The notes beneath the pieces were generated by a model, which ran no database searches, had not been told where the DNA came from, and saw only the letters and a list, made by a program, of their open reading frames with translations. From positions 248,001-312,000 of IMG/VR virus record IMGVR_UViG_3300032116_000004: a stretch of DNA of 64,000 nt; one strand, given 5' to 3'. The position numbers were made by a program, and so were the translations under genes. Shown piece after piece: positions 1-64,000 of the stretch. Position 1 is the stretch's first letter. Each line of letters opens with the position of its first letter.

Positions 1-804
1 CAGGGCATACCTATTCCCCCCTTGACTCCTAGAGATTGGCAAATCACCCTCGGACAAAAACTGCTACGTATGTTGTCAATACCCGAACTCGATGATGTTT
101 GTGATCTTTACAAAGATCAAGTGGTGAATCCTCACGACAATGATCAAAATTTAAATGATAATCAAAATTTCGATGAGAATTGCACGCTGAATGGTGCCAG
201 TGCCAGCTGCATAGTTCGGGTTGGCAGAGACATATTTTTTGACAATTCAGAATTTTTAAAACCAGAACAGAGTCGATGGATCGTTGAAAATCTACTAGGA
301 CCAGAATATCGTATACACGAAGCTGTCACTGATGGGCACGGGGATGCTGTGTTTGCCATCCTCAAACCTGGAGTTATATTAAGTAGCAAGCACGATAGCA
401 ATTTAGATTTCGGCAGAGATTTTCCCGGTTGGGAAGTGTGCAAGGTTTGGGATAGCTCAATTTGGGCAGCCATGGAGGTTGGCAAGTTCAAAGAAGATAA
501 CTTTAACGGCCGCTGGTATGTGCAAGGTCAAACACCCACCGAAGAATTCACGAAATTCGTAGATGAATATCTCAACAAATGGACGGGATTTGTGAGTGAA
601 ACAGTGTTTGATGTTAACTGTCTGGTGCTAGACGAATCACATGTAATCTTCTCGGCATACAACAAACCAGTATTTGATTTCTGTAAACAGCATAAAATTG
701 AACCTATCATCTCGGAATTGCGTCACAGCTATTTCTGGGATGGGGGTGTTAGCTGTTGCACACAAGACATCCGGCGACGCGGTGGCTTAGAGACTTATCT
801 CTAG
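1..804 (+). CDS. Amidinotransferase (pentein fold; glycine/inosamine-phosphate amidinotransferase-like), 5'-truncated by the window
   Basis: Frame is open from base 1. Pentein motifs HGDAVFAILKPGVIL, DVNCLVLDE and C-terminal GGVSCCTQDIRR (catalytic Cys region) are present. Confidence 0.75.
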   Translation, partial: QGIPIPPLTPRDWQITLGQKLLRMLSIPELDDVCDLYKDQVVNPHDNDQNLNDNQNFDENCTLNGASASCIVRVGRDIFFDNSEFLKPEQSRWIVENLLGPEYRIHEAVTDGHGDAVFAILKPGVILSSKHDSNLDFGRDFPGWEVCKVWDSSIWAAMEVGKFKEDNFNGRWYVQGQTPTEEFTKFVDEYLNKWTGFVSETVFDVNCLVLDESHVIFSAYNKPVFDFCKQHKIEPIISELRHSYFWDGGVSCCTQDIRRRGGLETYL

Positions 805-2288
805 TTGCAAACTTTTACACCGTATAGTTTTTCAAACCGATCAGCATCGTCTCTATCATTGACCATAGGCTCACCGCGTATGTTTAGACTGGTGTTAAGC
901 AACATAGGACATCCTGTTTCTACATACCAACGTTCTAACAGTTCTCGTATACCTGACCCACAGTCCTTGCTTACTGTTTGAACACGACTGGTCTTATCTA
1001 CATGTATGATAGCAGGAAAATGATCCGGATGGCGACAACGTGCTACCACTTGCATGTAAGGGCTACTGGTATATCCTTGGGGCATCTCAAAATAATCGTT
1101 GACACATTCTTCTAGTATCACAGGTGCAAACGGTCTAAACTGTTGTCTGCGTTTGATCGCATTGACTTTCTCCTTGATCTCGCTGCCTCTAGGGTCTGCA
1201 AGGAGGCTACGGTTTCCGAGTGCGCGGGGACCGAACTCAGCTCTGCCGGAGGCAACTCCCACAATCTGTTCATTAAGTAGCCGAGCCACAAGCTCATCAA
1301 CAGGATAAGGGCCAGGTATATTATACCCAAGATAAGGACTGGTCCAGTTAACTCTATGCCCATGAGCCAAAGCGGCAGCACCAAGGCTGCTACCAGCATC
1401 ACCAGGATTAGGCATGATCCAAATATTTTCATAGATGTCTCCAAGATTTCTATTGGCTAAACAGTTGAGAGCAACACCTCCCATGTATACAAGATTGGTT
1501 TCGCCTGTGAGTTCGCGAGCTTTTTTCATTACACTCATTATGAGATCTTCAGCCACTAACTGCGTAGCGCACGCAATATCTTCATTGGTAGCCGATTCTA
1601 AAAATGTTGAGTCAACTCCTATATGGAAGTTTTCATTGAGTTCAATGCTGTTGTAGTCTTTGATCACGCGATTGCTCAAGGCTTGGTACCACGTATCTCG
1701 ACCCCAGGCGGCCATGCCCATAGTAATGTATTCTTCGTCCATGGGTTTTAGTCCCACACGATCAGTCATGGCGCTGTAGAATAATCCAATTGAGTGTGGA
1801 TACATTTGGCGCCATAGTCTCTGGTATTGTGCCCGACCCTTGTTGTTGTAACATGCACGATAGATGCTAACAGTATCTAACTCACCAATGGCATCTATAA
1901 CAACAACTACTGCACGGTCAAATGGTGATGTTTGAAAACCTGCGGCTGCATGGCTGAGATGATGGCTGGTGCTGACTTCGTTACGAGCCGGATTTTGATA
2001 CCAAGACCCGAGATGCTTTTTCAATGCACCGCGTGTGGTCCAAGGGCCAAAGTTGCGTTGCCCAGAAAATATCTGCTGTATGTTGTGCATCCATGGATGT
2101 TCATAGAACGCCACTGTATCGTATTCCCACTCACACAGTTCTTTGAGCAGTCCAGGAGCAATAGTAGGATCGTTTTTCTTTTTACTATATCGTTCTGAGT
2201 GGCCGGCAAAAACTATTTCACCATCTGACCTGATGACAGTGGCTGCCGCATCATGGAACCCTGCACTGATACCAAGTATGTGTTTCAT
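801..2288 (-). CDS. O-carbamoyltransferase (NodU/CmcH/TobZ family)
   Basis: N-terminal ILGISAGFHDAAA...ERYSKKKND, HHLSHAA, DAIGE, GGVALNC, GDAGSSLGAA, EFGPRALGNRSLLADP, KRRQQFRPFAP and LLNTSLNIRGEPMV motifs. Confidence 0.93.
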   Translation of the reverse strand: MKHILGISAGFHDAAATVIRSDGEIVFAGHSERYSKKKNDPTIAPGLLKELCEWEYDTVAFYEHPWMHNIQQIFSGQRNFGPWTTRGALKKHLGSWYQNPARNEVSTSHHLSHAAAGFQTSPFDRAVVVVIDAIGELDTVSIYRACYNNKGRAQYQRLWRQMYPHSIGLFYSAMTDRVGLKPMDEEYITMGMAAWGRDTWYQALSNRVIKDYNSIELNENFHIGVDSTFLESATNEDIACATQLVAEDLIMSVMKKARELTGETNLVYMGGVALNCLANRNLGDIYENIWIMPNPGDAGSSLGAAALAHGHRVNWTSPYLGYNIPGPYPVDELVARLLNEQIVGVASGRAEFGPRALGNRSLLADPRGSEIKEKVNAIKRRQQFRPFAPVILEECVNDYFEMPQGYTSSPYMQVVARCRHPDHFPAIIHVDKTSRVQTVSKDCGSGIRELLERWYVETGCPMLLNTSLNIRGEPMVNDRDDADRFEKLYGVKVCN

Positions 2289-2386
2289 TTATAGATAAAC
2301 GGATCTCTTTTGCGTAACTCTTTTAGTTTTTTGCGATAGCGTATTTCAAGTTTGATCCGGTTGATCAAGTTTGTTAACCATTTCAT
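2285..2386 (-). CDS. Unannotated 33-aa basic peptide MKWLTNLINRIKLEIRYRKKLKELRKRDPFIYK
   Basis: Read by hand. AGGAGGA Shine-Dalgarno at 2397-2391, ATG at 2386, and its TGA overlaps the carbamoyltransferase ATG (ATGA coupling). Confidence 0.75.
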   Translation of the reverse strand: MKWLTNLINRIKLEIRYRKKLKELRKRDPFIYK

Positions 2387-3521
2387 TTTTTCCTCCTATG
2401 ATTTGTATCTGTCGAGTTTGATAATCAGGATCACTCCAGCAATAGTCATAGACACATTCGGCATCACTGGTTTTAACTCTGTAGACATCTAGATGAGTAT
2501 TTAAACGGCTCCATATGGATTGATAATCATTTGTCCAAAAGGTATCAATGAGATCCACTTGACCGATTTGCGGATGCCCAATAGTTAAACTTTTGTCATT
2601 GGGATCAAATCCATTCACTGTTAGCCATTCACGGAACTCTTGTAATCTTATCTTTTGCCATTCGTAGTTGCCAGGATTGTTAGCCCACTCTATATCAAAG
2701 TCTCCTGCTGCCTCAGTCTGGCTACGCATGGTAGTTGAAATTAACTCACCCACACGACTGTCACGTCCTTCATCCTGGAACACTTCCCAATGATGTTTGC
2801 CCACTGCTTTGTTCACACCTACAAATACTCCGCCTATGGGTCGATTGATAGTTTCTATACCAAACAGCTCGTAGTCTTTTTCGTCTAACACAAATCTTGG
2901 TGCATTAAGCCAACACATCAGTTGACTGGGCCTTTGCCAAGCGGGCGCTTCAATCTGTTTTCGATAACTGAGAGCCCAAGATTCAAATTCGTGACACAAT
3001 AAATTCAATTGCCGGATATGCCAGCGTGTGGCAGCATTAGCTTTTAGATAGTATTCTTTGGGAGAGCCGCTGACACCTTGTAAATCTTCAAAATATCTAT
3101 GCAACCAGTTGAACTTGTCATGTATGATATTGCGACCGGCTGCGCGACCATCTATAGGTGTATCTGTGATACAATTCGCCATATCAAAATAGTCGTCGAT
3201 GTGATAACCAAGATTGGCTTGATTGATTGCCGCTATACTGAGATTGACCTGCTCTAGTATATAGGAACCGTTGCGAGCATGATCGACAAACCCAAAGAAA
3301 CAATAGTTTTTTTCTAGATGATAATCTTTCCGCAATAGATCATTGAGTGCTGACAGCCATTTATGACTGAGAGAGTTATCATAGATGTCCACATATACTG
3401 GCAGTAGATCGCCAGTATGACGATTTTGTAGATCAATCTGCAATCTATCTAATATCTTGCCACCAATCATACATGTCCTGATTTTGTTGTAATATATGTG
3501 CCATGGTATATTGATCACCAC
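2346..3521 (-). CDS. Hypothetical protein in the modification operon (true start probably near 3470)
   Basis: Long ORF co-oriented with and overlapping its neighbours; no recognisable motif. Confidence 0.75.
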   Translation of the reverse strand: MVINIPWHIYYNKIRTCMIGGKILDRLQIDLQNRHTGDLLPVYVDIYDNSLSHKWLSALNDLLRKDYHLEKNYCFFGFVDHARNGSYILEQVNLSIAAINQANLGYHIDDYFDMANCITDTPIDGRAAGRNIIHDKFNWLHRYFEDLQGVSGSPKEYYLKANAATRWHIRQLNLLCHEFESWALSYRKQIEAPAWQRPSQLMCWLNAPRFVLDEKDYELFGIETINRPIGGVFVGVNKAVGKHHWEVFQDEGRDSRVGELISTTMRSQTEAAGDFDIEWANNPGNYEWQKIRLQEFREWLTVNGFDPNDKSLTIGHPQIGQVDLIDTFWTNDYQSIWSRLNTHLDVYRVKTSDAECVYDYCWSDPDYQTRQIQIIGGKNEMVNKLDQPDQT

Positions 3522-4731
3522 GTATCTTTTCTAGTTCTAAAATCCTGCGCTTGCCTTTGATCAATCCTGCTTGATATTGATCAGGCCATTGTTCCGCAAA
3601 CGTGGGTCTTTGCTTGAGTTGTAGTAAAACATCTCGTAGTGCGCCACGTGTGGCAGGCACTATCTCATCCACTTTGCGATGTAATATTTCTCTAGGCAAT
3701 GCCAGCGGACTCATTAAAATGTCCGGAGTAAAACTAAACACAACTTTGGCCAAGATGTCAACACCTAGTTCATCGGCTGTGCGTTGCATCGACTCAACTT
3801 CAAACAAACCTGGCAGAGTCAAAGTAAAGTCCAATCGCATCTGTCTGCGATGTCGTGCGATTTCTAGGCCACGTTTAAAGTTTTCTAAAAATACGGGCCA
3901 GGCCAAACCGGTTCTGATGTATTCTCCGATGGGTCCTGTTCCATCGATGCTTGCACAGATTTGGAAGTCTCGTATATTTGCCAGCAAATCACGATAAAGA
4001 CTAATCCCATTATAATCCACGCGGCTAAGGTTGGTATTGTATCTTGCATAAAGTCTTGGGCCATCACCCAGTTCAATGATTCTTTTCATATAGCGCCAAT
4101 GCTGTTCATACATCAGCGGCTCTCCGCCCACCCAATAGATTTCTTCTACACGATGTTCTTCTACTGCTTGAGCAAACTCTGCTTCTACCTGTGTGTCCTG
4201 GAACTGTATGATTTCACGTTTGACATCAGGCCGCATCCAGTTGTTTTTGGGATTTGACCAGTCTACCATGTCGTGTTTTTTCTCTTCAGTTTCCCAAGAG
4301 CTGGAAAGCATGTCTCCGCACATGCGACATTTAAAGTTGCAAAGATTACTAAATCTGTAGTCCCAGCTCACTGGTTTCAGTGTGGTTACACCGTCGGGTG
4401 TGGTGGCTGCCATGGCTTCCTCATACTTGTGACCAAACAGTCCCCAAAAGTAACTGCGATAGACATCTGTATTCAATAACTTCTCATTGCACACCGCACA
4501 CTCTGGCAAGGTCTCTCCGGCCATCATGCGCCGTCTCACAGATTTCATGTGTTCACTGTTCCAATGTTCATCCAGTGTGATGGGAATATAACGTCCGCTG
4601 CCGGCGGCTGTGTCTATATACTGTTCAAAGTTCTGTGCAGGCTCACGACTGGCACAACACATCCTCCTCTCGGTCTGTGGCGAGAGATATGTGTGTGTCC
4701 ACGGAGCCATGCACAGTGTTTCAGACTTCAT
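3445..4731 (-). CDS. Radical SAM protein with N-terminal twitch/SPASM-like Cys domain
   Basis: CNFKCRMC (CxxxCxxC) and GGEP; N-terminal CMAPW...MCC...CAVC. Confidence 0.9.
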   Translation of the reverse strand: MKSETLCMAPWTHTYLSPQTERRMCCASREPAQNFEQYIDTAAGSGRYIPITLDEHWNSEHMKSVRRRMMAGETLPECAVCNEKLLNTDVYRSYFWGLFGHKYEEAMAATTPDGVTTLKPVSWDYRFSNLCNFKCRMCGDMLSSSWETEEKKHDMVDWSNPKNNWMRPDVKREIIQFQDTQVEAEFAQAVEEHRVEEIYWVGGEPLMYEQHWRYMKRIIELGDGPRLYARYNTNLSRVDYNGISLYRDLLANIRDFQICASIDGTGPIGEYIRTGLAWPVFLENFKRGLEIARHRRQMRLDFTLTLPGLFEVESMQRTADELGVDILAKVVFSFTPDILMSPLALPREILHRKVDEIVPATRGALRDVLLQLKQRPTFAEQWPDQYQAGLIKGKRRILELEKIRGDQYTMAHILQQNQDMYDWWQDIR

Positions 4732-5932
4732 AATCTATCACTCGTGCTAACTCCGGCGCTATCTGTGAAAGGTTCTGACGACGCCTTAGATCTAGATCTT
4801 TTATCTTTATCTTCAAAAGATTTCCATCAGTGCTGGCACCATTGATCATGAAATCTACCACGCGATCAAACTCAGATCGGAATGACTCGGGCACCCATTC
4901 ACTTGACAATCTCTGTCGAACTGCCTGTTTAGCACGTTCGGGCAGGTTAGCAATACTGAAATAATAAGGATCATGCAACATGTTCCAGTAGACAAAATCA
5001 AACTTTTGACGATCGATCCATTGTGCCACGTCTGACAGATACATCACGTTGAACGCATTGATGGTGCAACACACCTGTAGAGTGATGTTTGAAATCCTAG
5101 ATCTCATCTGTCGGAACAGTTCGATATTGTGATTGATTTCCGACCAGCCAGCATTGCTACGTTGATATTCAAATCTCTCACCTACGTCATCCACAGAAAA
5201 AGCGATTTCAACATGCCGGAAATGGCACCAGATGTCTTCGGCTTCTTCGGGATATTGTGTGCCGTTGGTGTTGTAGTGTATTTCAATTTGATGAGCATAT
5301 CCACGGTCTACCAGGCGGCGCAGTAGATCAAAATGCTCTCGGATCATGAAAGGTTCGCCACCAGTGAACTCAATGTATCGGACTTGGGCCATGGCCGAAT
5401 CCAGTTCGTGCCAAAACTGCTCGCTGTTGCGCGGCCATGCTCCATCACGTAACATTTGATAATGGAAACTTTTCTTTTTATCTTCTCTATCAACAATAAA
5501 GTTCAACTCTTCTGAAGCAAAAGTCGACGAAGACCATGAACCACAGATGCGGCATTTGAGATTACAGATATTACCTAATTTGAGATCCAAAAACATCAAA
5601 GGTTTAGCATCTGCTGTCCAATTGTCAGAAATGCCCATATGTTTGAGCCTATCTAGAGTATGCATCCTTTTACTGGTACGACCGGCACGTTCTTCTTGCC
5701 AACATCTACGACAGGTCTGTGGTTGCTGGCCATCTAAAAACTGCTGACGCAGATTTTTTAGATGTTGGCTGTTCTGTATCTGGTCAAAGGTAGAGTTTGT
5801 AAGTTGGAATTTTTTCCCTTGATCATCTACTATCTCGTCCATGGCCAAACAGCAAGGTCTCACTGTGCCTATGGGACTGGTTTCTAAGCTAACCCACGGT
5901 AACACACAGAATTTCTCGTGTGGTATTTTCAT
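4721..5932 (-). CDS. Radical SAM protein with N-terminal twitch/SPASM-like Cys domain
   Basis: CNLKCRIC, GGEPF and YNTNGT; N-terminal CVLPW...PCC...CRRC. Confidence 0.9.
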   Translation of the reverse strand: MKIPHEKFCVLPWVSLETSPIGTVRPCCLAMDEIVDDQGKKFQLTNSTFDQIQNSQHLKNLRQQFLDGQQPQTCRRCWQEERAGRTSKRMHTLDRLKHMGISDNWTADAKPLMFLDLKLGNICNLKCRICGSWSSSTFASEELNFIVDREDKKKSFHYQMLRDGAWPRNSEQFWHELDSAMAQVRYIEFTGGEPFMIREHFDLLRRLVDRGYAHQIEIHYNTNGTQYPEEAEDIWCHFRHVEIAFSVDDVGERFEYQRSNAGWSEINHNIELFRQMRSRISNITLQVCCTINAFNVMYLSDVAQWIDRQKFDFVYWNMLHDPYYFSIANLPERAKQAVRQRLSSEWVPESFRSEFDRVVDFMINGASTDGNLLKIKIKDLDLRRRQNLSQIAPELARVIDYEV

Positions 5933-7197
5933 TGCAAGGCCTCCAGTTCGGGTATCACAGACAGCAGATTCTGTCCGCGGATGGCGTCTAGTTCGTGAGT
6001 CTTGCGCCAGAATACCTCCAGTAATTGAGTGTTATCTGACCCCATCATAAAATTGATAGCCGATTCAAAACCCACCGTGGCACGTTGCAAAGGATCTTGT
6101 GTTCTCAACCAATCAAGGTGCTCTTCAAAGCGTATCCTTAGACGTTGTTTGTATTTCATAGGTGCTATGTCTATTCTATAGTGTGCTGGATCTTGCAAGA
6201 TATTGACATTGAGATCCTGCGCACGTATCAGTCCTTGCTCTACCCAAGATTTATGAAAATCAGGTAGATGCCATGCGTTCATGATACTCAGCGTAGGAGA
6301 AATATAGAAATCTACGTTGGGGCAGATATCTATCATCCTACGACGATTATCTTCTACTGTGTTCCAATTGGTACCATTGCGTATGTATTCAGCACGCAAG
6401 TCCATGGCATCCAGGCTGGCTCCTACTGCTACACTCTTAAACTTTTTCCAATAGTCAAACACATATCGATCTTTGAGTTTGACTTGCGTGAAGTTTGTAT
6501 TGTAGATCAGGCGCACATCAAATCGTTCTCTGCGTTCTAATTCTTCCAGGATGCGATAGTGCTCATCCATCATCAGAGGCTCGCCACCTGCAAAATATAT
6601 CTGCTCTACATAATCAATATGCGGTAACAATTGGTTCCACATATCTTCGGGATCGCGACCTGCAATGTTCAAAGGTCTATTGTGTTTGGCCCATTCAGGA
6701 CCGGCTAACTTGATCTGATCTTGATACCATGAACTGGAAAAGATATGCCCACAACTGCGACAACTGAGATTGCAAAGATTACTGAAACGTATATCCCAAT
6801 AAGTCATCTCAAACGGATTGCTTTCTAATTTCTTGATGTGATGACCGTGATGTTTGTTGGCTGATCTCCGACCTGAAAAAAATCCCGATTCCTCTTGTTC
6901 ATAGCATCGACCACAGGCCGGGTTGGGCCGTTCGGCTAACATGTCTTCTCGCAACTGTGTCATGGACGGACCTTGCCAAATTTCGGCCAAGGTATTCTTT
7001 CTGCAATCGCCCACTGGGTATCGCATCTCTGCATGACAGCAAGGATAGGCTTCACCTGTGGGATAAGCATGCAGGTGTATCCAAGGATAGATACAGAATG
7101 TTTTGCTGTCTTTCAGCAGAAATTGTTCGCGATCGTTGAGATCCGTTGGTCGGACTAAATCTGCGGAATTATATTGATATTGTGTCATACCACTCAC
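5929..7197 (-). CDS. Radical SAM protein with N-terminal twitch/SPASM-like Cys domain
   Basis: CNLSCRSC, GGEPL and YNTN; N-terminal CIYPW...PCC...CGRC. Confidence 0.9.
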   Translation of the reverse strand: MSGMTQYQYNSADLVRPTDLNDREQFLLKDSKTFCIYPWIHLHAYPTGEAYPCCHAEMRYPVGDCRKNTLAEIWQGPSMTQLREDMLAERPNPACGRCYEQEESGFFSGRRSANKHHGHHIKKLESNPFEMTYWDIRFSNLCNLSCRSCGHIFSSSWYQDQIKLAGPEWAKHNRPLNIAGRDPEDMWNQLLPHIDYVEQIYFAGGEPLMMDEHYRILEELERRERFDVRLIYNTNFTQVKLKDRYVFDYWKKFKSVAVGASLDAMDLRAEYIRNGTNWNTVEDNRRRMIDICPNVDFYISPTLSIMNAWHLPDFHKSWVEQGLIRAQDLNVNILQDPAHYRIDIAPMKYKQRLRIRFEEHLDWLRTQDPLQRATVGFESAINFMMGSDNTQLLEVFWRKTHELDAIRGQNLLSVIPELEALQ

Positions 7198-8527
7198 TCA
7201 ATGCAGGAAAAGTCCTGCGGAAATTTTTGCCACGGCGCCGATCATATTGCTCGTAAAATTGTTTAAAATCGTTGTGCAATCGCGGCATATCAAATGCATC
7301 TGAATGCGGAGTCTTGACCACGTCAAGATAATCTATCAATCGTTGCATGTGATTGCGTTCGTGTTCATGCATCATGACATTGTCAGTCCAGCGATCTAAC
7401 CAGGCCTGCAATCGATCTCTATGACGCATACGGATGTGATCAGGCAAAACCAGTGGTGATTGGAAACTGGGAAATCTCAGGATGTTCAGCGTGAAGTTAG
7501 GAAAGTCCGAACCATGGTCCTGTTTCCATAACATGAGATAGGTCAGGAACTCTGGCAGGCTTTCCAGGCACAAGGCATTAATGGTACACATCACATGCAA
7601 GCCTCGCAGTTTTTTACTCTGCATGATGCGTTCCATGTTGTCGGTCCACTGTCCATAGTTCAAACCATCGCGGATATATTCAGCATGAGGACCGATGCTC
7701 TCATTGGAAGTATACAGATCCAGTTCTACATCTTCGCAGGCATTGATAGCACGTTCTATCACATCATATTCCATGCCAAGATTTGAGTTGATGGCCAGGC
7801 GTGTTTGCGAACGTCCGCGATTTTGTTGGAACCAATCCAACAACTTCCAGGTATATCCGCTCATCAGTGGTTCACCACCGGTGATGCGCAGTTCTTTCAG
7901 TGTTCTATGTAGGTCTGATTCCCACCACTGGAAAAATGCGTCCACATAAGGATTCCGATCATTGAATGTATACAACTGACTGCTGTCATGAGCGTGAGTG
8001 AAATGATTACGACCATCTGATACCAGGCCGGTGTAAGCACCGTGTTGTTTAATATCCCGAACCCATGTAGAACTAAAAGCAGGATTGCAATAAGAACAAG
8101 CGAACTGGCAAGTCCTATCAAAGGCGATTTCCAAGGTTTGTAAATCCACGTCTTGGTCCGCTGGAGTATGGTATGCATCATCAAGGTCCTCGTCTGAATA
8201 TATCACTGTCTTATACACACGGTCGCTGACGTTGTCTCGACCTATGTCTTCAATCTTCCAGCAGTATTCGCACCCTTGTGGGCGCTCGCCGCGTTGCATC
8301 ATGCCTCGTTCGGATTTTTTTTTGGCAGTATTGTGCAAGGCTTTGGGATTGGCTTCTGCATCTTCTACGCTGACTTTGTGAGGCAGCGGGTGATGGCAAC
8401 TGGTAGTCATGCCGGAGCCTAGCCAAATAGTAGCGTTATACCATTTGGCTCCACAAAAACTATCGGATTTGATATCGATCACCCGACGTTTGTATTCAAT
8501 ATCTGTTTCGTTGTCTTTACGTGGCAT
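7169..8527 (-). CDS. Radical SAM protein with N-terminal Cys/His domain
   Basis: CQFACSYC and TGGEPL; N-terminal CGAKW...SCHH...CEYC. Confidence 0.9.
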   Translation of the reverse strand: MPRKDNETDIEYKRRVIDIKSDSFCGAKWYNATIWLGSGMTTSCHHPLPHKVSVEDAEANPKALHNTAKKKSERGMMQRGERPQGCEYCWKIEDIGRDNVSDRVYKTVIYSDEDLDDAYHTPADQDVDLQTLEIAFDRTCQFACSYCNPAFSSTWVRDIKQHGAYTGLVSDGRNHFTHAHDSSQLYTFNDRNPYVDAFFQWWESDLHRTLKELRITGGEPLMSGYTWKLLDWFQQNRGRSQTRLAINSNLGMEYDVIERAINACEDVELDLYTSNESIGPHAEYIRDGLNYGQWTDNMERIMQSKKLRGLHVMCTINALCLESLPEFLTYLMLWKQDHGSDFPNFTLNILRFPSFQSPLVLPDHIRMRHRDRLQAWLDRWTDNVMMHEHERNHMQRLIDYLDVVKTPHSDAFDMPRLHNDFKQFYEQYDRRRGKNFRRTFPALSEWYDTISI

Positions 8528-9536
8528 GCATGAACTTTTGGAATTTTACAGTAAATGTTTTCTGTTGGTTAGTATGTAGTTCTTGGGCGTGCTGTTGGTT
8601 ATATAAACAGATGTCTCGTGTTTCGATCCAAAATTGGTCTAGATCTTGATCGCATAACCACTGGACTTCTTGTATCAATCTGTCCAGTCTCCCCTTACCA
8701 TCTATTATAGTATCAAACGATTCATCGATCAACGATCCGAATGTTCTAAATCCCATGCGATGTAGGTCTCGATAGAATCCCATGTTGGCACAAATAACAA
8801 AAGGATGTGCCGCTAATATTGGCTTGTAGGTTTTCTCTGTGCGGAAACTGTGCGGATATTCAAACACAGTTTCACTGACTACGCTGAAGTAAGTGTCATT
8901 GAACTGTGGTGCATAGATCACGCCATCTAACCATGATGGTTCTGGTTGAATTTCATACCGTGATGGCAAAGATTTTTCGGATAAATCCATATGCTCAACA
9001 TAGACTCTGTTGAAATCTCTATGCCCCCATGTATCATAGTTCTCTAGACAAGACCACAATGCTCGATCCAACAATCCAAAAAATTTCAATTTGGCGATCA
9101 AGTATTTCCTATGCGGACGCAGTTTTCGATTGGTAAAAAGAAATTTATAAGGTCGAGTAACCTGTTGGCTTAATACCAGGTTGGTTTCTTGGCTGCCGAT
9201 AGTGGCCCGTAAAAAATGCTCGTTGTTGAGATTTTGTATATCCGGATCAGAATCACCGCCTGTTATCCATCTAAGAGATCCTCTTTGGAACCATGTATAG
9301 TAGAGATGATGTTTGACTATGTGCCACTGAGTGGCCACTGATTCATCTGTTTTTTCTACAGCGATAGTGCTGCCATTTTCCAAACTCTTGATCACCAACT
9401 CTGGTCGCATAACCAGAGTCTTCAAGGATATAGCATAACACCCTTGTCGATCACTTAGATAGTCAACAACGATGTCATCTGCTGTATCGAGATACCCAAG
9501 TGGCAGTCCAGGCTCAACAATAATATTACCATTCAT
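8517..9536 (-). CDS. Putative glycosyltransferase (GT-B; GT10 fucosyltransferase-like C-terminal motif), paralog 1
   Basis: FSVVSET...RTEKTYKPI...PFVI...GFRTF resembles the GT10 nucleotide-sugar motif (FxLxFEN...YxTEK...xPxVxG). Confidence 0.5.
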   Translation of the reverse strand: MNGNIIVEPGLPLGYLDTADDIVVDYLSDRQGCYAISLKTLVMRPELVIKSLENGSTIAVEKTDESVATQWHIVKHHLYYTWFQRGSLRWITGGDSDPDIQNLNNEHFLRATIGSQETNLVLSQQVTRPYKFLFTNRKLRPHRKYLIAKLKFFGLLDRALWSCLENYDTWGHRDFNRVYVEHMDLSEKSLPSRYEIQPEPSWLDGVIYAPQFNDTYFSVVSETVFEYPHSFRTEKTYKPILAAHPFVICANMGFYRDLHRMGFRTFGSLIDESFDTIIDGKGRLDRLIQEVQWLCDQDLDQFWIETRDICLYNQQHAQELHTNQQKTFTVKFQKFMHAT

Positions 9537-9892
9537 GCCTGATTATCGCCTGGAACGATTCTATAATTGTCTTCCACAGAATCTGGTGTGCTGACTTCTA
9601 TGATTGTTCCTGCTTCAATACAGATCAACTGATGAGGCTGGCAAGGTGGATTGTGCCAAGTTGCCCCTTCATTTAATTCTTTTTCATGAGATTCAGCGGT
9701 ATCAGTATCTATCCAACGAATTAGAAATTTGCCATTTTGGACATACCAAGTTTCATCTTTGTCTCGATGGAAATGCATACTGAAGCGGGCACCGGTCTCA
9801 AAATTTAAAAACTTTGCACAATATTGGTTATTAGTTGCCCAAATAAATTCAGATCCCCATTTTTTAGGAACCAGTCCTGTCAATCTGGTCAT
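9533..9892 (-). CDS. Cupin-fold protein (sugar isomerase/epimerase-like)
   Basis: WGSE...SMHFHRDKDETWYV...PPCQPHQL...IEVS cupin metal-binding motifs. Confidence 0.8.
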   Translation of the reverse strand: MTRLTGLVPKKWGSEFIWATNNQYCAKFLNFETGARFSMHFHRDKDETWYVQNGKFLIRWIDTDTAESHEKELNEGATWHNPPCQPHQLICIEAGTIIEVSTPDSVEDNYRIVPGDNQA

Positions 9893-10944
9893 GATTCAAA
9901 TACATGATGCATTTTGTGATATTGTTCACGACTAAACTCAATGAACCTTTCACGGTTATAGCGAAGATCGGGCAACATATCTTGATAGATGTCTTCGATC
10001 TCTGACAGAGTCATATCGCATAACCAATGTAATACACTCATCACACTACCATGCTGGTCCTCTGAGGTTTCTATATCAACATGTGGCCAATAATGGTTAA
10101 ATGTTTTAAATCCTCGATTACGCAACCATGGATATATCCTAGTCTGCCCATGTATGACAAAAGGTCTTAATCCAATCATTGGTTTCCATGTTTTCTCAGT
10201 TACAAACAAGGGATGCCAATTGTTAAACTCTGTTTCGCTGACCACATGTAAAAAATGATTTTTCCACACAGTTAGAGGACCTAGTCCAAACAAATCGCAA
10301 GGAATTCCACCACAGTCATCCTCTGTAATAAAATCATCTAAGTTCTCACCCAATGTTATGTTAGGGCCCATCATACCATCAGCATAGATATCTGCATGTT
10401 CTTTTGATCCGCCACCTAAAGTAATGATTCCCCTACGATCAAGACGAGATGCCAATATAAGATTAGTGAGCTCCACACGGTGTAGTCTTGGTTTGCGTTG
10501 TAGACAAACGAATACGTGTTTAACTGATTGAAGGCTGATTTGATCCAAAGTGGGTATGGTCATTAACTTATAGGCGGCTGCCGCGTGCCAATTCCATTGA
10601 TACTTTTGATTTTCCCATGTGCCGATGCGTATTACTTTCTCGCACTTGATTTGATTGATAATACTATCTATTAGATCTTCGCGCAGATACACAGGATCGA
10701 TTGTAGATAACAAAAACAAATTGTCAAATTTAGCGCAATCTTTGTAGATCAATTTTTCTAACTTTTGCCATTGTCCGTTATCAAACTGAGGACCAAACCA
10801 AGTCATATTCAATAATAAATTCTTTTCATCTTTGAACTTAGACTCAATTTGTTCTGCAGTCTTTTGCAATACTTCTCGTTCCAAAGGCCCATAGTGATAA
10901 GCAAGTGGGAACGTGGTTCCAATAACAGTTATCATGATAGACAA
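9889..10944 (-). CDS. Putative glycosyltransferase (GT10-like motif), paralog 2
   Basis: FLHVVSET...VTEKTWKPM...PFVIHG...GFKTF. Confidence 0.5.
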   Translation of the reverse strand: MSIMITVIGTTFPLAYHYGPLEREVLQKTAEQIESKFKDEKNLLLNMTWFGPQFDNGQWQKLEKLIYKDCAKFDNLFLLSTIDPVYLREDLIDSIINQIKCEKVIRIGTWENQKYQWNWHAAAAYKLMTIPTLDQISLQSVKHVFVCLQRKPRLHRVELTNLILASRLDRRGIITLGGGSKEHADIYADGMMGPNITLGENLDDFITEDDCGGIPCDLFGLGPLTVWKNHFLHVVSETEFNNWHPLFVTEKTWKPMIGLRPFVIHGQTRIYPWLRNRGFKTFNHYWPHVDIETSEDQHGSVMSVLHWLCDMTLSEIEDIYQDMLPDLRYNRERFIEFSREQYHKMHHVFES

Positions 10945-11867
10945 TTTTGTTTATACCATTGGATTGTGATATCTATACCCTGTGATAAATTATATTTTGG
11001 TTGCCACCCCATGGATTTTATTTTACTGTTGTCTAAAGTTCTAACAATAGTAGCTGTTGGTTTTGTGATATCCCATTGTATATCCCCTGCAAAACCAGAT
11101 AAGTGCTTTACTAGATCGGCGGCAGTCTTAAGGTTAACTGGATTACCGGCAGAAAGATTTATTGGCTCACTGGCAGAATAATTTTGCATACAAAAAATAC
11201 AAGCGTCGGCAGCGTCGTCCACAAACATAAAATCTCTTACCTGACTTCCATCTCCCCAAAGAGATACTGCGGCGTCTTGACGTTTGACAGCATTGACAAA
11301 TTTGCTTATAAAATCACTCATGACATGAGATTTGACATTATCAAAAGTATCGTTAGGCCCGTAAAGGTTACCGGGCATCACTGTGATAAAATCACATCCC
11401 CATTGTTTTCTAAAATACTGAGCCATTTTGATCCCAGCAATTTTTGCCACGGCGTAGGCTTCGCTAATTGGTTCTAAATATCCAGATAAAAGTTGATCTT
11501 CAGTGATAGGTATTTGACAGTCTTTGGGATAGGCAGAACTACTACCAGTAAACAAAAGTTTTTTACACTGATATTTGCGAGACACATCAAAAACATTGTT
11601 TTGTATTTCTAAGTTATACAGCATTGTTTCTCCCCAATCCTGACTCAAAAGTCCTATCAACTTAGCCGCTACTAAAAATACATACTCTGGCCTATGCCGA
11701 TTGAACCAAGCATCGACCTGTGTTTTATTTCTCAGATCTAATTCTTCGGGACTAGGATATAGTATGTTAGTATATCCTTGTGATCGTAATTGTCTCACTA
11801 TAGCCGATCCAAGGTGTCCACGAAATCCACCTGCTACAAATATTTTAGACTGTTTTTCCATGTTCAT
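10932..11867 (-). CDS. fcl: GDP-4-keto-6-deoxy-sugar reductase (Fcl/GDP-fucose synthase family, extended SDR)
   Basis: GGFRGHLGSA Rossmann motif, YAVAK catalytic YxxxK, MPGNLYGPND and SHV. GSSSAYP replaces the canonical GSSCIYP. Confidence 0.85.
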   Translation of the reverse strand: MNMEKQSKIFVAGGFRGHLGSAIVRQLRSQGYTNILYPSPEELDLRNKTQVDAWFNRHRPEYVFLVAAKLIGLLSQDWGETMLYNLEIQNNVFDVSRKYQCKKLLFTGSSSAYPKDCQIPITEDQLLSGYLEPISEAYAVAKIAGIKMAQYFRKQWGCDFITVMPGNLYGPNDTFDNVKSHVMSDFISKFVNAVKRQDAAVSLWGDGSQVRDFMFVDDAADACIFCMQNYSASEPINLSAGNPVNLKTAADLVKHLSGFAGDIQWDITKPTATIVRTLDNSKIKSMGWQPKYNLSQGIDITIQWYKQNCLS

Positions 11868-12859
11868 CTGTCCTGATTGTCGTAATAAATTATCTGACTA
11901 CCTAGATATTCAAATAAAATTGGCACACTGGTCAATCCTAGTGCCTCTTCAACTTTTTGTTTGGCATCCAGCGGTGTGACAAAAAGCATAAATCCACCAC
12001 CGCCTGCCCCCAACAACTTACCTCCCAGAGCTCCTGCTGTTAGAGCACGATCATATATTTCATCAATTTTCTGATTGGTCGATTCGGGCTGTATTGCCTT
12101 TTTTAGAATCCATTGTTCGTTTAGAGCCTCGGCAAAGTCTGTCAGTCTGTTTTGATTTGCATCAAACAATATACTCTGCGCTCGATCAGTTAAAGCATTC
12201 ATATCCTGCAATTTTTTTTCTTGTTGCCCAAGTAAAGCAATAGTTTTTTTCGCTAACTGACCGCTCTCTCTGCAATCTTGTGTATGAAACATCTGCATTG
12301 ATGATTCCAATTCTCGGTGTATGCCAGAATCAAGTATCAAGGGATTGACCGTAAAATCTTGATGTCCACCAAAATTGATTTTATTGAAACCACCAAATGC
12401 GGCGGCCACCTGATCTTGGCTACCCACATCTTGTTTCAAAACTTTCTGCTCGATATACAAGGCATCTAATGCTAACTGACGTTTAGTCTTGAGTTGATTA
12501 GTCAAGGTATAGAGACCGTGTAGAAGACCTACTGTGAAACTACTGCTAGAACCTATGCCTGTGCGATTAGGCAAATCTCCGTGATGTGTAATATCGATAC
12601 CAAAATCAATATTACAAAACTTCAAACATTCTCTGATCACAGGAATAGATATTTCATCTATGGAATTGGTTTCTTGTACCTCATAATATCTTATGCGATA
12701 TTTGTAATCAAACACTTGAGGCAATTTCCTAATAACAATAAAACTATATTTGTTAATAGTGGTGCTGATTACTGATCCCGGATGATACTCATACCAATCT
12801 GGATAGTCGGTCATGCCTCCGAAAAAACTTACTCTATAAGGAGTTCTAACTATGATCAT
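11864..12859 (-). CDS. hddA: GHMP kinase, D-glycero-D-manno-heptose 7-phosphate 1-kinase-like
   Basis: RTPYRVSFFGGMTD, DLPNRTGIGSSSS, GSQDQVAAAFGG and GGKLLGAGGGGF. Confidence 0.85.
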   Translation of the reverse strand: MIIVRTPYRVSFFGGMTDYPDWYEYHPGSVISTTINKYSFIVIRKLPQVFDYKYRIRYYEVQETNSIDEISIPVIRECLKFCNIDFGIDITHHGDLPNRTGIGSSSSFTVGLLHGLYTLTNQLKTKRQLALDALYIEQKVLKQDVGSQDQVAAAFGGFNKINFGGHQDFTVNPLILDSGIHRELESSMQMFHTQDCRESGQLAKKTIALLGQQEKKLQDMNALTDRAQSILFDANQNRLTDFAEALNEQWILKKAIQPESTNQKIDEIYDRALTAGALGGKLLGAGGGGFMLFVTPLDAKQKVEEALGLTSVPILFEYLGSQIIYYDNQDR

Positions 12860-13869
12860 CTTATCAAATAATTTTTATTGATCTCGTTAACCTTCTCTCG
12901 CCAATGGTCTAGTAGATCTTGCATGGTCCGATCAAAGGTAATTTCCGGTTTCCATCCAGTATGCTTACGAAATTTTTCTGTGTTTGGTATCTGGAGATCT
13001 GCATCTATTGGACGCAATCGGTCAAGGTCGACTTCTACCCGTATGCTGTCCTGACAGGCACTTAATGATATTAACTTATCAAGGATATCCTGCACTCGGC
13101 ATACATGCGTGCCTCCTATGTTGTAATATTCTCCAGGGACAGGATTTACGGTAACAAGCATAAGATAAGCTCGCACAGCATCTCTGACATCAGCAACAGT
13201 CCGTAAACTATCAAGATTGCCCACCTTGACAACAGGTTCTATTTTACCTTTTTCAATCATAGCGATCTGTTTGGCAAAAGATGATTCAGCAAACACATCT
13301 CCGCGACGCGGACCGGTATGTGTGAACATTCTAGTGGTCATGACTTTTAATCCGTATGCTTCGGCATAAAATCTTCCCAACAAGTCTGTACCAACCTTGC
13401 TAATAGCATATGGCGAGGCTGGATGAAAAGTGCAATTTTCATCTATAGGAAGTTTTTCTTTAGGAACTCGACCAAATACTTCTGAACTAGCACAAACATG
13501 TATTATTGCGTCAGGACAGTGAATTTTACATGCTTCTAACAATCTTGCTGTGCCTTGGATGTTAGTGTTAAGAGTTTCTACAGGACTATCAAAACTAGTC
13601 TTTGGAAAACTTTGTGCCGCAAGGTGGAAAACATAATCGGGCTTTGAATTTTTTATGATTTTTTGCAATGACGGATCATCATTTAAATCACCATACTCGA
13701 GCATGATGCGTTTTTTTTGATTTATATCGGGGATCAAATGATTGATGTTGTCAAGAGGACTCCGCCATCTTATTACACCAACAATATTCCAGTCAGTTTC
13801 TTTAAGGATCAGATCGGCTAGATGGCTTCCGACCATGCCTGTGATTCCGGTGATAAGTGCAGTAGTCAT
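12856..13869 (-). CDS. dmhA: GDP-sugar 4,6-dehydratase, DmhA/WcbK (GDP-manno-heptose dehydratase)-like
   Basis: ALITGITGMVGSHLAD, IRWRSPLDNINHL, HLAAQSFPKTSF, SPYAISK, THTGPRRGDVF and RLRPIDADLQ fit the DmhA/WcbK pattern better than ordinary Gmd. Confidence 0.75.
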   Translation of the reverse strand: MTTALITGITGMVGSHLADLILKETDWNIVGVIRWRSPLDNINHLIPDINQKKRIMLEYGDLNDDPSLQKIIKNSKPDYVFHLAAQSFPKTSFDSPVETLNTNIQGTARLLEACKIHCPDAIIHVCASSEVFGRVPKEKLPIDENCTFHPASPYAISKVGTDLLGRFYAEAYGLKVMTTRMFTHTGPRRGDVFAESSFAKQIAMIEKGKIEPVVKVGNLDSLRTVADVRDAVRAYLMLVTVNPVPGEYYNIGGTHVCRVQDILDKLISLSACQDSIRVEVDLDRLRPIDADLQIPNTEKFRKHTGWKPEITFDRTMQDLLDHWREKVNEINKNYLIR

Positions 13870-13890
13870 TTTGCTTGGTTAATATATAAT

Positions 13891-15339
13891 TTATTGTTTG
13901 ATTAATTGCTTGGCTAGATATCCACAATCGGCCCACCATTCGACCATTTCTGGGAATACTTTGAGAAATCTCGTGCCGCGGCGTCGGTCATGTTCATCGA
14001 AAAATCGGAACCAATCCGCACGCTGACGGCGCACATAATCAGGATCTAGTTTCTTTCCTTCTCGCATCCACGCGATGTCTCTATCCAATCTCTGTAGTTC
14101 GTAATCTTTAAAGCCTTTGAATCGTCGTTCTTCGGTTTCGAGATTTTTCATCATGAAAACCCAAACTTCTTCCAGTTTGTCTGCGTAACTTTCGGGCAAG
14201 ATCTGCAGGCTCTGCCAGGCTGGATTTCTCAACACAGGAGTATCGAACCAAACACGCTGATAAGTGTTAGAATAGATCTGTCTTAATCCCAACATCCCTA
14301 CCATGAGTTCCTGGAAACTAGTCACTGACAAGTTGTTCATGGTTATGATAAATGTGATGGAACTGCGATGTGGTATTTCAGTGAGGAATTGATTCACACG
14401 ATCCCATAACAGGGCAAAATCCATACCATGCCGTATATACTCGGCACGGTCCATCCAAGCATCAAGGCTCACATACTGCATGAAATGCTCCACACGCTCG
14501 TTGTCGCAGATCATTTTCACATAACCTTTGTAGCGTTGCCAAAGACGTTCGTCGGCACAGAAGTTTGATGTTACATTAAGATGCAGTCGCGGATTGTGAT
14601 GAGCCATCACATAGTCAAACACTTTATAAGTGTTCTTGTCCATCATAGGCTCGCCGCCGGTCATACGGAAATGTTCTAGTTCCGGATACAGCGCAGGCCA
14701 CCACTGCCAAAATGCTTCAAGATAGGGATTGTGTTCACGAAAAGGTATGGGTTTGCGATCTCCTTGGAAGTAAGCAGGATCGTTATGAGGTGTAGCAGTG
14801 GGCCAGGCGCCGTGACGTTCTGCTTCTTCCATCCAGGACGTAGAAAATTGTGGACTGCAATAACTACATTTGAGATTGCAAACAGAATTGAAATTGACTT
14901 CCACATAACTAGGAGTGACATCTTGGTCCCATGGCGCGGTCACTATCTTTTCAAAATCACGAGCCGCCCAGGGTTCTCCGGATCTGTAATGACGATCCGA
15001 CATTTCTCCGAGATCTTCCATGTTCCAACAATACTGACATTCGCCCGGGCGTGTGCCTTCTAACATCAATCGGCGTTGCTGTTTTTTGTGTTCAGTATTG
15101 TGGATACCCGATGGACTGCGTTGTATGTCCTCGATGCGTATTTTGTGCAACGGAGGATGATAGCAGGAATTGGTATGGCCAGTGGTGAGATGTAAACTGA
15201 CTTGTTTCCACTTGGCCAAACAAAGACTAGAACTTACAGTATCGAGTTTTTGTTTGATTATTTCTGCATCACTTAAGAATTTTGACTTGAAGTCTTGTAA
15301 TACTTCATCGCCTTTGTTTTGTTCAGACAATATTGACAA
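13891..15339 (-). CDS. Radical SAM protein with N-terminal Cys/His domain
   Basis: CNLKCSYC and MTGGEP; N-terminal CLAKW...SCYH...CQYC. Same subtype as 7169..8527. Confidence 0.9.
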   Translation of the reverse strand: MSILSEQNKGDEVLQDFKSKFLSDAEIIKQKLDTVSSSLCLAKWKQVSLHLTTGHTNSCYHPPLHKIRIEDIQRSPSGIHNTEHKKQQRRLMLEGTRPGECQYCWNMEDLGEMSDRHYRSGEPWAARDFEKIVTAPWDQDVTPSYVEVNFNSVCNLKCSYCSPQFSTSWMEEAERHGAWPTATPHNDPAYFQGDRKPIPFREHNPYLEAFWQWWPALYPELEHFRMTGGEPMMDKNTYKVFDYVMAHHNPRLHLNVTSNFCADERLWQRYKGYVKMICDNERVEHFMQYVSLDAWMDRAEYIRHGMDFALLWDRVNQFLTEIPHRSSITFIITMNNLSVTSFQELMVGMLGLRQIYSNTYQRVWFDTPVLRNPAWQSLQILPESYADKLEEVWVFMMKNLETEERRFKGFKDYELQRLDRDIAWMREGKKLDPDYVRRQRADWFRFFDEHDRRRGTRFLKVFPEMVEWWADCGYLAKQLIKQ

Positions 15340-16267
15340 TCTCCGTTGAATACTTTTGATCTAGCAGAAGATTGTAGTTATGATCTAGAATAGATTGCAT
15401 ATCCTGATACATGTGATACAATTCTGACTTAGATTTTTTGACCAAGTCATCAATGAGTTTTAGTGTTGATTGCAATCTATCTTTGGTATCAAACCCATCA
15501 TAGTCTTCGTTCCAAAAATTCCAAAATGTCTTAAACCCCATCTGCCGTAGATACTCTAGATAATTCCGGCTGGCAAAAACAATAAATGGTTTTTTCATCC
15601 ACATCGGTCTAAAAGTCTTTTCGGTAGCATAAAAAGTTTCCCCTGACACATGTGATTCAACTACCACATCAACTAGAATATTTTTATAGTAATTTGTCAG
15701 CGGATCTGAAAAATCATAACCTTCACTGTCAGTGTATCTATCTGGACTAGACAACAACAAAGGAAGATCATCAATCAACACACTGGCGTCTTTGACACTT
15801 TCAATGCGATAAGATAATAGTTTGTCAAATTCAAAATGCACCAAATCATCCACACCGGTATTAGCCGAGAAATGTATCAGGCTTTTACGGCCGTGATAGC
15901 GTCTTAAATGTCCTGCAATAGCCAGTCGAGCCGCTGTGGGTCTCCCAAACAATGCATAGAAGACATGCGTTTGATCCCAAGAATGCATGCTGTTATCTAT
16001 GGATTCAATTTTTTTTGGCCAGTGATTTTCTAAAAATTTTATATGATAATAAGGATGTGATTCCAATGGATTGGCCGTGATAACAGTAACATTTTTATGT
16101 TCCATGGATTCTAATAATCGATAAACTCCCAAAGTTTTCATGCTCACAGCTTCGGGGGCCACAGTAATCTCAATCGGAAGACCTTGATTAGCAAACAAAA
16201 ATCTAACAAATTCATCTTTGTTCCAAAACTTATCACTGGTTGCAAGGATCTGGAAAGATACTGTCAT
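15323..16267 (-). CDS. Putative glycosyltransferase (GT10-like motif), paralog 3
   Basis: VDVVVES...ATEKTFRPM...PFIVF...GFKTF. ATG at 16267 overlaps the upstream TAA. Confidence 0.5.
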   Translation of the reverse strand: MTVSFQILATSDKFWNKDEFVRFLFANQGLPIEITVAPEAVSMKTLGVYRLLESMEHKNVTVITANPLESHPYYHIKFLENHWPKKIESIDNSMHSWDQTHVFYALFGRPTAARLAIAGHLRRYHGRKSLIHFSANTGVDDLVHFEFDKLLSYRIESVKDASVLIDDLPLLLSSPDRYTDSEGYDFSDPLTNYYKNILVDVVVESHVSGETFYATEKTFRPMWMKKPFIVFASRNYLEYLRQMGFKTFWNFWNEDYDGFDTKDRLQSTLKLIDDLVKKSKSELYHMYQDMQSILDHNYNLLLDQKYSTEIVNIV

Positions 16268-17196
16268 TACCACCCCTCTTGTCGTCGGATCACATCAATC
16301 TCACGTGTCATTACGCCGAGATTCTGCCAGTTAGATCTGTAATGATCCTTGAAAAATGCGCTCTGGAACGGGGGCATGAACGCCATGGGTAATCCCAATT
16401 GTGTGCTCAATGGATCGGTATAAAAATCAATCACCCCTGCTGGGTCTTGTTCAGCCACTGTGGATTCCCATATCGTTTTTAGAGTATCAAACCACTGCAC
16501 TTCTCGATAGTCCCAGTCAGAAAGCATGGTCATGTATGTGCCTTGACGGGCACCGGCTATGGCCCAAAATCCATTTTCAACATCGCAGCCTATGTTGTGC
16601 CATATCGTGAGATGATCGAAATTGCGTTTATGCACACGATCCTTGAATTCACTCACTGTGGGACGGCGCCCACGATCCAGGCACATCTTGACGCCTTCTC
16701 GGAACCCTGCACGCCAGGCATGGAATGGTGATCCATTGGGATAGGTTGTTGAATAGCAATCATGCATGGGCCAATACAGTGGATCAAAGCAGAATTCTAC
16801 CACTGTTTCGTCTCGCCCATCTGTGGATTCATGGGTTTTCATGTTGAGAACGAAATCTCGGGTCCACGAACTCAACCCACCGTTGCCATACATCAGACCA
16901 TTGACATGATTGCGAGCACGCCACCGCAACACAGCACGCTCCCATGATTCATCTGGAAATTCCAGTGTGAGATTGAAAAAGTTTTCTTGGGGAAGATTGT
17001 CTCCATCTATCAAGATGAAACGCTCGGTTTCTGATGCGTCGGCTGCGGCCTTGTGTGCGGCATCTGATCCTTTGACGCTGTCCACACGTTTGGCCCAGGG
17101 GACCATGTTGCGTATTTTGACCCAAAATTCTTCTTTGAGAGGCTCGTCATAGGACAGGTAGACGACGTCAAGATCTGCTATATCAACTTTCTTCAT
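16267..17196 (-). CDS. Putative GT-A fold glycosyltransferase
   Basis: VVYLSYDEP...AHKAAA...FILIDGDN: DxD motif after a beta strand. Confidence 0.5.
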   Translation of the reverse strand: MKKVDIADLDVVYLSYDEPLKEEFWVKIRNMVPWAKRVDSVKGSDAAHKAAADASETERFILIDGDNLPQENFFNLTLEFPDESWERAVLRWRARNHVNGLMYGNGGLSSWTRDFVLNMKTHESTDGRDETVVEFCFDPLYWPMHDCYSTTYPNGSPFHAWRAGFREGVKMCLDRGRRPTVSEFKDRVHKRNFDHLTIWHNIGCDVENGFWAIAGARQGTYMTMLSDWDYREVQWFDTLKTIWESTVAEQDPAGVIDFYTDPLSTQLGLPMAFMPPFQSAFFKDHYRSNWQNLGVMTREIDVIRRQEGW

Positions 17197-17530
17197 TGGT
17201 CACGGTTACTTTCCAAAATTTCTTTTGAGTATAGGTGGTTGGCACAACGATACAAACATCGTCGGCATGGCAAGCATATTCGCCATGATCTGCTGGTGCC
17301 AATCGCCAACTGCTCTGTTGTGTTATTTTAATCAATTTTCCATCGCGCACTTTGAGATCCATGCGCACTTGTTCAAAGGTATGACGATCCACTACAATGT
17401 ATGTGCCAGGAAGATCTTCCATGGAATAGCAAGTGATGGTTCCGGAATCGTCATAGTAGATGCGGAATTCGGCTCGATTTTCGGGCACGGTCCAATCATG
17501 CTGTGTGGCGGCTTGCCAAAAGGCATCCAT
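17183..17530 (-). CDS. Hypothetical protein
   Basis: ORF overlaps both neighbours in the operon. Confidence 0.65.
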   Translation of the reverse strand: MDAFWQAATQHDWTVPENRAEFRIYYDDSGTITCYSMEDLPGTYIVVDRHTFEQVRMDLKVRDGKLIKITQQSSWRLAPADHGEYACHADDVCIVVPTTYTQKKFWKVTVTNEES

Positions 17531-18335
17531 AATGCTCCTCCAATTCTAGTGCCAGGGGTTTGTGATGATAATGCACAACCCCATGCTGTTCTATGGTGTT
17601 GATGCGCAGTCTTCCATCTACCAATTCGTAGACAAATTCGTCGGTCCATGGGCGTGCGTCTGTCTTGAGATAGTTGACTGCGGGCTTCATGTGTATCATG
17701 CTGGGCCATGCGTCGGGCAAAGTCACAAGATCCTCGCCCATATACTTGGCCGCCATGGCATAGATCATATCAGTGTTGGCAGGAATGCTATCACAATATT
17801 TCAATGTTTTACGAGCCTCGGGCCACTTTTCAAACAGCACACGCACCAGTTCAAAAAATTCCGATGCCGTGCGACTCAATCTCCAATATGTGATGGCATT
17901 GTAGAGATCTGGAAGATCATTGTCGTCCCAGTGTCTACGATAAGCGCGGCAATCACTGACGTTGTTGAGATAGTTACGCATACCACGACTGACTACGACA
18001 TCTCGATGTTCGAACCAAGACCACCAATGGTCGATGGATCCGTTGACTATCATATCAGATTCGAGTTTGATCGTTTCGCGGAATGGAGAAGCATGGAATG
18101 CTTGCCAGTCGTTGGCCAACTTCCATGTGTCGTTGGCAGCTTGATCTCCATGAGGGAAAGGTTTGATGATATCAAACACCGGATCTGATTCTTCGGCGTC
18201 TGTGACCAAACATATCCTACAATCTGGCATCCACCAACGTAGGCTCTTGGCCAGTGCTCGAGCACAGGCTACGTAGTCATCGCGACCGTTGTTGCTGGCT
18301 ATGATTAGATATCCACGTTCAAATAGCACTGGCAC
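17496..18335 (-). CDS. Putative GT-A fold glycosyltransferase-like protein
   Basis: RGYLIIA...CLVTD...SPFRETIKLESDM pattern (ExD in place of DxD); paralogous to 18319..19140. Confidence 0.5.
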   Translation of the reverse strand: MPVLFERGYLIIASNNGRDDYVACARALAKSLRWWMPDCRICLVTDAEESDPVFDIIKPFPHGDQAANDTWKLANDWQAFHASPFRETIKLESDMIVNGSIDHWWSWFEHRDVVVSRGMRNYLNNVSDCRAYRRHWDDNDLPDLYNAITYWRLSRTASEFFELVRVLFEKWPEARKTLKYCDSIPANTDMIYAMAAKYMGEDLVTLPDAWPSMIHMKPAVNYLKTDARPWTDEFVYELVDGRLRINTIEQHGVVHYHHKPLALELEEHYGCLLASRHTA

Positions 18336-19140
18336 AGATTTTCCCCAGATCAGGTTTGTTCATGACATGGAGATCACAATCCTCCAATAACATGCGTTGG
18401 TGACGCTCTTGATTATCAACCATCCTCACATAGTTCAGTTGGAATCTATCGGGCTCCAATTGATTCAAATACACATCATAAAAACTGGTAAACAAAGGCC
18501 ACGGAATGCTGGGTATAGAATCCTCGACGTGCCCATAAACAGTGTTGAGAGCGATGCTGATAGCGTAGTCATTGCGATAGAGATCTTGGCTGAATTTATA
18601 GATGCGACTGTAATGATACCAGTTATCTTCGATCATGTGCATCATCTCAAACACAGATTGTGCCAACGCACTCTTCCGGAAATACAGTACCGTGGCCCAC
18701 CACATGGGCATTTCTACCGATCCAAATCTAGTATCGGCAGCAAAGTTCCTGCGTTCTGTGACATCTAACACATAACGATGGCATAAAATATCTTGATCGG
18801 TTTCAAACAGGATTTTCAGTCTATCTGAAGCAACGATATAATCTGTATCAAGCACCAAGGTCTGATCATAAGGACTCAAATCATAGGCCCTGCATCTACC
18901 TCGATTGAACCATGTGGCTGATGAATCCGCATTCATATGATCGTATTTGCGTGTGCCTCCACTGCGACTTTCGGCCGTGATCACTTGATCAAACATCGTG
19001 ACATCGTTGGGCGCTGAATCAGTGATCAATGTGACTGGTAATCCAAGATGTCTGTTGATCCTGGGTGCGGACCATTGTGCTTGTTGCACATAATCCACAC
19101 GATCATTGTTGAACGCGAATAATAGAACGCCTTGAGTCAT
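18319..19140 (-). CDS. Putative GT-A fold glycosyltransferase (GT8-like)
   Basis: QGVLLFAF...LITD...YDLSPYDQTLVLDTDY (DxD)...RND. Start moved to ATG 19140, which overlaps the upstream TGA. Confidence 0.6.
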   Translation of the reverse strand: MTQGVLLFAFNNDRVDYVQQAQWSAPRINRHLGLPVTLITDSAPNDVTMFDQVITAESRSGGTRKYDHMNADSSATWFNRGRCRAYDLSPYDQTLVLDTDYIVASDRLKILFETDQDILCHRYVLDVTERRNFAADTRFGSVEMPMWWATVLYFRKSALAQSVFEMMHMIEDNWYHYSRIYKFSQDLYRNDYAISIALNTVYGHVEDSIPSIPWPLFTSFYDVYLNQLEPDRFQLNYVRMVDNQERHQRMLLEDCDLHVMNKPDLGKICASAI

Positions 19141-19448
19141 CGTTGTTGAGATAATTGTTGATGCTCGATCAACCAAGCCGTCATCTGCTCCTGCCAACGA
19201 TCATGCGCCAGGTGCTGTAATTCCAACACATTGATCTGCACAGGAGTGCCATAAAGATCCTCTATGACTGCGTCTTCAGTGGGACAACTCTGTAACAGGG
19301 CCAAGAGTTCAGGACCTGCCCGCCACATACCGCCGGCAAAGGCAAAGGTCATTTTGGAATGGTATTTTTCTTTCAGCAGGCGTTTCTGCGTGGCATGATC
19401 AAAACGGCTACGGATTTGTTTGACTAGTTGTTCTGGATCCAAGTTCAT
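19137..19448 (-). CDS. Hypothetical protein, first gene of the accessory operon
   Basis: ORF directly after a TATAAT box; ATGA overlap with the next gene. Confidence 0.7.
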   Translation of the reverse strand: MNLDPEQLVKQIRSRFDHATQKRLLKEKYHSKMTFAFAGGMWRAGPELLALLQSCPTEDAVIEDLYGTPVQINVLELQHLAHDRWQEQMTAWLIEHQQLSQQR

Positions 19449-19453
19449 ACTCC

Positions 19454-19459
19454 ATTATA
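19454..19459 (-). promoter_or_regulatory. sigma70-type -10 box TATAAT, 5 nt before the ATG of 19137..19448
   Basis: Minus strand reads TATAATggagtATG; no convincing -35 at 17 bp. Confidence 0.45.
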
Positions 19460-19478
19460 ACAGAGTATGTAGCAAAAC

Positions 19479-19503
19479 AAAAGGGCCCGGAGGCCCTTTT
19501 TTT
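19479..19503 (-). terminator. Rho-independent terminator (bidirectional form) after the structural operon
   Basis: AAAAGGGCC-CGGA-GGCCCTTTTTTT hairpin flanked by A and T runs. Confidence 0.8.
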
Positions 19504-19519
19504 ACCGATTGACGATGTT

Positions 19520-20497
19520 TTATGATCCAGTTTGTGATCCAGCCAGTGTGGGTGTTCCCCAACTGGTCGTGGTAAGATATGTGGTAGCACTGGGGATCAG
19601 TGTGAGGGTAGATGTAAGTGTACCATCTACTGTGGTCAAACCGCCGGGTTTGGCGATGGTGGAGGCAATGGTTATTACTGAACCAGCATCAGCGTTGGAA
19701 CCTTGTGTACCGTTGCTCTTGATGTTTACAGTGATTGAGTTACCTTCATAGCCATAGTAAGAACTGGCCGATTGTGTGAATACCTGCACATTGGCAGTGG
19801 TGAGATCGTAGTATCCAGTGTTAGCGGAGATAGTCGGAGATCCAGATCCACCAGTTTTCACAGTTCCGGTATAACTACCGCCTGCGATGGTCTGTGTTCC
19901 TGTTCCTGCTGTGTAGTTAAGTGTTCCGCATGCAGTGCAAAGGTTGGTGATAGCAGTGTTTTGATCGCTGACTGAACCGCCGGTGCGGCTCCAGGTCTGG
20001 GTGATACGTCCACCGGCGTTAAAGAAATAACGTGCGGCATCTCCAGATGCAAAGGTCACTGTTTGTGTAAATATCACCGACGAGGTCCAGGAGGTAGCAC
20101 GACTTACAGCACCACCGGCAGTGATCGATGTGCCCACAGCGGCGCAGTTCAATCTGTTGTTAAAAATCGTGGTGATGTTGGTCGACAGAGCTGCATAGGC
20201 ACTGATCGTGTCCCCTGCCACCGGGCTAGAGATCGCAGTGATCGATGATCCTTGTTGGCTGGCTGCACTGGATATACGTGCCAGCATGGTCGACCATTGC
20301 GTAGCTGTCACTGTTTGTCCTGCTGACACTGCGCTCAAAACTGGTAAAGTGGTCTGACCATATCCTTTGTCACCTGTGCCCACACCCCATACAGTGTTGA
20401 CGTTTGCGACGTTGTTGTCACCTGTGCCGGCAGCATTACCTGTGGCAAAGATGTTGTAATCGTCGTCTAATATTACTGATCCGGTCGAGTAGGCCAT
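19520..20497 (-). CDS. Virion structural protein (Ser/Thr/Gly-rich, tail fibre/baseplate-associated)
   Basis: S/T/G/A-rich beta-type composition, MAY- start, located in the tail module. Confidence 0.65.
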   Translation of the reverse strand: MAYSTGSVILDDDYNIFATGNAAGTGDNNVANVNTVWGVGTGDKGYGQTTLPVLSAVSAGQTVTATQWSTMLARISSAASQQGSSITAISSPVAGDTISAYAALSTNITTIFNNRLNCAAVGTSITAGGAVSRATSWTSSVIFTQTVTFASGDAARYFFNAGGRITQTWSRTGGSVSDQNTAITNLCTACGTLNYTAGTGTQTIAGGSYTGTVKTGGSGSPTISANTGYYDLTTANVQVFTQSASSYYGYEGNSITVNIKSNGTQGSNADAGSVITIASTIAKPGGLTTVDGTLTSTLTLIPSATTYLTTTSWGTPTLAGSQTGS

Positions 20498-20508
20498 TCT
20501 TGTTATCC

Positions 20509-21936
20509 TTAATTAATCGTGACGATCGCTTCTACTGTGCCTTCGTCTTCGGTCAGTTTATCACGGATCGCGCGACCAATAACATTATATGCTGTCCATT
20601 CATTACGAGAGGCTGATCTTGCTAGTCCGTTTCCTGCTGAAACCAAGCGATCACCTTTACGCACCTTGCCGATCACACGCACAGGCACACGACCTGTCAT
20701 AGCGATAGGTGGATGTGTGGCGTCGTCACCAGCGGCACCGTTCATGGTGTAGGCCGGACGTGTTGATATCACACCAAACACTTCATCGGTGGCATCTTCC
20801 ATGGCAGCAGTGATTTCTTTGGCACCACCAAGCATGACCACTGTTCCGGGAGGATATGTGGTATCTGCTTCAAATCTTTCAGCCAAGTCAGCGTATTCAG
20901 CCGATGTGGCTTTGGCGAATATTGTGTTGAAATATCCCGAAGATGTTCCAATGTTGCCTATGCCGTTGGCATTGTTGTTAATGATACTGCCCAAAGACAC
21001 AGCGGCTGTTCCAAAATTCACTGTTCCGCCTGTTGACGCAATCTGCCCTGTGACCACTAGATTTGTGTTTATATTAACGTTAGATGTAGCACCATCGAGC
21101 GTCATACAAGTGGTGGTAGAACCTCCATCGTTGACCTGGAATATGATATCGCCATCCAGTGTTTGATTGCGGAGATATACGTCGGTTCCTGAGACAAACA
21201 AACGAGCATCTGAGTCACCGCCCACATATAGACCAGTATCATTGAGTATACTCAATGTGCCTGTGGTGGATGTGGCTGCGTCTGTGCGCATGAAAGAAGT
21301 CGAGTTCAGATTATCCAACAGGTCAGCGTTGGTAGCCGTGCCTTTCATTGTAGGGTAGTCTGTGCTCATGTTCAAGCCAGGCCCAATGGTTGCAAAACCT
21401 GTCAGTGCCGCGGCTGGAGTAAATGTTGGGTCTTTGGAGAATATAGCGACGATAGCATTATTGACAAACATTTTGACAACAACGTGATCGCTACCCGGTG
21501 ATGAATCGGTAATGGTGTCGACTATGGCGCCAGAAGTTCCAGTGCCCGATGTAAAGGCCGGACCTACTAAGATGAAACTGGATCCATTGTAGACCTTGAG
21601 CTGGGCGTTCACTGTGTCAAACCACAGGTCACCTGTGACATTCGATGTCGGAGCAGATGCGCTGGCAGTGGCGCTGGAAATCACTTTGAAAGTGGTTCCG
21701 TTGTAGACTTTCATCACACCATTGGTCTTGTCCCACCAAAGTTGTCCTACCAAAGGGTCCCCTGGGGCAGTGGTATTGCTACCACTTTCCAACAAGTGGA
21801 TGAAGTTTTCATCTAGGAATTCGCCATAGCCAGCATAGTTTTTGCCCACTAGGGTCATGCTGGAATCGCTGTTGATGGTTCCGTCCGCGATTACCGCGAA
21901 TATGGTGCCATCTGTTAAGTTAATCGTATATGCCAT
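20509..21936 (-). CDS. Tail fibre/baseplate protein with a C-terminal autocleaving chaperone-like (peptidase G2/IMC-like) domain
   Basis: LVGKNYAGYGEFLDENFIHLLE N-terminus; AEYADLAERF...PGTVV...GVIS...GRVPVRV...KGDRLV C-terminus. Confidence 0.6.
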   Translation of the reverse strand: MAYTINLTDGTIFAVIADGTINSDSSMTLVGKNYAGYGEFLDENFIHLLESGSNTTAPGDPLVGQLWWDKTNGVMKVYNGTTFKVISSATASASAPTSNVTGDLWFDTVNAQLKVYNGSSFILVGPAFTSGTGTSGAIVDTITDSSPGSDHVVVKMFVNNAIVAIFSKDPTFTPAAALTGFATIGPGLNMSTDYPTMKGTATNADLLDNLNSTSFMRTDAATSTTGTLSILNDTGLYVGGDSDARLFVSGTDVYLRNQTLDGDIIFQVNDGGSTTTCMTLDGATSNVNINTNLVVTGQIASTGGTVNFGTAAVSLGSIINNNANGIGNIGTSSGYFNTIFAKATSAEYADLAERFEADTTYPPGTVVMLGGAKEITAAMEDATDEVFGVISTRPAYTMNGAAGDDATHPPIAMTGRVPVRVIGKVRKGDRLVSAGNGLARSASRNEWTAYNVIGRAIRDKLTEDEGTVEAIVTIN

Positions 21937-21957
21937 TCTCTTTACTCCGCTTTAGGA

Positions 21958-21963
21958 TATTTA
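21958..21963 (-). promoter_or_regulatory. T4-type late promoter core TAAATA
   Basis: Upstream of 20509..21936; a second copy lies at 21983-21988. Confidence 0.6.
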
Positions 21964-21985
21964 CCACGGTTTAATATACTCATAT

Positions 21986-22588
21986 TTATGTAGAGCTCAA
22001 ATTTGTTAAGGTTTGTATCCGCACTGTATAATCTATCTGTATCTGGCGGTTCAAACTCTTTTGCACCGGGTGGAAGATCACATGAGTGATCAACCGTAAA
22101 TCTGTAGGACTACCGTTCCAGGTTTTTAAACCCAGTTCGTCAAACACATATTCACCATTGAAATTGGTTGAATTGTCAAAGGCTTGTTGGCCAGCGGGTT
22201 CACCGTAGTCCAACAAGCAACTTACTAAGATATCAGTGTAAACAGTGCCCGTGGTATGCAGGATAGTCATGTTGTTCCTGCTGGGATCTGTATTGGCCGC
22301 TGAATTGTTATCTACTACCTTGGCATAGGTAGGATTGTAAAGATCAGCATTCTGACCTGTGGTGTTAGGGGGCAAATATGTGATCACTCCAGTGGGATCC
22401 ACGGATGATCCACCGTTGCCAAAAGCCATGAGATATATCTGTCCAACGGTCTTGTTGGCTAGGGTATTGGCCATGCTGATAGATATGTTTTCATAGTGGA
22501 TGGCATTTTTCTTATCCACAAATACTTCTTGAGTGTTGGGATCAAATATCCGGACGAAACCCTCGATTTTTACTGGAACTTGCATCAT
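21986..22588 (-). CDS. Virion structural protein (tail module)
   Basis: Beta-rich ORF in the structural operon (FDELGL, THVIFHPVQKSLNR). Confidence 0.6.
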   Translation of the reverse strand: MMQVPVKIEGFVRIFDPNTQEVFVDKKNAIHYENISISMANTLANKTVGQIYLMAFGNGGSSVDPTGVITYLPPNTTGQNADLYNPTYAKVVDNNSAANTDPSRNNMTILHTTGTVYTDILVSCLLDYGEPAGQQAFDNSTNFNGEYVFDELGLKTWNGSPTDLRLITHVIFHPVQKSLNRQIQIDYTVRIQTLTNLSST

Positions 22589-22737
22589 GCTCGGGTCTCC
22601 AGGATGGTTTCTTTGGTATTTGGATCGAATATTTTCACGAAACCCGAAACCGCTATACCACCCACTTCATTGGGTTTGCGACGTGGCTGTGGTTGAGACT
22701 GCGGCGGAGTTGGTGTAGACTGTTGTTTATTATCCAT
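22585..22737 (-). CDS. Small 50-aa protein resembling the N-terminus of the next gene
   Basis: ATG lies 5 nt after TAAATA; GFVKIFDPNTKE versus GFVRIFDPNTQE. Confidence 0.6.
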   Translation of the reverse strand: MDNKQQSTPTPPQSQPQPRRKPNEVGGIAVSGFVKIFDPNTKETILETRA

Positions 22738-22742
22738 GGTAG

Positions 22743-22748
22743 TATTTA
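22743..22748 (-). promoter_or_regulatory. Late promoter core TAAATA, 5 nt before ATG
   Basis: TAAATActaccATG. Confidence 0.65.
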
Positions 22749-22756
22749 GCATGGCT

Positions 22757-25700
22757 TCAGACCCTTCCTTCAATGAACCAAGCAGCTTCGGTATTCTGTT
22801 CCTGTAAAGGTATACCGTTGCTGGCTGTGTTTATGCCTTGGGCGTATAACACCTTGGCTTGGACGATGAATATGACCACTTCCACACCCGACTGCGGTGC
22901 TGTGGCAAATGTTATCGTGATTGGATCCACAGATGATACGCTGTATTCTGAAGCATCAACTATAGTTCCGCCCACGCTGACCTGTATGGGTCTGGTCACT
23001 GATATATCTGTGACAAAAGTGTCTGTGGCCACATCTGCTTGGGTGATAAAGAATGTGTTGCTGTTGAGATCATTGATCACTACCACACGCTCGGCTGGAA
23101 TCACTGTGTCAAATTGCACAGTGATTGGGTTGAGATCAGTGACGTCATAGACCGTTTCTGGCTGTAACACTAAATCAGTAGCAGAGAAGGCAGCGGCCCA
23201 ACGGCTGGTTGAGCCTGTGGTGGGCACGGTCAGTGTAGAAACAGGACCAGAAATTGGCGTATATGTCACGCGGAACTGTAATCCAGCATCAGGAACAAAA
23301 TTCAGTTGCACAGTTATAGGATTCACACTGATGATAGTGAAATCGTCTTGAGGTATCTCTACCAGGGTGCCAATGGTAGGTCCAAGGTAGCACTGGATAG
23401 ATCCACCAAGATACACATCAATTTCGTTGACATAGCCAAATTCTGCGTTGTATGTGGTAGTGCTACCGTCGGCCAAGAACGTCTGTTCCAATGTGTTTTG
23501 TTGGTAGACATTTGGTAGCAATTCGCCTCGACCGATGCTGAGCACAGGTGCATCTATTGCATGAGAATCTGCACCAGTTCCTGCTGTGCCGCGTCGCAGT
23601 CCGCTGACTGTATTGGCCCAGTCGTCTCGTTCGCGATAGGTAATGCGTTCACCGTTGACAGTAATCTGTCCAAAGATATTGTTGGGTAGATTGGGTTCAT
23701 CGAGATTCTTGGCATCTCTGACATAGATGATGTCGTCTGTGGCCGACAATGCTTGCGTGAGAACAGTAGAAGTGTCAGGCAATATCCGATAGATCTTCTG
23801 TATCCCCAGCATGTCCTGGAAGATACGGAAAGCAATAGCCTCAGGAACCACAGTCTGTGTGAACGAAGTTATAGCGACCACATCTCCTGGACCAATGATA
23901 CTGCCACTGATGGTCACTACACTACCGCTGACCGTGAATCCATTACCGGCCAGCAGTCGCCAACCATTGAGGGTGACCCAGAGGCGTTCAGTGTCCAAGA
24001 TTGGACGACCAGTGTCAAAATTGTTGGTTTCAATCACAGCGCCCGCAGAATAATCGTAACTGCCCGGGAGTCCTGTGACATCTCCTGCATCAAAATTGGT
24101 GCTGTCATAGGGCTCACCAATTGTGGTTCCGGTCTGTGTGGGTCCTACAAATACCTGGGTCAATAATCCTTGTTCTTGTGTGTCATTCCATGTAGTTATA
24201 CCAATCACTGCACCAACAGAAGCACCTACTCGCAATATCAATTGATCGTTGTTGACTATGTAATCTGCATCTGTGGTAAGTGCTATCACTATTGTAGTTC
24301 CAGGAGCAGGCGCGGTATTGAACTGCACATAACGATCACTGCTGCCATCCCATGGACTCACAGTGTAATCAACTGCCAGGAACAATCGTTCTTGATCTAC
24401 ATAGACTTCGACATCGTTGTCGCTGATCAAGCCTTGATTGACTTGTCCACGAGTGGGCAGATAAAATGGTCCTGCGCTGGATCCATCGCCAAAGTATTCC
24501 ACGCTCTCTGCGGGACGCAAGCGGTTACCGTCACGTTCTACGATGAGGTTGATATCGTTGGTGCCTTGGAGACTGTTGTCCAAAATATAGGTATCAGTGC
24601 TGCCATCATATATGAAATACTGTGTGAGAGGGAAACTCCATGTTTTCTGAGGAGTGGTGATGCCCATCACAGTGACCACTACCCAATCATTGATGCCATA
24701 GGTATCAGCAAAGGTAACTGTGGTGGTTTGACCGCCTGAACTAGAAGCGTAATTGTAGTTCGTGATGATCGCACCGTTGACCACGATATTGAGTTCGTAA
24801 ATTTCGTTGTAGGCCACGGGCAACAACAAACTGTTGCCCACTAGGTTGCCTGGATAGCTTTCTTTGTAGAGTTGGCTTCCGCCTCCGATGCCATAGATTT
24901 CTATGGATACAATATCTCCGGCAGCGGCGCCTGCCGTCACAGTCACTACCTGGCTGGGCCAATTTACGGTATATTGTTCTTGGGGTATGAGACTTACTCT
25001 ATTGGTGATATTGACCACTCTCACTGCCACAGCATGCGCCATGGCATCAGCAAAGCTCACGGATGCGTTGCTGGGTGTCCATGCGAGATTCACGGTCTTG
25101 ATATTGAAACCGTGCCCGTCGCCGGTCCAGTCTGAACCAGGGCGTGTATACACACGCATGTCCAAGGTGTCAAACGTGGCACCGGGAACCAATTCTTCTG
25201 GTGCATGGCTGGAATAGGTGTCTATGAAAGCGCCGCCGGCCACGTTTATATCCGTAGTGCGTTCACCGAGATAGGTGTCAAGGAATGAACTTTCATAGAT
25301 CGCATCTAGGATCGCTGGATCGTATGTGGGACGGCCTTCCGGACCGTAGTCGATGTTATCAAACGGATTGATGTCAAAATTGCCCACATCAAATCCGGTG
25401 TTCTGATCAAATCCAGGACCTTTGACTTGCACTCCTGGGTAGTCAATGCCCACGATAACCTGGGCCAATTCTCTGCCGGGTTCATTGGGGGTAGGTGCAT
25501 ACAGACCTATCACACGATCGGCAGCGGCCAGTGTGGCAGGATCAACCAAAGTATAATCTTCAGGATCAAATATAGAACCACTGTCCAGTTCTGAACTGTC
25601 ATCTACTTCGTTGACACTGTAGACTTGATCTTGGAAACGCACCAACTGACCTTCAGCATACTTGGTATTAGGCTCCCAATCCAAGACTTGGCTGGTATAT

Positions 25701-28700
25701 TCATAGCGGTCAAACTTGATGGTAGTGGTGAAATTACGCACCAATTCATTGCCCATCACGGCCACTACACGGGCACCTGATCCATTGCCACCCGTTATGG
25801 TGATGGCAGGAGTTATGGTATAACCTGTGCCCGGATCTACCACGATCACTTGCACCAATTGTCCACCGGTATTCACCCGAGCCACAGCCAATCCAGGAGC
25901 ACCAGACCAAGCCAAAGTCAAAGTGCCATTGGTTTCGGTGCCTTCGGTAAATGTAGGTGCCAAGGTTCCTGATGTGCCATCGATCTGCACAGTGTATAAG
26001 TTACTGCGATAGAATATCTGTTGGCCTGCTGTGTAAACAGTATTGGTCTGCCATTCAGCACCAATAACTACCTGAGGCGCGATGGTATAACCTGCTCCGG
26101 GTTCTATGACATCTACGGCTTGGAGTTCAAGAGTATAGTGCTGATACCATTGGTTCCAGGGCAGAGTCTGCCAGATTGGTGCTGTGCTAGGAGTGCTAGA
26201 AACAGGATCCAACGGTGGTTCGCCGTCATCCAATATGGGGCTCACAAACTGGTTGTAAGTGGTATCAAAGTAGGCCGGACAATCAAAATCCGTGACACTG
26301 CCTTGATAGGTATCAATGCCTTCGTATTTGAGATTGAACTCTTTTATCTTGACGTGATACGGTTTGACTTCTTTGATGTATTCCAACACAAAGTCCTGGT
26401 TGTCTTGGCGGAAGATCTGATAGGGCAAAAGGTCACGTATCTTGTGATTGACATCAATCAACGAAGTCTTGAACAGCCACTCTGGTGCCACTTGTTCTTG
26501 CAAGATAAAGTCAAACATCAGCATCAAGAGATTGTTTCGGAATATCAACAGTTCGCCAGTGAGCAATTCTTCGTTGATAGCACGTATGATCTGGCGTGTT
26601 TCTGTGCCAGGGAATGTGTCAAAGTATTGGCTGTCAAAGGTTTCGATATCAAAACCAAAGCGTCCCAACGCATAGTCCCAGATCTCGGCCTTGACTGCGA
26701 TGGTTCCATCTTCCAGCACCACTCTATTCCATGTGCCATCCAACAATTGGTAGATTTCAAATTTGCCAAAACTGTTACGTGTGACTTTCACACTGGAACC
26801 TTCGGGCAGGGTCAATCTAGCAAGATCGCTGAAAGTGGCCACTTCGGCGGCAGGTCTCTGTGATGTATTGTAACCAGGTTTGACCCAATCAATATACTCC
26901 CAGAATTTTTTAGTATCATAGTTCTGCACTCGGCTTAGCAACAATTCTTTGGGTGACCCGATCAGAGCAGATCCCAAGACCACTGTGTATATGGTCCAAA
27001 GACCGTTTTGTGTGGAATCAGATGCCACTAGGTATTTGTATCCTGGTGCGACTTCGTCGAGATTTTGATATGTCAATTCAGCATAGGTCAATACACGCTT
27101 GTTCCATTCACCAGATGCTGATGTAGGCTCGGGCTCTTCGCTGTTCAGTAACGTGAATGGCCGGCTGTCGCTGATAGGAAACTGCGCCAGTATAGCATTG
27201 GCACGTTGGAGATAGTTTTCCAGTGCCAGGAAACGGTCGACAAAGAAACTCTGACGAGGGCGGAATTGCACACCATACAATTCTGCAGGACTCAGTGTGG
27301 GATCTGGAACCTTGTTTCCTATGGTATCTTCGCCGCAGAACGAATCCAGCAGTTTGCGATACAGTCCACCACTCAAGAAACTGTTGGGGTTGTCTGTGGC
27401 AATGAGATCGTATTCCACGTGGACATTGTCATCATTGGCTATGCGATCAAACTCTACGTGCAATATGGTATCTTGGGCCGATATGAATGATCTACCATTG
27501 TAGATGGCAGTGGTGCTGGGGCTGATAAACGCCACATAAGGTATGCCGGAACTGCGAGGATTTTCGATGTATTGGGCCACGGCCTGCACACTCAATGTCT
27601 TTTTCACTTGGGTAGCCACTTCGCGTATGCCCTTGACCCAGAAGAAATAACGAGCCGCAAACAATCCATCAGGATTGAGTTTGCTGGTCACTGTATAGCT
27701 GGTAGTGCTGTAAACTTCGCCTGGACCTTGATAGGCAGCCGGTGGTGTAGGACTTTCTATCCACTGATAGACATCCACTGTGGATCCCGGGAACAGTTGA
27801 CTCCAACGGCGCGAACGATATGCTATGGAATCCTGATGATAATCAATGAATCGCACTGTGGATAAGTCCCACCATATCTCTCCAAGATGGTTGTCAGTCC
27901 AGGTATCTCCATAGTTGTTCACTAATCCAGTGTTATAGGCTGCAGGATCCAGTGCGCCAAGATAATCAATATTCTGTCTAGCGGCACCTAAAATTTTGCC
28001 TTGTAGTGGATCAATAAAGTCAAAATACTGTGTGATCTTGCTTTCCAGTCGATCATACATGAACACCGAGTTCATGAGATTGACATCTACTATAGGAGTC
28101 TGGCGATAGACCACGTTCCAGGCTGGCAATCTATCAATGTTGTTGAGTTGTGCCACACGCCCAAAATCTCCCACGCTGTCATCCAAATCGTCTTGGGGAC
28201 TGCCTACCAATAGCACACCACCTTGATAACTAACAGCCGTTCCGAATTCGTCCAAGGATCCAAGATCTTCATCATAGATCTGTTGTCCAAACACAAACTT
28301 GGAAGGATTGGTTACGCTGCCATTGGCCGCGGATAGCAAATCAAATGTATAGACCACGCCGCTTTCGGGCAATGGATCAAAGAATTCTGTGGACTTGCTG
28401 TCAAAAAATGTAGTGCCTTCATCAAAGGTTGTGGGTTTGGCCGCTGTGCCTTGTGGCGAACCGACGATCAATGTAGTGGCTTCGTCGGATATATTGAGGC
28501 TGGCTCCAAAATGCGCATAAGCGATAGGCAACGGAGCTTCTATGGTCTGGGTATAGACCATGGGCTCTAACCCAAGATCATAGTATGCTGTGCCCAGGCC
28601 TGGCATGACCAACAGTTGTGTAAACGGAACAGCGGCATCGTGGTTAGCGATGGTTATATTGAGATAGCCGTCAGTGGTGAATGCGTTGACGTTGGGTAAA

Positions 28701-31700
28701 TTGGCAGTGACAATATCAGCGGCATACAAAGCGGCCCAATCGCTGGCTTGCCAATATGTGGTGTCCGTCAATGCCGCGCCCACTGGCACAGTGCGGATGC
28801 TACGATAGATATCACTACCTGATATCACGAAAGTATTTGCGGCCCAGCCAATAGCACTGTTCCAACTAGCAGGAGTCGATACTGCGACATCAACATTGTT
28901 GATCCGTATGGTATCTCCCGGAGTCAATGTGGGATCTTGTGTGATGCCTTGGATGGATCCATAGAGACGATTTTGATTAACGAATCTTTCCACACTGCCT
29001 GCTTCAGGCAACACAGTGGAATCGTTGGGCTGACCAATGTATAAGCTACAATTGGTAGGACACTGATCTACCACTCGACCAAATGCGGCGGCAGCCACAG
29101 GTGCGTTGCTCTGCACCGCTTGCATGAGTTTGAAAGTGTTGGTAGAAATCTCCACTACATCGCCCACGTTCAAGGGTGCAGTGATAGTGACTTCGTTGGT
29201 CAGATAATCCACAGAGAACTCACCGTTGTTGTTGCCATTGGCATCTGGCACTAGATAGGTAGCATTGACTTTGACAGTGAACGGTGTATAGGCTCGCACA
29301 GTGCCGGTGCCAGATCCTGTTCCAGTGGCACGGAATATTTCGCCCACGGTGTTGGTATCAGCACCAATGGCCACATAGTTGGTAGTTCCCACAGTGAGTA
29401 TGCGATATACTTTACCTATTTCGATTGTTGTAGCATTTTGTATCACCGGCCTCAGAGTGGTAAACGTATCCTCACCCGCTGTGGTAACTGTGAAACTTTC
29501 AATGCTACGATCGATCACATAGGTTTTGCCAGCCAGTAATTTAGCATCAGCGGTGTCATCAGGCGCACCTACCACTACCTGAGCACCGTCAGTGGTAGTG
29601 GTCACACTGTGTCCAAATCTGCCACCCGACAATCCTGGTGTTTCAATGAAATCAATGTATTCCCAATAAGTTCCGCTGGTGAACAGTATGGTGCCAGTGG
29701 GTGGTGTCAACAAGAAAGTTACTACCTTGGTAGATTCGTCAAAACTGTAGTCCATATTAGGACGTTGCAACACATCATTGACATACACACTGAAACTGCT
29801 GAGATTGCTCACGGTATACAATTCAGAGATATCAAATGTAGCCTGCGGCGAAGTAGTGATAAATGTTTTGCTTTGCAATCTTGTGCATCTGACTACGTCA
29901 CCGTCGTTGGGTGGTGCGTCAAACACAACAGTGCCATTGGAATAGTTGTATTCAACTCCGGCTGTCTTAGGAATATTATTGACCACAACACCAATTTGCG
30001 TGGCACCAATACCGCCATCGGCAGAGTCATCATCTACCACTATCACATCGCCTACATAAAATTCTGTTGTTGACCCATCACCAGTGAATGATTTGGCTTG
30101 GAACTGTATGTTTACACGATTGTATGCATACACCCGATCGCCCGATGGAGCACCCACATACATCCAGCGTTCATCAGTGCTGATGGCCACACTGTATCCA
30201 TACTCATCAAACAAAAAGATATTGACTGTTTCGCCACCAGCCAGAGGTGTGGTCAGCACCACGTTGGGTGCGCTGTAGGTCCAGTCAACACCACGGATCA
30301 ATACAGTGTCATCGACTACCACTCCCACGTCAGCGGGATCAGTTATGGTGATAGAACCCGAAGGATTGAATGTGGTTTGGCTGGCGCTGGCCGTGGTCTG
30401 ATACAATCGATATGGAACTTCAGTGATCAGTTGGCTTTGCAAGAAACTGCCTGTGTTTTGATTGCGGGTGATGGCCACGCTGTAGCCTTGTTTGGCCCAA
30501 CTGTCGGGAGCCCCGGCCACTGCCCACTGGAGATTGCCAGTGGCCACGCTGGCACCATAGCCCTGCAGATTGTTAGCGTTCATGGTCAACTGCTGGGTTT
30601 CAACATAGGTCGCGGTAGATGCTTTGCTAAAACCATACAGCGCACCTGCTCCTGAGTTTGCACCTGGGGCACCTACTAGACAGGCTAGATTGTTGAAACC
30701 TTGAGATATGGCTGTGCCAAATCGTCCATTGGTTTCTGGTTCCTGAGGAACTAATTCAGCAGGCGAACCAAAGGGATCGATCTTTTCTAACACTACCCAG
30801 TGTCCTGTGCCATCATCGTCTACCCAGGCTTGATTGCCAGGCAACAAGCGATTGGCATAACTGAGAGCACTGACATCAGCGGCTTGTCGCACACGCATGC
30901 TTTCCAGCACAAAACACACACCATTGCCCGTGATTTGGGTAGCAGGCGCTGGAATAGCCAGGATCACTGTGACTGTGAACAAACTAGGTATCGATAACAC
31001 ACGATATGCACCATCAACTACACTACCAAAATATTTGATCACGATCTGTTGGTTGACTTCAAGATCGTGCGGACCGGCAAATGTTAGGGTGCAAGTTCCG
31101 TTGAGATTGTCTCGGACCTGGGTGACAGGATAACTTACCAGATTGCTACGATAGATATTCCAATCATAGGCGTTGTCTTTGGCTACCCAGAAACTGGTGC
31201 CAACCAAGATGTTGTCAATGTCTGCGATGATAGGTGTGAGATCTTCAAAACTAAACACTTTGACATCGGCGTCGTCCCAGTTCACATAACCAGCATTGGG
31301 CAACTGTAGATCCGGTTGATTCAGCGTGATCACGGGCAGTATCTCAGGATCAGTTATCTTGTAACTTTCTTTCCAGAGTTTGTCGACCTGCACTGTCTGA
31401 TCTGCATCGCTGAATTGTTGTGGTTCAATGATCTGGATGGTAGAAGGATTACCCAGCAACAATGCCTCGTTGAGGCGCAGTTCATAGTAACTGCGATTGG
31501 CATTAGCACCGTAGATAGAGCGCAGTATGGCCCAGTTTTCAAATATTTCATATTCGGCTACTTCTTTGCCAAGATTGGCTTTGCCAAAGATATCTGTGGC
31601 CTGTGTGGTGCCTTTGGTGCCCAGGAACTGGCTATAGAGATTAACTTGGCTGATATCGTCCAAGTTGAGATTCTGCATGTATCTGCGAGGGCGGAAACCT

Positions 31701-34700
31701 ATCAGGCCAAACGCAAACAGGTCGGCATCACGTTCTAGATTAGCGGAATATTTGTCATAGAAATTGCGGATGTTTTCAGCCTGGGTGGCAGCATTAGGCA
31801 ACAGGCCTTTCTGTATCTGATCATAGTCGCTCTTGAGCCACTTAGCAAAGTCAAAAACAGATTCCGGAGGAATGATCTCTACCGCGGCCCAGTAAGCATC
31901 TTTGTATTTGACGATCTGTCCTTTGCTGTAACTGGTGTTGGGAACCCATGGCAAGATGTTGTCTTGATTGAGTATGAAACCTTGTGCGTCAAGGCTGCCA
32001 TCCCAATCGTAGGTGGTGTAGCCCACAAACAACAGGCGACTCTGGCGAGCTCCGGTGGCAGGATCATAGATCAGATCAGCAAACACAGATTGATTGTCAA
32101 GCACGATCATGTGTTCATAGGCACTGAACTTGGCATTGAGGTAACTGAATGTGTTGTTGTTCACTCCACGCAGTGTGAGATCATTGCCAAAGCGTTCAAC
32201 CACATAGTCCTGCCCTTGCAGGGCCTGCTTGTTCTGATTGAGCAGGATGTCTTCGGGCGCCGTGACACTGAGTGGTTCAGCCACTAGATCAGGTTTGAAT
32301 ACATTGAGTTTGTTGGCCACGGGGTTGATATTGATCAACGATCCTGGTGCCCATCCTTGCTGGCTCCAGTAGATGAACTCTTGTGCCATCTGTGTCCAAT
32401 TCAGTATACGGCTGCCGGCTTGATCTTCAAAGGTCATGCCTTGTGCTTCCATGAAACGACCATAACTCAACAAGAAGTCAACCACAGATGATATACCTGT
32501 AAACTCATATCCATAAGGAACTTGCACCACGGTGTTGCTGTAATCCTGTGGTGCGCGAACTACTGTGTCGGCCGCTGTGATAATACGGAAATTGCCATTG
32601 GGGATGGATGCAAATATTTCAAAGTATGGACGTGTGGTCGAATAGCCATACACAGCGTAACCAGTCTGTGTTTTTTGGATGATCACAGAACTCCAGGTCA
32701 ACTGTGCCGATGTAGGATTGCGATACAGCAACAGTTGATAACTTTCATCCGGCAACAAAAGACTGGTATTGAGACTGTTGGGGCTTGACTTCTCTGTGAA
32801 TATCTTGATGTATTGTTTGTCACTGAAAGCAGCCATTCTATAACACAATCTCACGTCTAGATTTTCTAGTTTGATTTCAAGATCTCTAGTAGAATCCAAC
32901 CCTGTCTGTCGATTGTAGTCAACGATCCAGTTGATGTAACTGTTCTTGATGGTGCCATTGCCGTAGATTTCCAACTGGCTGGGCTGTATGCGGAATCTAT
33001 TGTCGTAAAGATACTGTCCAAATTGTTCATTGTAACGATAGAGATCTCTATCGGCAAACAGGGCAAAATATTCTGCCGGCCTTGTCAACGCCAACAAGCG
33101 TTGCACAGCAAAAGGCCATGATGATGACTTGCGCCATGATGCTTCTACCGGTCCATCGTCGCCCACTGTCCAACTCTTGCGGAAGCTTCCGGTGTCGTAT
33201 TCGCCAACCATGACATCAAAAGGTGACAGCAACTGACCCTCTGATCCGGCTGGAACCACGCCGGTCAGTCCAGGACGTTTGTATTTTTCAATCACGTATG
33301 GACCCATGGGATCCAGGACTAGACCATTCTCGAGATCTTCCCACAGAACCAAGTTACCAGATGTATATGGTGCAGGACCATATTCTAATTCCCACCATGT
33401 GGGTTTCTCTGAGAAACCCAACATCTCCCAAGGTCTGGTATTGGGTGCGTCGGTGTCATAGAAATATTCGTAGATACCGCGCCAATTGCCCAACAGCAAT
33501 TGACGGTTGAGTTTGTTTTGGCTTGCGCTGTAATTCCAAGTAAATTGGTTGTCAGGAATGTAATCTTGTTCTCTATAGGCCAACTTATTAGCACCCACCC
33601 AGGCCAAAAAGCTCACACCCAGGATCTGATTGACCTCAGCGAGACTGTAATCTGTAGTGCGGAACTGTCCTGGAACCACATCCGTATAGGTCAGTGGTAT
33701 AGGATTATCATTGGGGCCATGAGTAGGGCATTTGAGATTGTTAAAAATGCGTTTTTCAAATTCTAGCAAAACTTGATCACGTATGTCTTCATAGGCCACA
33801 GTGATAGATCCATCGTGCCCGCGGATGACCAGTGTGGGTTCTACATAAGCATCATCGAGATAAATTTCAGGCATGAATGAAGCATATAATCCCAACTTGG
33901 TTGGTGTTGACGGAACAAAATTACCATAAGTGGTAGTGTATTCTCGAATGGTGATGGTATCACCAATGGTCAATGGCACCAAGATAGTCACACGAGGACC
34001 GTCGACGGCCACAGTGTAGTCAATATCGCCGCCCAACAATAATGTATCATTGAGATATATCAAGATAGCACGATAATTGGCCGAGTCAAAATCATAACTG
34101 TAGAGAGTATCAAAGGTATCGTCAGTGATAGGTGTGACCGTATACACTGTTTGTTCGTAGGTCTCACCTGTGGGCAGACTGTCAGTCCAGTAAAACGGTG
34201 TGAGTTCATTCTTGCCAAGATTGATCAACTCCACGCATTCGTCCAGTATCTGCGCTGTGGTCATGTTTTGCCAGTCGTAGCGGACCACAGTATCCATCAA
34301 GACATTTTTGAATTTTTCATACTGCTGGGCGCTGAATTCCAATGATTTAAAGAAATCAAATCCGGGATCATTGATAAACGTCGAAGCCAGAGTCAGCGGA
34401 GAACCTTGTTGCAGTATGATCTGGCCGTAAGGGATAAGATTGCCTAGGTCTCTAGTGTTGTTTGGACCGGCTATGTCTCCGGTAAAAGGAATGAGATTCT
34501 GGCAGATGCTACCATAATGATTGCGCACAGTGCCCAGAGTCACTTGAGGAACATCAGCATTGATCGCATTGTTTTCTAGGTTTACCGGCACGGTGTAAAA
34601 GCCCACAGGACTGGCAACCTGGCTGATCACGCTGACTTCCACGATGTCGCCCATGGCCGGAGGAGTGATGAAAGTGATCACAGTGGAACGGTTGGCCTGC

Positions 34701-37264
34701 ACAGCATAGGTGTAGGCATCAGTATCTACGAAAATAGAATTTGCAAAAACCTTGACCGGAATGGCTTGGCTGGCAGTATCTACCGGAACATCTACCACTA
34801 GGTCTTCGCCTTGATAGGTAAATCTAAAAGTCTGGCGGCTCACTGTATCTGTATAGGCAGTCTGCCATCCCAGAAGTTGGCGGAAAGTGTCTCGAGTGAT
34901 GTATTGTCGCACCACACCGCTGTTGATAGGTGTGGTCACACTCACTGTGTCTTGCACATAAACGAATTCATCCACAGTGAGATTGTTATCAAACACAATG
35001 TCGCCCACGTTGTTGATGGAGAGATACTTGAGTGGTTGACCAATTATGCTGTCTGTGACACCTTCGCCCACGGCATAACTAAACAATTTGGAACCCGAAA
35101 AGTTAGAACTGGGGTATGCCACTTGGTCTGCGAAACTCACTCCATTTTCGTCGAACACATCAAAGAATGGTGCTTGGTTCACACCAGTTTTTTGTTGTGC
35201 TGGCATCCAGGTGTCGCCGTTGAAATAGAAAGATCGACCTTGCTGGGTGATGCCACTCAGGCACACGGTATTTTGATTGATCAGTGCATCAGGAGTGTTG
35301 AGATCGGCTGGTTGCAGATCGATGATGGGTGTGCCTGTGCCTGTGGGTTGGATCAGTTGCACTGAGTAGATTTTGTTGCGCACTTCTGGATCACGGTCAG
35401 CGGCAAAAATAACTCGAGATCCACTCTGGAATGCGTAGCCATCCACACTGTAGCCCACTGAGCCGTTGATGTTGCTCATGGCATCTGTTTCGCGGAAATC
35501 TATGATGTTGATAGGATCCACTGCTTGAGTGCCCATTTCAAACAGTTTTATGTCTGCTCGGAATTCAATGATAGGTCGCTTGGCACGTTGTATGTTGTCG
35601 ACCACGGCCACTTGATTGTTGTATTCAGCCGTGGCGTTGATGATGTCCACGTGGAACCAACGATTTGAACGGCTCCATGCATTGTAATCAAAACTGGCGC
35701 GATTGATGGTGATGTAATCTTGATCCACTGGTGCGTTGAGACTCTCATCAAATGGAGTAGAATCGTAGGGCACCGAATCATAGGGCACAGTGCTGGATCT
35801 GGTATAGGTTTCTGGAGTGACGAATTTTGTTACCGGCAACAGATCGATGGCTGTGCCCACACCTTCAACGTAGTATTCTTTGCCGGCGTATGAGGCCGGA
35901 TTAGTGGTCCCTTGGAACTGTATTTTTAATCCGTTAGACAACACCACACCATTGGGACTGGTATAATTTTTCTTGCCAATGATGTCAGCGATATCTATGG
36001 TCTGATCTCCAGAACTGTCAACCAGTTTGATCACGCCAAACAATTCTGGATTGTCGGCGTCTTGATAGTAGAGGAAATCAAGATCCGCAGTGATAAGCGG
36101 AATGCGTTCAAATGCAGTGCCTCCAGAGTTTTTATAAAAACTGATGTTGGAATATTCAGCACCATACAATACCAGCAGTTTACTGAGAGGATTTACCGGC
36201 CTATCCACAGTGAGTTTGATATAGGGATTTAGTGCATCATCGTAGATCAAATTGATGCGCCATACGCTGTAACGTTGGCTGTCTAAACCTATCTCTACTG
36301 TTTCATCAAAAGGTGTGGAATCATAGGGTTGACCTGCACTGTCATACAAGCCAGTGAAGAACCATCCACCGTTGGTCAAGAAAATGATGGTGCGATTGTT
36401 GATGTCAGTGATACCATCAATTCCGCCATACTTCTCTACGAATTCGCTGAAGTAGACATTGTTGATGTCGTCAAACTGTATGGATGTGGCGAAATCTACT
36501 GATCCCGCATCGGCCAGTTGATAGTAGAAATTCTGTGCTGATTTGGCAGGCACGTTGAACGTGATAGTTCCATTGTCATCACCATTGTTCTCTACTCCCA
36601 ATACCTCGCGACTGCTTTGGTTGGGAGTCTGTGGCAACACACCCGATGTGCCTGGCACACTCTGTATCCAGAATCGATGGCCGGTCTGTTGCACATCGAA
36701 GGTATAAGAACCTTGGCGCACCAGAATGATTGTGGGATTCTGTCCTGCTACACCGCTGAAGGTGTAAGCGGATGTGCCGCGCTTGACCTGGAAGTCGTCG
36801 GTGAGTGGTACGGGAGTGGCAAAGATATCAACTGAATCTGGGCCTTCGGGCAGCCAATAATACTGGCTGAAGTTTACAAATTTGTCAAAGTCTACGAAAG
36901 GATCCCAGCTATAGTATTGGCTGGTAAACAGCCGATCCTGGCGTGTGGTGTTGCCACCCTTGACAGCAATAGAATCGATCAGTCCTGGGTATGTCAATGC
37001 ACCGGTAACGGTATTGGTGTTAGGTTCAAGGAACACAGTGCCCGGCTCAAGTTGATAATCTGTTCTAGTGCGAGTAGGCTCTAACACATAATTGTCTTCA
37101 GGATTTACTCCCGGACCAAGACGACGACCAATATAACCCTGGGTGGGCTTGAGTTTGGGATCCTGCACCAATTGATCCAATGTGGCATGCAAGAACTGCC
37201 GATTGGTATTGGTCCTGAATATCTCAGGCAGGAAATCTACTGTGCGTATTCTAGTAGTCGCCAT
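22757..37264 (-). CDS. Giant baseplate/virion protein (4835 aa; gp7-like position) with seven FG-GAP-like repeats and many beta-sandwich repeats
   Basis: 14.5-kb uninterrupted ORF immediately downstream of the gp6-like gene; repeats of type FGxSV...lvVGAP. Confidence 0.8.
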   Translation of the reverse strand: MATTRIRTVDFLPEIFRTNTNRQFLHATLDQLVQDPKLKPTQGYIGRRLGPGVNPEDNYVLEPTRTRTDYQLEPGTVFLEPNTNTVTGALTYPGLIDSIAVKGGNTTRQDRLFTSQYYSWDPFVDFDKFVNFSQYYWLPEGPDSVDIFATPVPLTDDFQVKRGTSAYTFSGVAGQNPTIILVRQGSYTFDVQQTGHRFWIQSVPGTSGVLPQTPNQSSREVLGVENNGDDNGTITFNVPAKSAQNFYYQLADAGSVDFATSIQFDDINNVYFSEFVEKYGGIDGITDINNRTIIFLTNGGWFFTGLYDSAGQPYDSTPFDETVEIGLDSQRYSVWRINLIYDDALNPYIKLTVDRPVNPLSKLLVLYGAEYSNISFYKNSGGTAFERIPLITADLDFLYYQDADNPELFGVIKLVDSSGDQTIDIADIIGKKNYTSPNGVVLSNGLKIQFQGTTNPASYAGKEYYVEGVGTAIDLLPVTKFVTPETYTRSSTVPYDSVPYDSTPFDESLNAPVDQDYITINRASFDYNAWSRSNRWFHVDIINATAEYNNQVAVVDNIQRAKRPIIEFRADIKLFEMGTQAVDPINIIDFRETDAMSNINGSVGYSVDGYAFQSGSRVIFAADRDPEVRNKIYSVQLIQPTGTGTPIIDLQPADLNTPDALINQNTVCLSGITQQGRSFYFNGDTWMPAQQKTGVNQAPFFDVFDENGVSFADQVAYPSSNFSGSKLFSYAVGEGVTDSIIGQPLKYLSINNVGDIVFDNNLTVDEFVYVQDTVSVTTPINSGVVRQYITRDTFRQLLGWQTAYTDTVSRQTFRFTYQGEDLVVDVPVDTASQAIPVKVFANSIFVDTDAYTYAVQANRSTVITFITPPAMGDIVEVSVISQVASPVGFYTVPVNLENNAINADVPQVTLGTVRNHYGSICQNLIPFTGDIAGPNNTRDLGNLIPYGQIILQQGSPLTLASTFINDPGFDFFKSLEFSAQQYEKFKNVLMDTVVRYDWQNMTTAQILDECVELINLGKNELTPFYWTDSLPTGETYEQTVYTVTPITDDTFDTLYSYDFDSANYRAILIYLNDTLLLGGDIDYTVAVDGPRVTILVPLTIGDTITIREYTTTYGNFVPSTPTKLGLYASFMPEIYLDDAYVEPTLVIRGHDGSITVAYEDIRDQVLLEFEKRIFNNLKCPTHGPNDNPIPLTYTDVVPGQFRTTDYSLAEVNQILGVSFLAWVGANKLAYREQDYIPDNQFTWNYSASQNKLNRQLLLGNWRGIYEYFYDTDAPNTRPWEMLGFSEKPTWWELEYGPAPYTSGNLVLWEDLENGLVLDPMGPYVIEKYKRPGLTGVVPAGSEGQLLSPFDVMVGEYDTGSFRKSWTVGDDGPVEASWRKSSSWPFAVQRLLALTRPAEYFALFADRDLYRYNEQFGQYLYDNRFRIQPSQLEIYGNGTIKNSYINWIVDYNRQTGLDSTRDLEIKLENLDVRLCYRMAAFSDKQYIKIFTEKSSPNSLNTSLLLPDESYQLLLYRNPTSAQLTWSSVIIQKTQTGYAVYGYSTTRPYFEIFASIPNGNFRIITAADTVVRAPQDYSNTVVQVPYGYEFTGISSVVDFLLSYGRFMEAQGMTFEDQAGSRILNWTQMAQEFIYWSQQGWAPGSLININPVANKLNVFKPDLVAEPLSVTAPEDILLNQNKQALQGQDYVVERFGNDLTLRGVNNNTFSYLNAKFSAYEHMIVLDNQSVFADLIYDPATGARQSRLLFVGYTTYDWDGSLDAQGFILNQDNILPWVPNTSYSKGQIVKYKDAYWAAVEIIPPESVFDFAKWLKSDYDQIQKGLLPNAATQAENIRNFYDKYSANLERDADLFAFGLIGFRPRRYMQNLNLDDISQVNLYSQFLGTKGTTQATDIFGKANLGKEVAEYEIFENWAILRSIYGANANRSYYELRLNEALLLGNPSTIQIIEPQQFSDADQTVQVDKLWKESYKITDPEILPVITLNQPDLQLPNAGYVNWDDADVKVFSFEDLTPIIADIDNILVGTSFWVAKDNAYDWNIYRSNLVSYPVTQVRDNLNGTCTLTFAGPHDLEVNQQIVIKYFGSVVDGAYRVLSIPSLFTVTVILAIPAPATQITGNGVCFVLESMRVRQAADVSALSYANRLLPGNQAWVDDDGTGHWVVLEKIDPFGSPAELVPQEPETNGRFGTAISQGFNNLACLVGAPGANSGAGALYGFSKASTATYVETQQLTMNANNLQGYGASVATGNLQWAVAGAPDSWAKQGYSVAITRNQNTGSFLQSQLITEVPYRLYQTTASASQTTFNPSGSITITDPADVGVVVDDTVLIRGVDWTYSAPNVVLTTPLAGGETVNIFLFDEYGYSVAISTDERWMYVGAPSGDRVYAYNRVNIQFQAKSFTGDGSTTEFYVGDVIVVDDDSADGGIGATQIGVVVNNIPKTAGVEYNYSNGTVVFDAPPNDGDVVRCTRLQSKTFITTSPQATFDISELYTVSNLSSFSVYVNDVLQRPNMDYSFDESTKVVTFLLTPPTGTILFTSGTYWEYIDFIETPGLSGGRFGHSVTTTTDGAQVVVGAPDDTADAKLLAGKTYVIDRSIESFTVTTAGEDTFTTLRPVIQNATTIEIGKVYRILTVGTTNYVAIGADTNTVGEIFRATGTGSGTGTVRAYTPFTVKVNATYLVPDANGNNNGEFSVDYLTNEVTITAPLNVGDVVEISTNTFKLMQAVQSNAPVAAAAFGRVVDQCPTNCSLYIGQPNDSTVLPEAGSVERFVNQNRLYGSIQGITQDPTLTPGDTIRINNVDVAVSTPASWNSAIGWAANTFVISGSDIYRSIRTVPVGAALTDTTYWQASDWAALYAADIVTANLPNVNAFTTDGYLNITIANHDAAVPFTQLLVMPGLGTAYYDLGLEPMVYTQTIEAPLPIAYAHFGASLNISDEATTLIVGSPQGTAAKPTTFDEGTTFFDSKSTEFFDPLPESGVVYTFDLLSAANGSVTNPSKFVFGQQIYDEDLGSLDEFGTAVSYQGGVLLVGSPQDDLDDSVGDFGRVAQLNNIDRLPAWNVVYRQTPIVDVNLMNSVFMYDRLESKITQYFDFIDPLQGKILGAARQNIDYLGALDPAAYNTGLVNNYGDTWTDNHLGEIWWDLSTVRFIDYHQDSIAYRSRRWSQLFPGSTVDVYQWIESPTPPAAYQGPGEVYSTTSYTVTSKLNPDGLFAARYFFWVKGIREVATQVKKTLSVQAVAQYIENPRSSGIPYVAFISPSTTAIYNGRSFISAQDTILHVEFDRIANDDNVHVEYDLIATDNPNSFLSGGLYRKLLDSFCGEDTIGNKVPDPTLSPAELYGVQFRPRQSFFVDRFLALENYLQRANAILAQFPISDSRPFTLLNSEEPEPTSASGEWNKRVLTYAELTYQNLDEVAPGYKYLVASDSTQNGLWTIYTVVLGSALIGSPKELLLSRVQNYDTKKFWEYIDWVKPGYNTSQRPAAEVATFSDLARLTLPEGSSVKVTRNSFGKFEIYQLLDGTWNRVVLEDGTIAVKAEIWDYALGRFGFDIETFDSQYFDTFPGTETRQIIRAINEELLTGELLIFRNNLLMLMFDFILQEQVAPEWLFKTSLIDVNHKIRDLLPYQIFRQDNQDFVLEYIKEVKPYHVKIKEFNLKYEGIDTYQGSVTDFDCPAYFDTTYNQFVSPILDDGEPPLDPVSSTPSTAPIWQTLPWNQWYQHYTLELQAVDVIEPGAGYTIAPQVVIGAEWQTNTVYTAGQQIFYRSNLYTVQIDGTSGTLAPTFTEGTETNGTLTLAWSGAPGLAVARVNTGGQLVQVIVVDPGTGYTITPAITITGGNGSGARVVAVMGNELVRNFTTTIKFDRYEYTSQVLDWEPNTKYAEGQLVRFQDQVYSVNEVDDSSELDSGSIFDPEDYTLVDPATLAAADRVIGLYAPTPNEPGRELAQVIVGIDYPGVQVKGPGFDQNTGFDVGNFDINPFDNIDYGPEGRPTYDPAILDAIYESSFLDTYLGERTTDINVAGGAFIDTYSSHAPEELVPGATFDTLDMRVYTRPGSDWTGDGHGFNIKTVNLAWTPSNASVSFADAMAHAVAVRVVNITNRVSLIPQEQYTVNWPSQVVTVTAGAAAGDIVSIEIYGIGGGSQLYKESYPGNLVGNSLLLPVAYNEIYELNIVVNGAIITNYNYASSSGGQTTTVTFADTYGINDWVVVTVMGITTPQKTWSFPLTQYFIYDGSTDTYILDNSLQGTNDINLIVERDGNRLRPAESVEYFGDGSSAGPFYLPTRGQVNQGLISDNDVEVYVDQERLFLAVDYTVSPWDGSSDRYVQFNTAPAPGTTIVIALTTDADYIVNNDQLILRVGASVGAVIGITTWNDTQEQGLLTQVFVGPTQTGTTIGEPYDSTNFDAGDVTGLPGSYDYSAGAVIETNNFDTGRPILDTERLWVTLNGWRLLAGNGFTVSGSVVTISGSIIGPGDVVAITSFTQTVVPEAIAFRIFQDMLGIQKIYRILPDTSTVLTQALSATDDIIYVRDAKNLDEPNLPNNIFGQITVNGERITYRERDDWANTVSGLRRGTAGTGADSHAIDAPVLSIGRGELLPNVYQQNTLEQTFLADGSTTTYNAEFGYVNEIDVYLGGSIQCYLGPTIGTLVEIPQDDFTIISVNPITVQLNFVPDAGLQFRVTYTPISGPVSTLTVPTTGSTSRWAAAFSATDLVLQPETVYDVTDLNPITVQFDTVIPAERVVVINDLNSNTFFITQADVATDTFVTDISVTRPIQVSVGGTIVDASEYSVSSVDPITITFATAPQSGVEVVIFIVQAKVLYAQGINTASNGIPLQEQNTEAAWFIEGRV

Positions 37265-37266
37265 GT

Positions 37267-40200
37267 TTATACCACGCCACTGTTAGGAGCAGTTCTCAAT
37301 TCGCTGGATGTCAACGCATCAATGACCTCAATGTCATTGACCGTGGCAGCATTCACAAATATCTCATTGGCTGCACAGCGTATTTCAAATAGATCGCCAA
37401 AACTCTTGAGAGGATCTTGTGGCACCAACACCACGGTAGAAATGATATCTCCTAGTTCTTTGTGTAGATAGGCTGCCAACTCTGAGAAGAAAAAGGTCAA
37501 GCCAAAATCCCATTTGTCTATGGTAAAGTATTCATTGAGAGCGGCCACCACACGACTCTTTATCTCACTCACCGACACCACTGAGTTGTTGGCGCGGATC
37601 ACTTTCAGCGTGGCTCGCAGTTCAGGGTCACTCTTTAGACCAAACAAAGGTTTGAATACCACAGAGTTAAGGATCACGTTGTCAGAAATCATTTTGTATC
37701 TTTGCAAACTGTTGTATGCTGTGGACAGTTCGTCGATGGTAGGAGGGCTGGGCTCGGGTATAGTTCCAGTGGAGTCTTTGATATAATTTTGATAGGCATT
37801 GTAGTAGGCCGTGGTTACCACATAGATGTCGATGATGTTGCTTGATCCAGGGTCGATGCGACGGCTCAATGGTGCATTGTGTCTGTATTGGAAATACAAC
37901 CCCTGGCGGCCGACCCTGGCTATCAATGAATCAATTTGGGTCAGAGTGCGCACGCCGTTGAAGGCCACGTTTAATTCGTAGAACAAGCCCGCAGTGTAAG
38001 CGTAGAAGAATTGTCCGTCACCATATTCGGCTTTGGCCAACTCAATCTGATCCAAGGTGCCATACTCGCTGACCACTGCTCCAGCTGCCAACGGTAAAAA
38101 TCTCTCAAGATTGTCAAAGTCCACAGTGCGCTGGAAGAACACATATTTCTGTGTGGGGTTCACATCTGGTGCGACCAGTGTCTGGAAGTAGTCAGGATCG
38201 TCGGCCACGCCGTCGTTGTCGCTGTCTCGGAAACTGATGCGCACTTCAAAATCGTTGACAAAACCATCGGCCTGCACGGGCTGTCCAATGATGTCCATGA
38301 CAATGTCAGAATTCTGCGGCAGACTCACGTCTGGCAAGTTATTGGTCTTGAGAGAATTGATGAAGTCATTGATCACTGTGCCAGTGCGTGGATCATATAC
38401 TTGCTGTGTGCCGTCGTAGAAGAATCGTGTCTGAAGGATACTGCCCCAGAATCGTTGCAGGCTGCGGCTGGTCACTGTGTATGTGACGCCGTCGGTTTCA
38501 AATGCTACCAACCAAGAATTATCAAGATTCTGACCGCTCTGATCTTGTGCATAGGTCAGGCTGAAAGTGGTTGCAGGGTTGAGGTTGTTGGCAGTGATTA
38601 CATACCATTCTTGGGTGAGATTATCAAATCCTAGACCAAAGTTGCGATACAATTCTATCTGCTCAGTCATAGACTGCTCTATGCTGGTAGGCAAGTCTGT
38701 GATAAACGTGGCGATGACCTGCGTAGCAATAGCACCTGTGGGTATAAAATCGTTCAGCACCACCGGTCCTTCACCGGATGGCAAATTGCCTGTGCCAAAG
38801 TTTGTGCCGTCCAACAATACTGCACTCACGGTGGCCCAAAGAACCACCTTGTCATTGGGTTGAGATGGCAGTCCTAATTTGAGTCGATTGTTAGGATCAA
38901 AATAGTATCCCGCTGGTGGCACGAATTTGACCAGTGCACCGCGATCGATGTATTTCTTATTGTCGCTGGTGTTTGAACCAATGGGTGCAGGTGCACCGCT
39001 GCCGATGAATTCGAAATAACCTGTTGTTTCGTTGGCCTGGGTGGTGCTTTGTTGCCACTTAAGACCAATAGGAATGAGACTGGGGCGAGGGAAATAATTG
39101 TAATAAAATTCCAGCATGCCTCGGCTGGCCAGCACAGGTTCTACTTCGTTGATTATAACATTGGCAATGTCGTTTTTGTCAATGAATGTAAAAGTGAAAC
39201 TGGGGCTGGCAGAATTTTCATAGATCAGACCGTCGCTGCCAAACACATTGGTCGAAGAGTATTTGCCGGTGATGTCCGTGAGATCCAAATATCTGCTGGT
39301 ACCAATGGAACTGCGATTCACTGCCTTAGATTTGATGATGGTTCCAAACAGCGTGAACGGTAAGTTACTGTAGTCTTCGCCGTTGACCATCCTGTTCTGT
39401 GTGTAGTAACGTGCTGGTGCACGTTCTTTGATAGCGCCAATGGGTTCGCGTGTGGCAGCGTTGCTGACTGGTTGGCTGAGTCCGCAAGTGAACGTGATAG
39501 TTTCCAATCTACCACTGCGGCTGGTGTAGCCGATGGAGATCTGCACAGCCTGCATTTCTTCAGGGTTGATGATGTATTGCAGACCATTGGAAGCACGAAC
39601 ATATGAGCGGAAGGTGCCCACTGGAATCTCAGAAAATACTCCGTCGCCAAAGTTTAGATCGATCTGATCGTTGGTGCGGCTTGACACTGAGAAAAACTTG
39701 CGCACATTTGGTCCCAGTTGTTCCACAGCGGCTGCATAGATACTTTCTACTTTGGTCCATTCCTGTGAGATCTGTCCCACGTCATCCAGTTGATAGAGCC
39801 ACACATCTTCGTTGTTGATACCTTCGATGTTGACACTGACCACACGATTGGAAATACGTTCGCCAAGATTGAAGTCTTGATTCTGCAAACTGCCTTGTTT
39901 GAAATAAAAGAAAAATCCTGTGTTAGGGCTGGCAAAGCCCAAGCGATCGTTGCGGAACAGCACGTTGAATATGCCCGACGGTCTCGGTGCGGGTTCATAC
40001 ACATAGTCTCGGTCCTGGAAGGTAGAACTCACTGCTTCAAATGTCATTGATGTGCCGTCTACTGTGGAAGTGAAAGGGACCACGGGCAAATAGCCGGGCA
40101 CAAGATTGAGACTGTATTCCGATGTTTCCACGCCCAAGATGTTTTTGGTAGCCCCAGGTTTGCCGAAACGCTGGCTGTCAACCAAGGCCGCATTGACGAT

Positions 40201-40674
40201 GACTGTGAACTGTTCCTGCCAAGACACGTTGGTAGGATCGTTCCAGTTGACAGTGACCCCAGACAGATTCACACCATTGTAATCTATGACATTCTCTGTG
40301 GTTGATACGTTGAACACTTTGAGATAGCCTTGCGCTTCTTCATTGCGCTTGGGTGTGTAACTGACCAACTCGGCCAACTTCACCACTGAATCTCTGCGCT
40401 CTGCTGTGTCTATGAAGTTTTCACGGATGTTTAAATCATTACGGAAAGCCAGAGCCTGACCCATGAAAGCCATGACATCCAAGAGAGCCACGAATTCCGA
40501 ACTTTCAATATAGTCGTTGAAATTTTCCGGGTAATAGATACGGATGTAGTCTATGAAACTCTTGCGCAGGGTCTCAAAATCGTAACTTTGGAAATCAGCT
40601 TCACGATAGGTTGTGTAGATGCGTTTCCAATCTTCTACACCAAATATCGCTGTTTGTCTAGTGGTCTTGGCCAT
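37267..40674 (-). CDS. gp6: Baseplate wedge subunit (T4 gp6-like)
   Basis: YDFETLRKSFIDY...DYIESSEF...LLD...RENFIDTAERRDSV, FGDG, IKERAP...QNRMVNGEDY. Confidence 0.85.
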   Translation of the reverse strand: MAKTTRQTAIFGVEDWKRIYTTYREADFQSYDFETLRKSFIDYIRIYYPENFNDYIESSEFVALLDVMAFMGQALAFRNDLNIRENFIDTAERRDSVVKLAELVSYTPKRNEEAQGYLKVFNVSTTENVIDYNGVNLSGVTVNWNDPTNVSWQEQFTVIVNAALVDSQRFGKPGATKNILGVETSEYSLNLVPGYLPVVPFTSTVDGTSMTFEAVSSTFQDRDYVYEPAPRPSGIFNVLFRNDRLGFASPNTGFFFYFKQGSLQNQDFNLGERISNRVVSVNIEGINNEDVWLYQLDDVGQISQEWTKVESIYAAAVEQLGPNVRKFFSVSSRTNDQIDLNFGDGVFSEIPVGTFRSYVRASNGLQYIINPEEMQAVQISIGYTSRSGRLETITFTCGLSQPVSNAATREPIGAIKERAPARYYTQNRMVNGEDYSNLPFTLFGTIIKSKAVNRSSIGTSRYLDLTDITGKYSSTNVFGSDGLIYENSASPSFTFTFIDKNDIANVIINEVEPVLASRGMLEFYYNYFPRPSLIPIGLKWQQSTTQANETTGYFEFIGSGAPAPIGSNTSDNKKYIDRGALVKFVPPAGYYFDPNNRLKLGLPSQPNDKVVLWATVSAVLLDGTNFGTGNLPSGEGPVVLNDFIPTGAIATQVIATFITDLPTSIEQSMTEQIELYRNFGLGFDNLTQEWYVITANNLNPATTFSLTYAQDQSGQNLDNSWLVAFETDGVTYTVTSRSLQRFWGSILQTRFFYDGTQQVYDPRTGTVINDFINSLKTNNLPDVSLPQNSDIVMDIIGQPVQADGFVNDFEVRISFRDSDNDGVADDPDYFQTLVAPDVNPTQKYVFFQRTVDFDNLERFLPLAAGAVVSEYGTLDQIELAKAEYGDGQFFYAYTAGLFYELNVAFNGVRTLTQIDSLIARVGRQGLYFQYRHNAPLSRRIDPGSSNIIDIYVVTTAYYNAYQNYIKDSTGTIPEPSPPTIDELSTAYNSLQRYKMISDNVILNSVVFKPLFGLKSDPELRATLKVIRANNSVVSVSEIKSRVVAALNEYFTIDKWDFGLTFFFSELAAYLHKELGDIISTVVLVPQDPLKSFGDLFEIRCAANEIFVNAATVNDIEVIDALTSSELRTAPNSGVV

Positions 40675-40691
40675 AATACCTTCCGTTTGAG

Positions 40692-40697
40692 TATTTA
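40692..40697 (-). promoter_or_regulatory. Late promoter core TAAATA for gp6
   Basis: TAAATActcaaacggaaggtattATG. Confidence 0.65.
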
Positions 40698-40720
40698 TGG
40701 TTTAGAAAAACTGGGTAGTT

Positions 40721-41095
40721 TTAGACGTAGGAGGCAGTGCGTGTTTGCTGGTCAAAAAACACAGCTAATCGCTGGGCGTTTTGCCCTTGCACAGTCTGGA
40801 TTTCCAGTTCGACCAAGATACCATTGACCTGTGGATAGGCATCGGCTGTGGTGAGATAGATGCGAGGATCTTGTCCCACAATCCTTTGCAGTTCTTGGAG
40901 CACTAACTCTGCGGTAGATTCAGTCTGGGGCTCAAATACCAAGTTCCACATAGTGGTTCCTACGTCAGGACGCCCCACTTTTTCACCCTGACGTATGTTA
41001 AGGTAGTTTAAAAGATCGCGCTTGATCAGTTCAAAGTCGACCAAGGTGAACTTTTTGTATTGATTGATGGTGTTGAATCCGATGAATGTAGGCAT
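40721..41095 (-). CDS. gp25: Baseplate wedge subunit (T4 gp25-like)
   Basis: LIKRDLLNYLNIRQGEKVGRPDVGTTMWNLVFEP...DPRI. Confidence 0.85.
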   Translation of the reverse strand: MPTFIGFNTINQYKKFTLVDFELIKRDLLNYLNIRQGEKVGRPDVGTTMWNLVFEPQTESTAELVLQELQRIVGQDPRIYLTTADAYPQVNGILVELEIQTVQGQNAQRLAVFFDQQTRTASYV

Positions 41096-41100
41096 GACAG

Positions 41101-41106
41101 TATTTA
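41101..41106 (-). promoter_or_regulatory. Late promoter core TAAATA, 5 nt before the gp25 ATG
   Basis: TAAATActgtcATG. Confidence 0.65.
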
Positions 41107-43446
41107 AGCCGTGTTAATGGGTGGCAATCCACGACGAGCACGTTCTTCGTTGATGCGGGCTCGCACTATCTCATCATCACCCGAATAGGTGAGATCTGAA
41201 TCAGACACATTGGAATATAGATTAAACGTGCTAGTGAAAACAGGTATGGGCACTTTGGGATTTCCTATCACTTGTCCCACGGCTTGATCAACTGCTGAGC
41301 GAATAGTAGTGCCAGTGGCCGACGGGGAAGTTGTGGAAAATCCCTGCACTGCCAGGCTGATCTTTTGGTTCACCAAGTCCACAGCATATTGCCCGCCGCG
41401 CACCAGTTTGTTGACGTTATCCAACAATGTGGCGTCGCCCACAGTGCCGTTGATCCAACTTTTCACTGTATCAGCACCATATTTGGCGCCGGCATTCACC
41501 AATCCTGCTAGTTTGCTGGGATTTTCTGTGCCCGTAACAACACCTTGACCTCTGAGATCCACCAGCGATTTCTGTAGCAAATCGGCCTGTATGTCATCTT
41601 GCAGTTTGGGATCGTTCAAGAGATCGGCTGCATTGTTGACGCCGGCATATCCAGTCCATACCGTGGGATTGTTCAGGATATCAGTGACATCGGTTTCACT
41701 GTCGGCCAGATAAAATTCATAGGTTCCGGGCTTGAGATATCCAGCAGCCTCCAACTGTTGAGGACTGAGTCCATACTTGCCCACACCATACTCGTTGCTG
41801 ATTTCTATGGCGTCTTGAGGCACATCTTTGCTGGCCTGTGCCAGCATGCCTGTCACTTGCTCGGGTTCTATGGATCCCACGCTCACAGTGGCCGGAGTTT
41901 GTTCTTCATAATCAGTTTCATTGATGGCGTCAAATTCAGTGTTTTGTATTTCTACATAGCGAGTTTCAATTTCAGTGGGCAACAATGATTCTGCATCAGC
42001 GAAGGTATCAATACTGGTCTGGGCCTGGATACCACGATTGGCAAAAGGATAAGGCATGTGCGTGGGCGCACGAGTCACTGCTGTCTTGATCGCACCACCT
42101 TCTACTATCCATCCTTGGTTCTGTTCAAACTTCACGTCAGGAAGATTCTGTATGGAAAGGTTATTGGGTTTGGGCACATCAGGAGCAGAGCCGCCATTGA
42201 GGCTGATACAACCTGCGGACAGCACCATGTTTGATCCTGCGTCCCAGGTTCCGGCTTTTGTTGATTTCATGCTCAAGGTTCCATCGCTCTTGATACCAAT
42301 GAAACTGTCTGCGTATTGCAACATGGCTTTTTTGCTGTTGAGCTGGATGAGATTTTCACTTTCTGCTGTGACTGATCGTTCGCCGCGGATGTTGATGGAG
42401 TTCCGGGCATTCATGTTGATGTTGCGATCAGCGTGCAAGTTGATGTCACCTTGGCTGCGCAAGTTGATACTGTTGGTAGAATAGATGTCCACTGTGCCCT
42501 GGCTGCCAAACTCCAACCATGACTGACCATTGGCATGGGTGATAAAGAAACAATCGCCGGTGTCTGACATGGTTATCTGATGACCTTTGGCAGTGCGTAT
42601 GCGCACTAGGGCATCCTGTCCAGTGAGATCGCCGTCGTCCATCACGAGGCTATGGCCACCACGTCGGCCAATCACTTGCACATCTTGCGGTAACAATAGA
42701 CCTTGCTCCAACTGTTGGCGTATGTTTTGTTCGCTCAGTCCACCAGCATAGATCGGTCTTCCTGGTGTGGATATGCCGTAAACCGAACTGGGACTCTCTC
42801 GTTGGGCATTGGATCCAATGGGACCGCGCAAGGGATCATTGATCAAGCCCTGCTGTAACAGCGTGGCAGCGACCACGCCGTGTACCGGTTTGGTCTGATC
42901 AAAGAATCTGGGATTTTCGCTCAGTGTTTGATTGTCGTCATTGAATTCTACCACTGGCAGTTGAGGACTGTTTTGGAAATAAGAACTTTGATTGTTGTTG
43001 TCTAGTTTGAATTTCCTACTGGCACCGATAGCCGGCAACATGTGATTGAGTCCGGGTTGCACGATGCAACCGAGATAATAGCCGCTGTTGGCATCCCCCG
43101 AAGCAAACACGCAAACTACTTGTGTGCCGATATCCGGCGGAGTGAACCACATGCCGTAACTTTGGCGGTTACCTATGTAGCTGCCTTCACCAGTGTCTTG
43201 TTCGGTGGTAGGATTTGTGGTTCCATAAAAAGGACTCACAGGGCTCACTGTGCGCCAAAGGTCGGGATTGTTTTTGTCTGGGCCGGCAAAGTCTTCAATC
43301 CAGACCTGCACTCGACCGCCACGAACCTGAGAATCTACCACGGATCTCACTTCGCCTATGTAGATGCCCACCTGAGTGGGAGCGTTGCCTCTGTCTAGTT
43401 TGTAGGCACCGGGTATGCCCGAGGTGCGTTGGACGTTTTCTGCCAT
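41104..43446 (-). CDS. gp5: Baseplate hub/central spike (gp5/VgrG-like; OB fold plus beta-helix)
   Basis: GRVQVWI...PPDIGTQVVCVF OB fold, RTAKGHQITMSD and SINLRSQGDINLHADRNINM beta repeats. Confidence 0.75.
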   Translation of the reverse strand: MAENVQRTSGIPGAYKLDRGNAPTQVGIYIGEVRSVVDSQVRGGRVQVWIEDFAGPDKNNPDLWRTVSPVSPFYGTTNPTTEQDTGEGSYIGNRQSYGMWFTPPDIGTQVVCVFASGDANSGYYLGCIVQPGLNHMLPAIGASRKFKLDNNNQSSYFQNSPQLPVVEFNDDNQTLSENPRFFDQTKPVHGVVAATLLQQGLINDPLRGPIGSNAQRESPSSVYGISTPGRPIYAGGLSEQNIRQQLEQGLLLPQDVQVIGRRGGHSLVMDDGDLTGQDALVRIRTAKGHQITMSDTGDCFFITHANGQSWLEFGSQGTVDIYSTNSINLRSQGDINLHADRNINMNARNSINIRGERSVTAESENLIQLNSKKAMLQYADSFIGIKSDGTLSMKSTKAGTWDAGSNMVLSAGCISLNGGSAPDVPKPNNLSIQNLPDVKFEQNQGWIVEGGAIKTAVTRAPTHMPYPFANRGIQAQTSIDTFADAESLLPTEIETRYVEIQNTEFDAINETDYEEQTPATVSVGSIEPEQVTGMLAQASKDVPQDAIEISNEYGVGKYGLSPQQLEAAGYLKPGTYEFYLADSETDVTDILNNPTVWTGYAGVNNAADLLNDPKLQDDIQADLLQKSLVDLRGQGVVTGTENPSKLAGLVNAGAKYGADTVKSWINGTVGDATLLDNVNKLVRGGQYAVDLVNQKISLAVQGFSTTSPSATGTTIRSAVDQAVGQVIGNPKVPIPVFTSTFNLYSNVSDSDLTYSGDDEIVRARINEERARRGLPPINTA

Positions 43447-43455
43447 TGTTTTCCT

Positions 43456-46419
43456 TTATGGTGCTATGATATCTGATATCTGCGGGGCATCATCGCTGAC
43501 CACTCTGGACCCTGGTTTGGGTGGTACTTCGCTGACTCGACTGCCCGTCGCATTACTTACTGCATCAGGATCACTGGATGCACCAAACTCTAACTCCAAC
43601 AAACTGGGTGCAGGCACAGTGTTGGTAGACTGGCTGGCATCTCGAGCGGCAATCTCGTTGTCCACGCGACGCACATCAGCCTGGCTGAATCGGCTGCCTT
43701 GGGTGGGCTGTGCCTGTCCCAGCAGAGGTTTAACACCCTTGCTGAGATCAAAGTTCTTGATATTTCCTGCCAATCGCTGTGTGAATTTACCACCTTTGAA
43801 CATGCTCCAGATAGTGTGTGCAGAGAACACAGAACTTTCACTGGGCAAGTTGCGCTCTCCGGTGCTCTGGCTATAGGCAGTGTTGTTGGCATTGACCTGG
43901 GCCAAGCCTGTTGAGATATTGTAGTCTGCCACAGGATTGAATCGCAGTTCATACAGGATTTCTGATGCATCGGCGTTGACACTGCCGTCGGGCATGCTTT
44001 GGGCTAGACTAAATGATCCCGTGTAAAACACATCGCTCTGCACCAACCAATCTGGATCTCCAATGATCACCACTTGAGAATTGGCAATGTCCGTATCTTG
44101 ATACAGTCGATCGGCCAGATTGGCCGCGATTGAATTGGTATCGCCGGGGCCGCCAGTGCCTTCCATGTTGGGCTTGTTCTGATACACCACTTTTTCGTAG
44201 AGCCTACCGCTGCCACCCACCAAGGGTTGTGCCACTCTGTTCTGGTTGTTGCCAAATATGGTCACATAGTTGGCATTGACATTGATTTCAAAATCCATCA
44301 CTTCGCTGTTGAGTCCCGTGAACCAATAGTTGTAGATCTTGTGTGCGCCGCGATAGCCTGCTGTGGGGAACTCAGCGATGCGAGGATCGTTGATCTGATA
44401 TCGGCTGATGAGATATATGATCTTGTTGGCATACTGCCGGCGTTTTTTGTCATACTGATCTTGAGGTTCTATGCGGCAACGGATCTTATACCACTGCACT
44501 GTTTTCACAGGAGTCTGCACTTTCCATTGCCGTGTTTTTTCGTCCTGGATGAGATTCTGTTGGCTGACGATGTAACTGCTGTTGCGCATGATCAGATCGA
44601 TCAACTGCACGATCTGCGTTCCTCGGGTGACAGAAAAATTCTTGTTGTCTTTGTTATAGCTGCTGGTCCGCATCAAAAGGTCATCTCGGGCGTTCTGTCC
44701 AGGCACAAACGCTGTGCGGCTCTTGTCTTGTTTGGCCGGGCGTGCTATTTTTGCATCGGCCAGGCCAGCCACATTTTCAATCCTGATCTCATAGATGTCC
44801 GCAGTTTCTTGTGCGCCAGATTTTTGTAATTCCAGTTGGTGCTGATTCAGCGCCTCACAAAGACCCTGTGTGTAAGTCTTGCGGGCAGAAAGTTCACTGG
44901 CCTTGGCTGGTGCTTGGCTGGATGATTCAAGATCTCTAATCTCATCTTGATTCAATTGCCGCTGTGTGGCAGTGACCGGTGCCAGCAGAGGTCTGCCATT
45001 GAGCAAGGTTGCTATGTCTGGAGCCTTGAGTTCAAAGTCAAAGGGTATGGTTCCATAGGACTGGCTGAATCCCACTGTGGTCTGAGGTATAGAAGCCTTC
45101 ACGAGATATTCCACGTTGCGACTGGCTATCTTGTAAGTGAGTTCAGATATGGTGAAAGGTATCCATTTTTCCACGATGCTGTCTCGATCGCTGCCAATTT
45201 CGGTCTGTCCTAATTGGCTGCCGTTGATCAGCTGTCCGTTGGCGTCATAGCCATAGAATCTAATGACCATGAGGTAGTTGCACGTAGTGTAACTCACTGT
45301 GGGATCACTGTTCTTGAGATGTGCTCTCACGGCATCCCTCAGCGTGGGCAGGAAGGTGATACCATTGGGTTCAATGATCTTGAACTCCATCTCTACTGCG
45401 TTGTGTGCCCTGGCGCCGCTCTGCGTGCCGATCTGGCTCATTATAGTGAGATCATCAAAATAGTAATCATATTTGAAAAAAGGATTACGACGTCCTACTC
45501 CCTGGATGGGAGTTCCGTCAATGCCACCGCTCTGCACGATCAGAGATTCTGTGGTTATGGACTTGCGTTGGCTGTTCAGCATGTTCACATACTCACGAGG
45601 TGTCATTATATACCAGCTCACTGTATAAGTCATGGATGCCAGCTTGGCCAGTGGATTGGGGCGTGCGTCAATGGGCGACAGGAATTCCGGCGCGATAGCG
45701 GGCCTTCCGTCGGTAGATGCCGTGCCGCCCACATTGACCGTGGTAGTGTCGCGTTGATCGTCACCTCCATCGGCAGGACCAGATTGAGTTTGATTCACAG
45801 TGACCACTGGTCTAGCACCGCCTACCGTGGTAGAACCTTGGTCTAGCCCAAGATCCGCATTGTTCAGCAGTTGCGGTTGGTCGGCATTGGATTCCCGACT
45901 GTAGCCAGGATTGGCATCTACTAGATTGCCGTCATCGTCAAAGGTTTGGAGCGGCAGTGGCGGGGACGATACGTTGGCATCTTCTTGATTGCCTCGCTGT
46001 GCGTTGACCACTTCGTCGCCGGCGCTGTCAGCTGATGCCTGTGGACGATTGTTGGCTTCATCGTAGCGCACTGTATTGAGACGATTGATCAATGCACTGG
46101 CTTCTCTACGGGTTCCGTCAATGCCGGCCTGAACAGCGTCATAACGGGCACTGAGGCTCCGGGTATTTTGACGCTCTAGTTCATTGGTGCTCTGGCGGCC
46201 CATGTCTTGTATTTGGGCGAATGCTCGACTGTTGCTGGATTCGGCCAGCCCCAGATAGGTATTGACCTGCCCAAACAGATTCTCTGCACGGGTGACGGAT
46301 CGCGTGGCCACAGCAGCTCCAAGATCGCCAGTGAGCCTCACTGCTGTGCCCAATTGCCGATCGGCTTGATCTAGATCGACAATGGCCGCGGACTGGCTCA
46401 GGATAAAAGTGGCTGCCAT
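43456..46419 (-). CDS. Baseplate hub protein (gp27/gp44-like position)
   Basis: Sits between the LysM/gp53-like and gp5-like genes; EFKIIEPNGITFL, IIGDPDWL. Confidence 0.55.
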   Translation of the reverse strand: MAATFILSQSAAIVDLDQADRQLGTAVRLTGDLGAAVATRSVTRAENLFGQVNTYLGLAESSNSRAFAQIQDMGRQSTNELERQNTRSLSARYDAVQAGIDGTRREASALINRLNTVRYDEANNRPQASADSAGDEVVNAQRGNQEDANVSSPPLPLQTFDDDGNLVDANPGYSRESNADQPQLLNNADLGLDQGSTTVGGARPVVTVNQTQSGPADGGDDQRDTTTVNVGGTASTDGRPAIAPEFLSPIDARPNPLAKLASMTYTVSWYIMTPREYVNMLNSQRKSITTESLIVQSGGIDGTPIQGVGRRNPFFKYDYYFDDLTIMSQIGTQSGARAHNAVEMEFKIIEPNGITFLPTLRDAVRAHLKNSDPTVSYTTCNYLMVIRFYGYDANGQLINGSQLGQTEIGSDRDSIVEKWIPFTISELTYKIASRNVEYLVKASIPQTTVGFSQSYGTIPFDFELKAPDIATLLNGRPLLAPVTATQRQLNQDEIRDLESSSQAPAKASELSARKTYTQGLCEALNQHQLELQKSGAQETADIYEIRIENVAGLADAKIARPAKQDKSRTAFVPGQNARDDLLMRTSSYNKDNKNFSVTRGTQIVQLIDLIMRNSSYIVSQQNLIQDEKTRQWKVQTPVKTVQWYKIRCRIEPQDQYDKKRRQYANKIIYLISRYQINDPRIAEFPTAGYRGAHKIYNYWFTGLNSEVMDFEINVNANYVTIFGNNQNRVAQPLVGGSGRLYEKVVYQNKPNMEGTGGPGDTNSIAANLADRLYQDTDIANSQVVIIGDPDWLVQSDVFYTGSFSLAQSMPDGSVNADASEILYELRFNPVADYNISTGLAQVNANNTAYSQSTGERNLPSESSVFSAHTIWSMFKGGKFTQRLAGNIKNFDLSKGVKPLLGQAQPTQGSRFSQADVRRVDNEIAARDASQSTNTVPAPSLLELEFGASSDPDAVSNATGSRVSEVPPKPGSRVVSDDAPQISDIIAP

Positions 46420-46422
46420 CGA

Positions 46423-46722
46423 TTAGAATCCCAGGGCGGCTTTGAGGGTGGTTATCTTGGGCAAGTAGATCTGCACACCATCACGGAAATCATACAGCGG
46501 ATCAGGCAGAGTGTTGGGATTGCGCTGGGCAAACACCCACCACAGACCAGCATCTTGATAAAGGTCATAGGCCAAGAGATCCGGGCGCAGATTGTAAGTG
46601 GCATTGATGCGGAACAGGATGTCGTCGGCCTGTTTGGGGATGGGCCGATTGGTCATGAAGTCAAGATACACACCATTTTTGGGCGTGGTAAAATAAGCAC
46701 TAGTGCTTGCATATATGGCCAT
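46423..46722 (-). CDS. gp53: Baseplate wedge protein (gp53/LysM-like)
   Basis: YNLRPDLLAYDLYQDAGLWWVFAQRNP...IYLP. Confidence 0.75.
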   Translation of the reverse strand: MAIYASTSAYFTTPKNGVYLDFMTNRPIPKQADDILFRINATYNLRPDLLAYDLYQDAGLWWVFAQRNPNTLPDPLYDFRDGVQIYLPKITTLKAALGF

Positions 46723-48428
46723 TACCAGAATCCTCCTTTGAGCAAGTTACCATTGGCATAACGATCAAGGCTGAACTGTTGCGTGACTTGACTGCGTGTG
46801 GGCATGGGCAACAGTGTCAGTATGGCCTGCATCTTGGTGGGCACATAGGTGGGAGAATTCAATCCAAGATTGGGCGGCGCCGGGGGATAATTTATAGCTC
46901 CCTTGGGCAAGTTGGCTCCAGTCAATCTGGACCAGATGTTTGATAGGCTGTAACTGTTGGTTGGTCCGCCAGTCTGTTGTCTGCGCCACAGCAGACCATT
47001 GCCGCCTTGTGTGACACCGGCCGATGTTGACTGGCGTCCTCGAGACCGGATGTAGTCCACATCATTGGGCAAGTTGTAGTTGAACTGGCTGATCACGCAG
47101 GGATGTTCATTGAATTGGAATTCGCCCAACCCTGTGAGGAATACCAAGGGCGGTGGGGCTCCGCGATCGTCGTCTTGACCGTAGAACATCTTGGTGCATG
47201 ATCTGAAAAAGTGTATGGTGGCCAATAGGTAATCGGCCTCGGCCGAATCCTGTGCTGTGAAATCTGCCGTGATCGTCACTTCGCCTACCCGGCTGCCTTT
47301 GTAGAAATAGCCACGATAGTTGGAATGCACCAAATCTGTGGGATTGTAATCTGCGTTATAACTCATGTCGATGCGCGGTGTATAAGGAAATACCACGCCA
47401 TCGGTGTTGCGCAGGGGTTCCATGATACCTGCGCCTTCGGGATTCTTGTAGAGATAGGTAGCGTAAGGTGCCAGGCGCAAGCGCACACGCCAGTCGCCAT
47501 CGCCCACTGCTTTGCCATTGGCCTTGCGTATTTCCGACACTTCGGCTTGCTGGCGGGCCTGTGACAACAGTGCTTGCGCTTGCGAGGCCAGGGCCACATC
47601 ATCATCGGTAGCTACTCGAACAAGATCGCTATCGTTTGGATCATCTTCATCTCGCTGGGAAAAATATGCAGGATCGCCTTCGGACAATTCGCCGGCCAAT
47701 CTAGTGGCTTGGGCGTCAGTGAGTCCTGATTGCACTGTTTCACCAGTGTCAAGATTTTCTACGTTGAACTTGCCAGTTTCGGGATCATATACCGCGGTAA
47801 ATCTGCCGCCCAACGGACCTGGCTGGACATTGATCACTCTGTTGAATTCCGCATCGGCTTCGCGTCGTTCAAACTCGATCTGTTGTGCTACCACGCTGTC
47901 GGCTGGTAACAGTTCGCCATTGGCATCAAAAACAAATTGTCCAGGTCTGGAGATTGTGGCCAATGGCTCAGCGTTGGGATCTCTCTGCGGACCTTGATCC
48001 ACGGGCAGAGGAGAAGCAGTGATGTTGGATATTGTCACTGGACTGGTAACTGCTGGTTCAACGGTGGGATCGGGGGGATTGCCTTGTGGTGGTGCCGCGG
48101 AGGTCAGCGGCGGAGGTGGTGGTAGCGCAGGTGGGTTGTTGTTGACCTGTGGGTTCTGTGCGGCATCGGTGTCGGGCTGGTTGAACACCGTGGTATAGTT
48201 CTGTAGGGCCGCTTGCGAGGCATTGACGGCCTGTTCCAGTCGCGCCGCGGCCTGGGTGACTCCGTCTTGTGCTTGTGCCAGCAGACCGGGATCAACGTCT
48301 GATCCTGCTTCTTGTGCTCGTGCCAGGATACGCTGTGCTCGATTCAGCGCACCTAGCGCATCTAGCCTTTCTTGGTTTGCTCGCTGTAGTGCGAGATCCG
48401 CTTGATTTGTTTGGGCCTGTGTAGACAT
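46722..48428 (-). CDS. Tail tube initiator/baseplate junction protein (gp48/gp54-like) with a Pro-rich N-terminal extension
   Basis: GVVFPYTP...YNPTDLVHSNY...ITADFTAQ...GAPPPLVFL...PCVISQFNYNLPNDVDY. SD AAGGA precedes ATG 48428. Confidence 0.55.
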   Translation of the reverse strand: MSTQAQTNQADLALQRANQERLDALGALNRAQRILARAQEAGSDVDPGLLAQAQDGVTQAAARLEQAVNASQAALQNYTTVFNQPDTDAAQNPQVNNNPPALPPPPPLTSAAPPQGNPPDPTVEPAVTSPVTISNITASPLPVDQGPQRDPNAEPLATISRPGQFVFDANGELLPADSVVAQQIEFERREADAEFNRVINVQPGPLGGRFTAVYDPETGKFNVENLDTGETVQSGLTDAQATRLAGELSEGDPAYFSQRDEDDPNDSDLVRVATDDDVALASQAQALLSQARQQAEVSEIRKANGKAVGDGDWRVRLRLAPYATYLYKNPEGAGIMEPLRNTDGVVFPYTPRIDMSYNADYNPTDLVHSNYRGYFYKGSRVGEVTITADFTAQDSAEADYLLATIHFFRSCTKMFYGQDDDRGAPPPLVFLTGLGEFQFNEHPCVISQFNYNLPNDVDYIRSRGRQSTSAGVTQGGNGLLWRRQQTGGPTNSYSLSNIWSRLTGANLPKGAINYPPAPPNLGLNSPTYVPTKMQAILTLLPMPTRSQVTQQFSLDRYANGNLLKGGFW

Positions 48429-48444
48429 CGTGGATTCCTTGATG

Positions 48445-48450
48445 TATTTA
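48445..48450 (-). promoter_or_regulatory. Late promoter core TAAATA at the head of the tail operon
   Basis: TAAATAcatcaaggaatccacgATG. Confidence 0.65.
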
Positions 48451-48488
48451 CCGGATGTCAAAACGGCTAACATAATGATTGAAATGAT

Positions 48489-48516
48489 TTGACAAAGATG
48501 CCAAATGTTGTATAAT
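48489..48516 (+). promoter_or_regulatory. Consensus sigma70 promoter for the late-sigma/gp47/gp46 operon
   Basis: TTGACA (48489-94), 16-nt spacer, TATAAT (48511-16); SD AGGAG at 48528-32. Confidence 0.8.
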
Positions 48517-48543
48517 AACTACAATATAGGAGAATCATCAACG

Positions 48544-49431
48544 ATGTCTATCAAGACTCCAGCCAAGACCAATTATCTCAACAACAAAGATATATTGAAA
48601 GAAATACACCACAGCAAGAATTCATACTGCACCTATGTGAACCCACAAATGGATCATCAGTATGACATCATCTTGCCTTCGCTGTCCAAGATCAATCAGC
48701 GAACCATAGCCGAAGCCCGGCGCAACAGGGCTGATAGGATCAAAAAAGAAACCGGCGAAGCAGTCAACGAAAAGAAGATTCCGCACACCGATCTTGTGTT
48801 CCGTATCACTACCTGGGAACACATACCCATGGCACCCAAAAAGCAAACCAAAGCCCAGGCCAAAAAAGCCAAGATGGAGGAACTGCTGGAACTGGATGAC
48901 ACCCAGGAAAGCGACGGGCTCGAGGACATCGTAGATGTGCCTGTGCTGGATACTGCACATGTCAGATTGAATTTTCCGCCGTTTTGGCACTATCGTTTGG
49001 ACGAAGAAAAACAGCCGTTTGTGGTGGGTAAATCACACTGGCGGGGTAGTCTAGACGGGGGCGAGTTCTGCAGGGAACATGGCAAAATGACCCCAAAATT
49101 GGCGCACATGTTTATCAAACTGTGCGAAAGATACGCTACAAGGAGCAATTGGCGTGGATACACCTACAACGAAGAAATGCGGGGTCAGGCCCTGCTACAG
49201 CTCAGCCAGATCGGATTGCAGTTCGATGAATCAAAATCGCAGAACCCTTTTGCGTATTATACTGCCGCTATCACTAATAGCTTCACTCGTGTGTTGAACA
49301 TAGAAAAGAAGATGCAGAACATACGCGATGATATCTTGGAAATGAACGGACTCAATCCTTCGTGGACTAGACAGTATTCGGAAAGCCATAACAAAGCAGC
49401 CGAAGCGGTCGCATCTCCTTCAGAAGAATAG
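48544..49431 (+). CDS. gp55: Late transcription sigma factor (T4 gp55-like)
   Basis: YLNNKDILKEI...ERYATRSNWRGYTYNEEMRGQA...FDESKSQNPFAYYT...NSF. Confidence 0.85.
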   Translation: MSIKTPAKTNYLNNKDILKEIHHSKNSYCTYVNPQMDHQYDIILPSLSKINQRTIAEARRNRADRIKKETGEAVNEKKIPHTDLVFRITTWEHIPMAPKKQTKAQAKKAKMEELLELDDTQESDGLEDIVDVPVLDTAHVRLNFPPFWHYRLDEEKQPFVVGKSHWRGSLDGGEFCREHGKMTPKLAHMFIKLCERYATRSNWRGYTYNEEMRGQALLQLSQIGLQFDESKSQNPFAYYTAAITNSFTRVLNIEKKMQNIRDDILEMNGLNPSWTRQYSESHNKAAEAVASPSEE

Positions 49432-49445
49432 TATACTGCTACTCT

Positions 49446-50594
49446 ATGGATAGTGGAATTTATTGTTCGGCTCCCTGGAGAGGAGTGACCGTGAGAGAAA
49501 ATGGAGACGTCAAAACCTGTTGTTCAGGCAAAACATCTCTGGGCAATCTCAATTCCAAATCTATTAGAGAGATATTGCACCACTCTGACGCTTTGGAAGA
49601 AATAAAATCCTATCTGTTGGACGGTCGTGAGCATAGCAACTGTGCCGAATGCATCATGCACGACAAACAACACAACACGGCTTCATTGCGACAGCATTAC
49701 CAAACTCACTATCCGTTGGATGATTTTACCCACAAACTGAGATTCGTTGATGTGAGATGGAACAACAAATGTAACCTTGCGTGTCAGTATTGTTCGCCTA
49801 CATTCAGCAGTGTTTGGGAAGATCGAATGGGAGTATCCACAACCTCTCCTCGTAAAAGCTATCAGGATGATTTGTTACAATGGGTGCTTGAAAAATCACA
49901 CGAACTCAAGGAATTAATGTTAGTGGGCGGTGAGCCCATGTTGATGAAACAAAATTATGAGTTGCTAAAACAATTACCACAAGATTGTAGGATCAGCATC
50001 ATAACCAATTTTGCCTACGACCTAGCCACGCTGCCATGTTTTGAAGATCTGCTACGGCGACCTCGAAACAATGTCATATGGAACATCAGCATCGAGAATA
50101 TTGGACAGCAATTGGAGTATGTGCGCAACGGCATACAATGGGATAGATTTCTTGCCAACTTAAAGTTGGTGTTACAGTATTGGCCCGACAGCGTGAGTTT
50201 CAACATGGTTTACAGCATGTTCAATGCGTTGGATCTTTACGATATCGTGCGATACTATCATGAACACGGTGTGAAAAAAATAACGTTGATGCCGATCGCC
50301 GGACATCCTGAAATCAGTGCGTTCAACATGCCAACTCCTATCAAACAACAACTGGTGAACGTTCTGGATCGCATATCAACCTGGCACGCACAGACCCATG
50401 GCATAGATGCTGATCTATATCCTATCTCTGGGTTACAGTCGATTCGCCAAGGGCTGATCGAATCTCACAGCAAAAACACTGTCAACAAAAAGAATTTCTA
50501 TGAAAAAGTTCAGTGGTATGACTCCTGGTCAGATCTAAAGTTCAACGTTTTATGGCCGGATACCATTGATATGATCGAAAGATATCTACAATAA
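49446..50594 (+). CDS. Radical SAM protein with N-terminal twitch-like domain
   Basis: CSAPW...TCC...CAEC, CNLACQYC and GGEP. Confidence 0.9.
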   Translation: MDSGIYCSAPWRGVTVRENGDVKTCCSGKTSLGNLNSKSIREILHHSDALEEIKSYLLDGREHSNCAECIMHDKQHNTASLRQHYQTHYPLDDFTHKLRFVDVRWNNKCNLACQYCSPTFSSVWEDRMGVSTTSPRKSYQDDLLQWVLEKSHELKELMLVGGEPMLMKQNYELLKQLPQDCRISIITNFAYDLATLPCFEDLLRRPRNNVIWNISIENIGQQLEYVRNGIQWDRFLANLKLVLQYWPDSVSFNMVYSMFNALDLYDIVRYYHEHGVKKITLMPIAGHPEISAFNMPTPIKQQLVNVLDRISTWHAQTHGIDADLYPISGLQSIRQGLIESHSKNTVNKKNFYEKVQWYDSWSDLKFNVLWPDTIDMIERYLQ

Positions 50595-50595
50595 C

Positions 50596-51612
50596 ATGAC
50601 CAATCTATTTAAAAAAGCCATAGTCTTCACTGACATCCATTTTGGACTGAAATCGAATAGCCTGTTGCACAATCAAGATTGCGAGCAGTTTGTAGATTGG
50701 ATCATCGCCCAGGGCAAGGAACACGGTTGCGAAACCGGCATGTTCTTGGGTGACTGGCATCACCATCGTGCGGCTATCAACTTACAAACACTGAACTTCA
50801 GTCTACAAGCATTGGAAAAACTAAGCAAAGCATTCTCTCAGTTCTTTTTTATTCCGGGCAATCACGATCTGTATTATCGCGACAAACGGGATATCCACGG
50901 TGCGGCCTGGGCCCGGCACTTGCCCAACATACATATCTGCAACGATTGGTTCCAAGAAGGTGATGTTGTCATTGCTCCTTGGTTGGTCGGAGACGAACAC
51001 CGACGCATCGAAAAATTGAATGCCAAATACATGTTTGGTCATTTTGAACTGCCACACTTCAAAATGAATGCCATGGTAGAAATGCCCGATCATGGAACCA
51101 TACAGGTAGATCATTTTGGACATATCGATCAAGTGTTTTCTGGTCACTTTCATCTTCGACAACACAAAAACAACATCAACTACATTGGCAATGCGTTTCC
51201 GCACAACTTTGCCGATGCTGGTGATGCCAATCGTGGCTGCATGATATTGGAGTGGGGCAAGCAACCCGAATATCATGCATGGCCCGAACAGCCCTTATAC
51301 AATGTCTGGGATCTCAGCCATGTCATTGACAACGCTGAACAAATCTTGAAGCCCAACATGCATGTGCGTGTGCAACTAGACATCGAAATATCCTATGAAG
51401 AAGCCACTTTCATCAAAGACACATTTATCGTCAAGCATGGCCTGCGAGAAATGGCCCTGATACCCAACAAGCGATCTGCCTTGGAAGAAGACATGGCTCC
51501 CGGAGATGTGAAATTTGAATCAGTGGATCAGATCGTCACAGATCAGATCACCAAGATAGAATCAGAGTTCTACGATCCTAAACTATTACTCCAAATATAT
51601 CAGGCGCTATGA
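50596..51612 (+). CDS. gp47: Recombination endonuclease, Mre11/SbcD-like (T4 gp47)
   Basis: FTDIHFG, FLGDWHH, PGNHD, FGHFEL and SGHFH phosphoesterase motifs. Confidence 0.92.
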   Translation: MTNLFKKAIVFTDIHFGLKSNSLLHNQDCEQFVDWIIAQGKEHGCETGMFLGDWHHHRAAINLQTLNFSLQALEKLSKAFSQFFFIPGNHDLYYRDKRDIHGAAWARHLPNIHICNDWFQEGDVVIAPWLVGDEHRRIEKLNAKYMFGHFELPHFKMNAMVEMPDHGTIQVDHFGHIDQVFSGHFHLRQHKNNINYIGNAFPHNFADAGDANRGCMILEWGKQPEYHAWPEQPLYNVWDLSHVIDNAEQILKPNMHVRVQLDIEISYEEATFIKDTFIVKHGLREMALIPNKRSALEEDMAPGDVKFESVDQIVTDQITKIESEFYDPKLLLQIYQAL

Positions 51613-53099
51613 TTATTTCCACCCTAGAGTTAGAACACCAACTAAAGTCAACCCACAACGTCAAAGTAATTCACGATCTTGGCAAGCTGTCAACCGGCCC
51701 CACGGAGTTGTTTAAGCTACTAGACAGTGTTTACCAAACTAGTTACGAGACAAACGATCGGTTGGTTTTTTACACTTCACATTTTATTCCTGAGAGTTTT
51801 CTACAGTTCTTTTACGAAACTATCAATTTTATAGATATCAGCAACTGGTTCATAATGATATGTGGGCCAAAAGAAATTGAGCACGACGTGTTGTCGTGTT
51901 GTAAAAAGTTTTCACTTGACTCTGTTCCAATTTGGTTCCACCCAGTTGAGTTAGACAAACAAACACACAAGATTGAAAACAACTTTAATTTACCCGATAC
52001 TATTTGTTCTATACCCTGGCACAACTTACAGATAACACAAAACGGAACTATTACTCCTTGTTGCATGAACAATCTTGATCTTGGTAACGTCAACCGTATC
52101 AAACTAGATCAAGCGTTCCATGACGAAAAACTACAAAAGTTAAGGGCTAGTTTATTGGCTGGAGAAAAACCAAAAGAGTGCGACAACTGCTGGAAAGTGG
52201 AAGAAAAAAATCTAACTTCTATTAGACTGCACAATGTCAAGCATTTAAAGAGAGAATTTTTAACCAAATATCTTGATCAACCAAGAGTAGCTACATTAGA
52301 TTTGAAGTTTAATAACACCTGTAATTTCAAATGCAGGATATGTAACGGTGGAAACAGCTCGTTGTTTGCCCTTGAAGATCAAAAGTTCCGCGGATCTAAG
52401 TTAGTTGTACAAGATGCTTGGGGGGAGAGTCAAGATTTTATTGATCAAGTTCTAACGTACTTGCCTGACATAAAAAATATTGACATGTTTGGCGGCGAGC
52501 CGTTTTTGATTAAACGTTTTAAATCGGTGTTGGAGATGGCAGTTGAAAAAGACTACGCCAAGGACATTAGATTACACTACAACAGCAACGGATCCATTTG
52601 GCCCAATCATTTGCTACCTGTTTGGCCTAGTTTTAAACTGGTAGACATACATTTTAGTATTGATGCTGTTGGTTCACATTTTGAACTACAAAGAGGCGGT
52701 CAGTGGTCTGAAGTTGAGGACAACATACTAAGGCTCAAAGATTTACAGTTACCCAACCTGTCTATTAGTATCATGCCCACTATCAGTGTCATGAGCGTTT
52801 ACTACATAGACCAAGTCTACGACTGGGCTTGCAAACATGGTTTTCCTATATTTGTTAACCATGTGCAAGGTGAAGGAATGGAGCTACAGGATCTTACAAA
52901 AGAAGCCAAAAAAATTATTATTGACAAGTTTCAAGATCACCCCTGGAATGAAATCCAAAATGTTATTAAGATAATACAAAATTTGCCTGACAGTGATGGC
53001 AAGAAGTTTCAATCTAAAATGCAATATTTTGATCAGGTTCGAAGTGAAAGTTTTTCAGCAAGTCACTCTGAGATTGCAAAAGCCATGAGATATATGTAA
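51609..53099 (+). CDS. Radical SAM protein with an extra N-terminal domain plus twitch-like domain
   Basis: CSIPW...PCC...CDNC, CNFKCRIC, GGEPF and YNSNG. Confidence 0.9.
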   Translation: MIISTLELEHQLKSTHNVKVIHDLGKLSTGPTELFKLLDSVYQTSYETNDRLVFYTSHFIPESFLQFFYETINFIDISNWFIMICGPKEIEHDVLSCCKKFSLDSVPIWFHPVELDKQTHKIENNFNLPDTICSIPWHNLQITQNGTITPCCMNNLDLGNVNRIKLDQAFHDEKLQKLRASLLAGEKPKECDNCWKVEEKNLTSIRLHNVKHLKREFLTKYLDQPRVATLDLKFNNTCNFKCRICNGGNSSLFALEDQKFRGSKLVVQDAWGESQDFIDQVLTYLPDIKNIDMFGGEPFLIKRFKSVLEMAVEKDYAKDIRLHYNSNGSIWPNHLLPVWPSFKLVDIHFSIDAVGSHFELQRGGQWSEVEDNILRLKDLQLPNLSISIMPTISVMSVYYIDQVYDWACKHGFPIFVNHVQGEGMELQDLTKEAKKIIIDKFQDHPWNEIQNVIKIIQNLPDSDGKKFQSKMQYFDQVRSESFSASHSEIAKAMRYM

Positions 53100-53108
53100 A
53101 ATATAAAA

Positions 53109-54872
53109 ATGATACAAATCAAAGACCTAACCGTTAAAAACTTTATGAGTGTGGGCAATGCCACACAAGCCATCAACTTTGATCGTCAAGACCTTACATT
53201 AGTTCTAGGTGAAAACTTAGATTTAGGCGGCGATGGCAGCCGTAACGGCACAGGTAAGACCACTATAATCAATGCACTGAGTTATGCGCTGTATGGTCAA
53301 GCTCTCACCAATATCCGACGCGACAATCTCATCAACAAAGCCAACAGCAAGAACATGTTGGTCAGTTTAGATTTCAACATCAATGGCCGCGACTACCGCA
53401 TCGAGCGTGGTCGCAAACCCAACATACTGAAATTCTACGTCAACAACGAAGAACAGGCAGCAGATGACAACTCGCAAGGCGACAGTCGAGAAACACAAGA
53501 TGCCATAGAGTCTGCCCTGGGCATGACTCACGACATGTTCCGACATGTGCTGGCGCTGAACACATACACAGAACCGTTTTTGAGCTTGAAGGCCAATGAT
53601 CAACGTGTGATCATAGAACAACTGTTGGGTATCACCCTTTTGAGTGAGCGTGCTGAGCGCATCAAAGAACTCAATAGAGAAACCAAAGATGCCATTGCTC
53701 AGGAAGAAATGCGTATCCGAGCTGTGCAAGAAGCCAACAAGCGTATAGAAGAACAGATCGAAAATCTGCGGCGTAGGCAAACAATGTGGAAGACCAAACA
53801 TGAGGAAGAGACAGATAAAATCCAAAAGGCCTTGGAAGAACTGCGAAAGATCGACATTGACGCAGAGATCCAAGCGCACAAGGACTACAAAATTTGGGAT
53901 CAGAAGCGCAAAGACATCAACGATCTTGCTGGACAAATATCCCGCACGAAACTTGATGTTGATCGCGAGACGAAAAACATTGGCAAACTTAGCAAAGAGA
54001 TTGCGACTCTTGAACAGCATACCTGTCATACATGCGGTCAAGCCTTCCACGACTCAAAGCACCAACAGGTACTGGCAAGCAAGCAGGAGGATTTGGCAAC
54101 AGCAAGAACGTCTTGCCAGGAGCATACACAAACGCTATCAGAAATGGAGGCTGCCCACACCTCCTTGGGCCAGTTAGGAAAACCTCCCAAGATGTTCTAT
54201 GATGCGGAAGAAGATGCCATACAACATCGTGCCAACGTAGACAACCTACAACAACAACTGGACATCAAGGCACAAGAAACAGATCCCTACGGTGAACAGA
54301 TCGAAGAGATGACAGGACAGGCCCTGCAAACAGTGACCTATGACACTCTCAACGAACTCACCCGCTTGCAAGAGCATCAAGACTTCCTGTTAAAACTCTT
54401 GACCAACAAAGACTCATTCATCCGCAAAAAGATTATTGAGCAGAATTTGAGTTATTTGAATGCTCGGTTGACATACTATCTTGATCGCATCGGCTTGCCA
54501 CATTCGGTAATATTCCAAAACGATCTCACTGTGGAAATACAAGAATTGGGACGAGATCTAGACTTTGACAATTTAAGTCGCGGAGAGCGCAATAGACTGA
54601 TCTTGTCAATGTCATGGGCCTTCCGTGATGTATGGGAATCATTGTATCATCCCATCAACGTGCTGTTCATCGACGAACTGGTAGATTCAGGCATGGACAC
54701 ACAGGGTGTGGAAAATTCGTTGGCCTTGCTGAAGAAGATGAGTCGTGAACGGCACAAGTCAATATGGTTAGTATCGCACAGAGACGAACTGGCTGGACGT
54801 GTTGAAAACATCCTGCGTGTGGTCAAAGAAAACGGCTTTACGTCATACAACACCGACATTGACATAGCATGA
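53109..54872 (+). CDS. gp46: Recombination ATPase, Rad50/SbcC-like (T4 gp46)
   Basis: Walker A NGTGKTT, coiled coil with CHTC zinc hook, LSRGE signature, Walker B LFIDE and VSH. Confidence 0.93.
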   Translation: MIQIKDLTVKNFMSVGNATQAINFDRQDLTLVLGENLDLGGDGSRNGTGKTTIINALSYALYGQALTNIRRDNLINKANSKNMLVSLDFNINGRDYRIERGRKPNILKFYVNNEEQAADDNSQGDSRETQDAIESALGMTHDMFRHVLALNTYTEPFLSLKANDQRVIIEQLLGITLLSERAERIKELNRETKDAIAQEEMRIRAVQEANKRIEEQIENLRRRQTMWKTKHEEETDKIQKALEELRKIDIDAEIQAHKDYKIWDQKRKDINDLAGQISRTKLDVDRETKNIGKLSKEIATLEQHTCHTCGQAFHDSKHQQVLASKQEDLATARTSCQEHTQTLSEMEAAHTSLGQLGKPPKMFYDAEEDAIQHRANVDNLQQQLDIKAQETDPYGEQIEEMTGQALQTVTYDTLNELTRLQEHQDFLLKLLTNKDSFIRKKIIEQNLSYLNARLTYYLDRIGLPHSVIFQNDLTVEIQELGRDLDFDNLSRGERNRLILSMSWAFRDVWESLYHPINVLFIDELVDSGMDTQGVENSLALLKKMSRERHKSIWLVSHRDELAGRVENILRVVKENGFTSYNTDIDIA

Positions 54873-55492
54873 CATCCCGGATCATACGAGTCACACCTAC
54901 CGAACAATACTTCAGCATCAATTGGCAATTGGCTGTGCGTTGCAACTATGATTGCATGTATTGTTCTCCCATGTGGCATGATGATCATAGCCAGCATCAT
55001 GATCTTGACACTATGAAACAGGCTTGGTTAAACATATTTGAAAAGACCAGCAAACAAAATCTACCCTATAAGATCGCATTTACCGGTGGAGAACTCACTT
55101 CAAACAAACACTTTCTACCGTTTGTCACTTGGTTGCGGAAGGAATATGATCAGCACATATTCAAATTGCTGGCTACCACCAATGGCAGCGCCAATCTCAA
55201 GTATTATCAGAAAATGTTCCAAGCGTTAGACAACATCGCATTCAGTGTGCATTCGGAACACATCAATGAAGAGAAATTTTTTGACATGATCATACAACTT
55301 AAGAAAAGTATCTCACCTGATAAATTCTTGCAGGTCGCTATCATGGATGAATACTGGAATCAAGATCGTATTCCGTTGTATATCAATCTGCTAGAACATC
55401 ACGACATCAGCTACACTGTGAACAAGATAGATTATTCCTATCAGACTCGCACCGTGCCCATATTCAAAGGAAAATTGAATCTTGGAATTTGA
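54869..55492 (+). CDS. Short radical SAM core protein (207 aa)
   Basis: CNYDCMYC, FTGGE, TTNGS and FSVHSE. Confidence 0.85.
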   Translation: MTSRIIRVTPTEQYFSINWQLAVRCNYDCMYCSPMWHDDHSQHHDLDTMKQAWLNIFEKTSKQNLPYKIAFTGGELTSNKHFLPFVTWLRKEYDQHIFKLLATTNGSANLKYYQKMFQALDNIAFSVHSEHINEEKFFDMIIQLKKSISPDKFLQVAIMDEYWNQDRIPLYINLLEHHDISYTVNKIDYSYQTRTVPIFKGKLNLGI

Positions 55493-55802
55493 AAATCATC
55501 AATACTATAACTGTGAAATAGAACTGTCAGATGGGAGATCGTTCAAGGTCAGTGCCAACTGGATGCACAATAACGATTTAGATCATTGGTCAGGATGGAG
55601 TTGCGATGCAGGTTATCGTCGATTGGATATAGACAAGGATTTCAACGTCTACAGCGCAGTTTGTCAAAACGATCGCTTGGGCAATCTTTTCAAAGAATGG
55701 AGCCCGTTTGATGCTCCCGGAATCTGTCGACGGAATCGATGCACAGGTTGTACCGACGATCTTTTGATTGGAAAACGTGATATTTCTATATCTGAGAAAT
55801 AA
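55482..55802 (+). CDS. Cys-rich twitch/SPASM-like Fe-S domain protein
   Basis: WSCDAG...AVC...GNL...CRRNRCTGCTDD; TTG start overlapping the upstream gene. Confidence 0.6.
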   Translation: MEFENHQYYNCEIELSDGRSFKVSANWMHNNDLDHWSGWSCDAGYRRLDIDKDFNVYSAVCQNDRLGNLFKEWSPFDAPGICRRNRCTGCTDDLLIGKRDISISEK

Positions 55803-55819
55803 TTGATAATTATGTGCTC

Positions 55820-56260
55820 ATGTCATGGCTTTTCGAATCCCGAGAAATCACAGAGTTACCCGAAACGTGTGTCGGGTTTGTTTATTTGATCACCAATAAA
55901 CTTACCGGCCGGCAGTATATTGGCAAAAAATTAGCAAAGTTCAAGAAAACAACATATCGAGTAGTCAAACTCAAAAATGGCAAAAAGAAACGCAAAAAAA
56001 TCAGAGGCGCGATAGATTCAGATTGGCAGACATATTATGGCAGTTCTCCGGAGTTATCTCGAGATGTTGAACTGCTAGGCACCGAAAACTTCTCACGTGA
56101 AATACTGTATTACTGCCAATCCAAATCGGAATGCAGTTACATAGAGGCTCGCGAACAATTCTCCCGACGTGTATTAGAAAGTGATGACTATTACAACGGA
56201 CACATACAGGTCCGTGTGCATGGCAGTCACATCAAAGGCAAACTAAGCAGTCAAGGCTAG
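55820..56260 (+). CDS. GIY-YIG endonuclease (Seg/DenA-like, single domain)
   Basis: GFVYLITN...YIGKK (GIY-YIG variant), YYGSS, REIL, E...YYN; Lys/Arg-rich insertion KKTTYRVVKLKNGKKKRKKIR. Confidence 0.88.
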   Translation: MSWLFESREITELPETCVGFVYLITNKLTGRQYIGKKLAKFKKTTYRVVKLKNGKKKRKKIRGAIDSDWQTYYGSSPELSRDVELLGTENFSREILYYCQSKSECSYIEAREQFSRRVLESDDYYNGHIQVRVHGSHIKGKLSSQG

Positions 56261-56610
56261 CACAGGCCAATGTCGTGTGCCCTAGACCTGGATCCAGGAT
56301 CACAGGGATGGAAGACTCACCGCGCTAGTGAGCACTCAATCAGTATCCTTGACAGGACCACGATCGCAAACACCTGCGGTTTGATTGTTTGAATAGAATA
56401 TAAAGGGAAAAAGACGTGCTAGTGATAGCACACGTCAGCATGATATGATAGCGTATGTCGTGTTGGCCGCCGTTGTAATAAAGACGGAGCTCGAGGTATC
56501 GGACAACCGCCTCTGTAATGCTCTAACGCTGTGTGACTGAGTCGACTCGGATGATGACACCTCTTTGCCCTGGGCGGGCAAAGTGTGACCAAACAATCTG
56601 GATGATAACT
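56257..56610 (+). ncRNA. Candidate large structured non-coding RNA
   Basis: ORF-free interval with at least 8 hairpins, a GUGA (GNRA) tetraloop, GU-rich stems favouring the + strand, a perfect 9-bp long-range helix (56383-91/56590-98) and a 7-bp loop pairing (56448-54/56526-32). Confidence 0.7.
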
Positions 56611-56683
56611 GTTATCTCGCTTCGCTCGATTATGTAATCAATTCATGAGCGACAGCGAATGAATAGACTTGCGTAGCAAGTCT
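56604..56683. repeat. Cluster of short palindromes/REP-like inverted element between convergent transcripts
   Basis: GATAAC-T-GTTATC; TCGCTTCGCTC pairs with GAGCGACAGCGA around GATTA-TG-TAATC; AGACTTGC-GTA-GCAAGTCT. Confidence 0.6.
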
Positions 56684-56693
56684 CAATTGGATG

Positions 56694-57029
56694 TTAGAAC
56701 TGATCAGGCCAATCACGGAACAGTGCGTGCTGGATGTTGCCCGAAACAAACTGATTGAAACTTTTGTGTTTTTCTTCGAGTTCGCCTTCCAATGGCGCCA
56801 CACGACGAAATGCTGAGTCCATCTGTGCCATGTCTTTAAACTCCATGATGATCATCCATTCGGGCATGTCTGCGATTGAACGGAATCCCATCTTGCAACG
56901 GGTTATCCTATAACTCATCATCTTGCCCTCAGACATCAGGTGCTCAAAAAAACTTCGCATTCCTGTGACCCAATCAAGGTCTGAGATATCACCTTCTTTG
57001 TCTGCCCATATCGTGTATAAGTCGCTCAT
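56694..57029 (-). CDS. Small alpha/beta-barrel-like protein (DUF6614-like)
   Basis: YTIWAD...YRITRCKMGF...EWMIIMEF...QMDSAF...HALFRDWPD; family recognised from memory. Confidence 0.5.
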   Translation of the reverse strand: MSDLYTIWADKEGDISDLDWVTGMRSFFEHLMSEGKMMSYRITRCKMGFRSIADMPEWMIIMEFKDMAQMDSAFRRVAPLEGELEEKHKSFNQFVSGNIQHALFRDWPDQF

Positions 57030-57466
57030 GTCATTGGTCCTAGTATTTCAAATCCTTCTATCTCTTTTTTGTAAAGATGTGCCTGCTCGAGATAGAGATA
57101 ATCAAAGCCCCTTGCTTTGTATATGGCACATTCTGTTTTCATGGTTTCAATGCCCAATCTTGATTGCGGATCATGATATGTCCATGCAAATTGATCACAG
57201 AGAGCATTTTTGTCGTCATACCTTCGTATGAGACTGAATGCTACCATGCGTTCTTGATCAAAATATCCAATGACGTCAGTCATTGGATCGGTATATCGGC
57301 TTCGAAACATGGGTATCACACTACTGAAATGCTTATAGATACAGTAAGTTCTATAGATATTGTCAAGTTCCACCATTTGCTGTTCGGTAGGTATGAGATA
57401 TCCCCACTGGGCTGATGCTTGATAATTGGTTTTTGCTAGATTGATACGGGCAAATTGATAGGTCAT
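57026..57466 (-). CDS. GNAT-fold protein resembling the C-terminal domain of arginyl/aminoacyl-tRNA-protein transferases (ATE/Bpt)
   Basis: ERMVAFSLI...AWTYHDPQSRLGIETMKTECAIYKARGFDYLYL parallels the ATE_C pattern xLVAV...Y.P...SLG.......A...G..YLYLG. Confidence 0.5.
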   Translation of the reverse strand: MTYQFARINLAKTNYQASAQWGYLIPTEQQMVELDNIYRTYCIYKHFSSVIPMFRSRYTDPMTDVIGYFDQERMVAFSLIRRYDDKNALCDQFAWTYHDPQSRLGIETMKTECAIYKARGFDYLYLEQAHLYKKEIEGFEILGPMT

Positions 57467-57966
57467 TGTCTTGGGTCCTTTCTATGTTGGAACAGATCTT
57501 TTAGGTATTCTTCTGGCCAAGTGTGGTAGAAGCCTTTCGTGGCCATGGACCGGGCCTTGCTGTCAAGATCACTCACACTCTGGCACAGTGCCAGGGCATA
57601 GGTTCCTTGGTTCATGCACACACCATTTACCCATTCAAGATCTGCAGGATGATCTTCTAGCGCAATGATATCTTGAGGCAAGAGAAATCCAACATTCACA
57701 GAATGAAGATCGCGGGCAAATTGTTCTCTGGGCCATTGCGCGGGATCATATGCATAGATGATGACTTCTTTGTTGCCCAATCCTGTGGTTGCTAGATCCA
57801 TGAGATCGGTGTAAACATCAACACCTATGCGTATTTCGTAACTGCGATCCAAGCGTGCTCGGCGTGCATAAGGGCAAGGTGGCCATCCGCCCAGCGCAGG
57901 ATTAGGGACTTCAACAAAGGTTTCTATCCATCGTTCGATATCTTGTTTTACTTGCTCTAGTTGCAT
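57463..57966 (-). CDS. DUF1415-like protein
   Basis: IERWIETFV...PPCPYAR...ALEDHP...YALALCQ. Confidence 0.45.
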   Translation of the reverse strand: MQLEQVKQDIERWIETFVEVPNPALGGWPPCPYARRARLDRSYEIRIGVDVYTDLMDLATTGLGNKEVIIYAYDPAQWPREQFARDLHSVNVGFLLPQDIIALEDHPADLEWVNGVCMNQGTYALALCQSVSDLDSKARSMATKGFYHTWPEEYLKDLFQHRKDPRQ

Positions 57967-58202
57967 TAGAAGAATGCCATTCCGGTTTTTTTAGTGGTCT
58001 CGAGATTTTCTTTGATCAATGCACCCACAGATTCTCGCTCACCAAAACTGAGATTGAGTGCTTCTTCATAGGTCAGGCCTCCTCGCATATACCAACACAT
58101 CTTGAATATGTCGTCTTTGATTGCTTTGACTTCACGATCATATCCTTCTACTATTTTGGTGATGCGCTCAGGACTCGAGGTCAGGAGGCGGATACGAAAA
58201 AA
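57966..58202 (-). CDS. -1 frame extension (gp51/GT-like segment) of the tail assembly chaperone
   Basis: The -1 frame is open from the slippery site: RIRLLTSSPERITKIVEGYDREVKAIKDDIFKMCWYMRGGLTYEEALNLSFGERE...MAFF. Confidence 0.6.
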   Translation of the reverse strand, partial: FFRIRLLTSSPERITKIVEGYDREVKAIKDDIFKMCWYMRGGLTYEEALNLSFGERESVGALIKENLETTKKTGMAFF

Positions 58203-59029
58203 TTTGAGACATCCAGGGTGAATGGTGTTTCGTATTCTTTCTGGCATTCTGGCCCGTTGCATTTGAGTCTCAAGGGTTTGAGTTCGCTGTGCTCACGCAG
58301 TTGTGTGGCATGATCACGTATGGAGTTGAAGATCTCTCTGTCGCAGTTTTGAACAAACTCTTCTATGTGTTCGGGTTCCACCACTATTTCACCATCGGCA
58401 CGGATCATGGAGATCACACCGCTCAGGGCAGACATAGTCATGACCGTGAGTTTCTGGAAGGCCTGTGTGAGCAAGCGTATCTTTTCTTCTTCGGGCAGAT
58501 CGGAATTTGGTAGGCTGTCCAGGATTTTCTGATCCTGGAACTGCTTCATGGAATTGGCGTTGGCCTGTTCATAACTCAGCGGCCGGAAAAATATCTCTAC
58601 GTCGCCGTGTTTGATAGATTCGCTGTAGTCACCGGCTTTGATGTTGTCCAAGACTTGTCGGAGATCTAGGCCAAATGAGTTCTCGTTGTTGCAGTGCGGG
58701 CAGTTGCTTTCAAAATCCATTTCGTGTCCATAACTGGCGATACGGATAGCGATCAACAGTGTGTCAAGATCCATCTGCGGAACATGCCATGCGTTCTTGA
58801 TGGCAGGAATGCAACTCTGGATCACATTGACCAATGCTGATCCATTGAACAATGCATCTGCTGTGCGATAAGTTATTTCATCGATGGCAGTCATGGGATA
58901 CACTGGCAGCTCTCGATTTGGGGGCAGTTCGAGCGAACCTTGAGGGTAGTAGTTTCCATCCGACGGCAGGCGGATGTAAATGGCCGGCTGACGGAAAAAT
59001 TTGCGTAACGGATTAGAGGTTTCTGGCAT
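58181..59029 (-). CDS. gp26: Baseplate hub/tail assembly chaperone (T4 gp26-like), 282 aa
   Basis: NPLRKFFRQPAIYIRLPSDG...VYPMTAIDEI...DLDTLLIAIRIASYG...CPHC...C(x4)C. Real start is ATG 59029. Confidence 0.8.
   Translation of the reverse strand: MPETSNPLRKFFRQPAIYIRLPSDGNYYPQGSLELPPNRELPVYPMTAIDEITYRTADALFNGSALVNVIQSCIPAIKNAWHVPQMDLDTLLIAIRIASYGHEMDFESNCPHCNNENSFGLDLRQVLDNIKAGDYSESIKHGDVEIFFRPLSYEQANANSMKQFQDQKILDSLPNSDLPEEEKIRLLTQAFQKLTVMTMSALSGVISMIRADGEIVVEPEHIEEFVQNCDREIFNSIRDHATQLREHSELKPLRLKCNGPECQKEYETPFTLDVSNFFVSAS
58196..58202 (-). other. -1 ribosomal frameshift slippery heptamer U_UUU_UUC
   Basis: AAT TTT TTC is in phase (X XXY YYZ) five codons before the gp26-like stop. Confidence 0.6.
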
Positions 59030-59041
59030 ATTTGGGCACCA

Positions 59042-59063
59042 TAAATAATTGATACAATACTTA
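59042..59063. promoter_or_regulatory. Divergent late promoters: TAAATA (+, 59042-47) and TAAGTA (-, 59058-63)
   Basis: Both lie in the 46-bp gap between the divergent gp26-like and tape-measure-like genes. Confidence 0.5.
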
Positions 59064-59075
59064 TCGGCGTAGATA

Positions 59076-61454
59076 ATGGACGAATCAGAAAAACTAATCA
59101 AGATGATGCAAGAGGCCATGGCGGAATTCCGCAAAAGCGGCAGCAACAGCGCCGAAACCATGGCCAAACTCAACAAGGCCATCAATACCAATACCAAAGC
59201 ACAAGACGAGAATACCAAAGCACAAGACGAGCATACCCAGCAGACCATGAAAGCTGCCGAGGCCATGGAAAAGTTCAAAGACACCACTCGAGCAGTGTTG
59301 TCTGGGTTGGGATCAGCTGCGCAAGGTGCTAGAGACAATCGCGAAGATTTCCGTTCATTAAAACCAGCAGTGGGTGCCGCAGGCACTGCGCTCAAAAACA
59401 TGACCGGTGGACTGGGCACTGCCATAGATGCCCTGGGCCAGGCCGTTTCGGGCATATCGTCATTTGGAATAATGCTGGGTCCCAAGGGTGCGATTGCCAG
59501 CATGATAGGCATGGGCCTTGGTTCAGTGACGTCAGTGATTGGCAAGGCTATCAAGGCACACGGTAAAGATGTAGTAGACGCAGGCACTGCTTTCATGAAC
59601 TTCTCGTTGGACGAAACCCAACGTGTGGTCGGAGCCTTCCAAGAACTCAGCAAGATTGGTGGTGTCACTGGCAACAGTTTCCAAGGACTGCAACAGGCTG
59701 CTCTGGAAACTGGGCTCAGCATGGATTCCTTTGCCCGCGTCATTGCCAAGAACAGCCGAGGTCTGGCCCTTGCAGGTGGATCGGTCACACAGGGCATGCG
59801 AGCAGTGGTGGACATCACCAAGGCCAGCAAAGGATTTGAAGACCAGTTTCTTAAGTTGGGAATTGGCTTTGAAGAACAGCGAGATCTCACAGCACAGTTC
59901 CTGAGTTATCAGCGCACCCAGACAGGAGTCAATCTCCGCGACACTCGCTCACTGGCTGATGCGTCTAAAGAATACATCTTGCAATTGGATCAACTGGCCA
60001 GACTCACAGGCATGAGCCGACAAGAAGTTGCGTCTCGGTTGGAACAACAAAATCGAGAGTTGAAATTTGGCGCTGTGTTGGCTGATGCTGGTAAACGTGG
60101 TAAATCATTTGCAGATGCGATCAGTGGTGCCGCAACAATGTTGGAAGCTAAAGGGTTGAAAACTATGGCCCAAGGTTTCAAAGACAGCTTTGACAATCTA
60201 GGCACTAAAGAAGCACAGTTGTTCTTCCAGGCCACTGGTGGTGCTGGACCAGAACTGGTCAATTTCTTGGAACGCACCGGCGATCTAGCCACGTTCATGG
60301 AACGACTAGGGCAAGCCACAGCCGCAACGTATGAAACCATGGGCGGTACCAAGCAGGAACGCATGGTGGGAGGCCTGGGCACATACTTTGATCCTGTATA
60401 CGCCGAAATGCGCCTTGTGACCAATGGCATCCTTGGAACGGCAGAAGCTATAAATGCCGTGGGTAAAGAGCAAAAAGATGCCAAGAACAATCAAAGTGAC
60501 CTCACAAACACAGTGGTTGGCGCACAAAAATCGCTGAGAAATTTTGCAGTGGGCATAGACAGCGTGGTAGTGCAACAGTTTCCCAAGATGGCAGGTGCTG
60601 TGGGAATGTTTACCGATTCACTGGCCTCTGGTGCCAGCGCACTGGACAAAATATTAGGCACAGGTATCACCAGAGGTGCACCTCCCGGCTCCTACAGTCG
60701 CACCCAGGGAGCGGGGCCGCCTGGAACAGCAGGTGGTCCTCCTGGTAAACCACCCATGACAGGATCAGCTGGACTCATGGGTGCTGCCGCAAAGAATCTC
60801 AATCCTGGCAATCTACGTTTTGCAGGCCAGGACAAAGCCACAGTGGGCACCGGCGGATTTGCCAAATTTGAAACTGTGGACGATGGTCTGGTAGCATTGG
60901 CCCGTCAGTTAGATCTTTACCTGACAGGTAAAAGCCGTAGTGGCAAAAGAGATACCATCTCCAGCATCATTTCGGCTTACGCACCGCCCAATGAAAACGA
61001 CACCAGATTGTATATCGAGCAAATGGCCCGCTTCATGGGCAAAGGTGCTGATGAAGTCCTGCCCAGAGATCCAGCCACCATGGCCAAACTCATGGTAGGT
61101 ATCATTGGCAAGGAAAGCATGGGCGGTCTGGAAAAAGGTTACAACATGCGCGGGGGCATACAGTTTGCTGTGGCCCAGGCGCTGGGCATAGAACCCAGCA
61201 AGGTAGGGAATTTCCAATATGGTGGCATAGCATCTGGTCCAAAGTCGGGATATGCGGCCATGCTACACGGCACAGAAGCAGTGGTTCCCCTGGCTGGCGG
61301 CAGATCCATACCGGTAGAGATGACTGGCATGACTGACACCATGGGCCAACAAGTGACCATGATGGGCGAGCAGTTGAGCCGATTTGATACCATGATTGGT
61401 CTGCTACAGAACAACGTGGACATATCTCGCAAGTTACTGTCAGCAACCCGCTGA
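59076..61454 (+). CDS. Tape-measure-like protein with a C-terminal lysozyme-like domain
   Basis: Long helical A/G-rich region, then NLNPGNLRF...FAKFET...TISSIISAYAPPNENDT and YGGIASGPKSGYAAMLHGTEAVVPL. Confidence 0.6.
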   Translation: MDESEKLIKMMQEAMAEFRKSGSNSAETMAKLNKAINTNTKAQDENTKAQDEHTQQTMKAAEAMEKFKDTTRAVLSGLGSAAQGARDNREDFRSLKPAVGAAGTALKNMTGGLGTAIDALGQAVSGISSFGIMLGPKGAIASMIGMGLGSVTSVIGKAIKAHGKDVVDAGTAFMNFSLDETQRVVGAFQELSKIGGVTGNSFQGLQQAALETGLSMDSFARVIAKNSRGLALAGGSVTQGMRAVVDITKASKGFEDQFLKLGIGFEEQRDLTAQFLSYQRTQTGVNLRDTRSLADASKEYILQLDQLARLTGMSRQEVASRLEQQNRELKFGAVLADAGKRGKSFADAISGAATMLEAKGLKTMAQGFKDSFDNLGTKEAQLFFQATGGAGPELVNFLERTGDLATFMERLGQATAATYETMGGTKQERMVGGLGTYFDPVYAEMRLVTNGILGTAEAINAVGKEQKDAKNNQSDLTNTVVGAQKSLRNFAVGIDSVVVQQFPKMAGAVGMFTDSLASGASALDKILGTGITRGAPPGSYSRTQGAGPPGTAGGPPGKPPMTGSAGLMGAAAKNLNPGNLRFAGQDKATVGTGGFAKFETVDDGLVALARQLDLYLTGKSRSGKRDTISSIISAYAPPNENDTRLYIEQMARFMGKGADEVLPRDPATMAKLMVGIIGKESMGGLEKGYNMRGGIQFAVAQALGIEPSKVGNFQYGGIASGPKSGYAAMLHGTEAVVPLAGGRSIPVEMTGMTDTMGQQVTMMGEQLSRFDTMIGLLQNNVDISRKLLSATR
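59190..59231 (+). repeat. Perfect 21-bp tandem repeat (NTKAQDE x2)
   Basis: aataccaaagcacaagacgag occurs twice. Confidence 0.9.
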
Positions 61455-61460
61455 TAGCGG

Positions 61461-61466
61461 TAAATA
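61461..61466 (+). promoter_or_regulatory. Late promoter core TAAATA, 7 nt before the portal ATG
   Basis: TAAATAtaacactATG. Confidence 0.65.
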
Positions 61467-61473
61467 TAACACT

Positions 61474-63255
61474 ATGTCATGGAAAAAATATTTTAAAGTC
61501 GCTGATGTTTCAGGACAGTTCAGCCCAATTTCGGGGCAGGTTCCACGCGGTCCCAGTTATGGCACAGGCTACGGTGTAGACGACAAAGCCCATGCGGAAT
61601 TTGCCTTCCGCAACTATGCCAGCAGACTGCCAGAGGTCTACACTGGCCATCCCAACAGGATGGAACGCTACAATCAATACGAGAACATGGATGGCGATTC
61701 GGAAATCAATGCCTGCCTTGACATCCTAGCCGAATTTTCCACACAGACCTGTGAGGCCAACGACACACCTTTTGAAATAGGTTTCACAGAAACACCCACT
61801 GAGCACGAAGTAGACATCATCAAGAAACAGCTCCAGCAATGGACCAAACTCAACAAGTTTGACAATCGCATGTTCAAGATGTTCCGCAATACTCTGAAGT
61901 ATGGCGATCAAGTGTTTGTGCGTGATCCTGAAACCTTTGAACTCTACTGGGTGGATATGACCAAAGTGGCCCGTGTGATCGTGAACGAAAGCGAAGGCAA
62001 GCGTCCTGAACAGTATGTGATCCGAGACATCAATCCCAATTTCCAATCCATGTCAGTGGCGGCCAAGACCACCAATGACTACAACACACAGCCACCATCG
62101 GGTGGGTATTCAGCACCCTACAACTACACAGCACCCAATGCTCCTAACTCGTCAGGACAGAGTCGATTCCAGCGTTCTGTGAACGAAACCTGCATCGATG
62201 CCAAGCACGTGGTGCATCTCAGCCTGAGCGAAGGTTTGGACTACTATTGGCCATTTGGACAGTCAGTGCTGGAGATGATATTCAAGGTATTCAAGCAAAA
62301 AGAATTGCTGGAAGATGCTATCCTGATCTATCGCATATCTCGTGCGCCAGAACGCAGGATATTCAAAATTGATGTGGGCAACATGCCCAGCCATTTGGCC
62401 ATGCAGTTCGTGGAACGTGTGAAAAATGAAATCCATCAGCGACGTATTCCGTCTAATACAGGTGGTCGTGAAAATATCATGGATACCACATACAATCCGC
62501 TGTCAATCAACGAAGACTACTTCTTTCCGGTCACAGCCGAAGGTCGTGGCTCGGATGTTACTACCCTGCAAGGCGGACAGAATCTAGGCGAGATCGACGA
62601 CTTAAAATATTTCAACAACAAGATGTGCCGCGGTCTGCGTGTGCCGTCATCATATCTACCCACTGGGCCAGATGATTCTGATCGCCCTATGAATGACGGG
62701 CGTGTGGGCACTGCGCTGATACAGGAATATCGTTTCAATCAATACTGCGAGCGTATGCAACGTCAGATCGTGCAGAAACTGGATGACGAGTTCAAGATGT
62801 TCCTGCGCTGGAGAGGTTTCAACATTGACTCTGGCCTGTTCAATATCAAGTTTGCACCGCCACAGAATTTTGCCAGTTATCGCCAGGCTGAACTGGACAC
62901 CACACGGATGACAGCGTTCAGCGGGCTAGAACAGTTGCCCTATTTGAGCAAGAGATTCCTGATGAAACGCTATCTTGGACTGTCTGAAGAAGAGATTGCA
63001 GACAACGAAAAACTATGGAAAGAAGAGCGAGATCAACCCGAACTGAGCACGCAAGGTGGTCAAGATCTGCGTTCAGTAGGCATCAGCCCTGCTGATATCG
63101 AAGCAGACATCACAGCTGGTGAAGAGATCGCAGGTGCCGCAGGTGCACCCGAAGGTGCTGTGGCACCCATGGCTCCAGGCATGGCCGGTGCTCCTGGCGC
63201 TGCCGCAGCTGGCGCAGGACCTGCCGGTGGTGCCGCTCCTGTGCCCACTATCTAA
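61474..63255 (+). CDS. gp20: Portal protein (T4 gp20-like)
   Basis: YENMDGDSEINACLD, LEDAILIYRISRAPERRIFKIDVGNMP, EDYFFP...GSDVTTLQGGQNLGEIDDLKYF. Confidence 0.93.
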   Translation: MSWKKYFKVADVSGQFSPISGQVPRGPSYGTGYGVDDKAHAEFAFRNYASRLPEVYTGHPNRMERYNQYENMDGDSEINACLDILAEFSTQTCEANDTPFEIGFTETPTEHEVDIIKKQLQQWTKLNKFDNRMFKMFRNTLKYGDQVFVRDPETFELYWVDMTKVARVIVNESEGKRPEQYVIRDINPNFQSMSVAAKTTNDYNTQPPSGGYSAPYNYTAPNAPNSSGQSRFQRSVNETCIDAKHVVHLSLSEGLDYYWPFGQSVLEMIFKVFKQKELLEDAILIYRISRAPERRIFKIDVGNMPSHLAMQFVERVKNEIHQRRIPSNTGGRENIMDTTYNPLSINEDYFFPVTAEGRGSDVTTLQGGQNLGEIDDLKYFNNKMCRGLRVPSSYLPTGPDDSDRPMNDGRVGTALIQEYRFNQYCERMQRQIVQKLDDEFKMFLRWRGFNIDSGLFNIKFAPPQNFASYRQAELDTTRMTAFSGLEQLPYLSKRFLMKRYLGLSEEEIADNEKLWKEERDQPELSTQGGQDLRSVGISPADIEADITAGEEIAGAAGAPEGAVAPMAPGMAGAPGAAAAGAGPAGGAAPVPTI

Positions 63256-63261
63256 TAAATA
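63256..63261 (+). promoter_or_regulatory. Late promoter core TAAATA, 5 nt before ATG
   Basis: TAAATActgccATG. Confidence 0.65.
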
Positions 63262-63266
63262 CTGCC

Positions 63267-63485
63267 ATGAACCTCTTTGAATTTTTCCACAAAGATCCTG
63301 CTGGTTACCAAGATCTTGCTGATGACAACAGCCAACCTCAGTTGGGCAAACTGCGCAAGACCAAACTCACGCTCAAGCAGATCAACAAACTGCGTCGCAT
63401 GAACGATGTGCGGTCATACGAATACAAAGAAAAACTCCGAGATATCCGCAAGCAATATCAGCCTCCGGCCGCTCCGGCCCTGTAG
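63267..63485 (+). CDS. Small protein downstream of the portal (head module)
   Basis: ATG lies 5 nt after TAAATA; RKTKLTLKQINKLRRM. Confidence 0.7.
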   Translation: MNLFEFFHKDPAGYQDLADDNSQPQLGKLRKTKLTLKQINKLRRMNDVRSYEYKEKLRDIRKQYQPPAAPAL

Positions 63486-63562
63486 AACCGGTCTTATCTC
63501 GGTTTCACAGTCATTTTCTACCACTTTTACCCCATAAACCGCATAGATTTAGGTGTGTGTCG

Positions 63563-63568
63563 TAAATA
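63563..63568 (+). promoter_or_regulatory. Late promoter core TAAATA for the scaffold gene
   Basis: TAAATA followed by a leader containing the GGAGG SD. Confidence 0.65.
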
Positions 63569-63599
63569 TCACACAGAGCCATAACATTGGAGGAACCTC

Positions 63600-64000
63600 A
63601 TGAACAAATTTGAACAGCTCATTGAATTCGTTATCAATGACGAAGAGCAGAAAGCCCGCGATCTTTTCCATGAGATCGTAGTAGAAAAAAGCCGTGCCAT
63701 CTATGAAGACTTGATGGCCGAAGAAGAAATTGAAGAAGCCAAAGACGAAGAAGAACTCGACGAAGCCAAGGACAAAGACGAAGAAGAACTCGACGAAGCC
63801 AAGGACGAAATGGAAGAGTCTGATTCTTTGGAAGAAGACAGCGATGACGCCATGGGCCGTATGGATCAATACGATGAAACCATGGGCGGTGATCAAGCAG
63901 ATCAACTGATCGACGAAATCGAAGTGGAAGAAGAAGGTCTTTCCATGGAAGGTGAAGGCGAAGAAGAGGCTGCTGATGATCTAGAAGATCGCGTTGTAGA
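63600..64000 (+). CDS. Acidic prohead core/scaffold protein, 3'-truncated (missing from the ORF track)
   Basis: GGAGG SD and ATG at 63600; MNKFEQLIEFVINDEEQKARDLFHEIVVEKSRAIYEDLMAEEEIEEAKDEEELDEAK..., open to the window end. Confidence 0.8.
   Translation, partial: MNKFEQLIEFVINDEEQKARDLFHEIVVEKSRAIYEDLMAEEEIEEAKDEEELDEAKDKDEEELDEAKDEMEESDSLEEDSDDAMGRMDQYDETMGGDQADQLIDEIEVEEEGLSMEGEGEEEAADDLEDRVV
63741..63806 (+). repeat. Perfect 33-bp tandem repeat (KDEEELDEAKD x2)
   Basis: aaagacgaagaagaactcgacgaagccaaggac occurs twice. Confidence 0.9.

What the first reader, a model, noticed from the sequence alone, without database searches (positions are those of the whole stretch)
3445..15339. Radical SAM paralogs with a permuted architecture: auxiliary Fe-S (twitch/SPASM-like) domain placed N-terminally
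Seen: each of the five proteins begins with C-x-x-[PK]-W...x-C-[CHY]...C-x-x-C-[WY] before the CxxxCxxC core, as do those at 49446 and 51609. There are two subtypes: CxxPW...CC (3445, 4721, 5929) and CxAKW...SC[HY]H (7169, 13891). Established: SPASM/twitch domains are normally C-terminal in peptide- and protein-modifying radical SAM enzymes (anSME, PqqE, AlbA) and in the sugar dehydrogenase BtrN. Inference: this is a distinct phage-expanded family, possibly BtrN-like sugar oxidases or protein maturases.
Basis: partly seen in the sequence, partly recalled or inferred. Interest (0 to 1): 0.6.

Follow-up and report, generated by a model that had tools for sequence, protein, structure and literature searches.

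The report
Phage arrays of N-terminal-twitch radical SAMs
A huge freshwater phage carries twelve copies of an uncharacterised radical SAM enzyme whose extra iron-sulfur domain sits in front of the catalytic barrel instead of behind it. NCBI already catalogues this family, and gene neighbours suggest it tailors sugars of a surface glycan.

Summary
All five ORFs, plus those at 49446 and 51609, are full-length members of NCBIfam NF033640 (N_Twi_rSAM, "twitch domain-containing radical SAM protein"), scoring 212-391 bits against a 170-bit cut-off. Each has four invariant N-terminal Cys (C-x17-C-x~41-52-C-x2-C) ahead of CxxxCxxC.

The N-terminal domain is a real twitch. It matches Pfam SPASM. A family profile aligns it to the C-terminal twitch of BtrN with all four Cys in register. 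A confident AlphaFold model superposes best on the auxiliary-cluster domains of BtrN and anSME.

So the permuted order is real but already curated. It is not MoaA, anSME or viperin.

New here:
- The 316-kb phage genome holds 12 copies.
- The five-gene array is conserved, orthogroup by orthogroup, in 80 of 80 related viral loci.
- It travels with a NodU-type carbamoyltransferase and Pfam-less, glycosyltransferase-like genes, beside baseplate and tail-fibre genes.
- The family is not phage-specific: 45 of 201 genomes sampled from the phylum of a MAG whose record title reads Bdellovibrionales carry it, often in many copies.
- Long relatives are repeatedly fused to TPR/Sel1 repeats.

Function is untested. 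The best guess is radical tailoring of glycan sugars. Direct modification of a protein is the main rival.

The parts
3445..4731 (-). N_Twi_rSAM paralog (428 aa), subtype CxxPW...CC; twitch domain about 4441-4728
   Evidence: NF033640 284.4 bits, Pfam SPASM at residues 7-82 and Radical_SAM at 126-310. Clear orthologs in 59 of 80 viral loci.
4721..5932 (-). N_Twi_rSAM paralog (403 aa), subtype CxxPW...CC; twitch domain about 5651-5929
   Evidence: NF033640 342.7 bits, Pfam SPASM at residues 9-78, E 8.9e-7. Clear orthologs in 59 of 80 loci.
5929..7197 (-). N_Twi_rSAM paralog (422 aa from GTG; probably 419 aa from ATG at 7188), subtype CxxPW...CC; twitch domain about 6853-7119
   Evidence: NF033640 391.1 bits, Pfam SPASM at residues 35-99, E 2.7e-12. 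AlphaFold model pLDDT 95.8. Clear orthologs in 77 of 80 loci.
7169..8527 (-). N_Twi_rSAM paralog (452 aa), subtype CxxKW...SCHH; twitch domain about 8204-8479
   Evidence: NF033640 296.9 bits. Twitch HMM E 7.5e-16 at residues 20-103. Clear orthologs in 63 of 80 loci.
13891..15339 (-). N_Twi_rSAM paralog (482 aa, TTG start), subtype CxxKW...SCYH; twitch domain about 14977-15246
   Evidence: NF033640 305.7 bits. Twitch HMM E 2.3e-17. Clear orthologs in 63 of 80 loci.
49446..50594 (+). N_Twi_rSAM paralog (382 aa) between the late sigma factor (gp55-like) and SbcD (gp47-like) genes
   Evidence: NF033640 212.5 bits. Neighbours identified by PHROGs.
51609..53099 (+). N_Twi_rSAM paralog (496 aa) with an extra ~125-aa N-terminal extension, between the SbcD and SbcC genes
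   Evidence: NF033640 276.4 bits over residues 130-491. Twitch HMM at residues 130-208.
801..2288 (-). NodU/TobZ-family carbamoyltransferase, a co-conserved partner of the array
   Evidence: Pfam Carbam_trans_N and Carbam_trans_C; NodU model 138.8 bits, below its cut-off. Present in 47 of 80 viral loci. Lies within 5 kb of family genes in 3 of 5 further genomes of the Bdellovibrionales-titled MAG's phylum, and inside that MAG's own cluster.
2346..3521 (-). Conserved protein of unknown function at the end of the array
   Evidence: No Pfam, PHROG or NCBIfam hit. Present in 46 of 80 viral loci. No PDB match by profile.
8517..9536 (-). First of three paralogous Pfam-less proteins with a GT10-like '...ETxF...TEKTxKP...PF' motif (the others are 9889-10944 and 15323-16273); possible fucosyltransferase-like enzymes
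   Evidence: The family is present in 48-55 of 80 viral loci. ESM-feature neighbours are GT10 clusters at only 0.78, a lead and no more. No Pfam or PDB profile hit.
9533..13869 (-). Insert of sugar-nucleotide genes within the array: cupin, GT-like ORF, GDP-L-fucose-synthase-like, HddA-like GHMP kinase, GDP-mannose-4,6-dehydratase-like
   Evidence: Pfam and NCBIfam hits, all below the equivalog cut-offs. Cupin, GHMP kinase, Fcl-like and GMD-like genes occur in only 0-8 of 80 related loci, so they are accessory rather than core.
16267..17196 (-). Most widely co-conserved unknown partner, with a DxD-like 'ILIDGDN' motif; possibly a GT-A glycosyltransferase
   Evidence: Present in 63 of 80 viral loci. 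Invariant or near-invariant D64 and D66. ESM features point weakly to GT2 and GT92 (0.85-0.87). No Pfam or PDB hit.

Best explanation
These are members of the uncharacterised N_Twi_rSAM family (NF033640).

Shown:
- A helical C-terminal domain follows the barrel.
- The twitch domain carries four invariant Cys, with almost the same spacing as the four ligands of BtrN's auxiliary [4Fe-4S] cluster.

Inferred mechanism:
- The CxxxCxxC cluster cleaves SAM to the 5'-deoxyadenosyl radical, which abstracts a hydrogen atom from the substrate.
- The auxiliary cluster, ligated by all four Cys, acts as an electron conduit. This is the arrangement that supports alcohol-to-ketone oxidation in BtrN. The outcome here could be oxidation, epimerisation or another redox-neutral rearrangement.

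Inferred role:
- The five anciently diverged paralogs of the array each perform a different tailoring step on sugars of one glycan or sugar-derived molecule.
- They work with a NodU-type O-carbamoyltransferase and glycosyltransferase-like proteins.
- In this phage the product probably decorates the virion (tail fibre or baseplate) or the host surface.
For: Identity:
- NF033640 at 212-391 bits for all seven window ORFs.

Twitch homology:
- Pfam SPASM at the N-terminus.
- Family profile against the PDB aligns profile positions 7-82 to BtrN residues 162-240, E 1.4e-7 to 5.1e-7, with all four Cys aligned.
- The domain model has pLDDT 97.2. Out of 48,161 chains its best structural match is BtrN 163-245 (Z 4.8, rmsd 2.8 A over 77 residues); the next is Z 2.6.
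- It also matches anSME 251-348 at Z 5.4 (rmsd 4.3 A over 70 residues), and the SPASM or twitch regions of CteB, SuiB and SpeY.
- Almost all of the top 17 Foldseek hits are SPASM/twitch enzymes.

Core:
- A normal radical SAM barrel. BlsE, anSME, SuiB, SkfB, viperin and MoaA tie at Z 12-14.

Multi-step pathway:
- 80 of 80 viral loci hold 2-8 copies (co-oriented in all but two loci), and each window paralog has clear orthologs in 59-77 of them. Paralogs are only 19-27% identical to the 5929 paralog.

Glycan context:
- Carbamoyltransferase in 47 of 80 viral loci, and next to family genes in 4 of 6 genomes of the Bdellovibrionales-titled MAG's phylum that were checked.
- GDP-sugar genes lie inside this array.
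- A DegT aminotransferase and dehydratase lie nearby in relatives.
- A Bacteroidota cluster has a methyltransferase-GT2 fusion, a GT-C-like protein and a GDSL esterase next to four copies.
Against: - No enzyme of the family has been characterised, and no paper on it was found.
- The GDP-sugar genes of this window are absent from most related loci (0-8 of 80).
- The glycosyltransferase assignment of the co-conserved unknowns rests only on motifs and weak language-model similarity. Pfam and PDB profile searches found nothing.
- Recurrent TPR/Sel1 fusions and neighbouring fibre-like proteins fit a protein substrate equally well.
- Seven of the twelve paralogs lie outside any sugar context. Two of them sit between recombination and late-transcription genes.
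- I could not obtain model coordinates, so whether the twitch cluster sits at the BtrN-equivalent position relative to the active site is untested.
Confidence: 0.5

Rival explanations
1. Protein-modifying enzymes. The paralogs act directly on side chains or backbone of a large structural protein such as a tail fibre or the 4835-aa neighbour (in bacteria, secreted fibre-like proteins). The chemistry would resemble that of anSME or the sactisynthases. In the fused bacterial versions, TPR/Sel1 repeats recruit the protein substrate.
For: - Six of ten long family representatives are fused to TPR or Sel1 repeats, at either end.
- About 50 TPR-fused copies occur in one MAG titled Elusimicrobia.
- The phage array is co-directional with and adjacent to baseplate and fibre genes, including a Peptidase_G2 chaperone-domain protein.
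- A Bacteroidota locus places two copies beside a T9SS-secreted protein with a Peptidase_S74 fibre-chaperone domain.
- anSME, SuiB, SkfB and CteB are among the best structural matches.
Against: - No RRE/PqqD-type peptide-recognition domain was detected in the phage proteins at E <= 0.01.
- No precursor-like small ORF is evident, as the genes overlap tightly.
- The recurrent carbamoyltransferase and sugar genes are unexplained by this reading.
- TPR domains also occur on protein glycosyltransferases (own knowledge), so the fusions do not separate the two readings.
Confidence: 0.25
2. Biosynthesis of a diffusible sugar-derived small molecule, aminoglycoside- or nucleoside-like, rather than a polymer-bound glycan. 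The radical SAMs, carbamoyltransferase, aminotransferase and kinase would form a secondary-metabolite pathway.
For: - The enzyme mix resembles aminoglycoside clusters (resemblance from own knowledge): a BtrN-like twitch enzyme, a TobZ/NodU-family carbamoyltransferase, a DegT aminotransferase nearby, and a GHMP kinase.
- BlsE, which acts on a nucleoside sugar, is the top core match at Z 13.8.
Against: - The same enzyme classes are typical of O-antigen and capsule loci (own knowledge).
- The array sits in a structural-gene block.
- No transporter or resistance gene was noticed.
- The core matches are statistically tied.
Confidence: 0.12
3. Nucleotide or DNA-modifying enzymes, acting like viperin, MoaA or QueE on NTPs or bases, used by the phage for DNA hypermodification or nucleotide-pool manipulation.
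For: - The best weak hits outside the family are viperin, MoaA and QueE models.
- Two paralogs and a short third radical SAM sit among recombination genes.
- Four Arg are invariant or nearly so across the family and could bind phosphates (inference).
Against: - Scores are far below cut-offs: 19-39 bits against 180 for viperin, 22-37 against 284 for MoaA.
- The five-gene array is linked to sugar and structural genes, not to replication or nucleotide genes.
- The family is common in bacterial chromosomes within similar clusters.
Confidence: 0.06
4. Members of an already characterised group (MoaA, anSME/AslB, PqqE) that only appear rearranged. Some JGI records name relatives in this way.
For: Automatic JGI names such as 'sulfatase maturation enzyme AslB' and 'MoaA/NifB/PqqE/SkfB family'.
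Against: - Scores: anSME model 15.7 bits against 484, MoaA at most 37 against 284; the only hit to a PqqE model came from the short non-family radical SAM at 54869-55492.
- All members have the auxiliary domain at the N-terminus and none at the C-terminus.
- None of the 14 model-organism control genomes reaches the family cut-off.
Confidence: 0.02

Closest known systems
NCBIfam NF033640, N_Twi_rSAM (twitch domain-containing radical SAM protein)
   Same: All seven window ORFs match end to end above the curated cut-off. The architecture is the same: twitch, then radical SAM barrel, then a helical tail.
   Different: Nothing structural differs, so these are members. The family has no assigned function. 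Subtype B (CxxKW...SC[HY]H) was seen only in viral loci among those sampled.
BtrN (butirosin 2-deoxy-scyllo-inosamine dehydrogenase; PDB 4M7S, 4M7T)
   Same: The twitch domain has four Cys at nearly the same spacing. It is the best sequence match (E about 1e-7) and is among the best structural matches (Z 4.8, rmsd 2.8 A over 77 residues) to the N-terminal domain. The context is sugar-related.
   Different: BtrN's twitch follows the barrel, whereas here it precedes it. The cores are only remotely alike: the BtrN core stretch is not significant in the profile search. There is an additional ~80-residue helical C-terminal domain.
anSME and other SPASM enzymes (SuiB, CteB, SkfB, PqqE)
   Same: The N-terminal domain superposes on the first half of their SPASM domains (anSME 251-348, Z 5.4, rmsd 4.3 A over 70 residues). 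The cores are among the best matches at Z 12.5-13.2.
   Different: There is only one auxiliary cluster motif, with no Cx5Cx3C. The domain order is reversed. No RRE domain is present. Scores against their family models are negligible.
GDGT-MAS / Tes tetraether lipid synthase (PDB 7TOM)
   Same: A radical SAM enzyme with an auxiliary [4Fe-4S] domain N-terminal to the barrel (PMC9433317). It is the top Foldseek hit of the whole model.
   Different: Its N-terminal cluster uses three Cys (C73, C77, C80) plus a His, lies on the protein surface, and is not described there as a twitch. It also has rubredoxin and C-terminal cluster domains.
BlsE and DesII (radical SAM enzymes acting on nucleoside or nucleotide sugars)
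   Same: BlsE is the best core match (Z 13.8, rmsd 3.5 A over 218 residues) and DesII scores Z 11.8. Both have sugar substrates.
   Different: They are tied with peptide-modifying enzymes, so no specific relationship can be claimed. Their family models are matched only at 24 bits or not at all.

Membership tests
NCBIfam NF033640 (N_Twi_rSAM) | Whole-protein HMM score at or above the curated cut-off of 170 bits, with near full-length coverage | tested here: met
   284.4, 342.7, 391.1, 296.9 and 305.7 bits; 212.5 and 276.4 bits. Profile coverage is about 1-398 of 398.
NCBIfam NF033640 (N_Twi_rSAM) | Cys-rich twitch domain located N-terminal to the CxxxCxxC radical SAM motif | tested here: met
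   Four invariant Cys precede CxxxCxxC in 72 of 72 aligned members. The twitch HMM hits only N-terminal residues of the 12 paralogs.
SPASM/twitch radical SAM subgroup (SFLD subgroup 17; RadicalSAM.org Megacluster-1-1) | Auxiliary-cluster domain homologous to SPASM/twitch | tested here: met
   Pfam PF13186 at 47.2 and 29.6 bits (above the 21.5 gathering score) and 19.7 bits. Profile match to the BtrN twitch. Structural matches.
SPASM/twitch radical SAM subgroup (SFLD subgroup 17; RadicalSAM.org Megacluster-1-1) | Auxiliary domain positioned C-terminal to the barrel, as the literature describes it (PMC9477430) | tested here: not met
   The domain lies at residues ~2-140, before the barrel, in all 12 paralogs. 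The literature statement was read.
SPASM/twitch radical SAM subgroup (SFLD subgroup 17; RadicalSAM.org Megacluster-1-1) | The domain actually binds a [4Fe-4S] cluster near the active site | not testable with these tools
   This needs Fe/S analysis, EPR or a structure.
BtrN-type twitch dehydrogenases | Four-Cys auxiliary motif C-x17-C-x44-C-x2-C | tested here: met
   Spacings here are 17-18, 41-52 and 2. All four Cys align with BtrN in the HMM alignment. BtrN ligand numbering is from own knowledge.
BtrN-type twitch dehydrogenases | Related catalytic core and substrate pocket, with dehydrogenase activity on an aminocyclitol or sugar | tested here: inconclusive
   The BtrN core stretch is not significant in the profile search (i-Evalue 100-600). 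Activity cannot be tested here.
MoaA (GTP 3',8-cyclase) | TIGR02666 score at or above 284 bits | tested here: not met
   Best scores are 22-37 bits.
anSME / AslB | NF010308 score at or above 484 bits, with a full seven- or eight-Cys C-terminal SPASM domain | tested here: not met
   15.7 bits. There is no Cys-rich domain at the C-terminus.
Viperin family | NF038283 score at or above 180 bits | tested here: not met
   19.6-39.3 bits.
RiPP radical SAM maturases | RRE/PqqD-like leader-peptide recognition domain and an adjacent precursor peptide gene | tested here: not met
   Pfam scans at E <= 0.01 list only Radical_SAM and SPASM. The genes overlap with no room for a small ORF. A precursor encoded elsewhere is not excluded.

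The most novel reading that the evidence does not exclude
A conserved block forms a previously undescribed radical glycan-tailoring (or glycoprotein-tailoring) pathway. The block consists of five to eight anciently diverged N-terminal-twitch radical SAM enzymes, a NodU-type carbamoyltransferase and several Pfam-less glycosyltransferase-like proteins. It is shared between huge freshwater phages and bacteria of the phylum of the Bdellovibrionales-titled MAG. The phages would use it to build an unusual, heavily modified sugar decoration on their tail fibres, baseplate or host envelope. Each paralog would catalyse a distinct C-H functionalisation, so the family would hold several new radical SAM chemistries.
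Probability: 0.3. Interest if true: 0.75.

Novelty: new member of a known kind. Interest (0 to 1): 0.5.

Why it matters
SPASM and twitch domains are described in the literature as C-terminal appendages. A family of thousands of sequence clusters with the domain in front of the barrel is catalogued but has never been studied biochemically.

This phage lineage offers a compact test set. It has five co-transcribed, deeply diverged paralogs with conserved partners, all modelled at very high confidence.

Working out their substrates could reveal new radical sugar or protein chemistry. It could also explain why huge phages invest about 5% of their genes in oxygen-sensitive enzymes placed next to their host-recognition apparatus.

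If it turns out to be ordinary, it is still a well-defined annotation. These ORFs should be called N_Twi_rSAM family proteins, not AslB, MoaA or PqqE.

Tried and rejected
- Megablast of the whole region against 50,697 deposited phage genomes found nothing. tblastn with the 5929 protein found only four distant records at ~23% identity: Ralstonia phage RsoM2USA, Vibrio phages K566 and K567, and one marine virus. No cultured model phage is therefore at hand.
- Literature searches for an N-terminal twitch or SPASM domain, for NF033640, or for radical SAM plus jumbo phage plus carbamoyltransferase found no paper on this family.
- I tried to name the co-conserved unknowns. Pfam, PHROGs and NCBIfam found nothing. 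A Pfam scan of 37 diverse GT-like homologs found nothing. Profile searches of three families against PDB sequences found nothing meaningful. ESM-feature look-alikes gave only weak leads to GT10, GT2 and GT92.
- One single-copy bacterial context was uninformative: LysR regulators, a thioesterase and a tRNA synthetase.
- One exact-protein look-up found no record.
- The whole-model fold search cannot show the permutation, because sequential aligners follow the barrel. The domain was therefore folded and searched alone.
- I could not test whether the N-terminal twitch occupies the same position relative to the barrel as in BtrN, because model coordinates are not exposed.
- MoaA, anSME, viperin and PqqE membership was rejected on score.
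- Read laying and complex prediction were not used. No alternative genetic code was used.

Full report
WHAT IS THERE

The window is bases 248001-312000 of a 315,778-bp virus record rated 91% complete. It encodes T4-like core genes: a gp55-like late sigma factor, SbcD (gp47) and SbcC (gp46). The closest deposited relatives of SbcC are the PA5oct-type Pseudomonas jumbo phages at 51% identity.

Near-identical DNA occurs in 20 public runs, from 18 studies; the 11 not labelled 'fungus metagenome' are labelled freshwater, lake-water or aquatic.

The five minus-strand ORFs named in the finding and the two plus-strand ORFs at 49446 and 51609 all match NCBIfam NF033640 end to end. This model is N_Twi_rSAM, "twitch domain-containing radical SAM protein". 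Scores are 212-391 bits against a curated cut-off of 170. The whole genome holds twelve such genes plus two unrelated radical SAM genes.

THE OBSERVATION

An alignment of the twelve paralogs and 60 viral orthologs shows these invariant features:
- four Cys in the N-terminal ~90 residues;
- the CxxxCxxC triad;
- the GGE SAM-binding motif;
- R107, N232, S258 and R270.

The spacing is C-x17/18-C-x41-52-C-x2-C, followed after about 45-50 residues by CxxxCxxC.

CxxP[WF]...CC occurs in the 3445, 4721 and 5929 groups. CxxKW...SC[HY]H occurs in the 7169 and 13891 groups and in two further paralogs elsewhere in the genome.

A hidden Markov model of the N-terminal domain alone hits exactly the twelve paralogs among 348 predicted proteins of the genome. 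The hit is always at the N-terminus, with E from 5e-7 to 2e-34.

IS THE N-TERMINAL DOMAIN A TWITCH?

Sequence evidence:
- Pfam's SPASM model matches residues ~7-99 of three of the five proteins, with E down to 2.7e-12.
- A profile of 99 family members searched against all PDB sequences aligns its positions 7-82 to residues 162-240 of BtrN, which is BtrN's C-terminal twitch domain. E is 1.4e-7 to 5.1e-7, and all four Cys, the G-x4-C element and the CxxC are in register.

Structural evidence:
- The full-length AlphaFold model is very confident (pLDDT 95.8, pTM 0.93), as is the isolated domain (pLDDT 97.2).
- An exhaustive structural comparison of the domain with 48,161 chains puts BtrN 163-245 first (Z 4.8, rmsd 2.8 A over 77 of 89 residues). 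The next chain scores Z 2.6.
- A second look at Foldseek's list gives anSME 251-348 (Z 5.4, rmsd 4.3 A over 70 residues), BtrN (Z 4.8 and 4.3), CteB 342-392, SuiB 338-425 and SpeY 169-285. All of these are auxiliary-cluster domains.

The Z values are modest, as expected for an 89-residue metal-free model. The agreement between sequence and structure, and the specificity of the hit list, make the assignment secure.

The barrel itself is a standard radical SAM core. It is equally close to BlsE, anSME, SuiB, SkfB, viperin and MoaA at Z 12-14. A helical C-terminal domain of ~80 residues follows it.

I could not test whether the N-terminal twitch sits at the same place relative to the active site as in BtrN, because coordinates are not exposed.

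IS IT ALREADY KNOWN?

Yes, as an architecture. The NCBIfam model's short name and description state it. The nearest ESM Atlas cluster is automatically named "putative twitch domain-containing radical SAM protein".

The RadicalSAM.org paper says that SPASM and twitch domains lie C-terminal to the barrel. It notes in passing that some Megacluster-1-1 members have conserved Cys N-terminal to it, without structures (PMC9477430).

I found no paper that characterises the family. GDGT-MAS has an N-terminal auxiliary cluster, but with three Cys plus a His and on the protein surface (PMC9433317).

The proteins are not MoaA (at most 37 bits against 284), anSME (15.7 against 484) or viperin (at most 39 against 180).

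HOW BIG AND HOW WIDESPREAD IS THE FAMILY?

- An exhaustive search of 1.84 billion cluster representatives finds 10,300 clusters at E <= 1e-3 and 1,359 at E <= 1e-30.
- Only 4 of 50,697 deposited phage genomes have a distant relative.
- None of 14 model-organism genomes reaches the cut-off.

The family is not phage-specific:
- 3 of 301 sampled Bacteroidota genomes carry it. One of these is a MAG whose two carrier contigs are misbinned relatives of this phage, with gp46 at 70% identity.
- 2 of 201 genomes of the phylum of an Elusimicrobia-titled MAG carry it.
- 45 of 201 genomes of the phylum of a Bdellovibrionales-titled MAG carry it, often with 7-11 copies on megabase contigs.
- The Elusimicrobia-titled MAG itself has about 50 copies in tandem arrays.

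"Phage-expanded" is therefore only half right.

THE ARRAY IS AN OLD MULTI-ENZYME MODULE

All 80 related viral loci fetched carry 2-8 family genes within about 21 kb, with a mean of 5.1; in all but two loci they are co-oriented.

Each of the five window paralogs has unambiguous orthologs in 59-77 of those loci, at a median identity of 43-69%. The paralogs share only 19-27% identity with the 5929 paralog.

This pattern indicates five distinct, long-maintained functions rather than recent duplication.

WHAT TRAVELS WITH THE ARRAY

Counts are out of the 80 viral loci:
- a NodU/TobZ-family carbamoyltransferase, 47;
- an unknown protein (window 2346), 46;
- three paralogous Pfam-less proteins with a GT10-like motif, 48-55;
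- an unknown with a DxD-like motif (window 16267), 63;
- two more unknowns, 54-56.

The GDP-fucose-synthase-like, GMD-like, HddA-like kinase and cupin genes that split this particular array occur in only 0-8 of 80 loci. They are an accessory insertion.

Immediately downstream on the same strand lie structural genes:
- a protein with a Peptidase_G2 chaperone domain;
- a 4835-aa ORF;
- gp6-like baseplate genes;
- gp5/VgrG-like baseplate genes.

The carbamoyltransferase link recurs in cellular genomes. It lies inside the cluster of 9 or more radical SAM genes in the Bdellovibrionales-titled MAG. It lies within 5 kb of family genes in 3 of 5 further genomes of that phylum. My rough estimate of the chance rate is below 10% per genome.

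Two Bacteroidota contexts differ from each other:
- One locus puts four copies next to a methyltransferase-GT2 fusion, a GT-C-like protein and a GDSL esterase.
- Another puts two copies next to six PhyH/WelO5-type dioxygenases, a methyltransferase and a T9SS-secreted protein with a fibre-chaperone domain.

Long family members are repeatedly fused to TPR or Sel1 repeats, at either end.

MOST LIKELY MECHANISM

Shown: two cluster-binding motifs, a SAM-binding motif and a BtrN-type four-Cys twitch.

Inferred chemistry: the enzymes cleave SAM reductively, abstract a hydrogen atom, and use the fully Cys-ligated auxiliary cluster as an electron conduit, as in BtrN and anSME.

Inferred role: the recurrent partnership with an O-carbamoyltransferase, with sugar-nucleotide and glycosyltransferase(-like) genes, and the position next to host-recognition genes make stepwise tailoring of sugars in a surface or virion glycan the best-supported role. 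I put about 0.5 on this overall; the enzyme identity alone is above 0.9.

Rivals:
- Direct modification of a fibre or other protein is the main rival (about 0.25). The TPR/Sel1 fusions and fibre neighbours support it.
- A diffusible aminoglycoside-like product (about 0.12).
- Nucleotide or DNA modification (about 0.06).

VERDICT

The finding is a correct reading of a real and unusual architecture that NCBI curators have already catalogued but nobody has characterised.

This analysis adds:
- the structural confirmation of the twitch;
- the twelve-copy load in this phage;
- the conserved five-orthogroup array with its partner genes in hundreds of uncultivated huge phages;
- the large cellular reservoir in the phylum of the Bdellovibrionales-titled MAG;
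- the TPR/Sel1 fusions.

I rate it a new member of a known kind, of moderate interest as a genome-mining target.

Noticed in passing
window 22757-37264 (minus strand): A single 4835-aa ORF lies directly downstream of the radical SAM and glycan block and upstream of gp6-like and gp5/VgrG-like baseplate genes. It is a candidate giant fibre or a substrate of the modification genes. It was not analysed.
   Followed up: no
window 48505-55492 (plus strand): Radical SAM genes alternate with T4-like core genes in this order: late sigma factor, N_Twi_rSAM, SbcD, N_Twi_rSAM, SbcC, then a short 207-aa radical SAM. The short one is not in the family (best hit viperin-like at 56.7 bits, below the cut-off).
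   Followed up: partly
genome G000:C1:229201-230388 (outside the window): This is a fourteenth radical SAM gene (395 aa), with a Cys-rich C-terminal tail instead of an N-terminal twitch. The twitch HMM does not hit it. The genome therefore mixes radical SAM architectures.
   Followed up: partly
L006 and L007 (G002, MAG titled 'uncultured Elusimicrobia bacterium', contigs C126 and C22): Tandem arrays of 543-1128-aa genes, each consisting of a long TPR array fused to a complete N_Twi_rSAM unit. About 50 copies across the 2.9-Mb MAG score over the family cut-off, an extreme expansion of unknown meaning.
   Followed up: partly
L021 (G082, Bacteroidota chromosome contig of 1.46 Mb): Two family members sit beside six consecutive PhyH/WelO5-type Fe(II)/2-oxoglutarate dioxygenase genes, a methyltransferase, a reductive-dehalogenase-like ferredoxin protein and a T9SS-secreted protein with a Peptidase_S74 fibre-chaperone domain. 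The locus mixes aerobic and radical C-H functionalising enzymes.
   Followed up: partly
L001, L002 (G001, MAG titled Haliscomenobacter sp., contigs C3 and C1, 148 and 183 kb): These two contigs carry 74-75% identical orthologs of the array and a gp46 homolog at 70% identity. They are relatives of this phage binned into a bacterial MAG, which is either contamination or a weak hint at the host.
   Followed up: partly
window 22-804 (plus strand) and L005/L008: The unknown ORF at the left edge of the window has homologs in 21 of 80 viral loci, and inside the radical SAM cluster of the Bdellovibrionales-titled MAG (E 2e-31). This is another shared partner of unknown function.
   Followed up: no
L014 (ENA contig of 47 kb): A more distant relative (41% identity for the 5929 ortholog) has eight consecutive family genes, followed by the carbamoyltransferase, a DegT aminotransferase and a 4,6-dehydratase. 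The array can therefore be even longer.
   Followed up: partly

What the first reader, a model, noticed from the sequence alone, without database searches (positions are those of the whole stretch)
48544..56260. Radical SAM genes occupy every junction of the gp55-gp47-gp46-GIY-YIG core module
Seen: gp55 | rSAM (49446) | gp47 | rSAM (51609) | gp46 | rSAM (54869) + twitch-like (55482) | GIY-YIG, all co-oriented with gaps of 17 nt or less, or overlaps. Established: gp47 and gp46 form one nuclease complex and are commonly neighbours in T4-like phages, where intergenic insertions are typically homing endonucleases. Inference: this radical SAM family spreads by repeated insertion between core genes, borrowing their promoter, which gives eight radical SAM genes in 64 kb. 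It may behave as a semi-mobile or diversifying gene family.
Basis: partly seen in the sequence, partly recalled or inferred. Interest (0 to 1): 0.62.

Follow-up and report, generated by a model that had tools for sequence, protein, structure and literature searches.

The report
Radical SAM genes in phage operon slots
In a 316-kb freshwater jumbo phage, the three gaps between four conserved T4-type genes each hold a radical SAM enzyme gene. In related phages the same gaps are empty or hold other enzymes, so these are old swappable slots rather than a self-spreading gene family.

Summary
One operon runs gp55, rSAM-A, gp47, rSAM-B, gp46, rSAM-C plus a Cys-rich ORF, then GIY-YIG. It sits behind a perfect sigma-70-type promoter, and its junctions are 1 to 17 nt or overlaps. 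The window has 8 radical SAM genes and the 316-kb genome has 14. Twelve of the 14 belong to NCBIfam NF033640, the N-terminal-twitch radical SAM family.

Across 78 non-redundant relatives the four core genes are always present and in this order. The three junctions vary greatly: each is empty in some phages and holds 1 to 5 co-oriented enzyme genes in others, with at least 17, 22 and 12 empty/filled changes on the core tree. About half of the occupants are radical SAM genes, from at least four families.

The window's three are not recent copies of each other. A and B are 26% identical and C is another family. Each has orthologues at the same junction in distant relatives, diverging in step with the core, while the closest relatives lack or have replaced them. 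One relative keeps a deletion scar.

No repeats or mobility genes flank them. Turnover is best explained by deletion and by recombination through the flanking core genes. This is a T4-type hyperplastic site with unusual occupants. The enzymes' function is unknown.

The parts
48489..48516 (+). Sigma-70-type promoter (TTGACA, 16 nt, TATAAT; 12 of 12), followed by an AGGAG box and the gp55 ATG at 48544
   Evidence: A TTGACA-N16-TA(T/C)AAT-like site lies upstream of gp55 in 36 of 50 relatives.
48544..49431 (+). gp55-like late sigma factor. The mechanical ORF starts at 48505, but the promoter and SD box point to 48544.
   Evidence: phrog_12791 at 3.8e-78 and phrog_234 at 3.5e-23. No Pfam hit.
49446..50594 (+). 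rSAM-A, 382 aa, in slot J1. N-terminal twitch domain followed by the radical SAM core (NF033640).
   Evidence: NF033640 at 212.5 bits against a cut-off of 170. SPASM at residues 7-69 and Radical_SAM at 107-256. Invariant Cys at 7, 66 and 69, near-invariant Cys at 25, and the radical SAM triad at 109, 113 and 116. AlphaFold2 model with mean pLDDT 89.9. Orthologues sit at J1 in 8 non-redundant relatives, 9 loci in all.
50596..51612 (+). gp47 / SbcD-Mre11-like nuclease subunit
   Evidence: phrog_100 at 1e-54. Relatives are 61-89% identical.
51609..53099 (+). rSAM-B, 496 aa, in slot J2. About 130 aa of extra N-terminal domain, then a twitch domain, then the radical SAM core (NF033640).
   Evidence: NF033640 at 276.4 bits. 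Orthologues at J2 only in L010 (49% by BLASTP; 56% over aligned columns) and L052 (43%). Its ATG overlaps the gp47 stop exactly where the gp46 ATG sits in empty alleles.
53109..54872 (+). gp46 / SbcC-Rad50-like ATPase subunit
   Evidence: phrog_77 at 2e-97. AAA_23 and SMC_N domains.
54869..55492 (+). rSAM-C core, 207 aa, in slot J3. Conventional domain order and a different family from A and B.
   Evidence: CX3CX2C motif at residue 25. PF04055 at 28.3 bits, just under the 29.5 cut-off. phrog_13987 at 9.4e-14. NF033640 only 29 bits. Prokaryotic viperin model 56.7 bits against a cut-off of 180.
55482..55802 (+). Cys-rich twitch/SPASM-like domain of rSAM-C, encoded as a separate ORF in the +1 frame with an 11-nt overlap
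   Evidence: It aligns to the C-terminal domain of the fused 330-333 aa homologues in L044 and L047. The same split occurs in L010.
55814..56260 (+). SegE-type GIY-YIG nuclease-domain protein. The likely start is the ATG at 55820.
   Evidence: PF19835 at 1.1e-32. Present at this position in all 68 relatives where gp46 and its downstream flank are covered, at 36-92% identity.
3445..8527 (-). Four tandem NF033640 paralogues (3445-4731, 4721-5932, 5929-7197, 7169-8527) inside a nucleotide-sugar gene cluster
   Evidence: NF033640 at 284, 343, 391 and 297 bits. 5929-7197 has more than 120 homologue clusters at 77% identity or above. The tandem array is present in all five relatives searched.
13891..15339 (-). 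Fifth NF033640 paralogue of the sugar cluster
   Evidence: NF033640 at 305.7 bits.

Best explanation
The region is one early operon of a T4-related freshwater jumbo phage. It runs from a sigma-70-type promoter through gp55, gp47, gp46 and a GIY-YIG gene. Its three internal gene boundaries are long-standing hyperplastic slots.

**How the slots work**
- Whatever gene lies in a slot starts exactly where the downstream core gene would otherwise start: an ATGA stop/start overlap, or the same short spacer.
- The occupant is therefore transcribed from the operon promoter and translated by coupling.

**What fills them**
- The clade shares a pool of accessory enzyme genes for these slots.
- About half are radical SAM enzymes from at least four families. 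The main ones are the virus-dominated N-terminal-twitch family NF033640 and a roughly 336-aa rSAM-SPASM family.
- The rest are AMP-ligase-like, aminotransferase-like, SDR and unknown genes.

**How this window came to look as it does**
- The window kept three unrelated, old occupants: rSAM-A at J1 (gp55|gp47), rSAM-B at J2 (gp47|gp46), and the split rSAM-C at J3 (gp46|GIY-YIG).
- Differences among relatives arise mainly by deletion. Some whole slot alleles are also exchanged by homologous recombination through the conserved flanking genes during co-infection.
- No mobility of the radical SAM genes themselves is needed.

**Function (inferred, low confidence)**
- These are tailoring enzymes acting on a small-molecule or glycan substrate. 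They may be linked to the phage's own nucleotide-sugar cluster, which holds five more paralogues.
For: **Core order and slot variability**
- The core order is conserved in all 78 non-redundant relatives.
- J1 is empty in 36 and filled in 22. J2 is empty in 25 and filled in 45. J3 is empty in 14 and filled in 54.
- The minimum number of empty/filled changes on the core tree is 17, 22 and 12. There are 9, 26 and 25 distinct contents.
- 199 of 202 occupants are co-oriented with the operon.

**Boundaries**
- The 14-nt spacer after gp55 is identical before rSAM-A in the window and before gp47 in L001, L003 and L004.
- The ATGA overlap at the end of gp47 is used by gp46 in empty alleles and by every occupant in filled ones.
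- There is no Shine-Dalgarno box inside the module, although AAGGAG is the genome-wide signal.
- The promoter is conserved.

**Old, site-faithful occupants**
- rSAM-A lies in a starred clade of 10: itself, 8 other J1 members and one gene at another locus.
- rSAM-B lies in a J2 clade with L010 and L052.
- The location label needs 12 changes on the family tree, against 22.4 when labels are shuffled.
- In the roughly 336-aa family, the J2 members fall on one side of a single branch (support 89, not starred).

**Co-divergence with the core**
- Spearman rho is 0.78 for the rSAM-A clade, 0.71 for the shorter (about 290-aa) J3 subclade of the 336-aa family, and 0.59 for the J2 clade whose sister is the sugar-cluster paralogue at 5929-7197.

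**Loss**
- L065/L096 keeps the first 33 or so and the last 35 or so codons of an rSAM-A orthologue in a 209-nt J1.
- The closest relatives, L001-L004 (gp46 88-91% identical), lack rSAM-A and rSAM-C. At J2 they have nothing, a 336-aa rSAM, or a different NF033640 lineage.

**Lateral exchange and recombination**
- The longer (about 337-aa) J3 subclade of the 336-aa family does not track the core (rho 0.12). For L016 and L029 the occupant-to-core distance ratio is 0.26.
- gp47 of L027 and L086 is as close to the window as that of L001-L004. A gp46 tree that holds them together is rejected with p-AU 1e-77.
- Contigs of co-occurring relatives join gp55 to gp47 and gp47 to gp46 directly. This evidence is weak.

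**No mobile-element features**
- No flanking direct or inverted repeats.

**Precedent**
- T4 has seven accessory genes, including alpha-glucosyltransferase and mobB, between genes 55 and 47.
Against: - Gain and loss cannot be told apart without a root. The core tree is rooted at its midpoint, and the core genes themselves recombine.
- Co-divergence would also appear if slot alleles travel together with their flanks.
- Most relatives are metagenomic fragments, and gene calls are mechanical ORFs.
- No RNA data could be found, so co-transcription is inferred from sequence only.
- The functional proposal rests on gene neighbourhood alone. The fold search gave only generic radical SAM matches with TM about 0.4, and no paper on NF033640 was found in the library searched.
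Confidence: 0.68

Rival explanations
1. The radical SAM family is semi-mobile and keeps copying itself into boundaries between core genes, which is why this genome has so many copies.
For: - Twelve NF033640 paralogues per genome.
- Besides the two in this module, the five copies outside the window also sit directly beside other genes, in several cases overlapping their ends. Four of these neighbours are core genes: UvsX, a DNA helicase, the prohead protease and an endolysin.
- At least 3 independent NF033640 lineages occur at J2, and three at J1.
- Sister lineages occur at different sites. The rSAM-B clade is sister to the J1 occupants of L029 and L061. The J3 clade is sister to the paralogue at G000 position 99686. 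One rSAM-A-type gene lies at another locus in L088.
Against: - The paralogues are ancient. A and B are 26% identical, and tree branches between site-changing lineages are 1 to 2.4 substitutions per site.
- Lineages are site-faithful and co-diverge with the core.
- There are no repeats or mobility genes.
- The slots accept many non-radical-SAM genes.
- rSAM-C is not of this family.
- The change directly observed is loss.
Confidence: 0.12
2. Differential loss only. The common ancestor carried long multi-gene arrays in all three slots, and every present pattern is a subset left by deletions, with no lateral exchange.
For: - Multi-gene arrays exist, with 5 genes at J2 and J3 of L019 and two NF033640 genes at J2 of L026.
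- Occupant and core distances are proportional for most lineages.
- A deletion scar is present.
Against: - It would require an ancestor with at least 4 NF033640 lineages plus many other genes at J2, and dozens of parallel losses (40 to 44 content changes).
- The longer (337-aa) J3 subclade is uncorrelated with the core, with ratios down to 0.26.
- gp47 and gp46 have conflicting histories.
Confidence: 0.12
3. Functional coupling. The radical SAM enzymes sit there because they work with gp55, gp47 or gp46, for example on DNA or on the nuclease complex.
For: - Tight translational coupling with these genes.
- Other paralogues lie beside UvsX and a helicase.
- T4 keeps a DNA-modifying enzyme in the same slot.
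Against: - The slots are empty in many relatives and hold unrelated enzymes in others.
- Paralogues also lie beside the prohead protease, an endolysin and sugar genes.
- No thymidylate-synthase or hydroxymethylase homologue was found in this 91%-complete genome.
Confidence: 0.07
4. Assembly chimera or annotation artefact.
For: The source is a metagenome-assembled record.
Against: - Five further contigs carry the same arrangement at 100% protein identity.
- 15 runs hold half or more of the sampled words of the stretch. Up to nine of the holding runs may be the source sample.
- All ORFs are intact, with catalytic motifs present.
Confidence: 0.01

Closest known systems
Hyperplastic regions of T4-like phages; the 55 | alpha-gt ... 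47.1 | 47 | 46 region of phage T4
   Same: The order and orientation of gp55, gp47 and gp46 are the same. Co-oriented accessory genes fill the gaps between these core genes. T4 has seven genes between 55 and 47, including a DNA-modifying enzyme and a homing endonuclease. The literature describes variable genes grouped between core blocks (PMC4122927, PMC2839356; titles and abstracts seen).
   Different: Here the occupants are mostly radical SAM and other tailoring enzymes. The cassettes carry no promoter or stem-loop (PeSL-type) borders and are joined start-on-stop. Turnover is documented across about 78 relatives.
NCBIfam NF033640, 'twitch domain-containing radical SAM protein' (N_Twi_rSAM)
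   Same: rSAM-A, rSAM-B and ten further paralogues score above the curated cut-off over the full model length. They have four N-terminal Cys, a CX3CX2C motif and a GGEP motif.
   Different: rSAM-B and several relatives carry an extra N-terminal domain of about 130 aa. The nearest ESM Atlas clusters are 90-100% viral. None of 14 control cellular genomes has a member above the cut-off. The family has no known reaction as far as the searches reached.
SPASM/twitch radical SAM enzymes of known structure (CteB, anSME, SkfB, SuiB, BlsE, MoaA, viperin)
   Same: They share the partial TIM-barrel radical SAM core and an auxiliary Cys-rich cluster domain. These are the best Foldseek matches.
   Different: TM is only about 0.35-0.42 and identity 14-18%. 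The auxiliary domain lies N-terminal to the core, in a permuted order. No specific functional match emerged.
Free-standing homing endonucleases (Seg/Mob) between T4 core genes
   Same: A SegE-type GIY-YIG domain protein ends the module.
   Different: It is present at the same place in every relative covered, and at about 145 aa it is little more than the GIY-YIG domain, against 205 aa that I recall for T4 SegE. It behaves as a conserved gene, not as a sporadic mobile one.

Membership tests
NF033640 N_Twi_rSAM (rSAM-A, rSAM-B) | Whole-protein score above the curated cut-off of 170 bits, over the full model | tested here: met
   212.5 bits (model positions 4-394) and 276.4 bits (2-396). The ten other paralogues score 186-391 bits.
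NF033640 N_Twi_rSAM (rSAM-A, rSAM-B) | Cys-rich twitch/SPASM-like domain N-terminal to the CX3CX2C radical SAM core | tested here: met
   Pfam SPASM at 7-69 and 133-195, before Radical_SAM at 107-256 and 234-391. Invariant Cys at 7, 66 and 69, near-invariant Cys at 25, and the triad at 109, 113 and 116, plus GGEP.
NF033640 N_Twi_rSAM (rSAM-C) | Score above the cut-off and an N-terminal twitch domain | tested here: not met
   29.4 bits. CX3CX2C lies at residue 25, and the Cys-rich domain is C-terminal and on a separate ORF.
Radical SAM superfamily (PF04055) | Pfam gathering score of 29.5 bits and a CX3CX2C motif | tested here: met
   rSAM-A scores 41.4 and rSAM-B 39.1. rSAM-C scores 28.3, just under the threshold, but has the motif and matches phrog_13987 at 9.4e-14.
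Prokaryotic viperin (NF038283) | Score above 180 bits | tested here: not met
   The best score is rSAM-C at 56.7 bits.
T4 gp46/gp47 (Rad50/Mre11-like) pair | SbcC-like ATPase and SbcD-like phosphoesterase encoded as co-oriented neighbours | tested here: met
   phrog_77 at 2e-97 and phrog_100 at 1e-54. AAA_23 and SMC_N domains.
T4 gp55 late sigma factor | Sequence match to the late sigma families | tested here: met
   phrog_12791 at 3.8e-78 and phrog_234 at 3.5e-23. Activity was not testable.
Homing endonuclease (Seg type) | Sporadic presence/absence among close relatives | tested here: not met
   GIY-YIG is present at this position in all 68 relatives where gp46 and its downstream flank are covered. 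The domain match itself is met (PF19835, 113 bits).
PeSL-type mobile regulatory cassettes of T4-like phages | Cassette borders formed by an early promoter plus a stem-loop terminator | tested here: not met
   The junctions are overlaps or 1-17 nt. The only 12/12 promoter is upstream of gp55, and there is no terminator-like site at the borders.
Transposable or otherwise self-mobile element | Terminal inverted or direct repeats, target-site duplication, or a mobility gene | tested here: not met
   Only chance-level repeats of 26 nt or less, none at gene borders. No transposase or integrase among the occupants.
Hyperplastic region of T4-like genomes | Variable accessory genes at a fixed place between conserved core genes across relatives | tested here: met
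   The same place in T4 is shown.

The most novel reading that the evidence does not exclude
A clade of roughly 315-350 kb freshwater jumbo phages has expanded a virus-dominated, uncharacterised radical SAM family with a permuted (N-terminal) auxiliary-cluster domain to about a dozen copies per genome. The phages keep a conserved tandem set of these genes in a nucleotide-sugar cluster. They also keep a combinatorially variable set plugged into translationally coupled slots of early operons. On this reading the slot polymorphism is maintained by diversifying selection, because the enzymes tailor a phage-made glycan, metabolite or nucleic-acid modification that matters in the arms race with the host.
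Probability: 0.2. Interest if true: 0.75.

Novelty: new variant of a known kind. Interest (0 to 1): 0.5.

Why it matters
- It shows that the textbook T4 module 55-47-46 carries insertion slots that stay in the same place from T4 to distant 350-kb freshwater phages. The slots can be read out across many metagenomic relatives as a natural experiment in gene gain, loss and replacement.
- It points to an abundant, virus-dominated radical SAM family (NF033640-type, 12 copies in this genome) with a permuted domain order and no known reaction. The family lies next to a phage nucleotide-sugar pathway, which makes it a concrete target for enzymology.
- It corrects the idea that these genes are mobile in their own right.

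Tried and rejected
- **blastn against cultured phages:** only short hits in gp47 and gp46 of jumbo phages (PA5oct group, Atu_ph07, XacN1). There is no close cultured relative.
- **tblastn of rSAM-A against cultured phages:** only 20-25% identity, to Vibrio KVP40-like and Ralstonia phages.
- **The search for related loci on genome contigs with a family alignment:** The gene context of cellular NF033640 members was therefore not examined.
- **Pfam scan of unknown sugar-cluster ORFs, the rSAM-B N-terminal domain and the 380-aa J2 family:** no hits.
- **Fold search of the rSAM-A model against PDB:** only generic radical SAM folds.
- **Literature searches** for the family and for radical SAM genes in jumbo phages: nothing specific.
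- **DNA hypermodification via hydroxymethyl-pyrimidines:** no thymidylate-synthase-family gene was found, so the idea is not supported, though not excluded.
- **TATAAT-like motifs at some cassette 3' ends:** these turned out to belong to the conserved C-terminus and stop region of one NF033640 lineage, not to a general border signal.
- **RNA evidence for co-transcription:** no RNA run holds the stretch.
- **Contig joints from co-occurring relatives:** these have short sides and are only weak support.
- **Cluster correction:** the BLAST single-linkage cluster 'R1' mixed true NF033640 genes with a non-radical-SAM 380-aa family through a shared N-terminal domain. Counts were redone using the CX3CX2C motif.
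- **Not used:** the large representative-protein search, complex prediction and RNA tools.

Full report
**1. What is in the sequence**

On the + strand between 48.5 and 56.3 kb lie eight tightly packed ORFs. Family scans identify them as follows:
- a gp55-like late sigma factor (phrog_12791, 3.8e-78);
- a 382-aa radical SAM protein, here rSAM-A;
- gp47/SbcD (phrog_100, 1e-54);
- a 496-aa radical SAM protein, rSAM-B;
- gp46/SbcC (phrog_77, 2e-97; AAA_23 and SMC_N);
- a 207-aa radical SAM core, rSAM-C;
- a 106-aa Cys-rich ORF;
- a SegE-type GIY-YIG protein (PF19835, 113 bits).

The junctions are +14, +1, -4, +9, -4, -11 and +11 nt. The last is +17 nt if GIY-YIG uses the ATG at 55820, as its relatives do.

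Inside the operon there is no comparable promoter and no Shine-Dalgarno box, although AAGGAG is the genome-wide ribosome-binding signal.

The window lies at 248001-312000 of a 315,778-bp IMG/VR virus record estimated to be 91% complete.

**2. The radical SAM genes**

rSAM-A and rSAM-B have an unusual domain order: a SPASM/twitch-like Cys-rich domain comes before the radical SAM core. Both pass the curated cut-off of NCBIfam NF033640, 'twitch domain-containing radical SAM protein' (212 and 276 bits against 170).
- Five more members lie on the - strand of the window (3445-8527 and 13891-15339), inside a nucleotide-sugar cluster. That cluster also encodes a carbamoyltransferase, a cupin, an epimerase, a GHMP kinase and a GDP-mannose 4,6-dehydratase.
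- Five more lie elsewhere in the genome, giving 12 in all.
- With rSAM-C and one other gene, the genome has 14 radical SAM genes.
- The family alignment has four conserved N-terminal Cys, the CX3CX2C triad and GGEP.
- An AlphaFold2 model of rSAM-A is confident (pLDDT 89.9). It matches solved SPASM/twitch enzymes and viperins only generically, at TM about 0.4.
- The nearest ESM Atlas clusters are 90-100% viral.
- None of 14 control cellular genomes has a member above the cut-off, while five related phage records have 6-11 each.

rSAM-C belongs to another family. It scores 29 bits on NF033640 and has weak STM4011- and viperin-like matches far below their cut-offs. Its Cys-rich partner ORF is the C-terminal domain of the same enzyme. 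In L044 and L047 the two are one 330-333 aa protein. In the window and in L010 they are split at the linker, in the same +1 frame with the same 11-nt overlap.

**3. Relatives**

A gp46 search of IMG/VR returned 80 loci at 61-91% identity, and an rSAM-A search returned 17 more. Five of the latter are the same phage at 100% protein identity in other samples. After removing near-duplicates, 78 loci remain.

Every locus that covers the region keeps gp55, gp47, gp46 and GIY-YIG in that order and orientation. The gaps between them do not stay constant.

| Slot | Empty state | Empty loci | Filled loci | Largest fill | Min. empty/filled changes | Distinct contents |
|---|---|---|---|---|---|---|
| J1 (gp55\|gp47) | 1-52 nt, mostly 12-14 | 36 | 22 | 1602 nt | 17 | 9 |
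| J2 (gp47\|gp46) | 4-nt overlap | 25 | 45 | 4342 nt, five genes | 22 | 26 |
| J3 (gp46\|GIY-YIG) | 15-78 nt | 14 | 54 | 4854 nt | 12 | 25 |

All but 3 of 202 occupant ORFs are co-oriented with the operon.

Of those ORFs, 97 are radical SAM genes. They fall into NF033640, a roughly 336-aa rSAM-SPASM family, a roughly 500-aa B12-binding methyltransferase-like family, the rSAM-C type and a roughly 280-aa type. The rest include AMP-ligase-like, aminotransferase-like, SDR, DUF6071 and unknown proteins.

The window is the only one of 48 fully covered relatives with a radical SAM gene in all three slots. Independent slot frequencies predict about 1.7, so the triple occupancy itself needs no special explanation.

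**4. Are the window's three genes recent insertions?**

They are not.
- rSAM-A and rSAM-B are 26% identical and fall in different deep clades of the family tree.
- rSAM-A belongs to a starred clade of ten genes. Nine of them, counting rSAM-A itself, sit at J1 of phages spread over both halves of the core tree. The tenth sits at another locus (L088).
- The three subclades of that clade mirror the core tree. Pairwise distances correlate with core distances (Spearman 0.78, ratio about 1.7).
- rSAM-B groups with the J2 genes of L010 and L052, with ratios of 1.2-1.5.
- rSAM-C-type genes occur at J3 of L010, L044 and L047.

So each gene is an old resident of its slot.

Yet the closest relatives differ at every slot (L001-L004, gp46 88-91% identical):
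- none has rSAM-A or rSAM-C;
- J2 is empty in L002 and L003;
- J2 holds a 336-aa rSAM in L001;
- J2 holds a different NF033640 lineage in L004.

L065/L096 keeps a 209-nt remnant at J1, made of the first 33 or so and the last 35 or so codons of an rSAM-A orthologue. This is a direct deletion scar.

**5. Independent lineages and moves between slots**

NF033640 genes at J2 belong to at least three or four separate lineages, and a single clade is rejected (p-AU 2.7e-5).

A few deep moves between sites are visible:
- the rSAM-B clade is sister to the J1 genes of L029 and L061 and lies near a sugar-cluster paralogue;
- the J3 NF033640 clade is sister to the paralogue beside the prohead protease;
- in the 336-aa family, the J2 members fall on one side of a single branch among the J3 members (support 89, not starred).

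Overall, however, lineages are site-faithful. The location label needs 12 changes on the tree, against 22.4 when labels are shuffled.

**6. How the slots change**

The borders are exact.
- The 14-nt spacer after gp55 is identical before rSAM-A in the window and before gp47 in L001, L003 and L004. The difference between the two states is therefore the rSAM-A ORF plus one base, bounded by two ATGs.
- At J2, the ATGA stop/start overlap at the end of gp47 is used by gp46 in empty alleles and by whichever occupant is present in filled ones.
- At J3, gp46 ends in the same ATGA, and a conserved GATAACTA-like motif stays with GIY-YIG.
- No direct or inverted repeats flank the genes.

There is evidence for allele exchange by recombination.
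- The longer (337-aa) J3 subclade of the 336-aa family does not follow the core tree (rho 0.12). The L016/L029 pair is far too similar for its core distance, with a ratio of 0.26.
- gp47 of L027 and L086 is as close to the window as that of L001-L004, while their gp46 is not. Holding them together in a gp46 tree is rejected at p-AU 1e-77, with the caveat that the group was chosen after seeing the identities.
- Contigs of co-occurring relatives in lake metagenomes join gp55 to gp47 and gp47 to gp46 directly. The matched sides are short, so this evidence is weak.

I infer that deletions, and homologous recombination through the conserved flanks during co-infection, drive the turnover. Selection for translational coupling keeps the borders exact. 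Gain and loss cannot be separated rigorously without a reliable root.

**7. Wider pattern**

- The five NF033640 genes outside the window also sit directly beside other genes, in several cases overlapping their ends: after a UvsX-like recombinase, before a DNA helicase, overlapping the end of the prohead protease, after an NAD-synthetase-like gene, and before an endolysin.
- The tandem sugar-cluster copies are conserved. 5929-7197 has more than 120 homologue clusters at 77% identity or above, and the array is present in all five relatives searched.
- The family therefore has a stable part and a variable part.

**8. Comparison with what is known**

T4 itself has 55, then a-gt.5 through a-gt.2, mobB, a-gt and 47.1, then 47, all co-oriented. 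Hyperplastic regions between core blocks of T4-like phages are well described (PMC4122927, PMC2839356; seen).

What differs here:
- the occupants are radical SAM and other tailoring enzymes rather than small ORFs and homing endonucleases;
- the borders lack promoter/stem-loop features;
- the GIY-YIG gene is conserved rather than sporadic.

I file this as a new variant of a known kind.

**9. Function**

Nothing found here assigns a reaction. My working proposal is tailoring of a small molecule or glycan, possibly tied to the phage's nucleotide-sugar cluster. It is an inference from gene neighbourhood and from the other slot occupants (SDR, aminotransferase-like, AMP-ligase-like). I hold it at about 0.3.

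A DNA-modification role is not excluded. It gains no support from the absence of a thymidylate-synthase-family gene.

**10. Verdict**

The junctions are real, promoter-sharing insertion slots with independent occupants. The radical SAM genes are old residents subject to loss and swapping, not a family that is currently spreading.

Noticed in passing
window 54869-55802; L010:6200-7130; L044:2923-3915; L047:10628-11629: rSAM-C is split from its Cys-rich C-terminal domain at the linker. The same +1 frame and 11-nt overlap occur in two phages that are only 55-60% identical, while the enzyme is fused in two others. This is either a two-subunit enzyme or a programmed frameshift.
   Followed up: partly
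L096:3496-3727 (same contig as L065, slot J1): A 209-nt intergenic remnant holds the first 33 or so and the last 35 or so codons of an rSAM-A orthologue, out of frame with each other. It is a deletion scar.
   Followed up: yes
window 801-15339 (- strand): A nucleotide-sugar-type cluster (carbamoyltransferase, cupin, NAD-epimerase, GHMP kinase, GDP-mannose 4,6-dehydratase) is interleaved with five NF033640 radical SAM genes and several ORFs that have no family match.
   Followed up: partly
G000 positions 21649, 36253, 99686, 124313, 146076 (loci L098-L102): Five further NF033640 paralogues sit directly beside a UvsX-like recombinase, a DNA helicase, the prohead protease, an NAD-synthetase-like gene and an endolysin. 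Several overlap the neighbouring gene by 4-8 nt.
   Followed up: partly
window 51609-52000 (rSAM-B residues 1-130); L007:759-1901; L019:4834-5955; L078:6151-7308: rSAM-B and other roughly 500-aa slot members carry an extra N-terminal domain. It weakly resembles the N-terminus of a roughly 380-aa non-radical-SAM family that also lives in J2 (29% over 45 aa). That family appears as two ORFs of about 180 aa each in L006, L027, L071 and L076.
   Followed up: partly
L015:4153-5655 and eight other loci, mostly in J3, with one in J1 of L057: B12-binding radical SAM methyltransferase-like genes of about 500 aa (weak PhpK-, TIGR04072- and ApyD-type matches) are another recurrent slot occupant.
   Followed up: no
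window 22757-37264 (- strand): A single 4835-aa ORF, followed by ORFs of 1135, 780 and 987 aa. These are presumably virion or fibre proteins and were not examined.
   Followed up: no
whole genome G000: TAAATA is 18-fold enriched within 40 nt upstream of genes (47 genes), resembling the T4 late promoter. The genes inside the gp55-GIY-YIG operon have neither this motif nor a Shine-Dalgarno box.
   Followed up: partly
L024:546-2423; L026:1326-3212: The gp55 ORF is 625-628 aa in two relatives, twice the usual length. This suggests an N-terminal fusion or a missed upstream gene.
   Followed up: no
window 46722-48473 (- strand) and its homologues: The divergently oriented gene upstream of gp55 varies from about 330 to about 1200 aa among relatives, at 35-71% identity. 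The stretch downstream of GIY-YIG also varies in length.
   Followed up: no
whole genome G000: No thymidylate-synthase or hydroxymethylase family gene (PF00303) was found in this 91%-complete genome.
   Followed up: yes

What the first reader, a model, noticed from the sequence alone, without database searches (positions are those of the whole stretch)
56257..56610. Candidate large, pseudoknotted non-coding RNA directly downstream of the GIY-YIG nuclease
Seen: this is the only long ORF-free interval in an otherwise gene-packed window, and it is almost wholly pairable on the + strand. Hairpins: GCACA/TGTGC (56260-64/56276-80); palindrome CCTGGATCCAGG (56287-98); CAGGGAT/ATCCTTG (56303-09/56345-51) enclosing CTCAC/GTGAG; GACGT-GCTA[GTGA]TAGC-AC-ACGTC (56413-36, GNRA loop); a 12-bp stem with four G-U pairs (56436-47/56454-65); CCGT/ACGG; nested GAGC-GAGG-CGG[ACAA]CCG-CCTC-GCTC (56487-523); CTGAG/CTCGG; CTTTGCCC/GGGCAAAG. 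Long-range pairings: perfect GATTGTTTG/CAAACAATC (56383-91/56590-98), loop ATAGCGT with ACGCTGT (56448-54/56526-32, pseudoknot), and loop GGCCAAT with GTTGGCC (56265-71/56462-68). I find no tRNA, tmRNA, RNase P or intron core. Inference: it is a large ornate RNA (ROOL/GOLLD-like class or new), possibly acting as an RNP with the upstream nuclease, whose Lys/Arg-rich insertion could bind RNA. That would parallel nuclease-plus-RNA pairs such as HEARO/OMEGA.
Basis: partly seen in the sequence, partly recalled or inferred. Interest (0 to 1): 0.85.

Follow-up and report, generated by a model that had tools for sequence, protein, structure and literature searches.

The report
Known Polynucleobacter-1 RNA, longer than catalogued
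The gene-free stretch is a real, heavily folded non-coding RNA, but it belongs to the Polynucleobacter-1 family described in 2010; it is about 430 bases long, three times its Rfam model, its function is unknown, and it is not tied to the neighbouring nuclease.

Summary
Window 56255-56390 (+) matches Rfam RF01718, Polynucleobacter-1 RNA, at 113 bits against a threshold of 37.

New here:
- A further covarying 3' part (56533-56683), so the RNA fills the whole 433-nt intergenic gap.
- A likely second pseudoknot.
- About 40 copies in contigs of one lineage of freshwater T4-like phages.
- At least 120 bacterial-type copies in freshwater metagenome contigs, including Polynucleobacter and Limnohabitans genomes.

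Covariation is strong: 97-98% of cells paired, against 31-54% in slid controls. G-U pairs outnumber A-C 200 to 16, which places the RNA on the + strand.

The nuclease link is synteny only. Homologous GIY-YIG genes in cultured phages have no such RNA. The bacterial copies instead sit between a divergent DUF6641 gene (78 of 79 loci) and a small tyrosine recombinase.

Verdict: new member of a known family, with an extended structure and new context; the biochemical function remains unknown.

The parts
56255..56390 (+). 5' domain, equal to the Rfam Polynucleobacter-1 model (RF01718): three hairpins followed by a closed multi-stem unit
   Evidence: cmscan gives 113.1 bits (gathering score 37), E 9e-24, model positions 1-141 of 141. 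Compensatory changes are seen in its helices.
56260..56280 (+). Hairpin P1, 56260-64/56276-80, with the conserved loop GGCYAAY
   Evidence: 99% of cells paired, 5 of 5 pairs changed on both sides, intact in 33 of 34.
56287..56306 (+). Hairpin P2, 56287-93/56299-306, with A56302 bulged. It is followed by the invariant single-stranded string CACAGGGAUGGAA.
   Evidence: pairs 58-64 with 72-79. Invariant columns are listed.
56316..56332 (+). Hairpin P3, 56316-20/56328-32 (CUCAC/GUGAG)
   Evidence: 98% paired, 5 of 5 pairs with changes on both sides.
56337..56387 (+). Closing helix 56337-42/56382-87, enclosing two hairpins (CC/GG at 56347-56, and 56362-67/56376-81)
Evidence: 98% paired, 4 of 6 pairs covary, intact in 33 of 34.
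56413..56436 (+). Hairpin Ha, with a GNRA or A-rich loop. Part of the 'tail' of the 2010 alignment.
   Evidence: All three modelled pairs covary (GC, UA, AU, CG) (helix 1). Present in the consensus structure line (SS_cons) of Weinberg 2010.
56436..56465 (+). Hairpin Hb, a 12-bp stem (56436-47/56454-65) with four G-U pairs. Its 7-nt loop forms pseudoknot 1.
   Evidence: The inner 8 pairs show 4-6 pair types each. Present in the 2010 consensus structure line.
56448..56532 (+). Pseudoknot 1: 56448-54 (AUAGCGU) pairs with 56526-32 (ACGCUGU)
   Evidence: 7 of 7 pairs changed on both sides and 100% of cells paired (helix 2). Bacterial-type RNAs keep the pairing with other letters (CCACUU/AAGUGG, GCACUU/AAGUGC): 68 of 83, against 10 of 83 after shuffling. 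It is the pseudoknot line (SS_cons_1) of the 2010 alignment.
56472..56507 (+). Candidate pseudoknot 2: 56472-75(76) GUUG(A) pairs with 56504-07 (56503) CAAC, in the loop of the inner hairpin
   Evidence: No unpaired cell in the two varying pairs: U-A 23 / C-G 7, and G-C 28 / A-U 2. Bacterial-type RNAs have GUUUC/GAAAC at the same place, a compensatory change. It competes with two nearly invariant G-C pairs (helix 6).
56486..56524 (+). Nested helices 56486-90/56520-24 and 56493-97/56509-13, with the invariant string AACCGCC. Some relatives carry a variable inserted hairpin near 56518.
   Evidence: helices 4 and 5: 5 pairs with changes on both sides. The insertions are visible in L066, L103, L069 and L031.
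56531..56559 (+). Repeat unit A: GUGUGAC, 7 variable nt, then ACUCGGAUGAUG
   Evidence: Alignments. Its 8-nt core changes together with that of unit B.
56563..56583 (+). Hairpin He: CUUUGCCC/GGGCAAAG
   Evidence: 99% paired, 4 of 8 pairs with changes on both sides (helix 2).
56583..56609 (+). Repeat unit B: GUGUGAC, 6 variable nt, then AUCUGGAUGAUA
56617..56628 (+). Small variable hairpin with a UUC/UAC loop. It is weak in the window itself.
   Evidence: Stems differ among relatives (CAUC/GAUG, CUUUC/GAAAG, CAC/GUG) in the alignment. Not counted formally.
56641..56664 (+). Hairpin HP1: stem AUUCA/UGAAU around a conserved UGA-GC[GNNA]GC-GAA core (tandem G-A internal loop)
   Evidence: helices 3 and 4: 6 of 6 pairs with changes on both sides. 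The same motif is present in the Polynucleobacter-type RNA at L146:1726-1749.
56665..56683 (+). Hairpin HP2 (AGACUUGC/GCAAGUCU), the probable 3' end of the RNA
   Evidence: helix 5: 7 of 7 pairs with changes on both sides. In relatives whose next gene is on the + strand, a T4-type late-promoter string TATAAATA follows directly.
55814..56260 (+). Upstream gene: a 148-aa protein consisting of a GIY-YIG domain only. It is a syntenic neighbour, not shown to be a partner.
   Evidence: Pfam SegE_GIY-YIG, E 1e-32. phrog_447, E 2e-37. 66-96% identical homologues precede the RNA in about 40 phage loci.
56694..57029 (-). Convergent downstream gene (DUF6614). It bounds the RNA gene.
   Evidence: Pfam PF20319, E 1e-21. 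The same neighbour occurs in 9 related loci.

Best explanation
Shown.
- The interval encodes a full-length member of the Polynucleobacter-1 RNA family, read from the + strand.
- The RNA is about 430 nt long (about 56255-56683), not the 141 nt of the Rfam model. It consists of the Rfam 5' domain; a middle part with two hairpins, a nested helix, one firmly supported pseudoknot and a second likely one; and a newly delimited 3' part with one hairpin flanked by two copies of a ~28-nt unit, followed by three terminal hairpins.
- Homologous RNAs of about 500 nt lie in chromosomes of freshwater Burkholderiales (Polynucleobacter, Limnohabitans). There the RNA region is a separate conserved block between a divergent DUF6641 gene and, usually, a small tyrosine recombinase.

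Inferred.
- The RNA is a self-contained, trans-acting structured RNA. It is not a guide or partner of the GIY-YIG nuclease, and not a leader of the next gene.
- In the phage it is probably made as the 3' end of the rightward transcript that includes the GIY-YIG gene, and ends at HP2.
- The most likely mode of action, held with low confidence (about 0.3), is a protein-binding scaffold or host-RNA mimic. The phage copy would stand in for, or compete with, the host's own RNA during infection. The two repeat units, which always change together, would form two equivalent binding sites for one partner.
For: - Family: Rfam hit of 113 bits, full length.
- Prior description: tail, pseudoknot and upstream gene family are already in Weinberg 2010.
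- Extent: conservation covers the whole gap, in register, in 33 distinct phage loci.
- Structure: model-based alignments give 98.4% paired cells with 15 of 25 pairs changed on both sides, and 97.1% with 17 of 27. Slid controls give 31-54%, and 0 of 500 shuffles reach the observed covariation score or percentage paired.
- Strand: G-U 200 against A-C 16.
- Non-coding: indel lengths modulo 3 are 320, 77 and 45 for remainders 1, 2 and 0.
- Bacterial homologues: they were retrieved with a 3'-domain pattern, and all six tested have the Rfam 5' domain. The phage-built 3' model finds five of the six tested metagenome loci at E 2e-5 to 4e-4. Their conservation block is discrete, about 500 nt.
- Independence from the nuclease.
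- Downstream gene families vary or are convergent.
- Contigs of relatives occur in freshwater metatranscriptomes.
- Repeat cores are identical in 83 of 97 distinct RNAs, although the core differs between lineages.
Against: - No experiment or transcript ends are available. The metatranscriptome contigs are at low depth and could include DNA.
- No promoter for the RNA was found in the phage.
- All phage loci belong to one syntenic lineage, so co-inheritance inflates the counts.
- The scaffold or mimic role is pure inference. No partner was identified: DUF6641 has no structural match and nothing hit defence-system models.
- The near-constant adjacency to the GIY-YIG gene in phages (about 40 loci, spacing -20 to +6) leaves room for a lineage-specific functional link.
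Confidence: 0.7

Rival explanations
1. The RNA is the partner or guide of the upstream GIY-YIG nuclease, forming an RNP as HEARO/omega RNAs do with IscB or TnpB.
For: The gene and the RNA are adjacent with constant spacing in about 40 phage loci. The protein is a bare catalytic domain with a basic loop that is 5-9 residues longer than in homologues without the RNA.
Against: - The family is common in cultured T4-like phages (496 records). The three checked (Melnitz, ACP17, C48C1) have 0-148 nt after the gene and no Rfam hit.
- L024 and L082 have genes inserted between the two.
- Bacterial RNAs have no GIY-YIG neighbour, and the phage loci have no DUF6641 or recombinase.
- All phage loci share synteny, so adjacency is not independent evidence.
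- No hypervariable guide-like segment or element ends were seen.
Confidence: 0.07
2. It is a cis-acting element of an mRNA: either a stabilising or terminating 3' UTR of the GIY-YIG message, or a leader or riboswitch for the downstream gene. The 2010 table scored 'cis-regulatory: y'.
For: It follows a gene directly and lies between convergent genes in the window. The last hairpin could act as a terminator. The 2010 classification is.
Against: - About 430 nt with 12 or more covarying helices and pseudoknots is far more than a terminator needs.
- Downstream genes differ between loci or are on the other strand. In many loci a late-promoter string lies between the RNA and the next gene.
- In bacteria the conserved block is separated by about 120-165 nt from a divergent gene, and by about 380 nt of unconserved sequence from the recombinase.
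Confidence: 0.1
3. It is a ribozyme, with self-cleaving or other catalytic activity.
For: It has invariant unpaired strings in junctions and loops (CACAGGGAUGGAA, AACCGCC, UGAC, GAU) and pseudoknots, as large ribozymes do.
Against: No match to any Rfam ribozyme, even at E up to 10. There is no conserved processing context. Nothing here tests catalysis.
Confidence: 0.1
4. It is a DNA-level element, for example a recombination or attachment site for the neighbouring tyrosine recombinase, or an origin of transfer or replication. The 'structure' would then be single-stranded DNA hairpins or protein-binding repeats.
For: A tyrosine recombinase lies downstream in 53 of 69 bacterial loci. There are direct repeats that evolve in concert. 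An island-like variable region follows the recombinase in P. paneuropaeus.
Against: - The strand asymmetry (G-U 200 against A-C 16) and the pseudoknots point to RNA.
- The phage copies have no recombinase.
- The orientation is fixed in all loci, so there is no inversion.
- No att-like copy of the 3' end was found within 11 kb.
Confidence: 0.03

Closest known systems
Polynucleobacter-1 RNA motif (Rfam RF01718; Weinberg et al. 2010, Genome Biol 11:R31, PMC2864571)
   Same: Full-length match to the model. The same tail hairpins and the same 7-bp pseudoknot as in the authors' alignment. The same upstream gene family (GOS11034 / PSSM2_218-like). The same freshwater setting. Function unknown in both.
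   Different: - The Rfam model covers only 136 nt here, and the 2010 'actual motif' ends near 56532. This work adds about 150 covarying nt (He, two repeat units, HP1, HP2) and a candidate second pseudoknot.
- In 2010 16 examples were known and none came from a phage. Here there are about 40 viral contigs and at least 120 bacterial-type contigs.
- The bacterial gene neighbourhood is new.
ROOL and GOLLD large RNAs
   Same: Large, ornate, non-coding RNAs of unknown function that occur in phages or prophages and in bacteria.
   Different: No Rfam match. No tRNA genes nearby. Smaller, at about 430 nt. Nothing is known about multimer formation.
HEARO / omega RNAs of IscB and TnpB (OMEGA systems)
   Same: A structured RNA of a few hundred nt lying next to a small nuclease gene.
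   Different: The nuclease is of the GIY-YIG type. The RNA and the protein occur without each other. No transposon ends and no guide segment are present. No Rfam match.
Host-derived RNAs carried by phages (tRNA, tmRNA) and the pseudo-ToxI antitoxin RNA mimic (comparison from general knowledge)
   Same: Phage and host both carry homologous structured RNAs, which suggests substitution for, or interference with, a host function.
   Different: No sequence or structural relation. The mimic role here is only an inference.

Membership tests
Polynucleobacter-1 RNA (RF01718) | Score at or above the family's gathering threshold over the whole covariance model | tested here: met
   113.1 bits against 37, model positions 1-141 of 141, E 9e-24.
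Polynucleobacter-1 RNA (RF01718) | Helices of the 5' domain kept through compensatory changes | tested here: met
   P1, P3, the closing helix and the inner hairpin all covary.
Polynucleobacter-1 RNA (RF01718) | 'Tail' of the authors' alignment: two hairpins, a nested helix, and a 7-bp pseudoknot formed by the loop of the long hairpin | tested here: met
   compared with the two consensus structure lines (SS_cons, SS_cons_1) of the 2010 Stockholm file.
Polynucleobacter-1 RNA (RF01718) | Location downstream of a GOS11034 / PSSM2_218-like gene, in freshwater samples | tested here: met
   The upstream gene belongs to phrog_447, which has 400+ cyanophage homologues. The runs that hold the window are freshwater or lake metagenomes. 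The 2010 text is.
ROOL / GOLLD | Match to the family covariance models; frequent neighbourhood of tRNA genes | tested here: not met
   No hit, even at E up to 10. No tRNA in 64 kb.
HEARO / OMEGA guide RNA | Obligate co-occurrence with its nuclease (IscB, IsrB or TnpB); a variable guide next to a conserved scaffold; transposon ends | tested here: not met
   The nuclease is GIY-YIG. The RNA and the protein family occur apart. No Rfam match.
Group I intron carrying a GIY-YIG homing endonuclease | Intron core (Rfam RF00028) and a split host gene on the same strand | tested here: not met
   No Intron_gpI hit in the window. The next gene is on the opposite strand.
Riboswitch / 5' leader | One consistent gene family directly downstream on the same strand | tested here: not met
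   At least 8 different downstream families or convergent genes were found.

The most novel reading that the evidence does not exclude
In freshwater Burkholderiales the RNA works together with its fixed neighbours. These are the DUF6641 protein and a tyrosine recombinase of only about 188 residues, a catalytic domain with no DNA-binding N-terminal domain. They could act as an RNA-dependent recombination or island-control module. The T4-like phages would then carry a copy of the RNA to hijack or block that module during infection.
Probability: 0.07. Interest if true: 0.85.

Novelty: new member of a known kind. Interest (0 to 1): 0.42.

Why it matters
Polynucleobacter-1 has sat in Rfam since 2010 as a 141-nt 'sRNA' with 16 examples and no follow-up literature that I could find.

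This work shows three things:
- It is really a 430-500 nt RNA with multiple pseudoknots.
- It is shared between abundant freshwater bacteria and a lineage of their probable T4-like phages.
- In bacteria it has a near-invariant protein neighbour (DUF6641) and a frequent small recombinase.

That places it among the large bacterial RNAs of unknown function, such as OLE, GOLLD, ROOL and raiA. It also makes it testable, because Polynucleobacter strains can be cultured. For the scan itself, the lesson is that the finding is a rediscovery, and the nuclease-RNP idea does not hold.

Tried and rejected
- blastn ('distant' mode) of the whole gap against 50,697 phage genomes: no match. No cultured phage carries a close copy.
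- Genome scan with a 21-nt 5' pattern: only one hit, a Limnohabitans MAG.
- Sequence and profile searches of the GIY-YIG protein against the PDB: nothing. A relation to T4 endonuclease II therefore stays a positional analogy from memory: the homologue follows nrdA/nrdB in Melnitz and C48C1.
- Defence-system (PADLOC) models on the bacterial neighbours: no hits.
- DUF6641: the AlphaFold model (pLDDT 79) has no Foldseek match in the PDB at E below 0.5. The protein atlas gave only a sub-threshold MobI lead, score 0.49.
- Search for an att-like repeat of the RNA's 3' end in the P. paneuropaeus island: none within 11 kb.
- Reads: only contigs of relatives at low depth, so no transcript ends.
- The helix between the two repeat units predicted by RNAalifold has no pair changed on both sides (four of six pairs never vary) and is not possible in bacterial-type RNAs. 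I treat it as unproven.
- CsrA-site and C/D-box (kink-turn) readings of the GGAUGAUG repeats were rejected, because many relatives have AGAUAAUG or AGCGAAAG instead.
- mafft-qinsi was not usable.
- Model R1 missed the divergent L013 and L121.

Full report
**The observation.** The interval between the stop of the + strand gene at 56260 and the stop of the - strand gene at 56694 is the only long ORF-free gap in the window. There are no tRNA or tmRNA genes in the 64 kb. Folded alone, the 356-nt stretch is only marginally better than shuffles: z = -1.94 on the + strand and -1.41 on the - strand. The sequence by itself would therefore not carry the claim.

**Identity.** A scan of the whole window against Rfam gives one hit at gathering level: RF01718, Polynucleobacter-1 RNA, at 56255-56390 (+). 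It scores 113.1 bits against a threshold of 37 and covers the full model. A permissive scan of 55700-57100 finds nothing else.

The only paper in the library that names the family is Weinberg et al. 2010.
- Its supplementary text says the motif occurs in environmental samples and in Polynucleobacter sp. QLW-P1DMWA-1.
- It says the 3' half is not always detected.
- It says most examples lie downstream of genes of family GOS11034, which has possible homology to PSSM2_218 of cyanophage P-SSM2.
- It says none was found in a sequenced purified phage.

The authors' Stockholm file shows that their 'search motif' is the 5' domain, which became the Rfam model. Their 'actual motif' also has a tail with two hairpins, a nested helix and a 7-bp pseudoknot formed by the loop of the long hairpin. 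That corresponds to window 56255-56532. Most of the finding is therefore a rediscovery.

**Relatives and extent.** A 14-mer from the invariant core retrieved 120 viral contigs, of which about 40 carry true copies.
- The 300 nt after the Rfam domain are conserved in register in nearly all of them.
- In an alignment of 34 distinct sequences, conservation runs from about 56235 to about 56685.
- Indels are mostly not multiples of three: 320, 77 and 45 for lengths with remainder 1, 2 and 0 modulo 3. This argues against coding.

**Structure.** RNAalifold and my own column scan found compensatory changes in most helices. I built two covariance models, one for 56402-56538 and one for 56530-56686, and re-aligned all loci to them.

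| Model | Region | Cells paired | Pairs changed on both sides | Slid controls | Shuffles reaching observed covariation score or % paired |
|---|---|---|---|---|---|
| First | 56402-56538 | 98.4% | 15 of 25 | 33-53% | 0 of 500 |
| Second | 56530-56686 | 97.1% | 17 of 27 | 32-54% | 0 of 500 |

- The pseudoknot 56448-54/56526-32 has all 7 pairs covarying and no broken cell.
- The 12-bp hairpin whose loop forms that pseudoknot also covaries. Both helices are therefore real. The loop would then have no spare bases, so the top of the stem may open or the two may alternate.
- A second loop-to-strand pairing, 56472-75 with 56504-07, shows clean compensatory changes within phages.
- That pairing also shows a compensatory switch to GUUUC/GAAAC in bacterial-type RNAs. 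I regard it as a likely second pseudoknot, absent from the 2010 drawing.
- New 3' elements are the hairpin 56563-83, a small variable hairpin, HP1 (56641-64, with a conserved UGA...GAA internal loop) and HP2 (56665-83).
- In the supported helices G-U pairs outnumber A-C 200 to 16, so the RNA is read from the + strand.

These fail:
- the palindrome;
- CAGGGAT/ATCCTTG;
- CCGT/ACGG;
- CTGAG/CTCGG;
- the GGCCAAT/GTTGGCC pairing;
- above all the perfect 9-bp GATTGTTTG/CAAACAATC.

The 9-bp pairing is intact in only 9 of 34 sequences. It also competes with a local helix that covaries and is intact in 33 of 34.

**An unexplained feature.** The 3' part contains two copies of a ~28-nt unit (GUGUGAC, 6-7 variable bases, then AYUCRG plus a purine-rich core), at 56531-59 and 56583-609.
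- Their cores are not complementary, yet they change together: GGAUGAUG, GGAUAAUG and GGAUGAAG in phages; AGCGAAAG, AUCGAAAG, AUCAAAAG and AGAGAAAG in bacteria.
- The first seven bases of the core are the same in both copies in 83 of 97 distinct RNAs.
- Two equivalent sites for one partner would explain this. So would gene conversion.

**Context in phages.** The window is from an uncultured T4-like myovirus: it has a gp46-like SbcC protein, a T4-type baseplate hub and radical SAM genes.
- In about 40 loci the RNA follows a 141-152 aa protein that is a bare GIY-YIG domain, 66-96% identical to the window's. That gene ends 20 nt before to 6 nt after the RNA start.
- All these loci share synteny, so this is one lineage.
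- L024 and L082 have one and two genes inserted between the two.
- The protein belongs to phrog_447, which has homologues in 496 cultured phages, mostly cyanophages.
- In Melnitz (50% identity), ACP17 and C48C1 the gene is followed by 0-148 nt and there is no Rfam hit.
It is only 5-9 residues longer here.
- Downstream genes vary or are convergent. In many loci a T4 late-promoter string, TATAAATA, follows HP2.

**Context in bacteria.** The genome scan gave one hit in a Limnohabitans MAG, among ordinary chromosomal genes. A pattern taken from its 3' domain and from the Polynucleobacter flank printed in the 2010 file retrieved at least 120 freshwater metagenome contigs of 37-57% G+C.
- All six that were tested have the Rfam 5' domain.
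- The phage-built 3' model finds the 3' domain of five of those six at E 2e-5 to 4e-4. A Polynucleobacter paneuropaeus genome locus scores more weakly, at E 0.03.
- The conserved block is discrete, about 500 nt, and includes HP1 and HP2.
- A DUF6641 gene lies upstream and divergent in 78 of 79 loci.
- A tyrosine recombinase of about 188 aa, catalytic domain only, lies downstream on the same strand in 53 of 69 loci, and in 41 of 47 loci where at least 3.5 kb is available.
- These proteins diverge to 41-55% identity while the arrangement is kept.
- In the P. paneuropaeus genome the recombinase is followed by island-like genes, including a methylase and a second integrase.
- The window and the RNA-bearing phage loci encode neither DUF6641 nor the recombinase.

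**Expression.** Freshwater metatranscriptome assemblies contain contigs of relatives that cover the GIY-YIG gene and the RNA. Depth is low, no ends can be defined, and DNA carry-over cannot be excluded.

**Interpretation.** The element is a stand-alone structured RNA of the Polynucleobacter-1 family. The nuclease-RNP idea is not supported, because RNA and protein occur apart in both directions. A leader or riboswitch role does not fit the variable or convergent downstream genes. A DNA-level role does not fit the strand asymmetry and the pseudoknots. What the RNA does is unknown. I favour a protein-binding scaffold or host-RNA mimic, at low confidence. The bacterial module with DUF6641 and the truncated recombinase is the most interesting lead. 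Attempts to name DUF6641 by structure, defence-system models or the literature gave nothing.

Noticed in passing
L125-L245 (for example L146:691-2701; L245:7933-10567): Bacterial-type Polynucleobacter-1 RNAs sit in a conserved module. A divergent DUF6641 gene lies upstream in 78 of 79 loci, often with a ~127-aa gene beyond it. A ~188-aa tyrosine recombinase that is only a catalytic domain lies downstream in 53 of 69 loci. In P. paneuropaeus, island-like variable genes follow.
   Followed up: partly
window 56531-56559 and 56583-56609: Two direct copies of a ~28-nt unit. Their purine-rich 8-nt cores change together across phage and bacterial lineages: the first seven bases are the same in both copies in 83 of 97 RNAs. 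The cores are not complementary to each other. No explanation so far.
   Followed up: partly
window 56239-56243, and the same place in related loci: The string AAGGC about 15-20 nt before the RNA is conserved. It lies in different reading frames at the end of the GIY-YIG gene (K-G in the window, F-K-A in L004), and it is also present in L082, where another gene precedes the RNA. It may therefore belong to the RNA or to its processing site.
   Followed up: no
Related loci such as L004, L017, L021, L030, directly after HP2: A T4-type late-promoter string, TATAAATA, follows the last hairpin wherever the next gene is on the + strand. This marks the 3' limit of the RNA and confirms the T4-like nature of these phages.
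   Followed up: no
window 51609-53099 and 54869-55492; L082:5112-6488: The phage carries two radical SAM proteins, one with a SPASM domain, just upstream of the GIY-YIG gene. A relative has a B12-binding radical SAM gene inserted between the GIY-YIG gene and the RNA.
   Followed up: no
L122 (Melnitz) 1-3438; L124 (C48C1) 1-3414: In cultured relatives the GIY-YIG homologue, often mis-named 'NAD synthetase', follows the ribonucleotide reductase genes nrdA/nrdB. From memory, this is the position of T4 denA (endonuclease II). Neither a sequence nor a profile search of the PDB could confirm a relation.
   Followed up: partly
L066, L103, L069, L031, at the place of window ~56518: Some phage copies carry a 25-45 nt extra hairpin inside the nested helix. 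This is a variable expansion site, which bacterial copies also use.
   Followed up: no
L126:345-567: A group I intron (Rfam RF00028, 60 bits) lies on a contig that carries a bacterial-type RNA, about 8.5 kb from that RNA.
   Followed up: no
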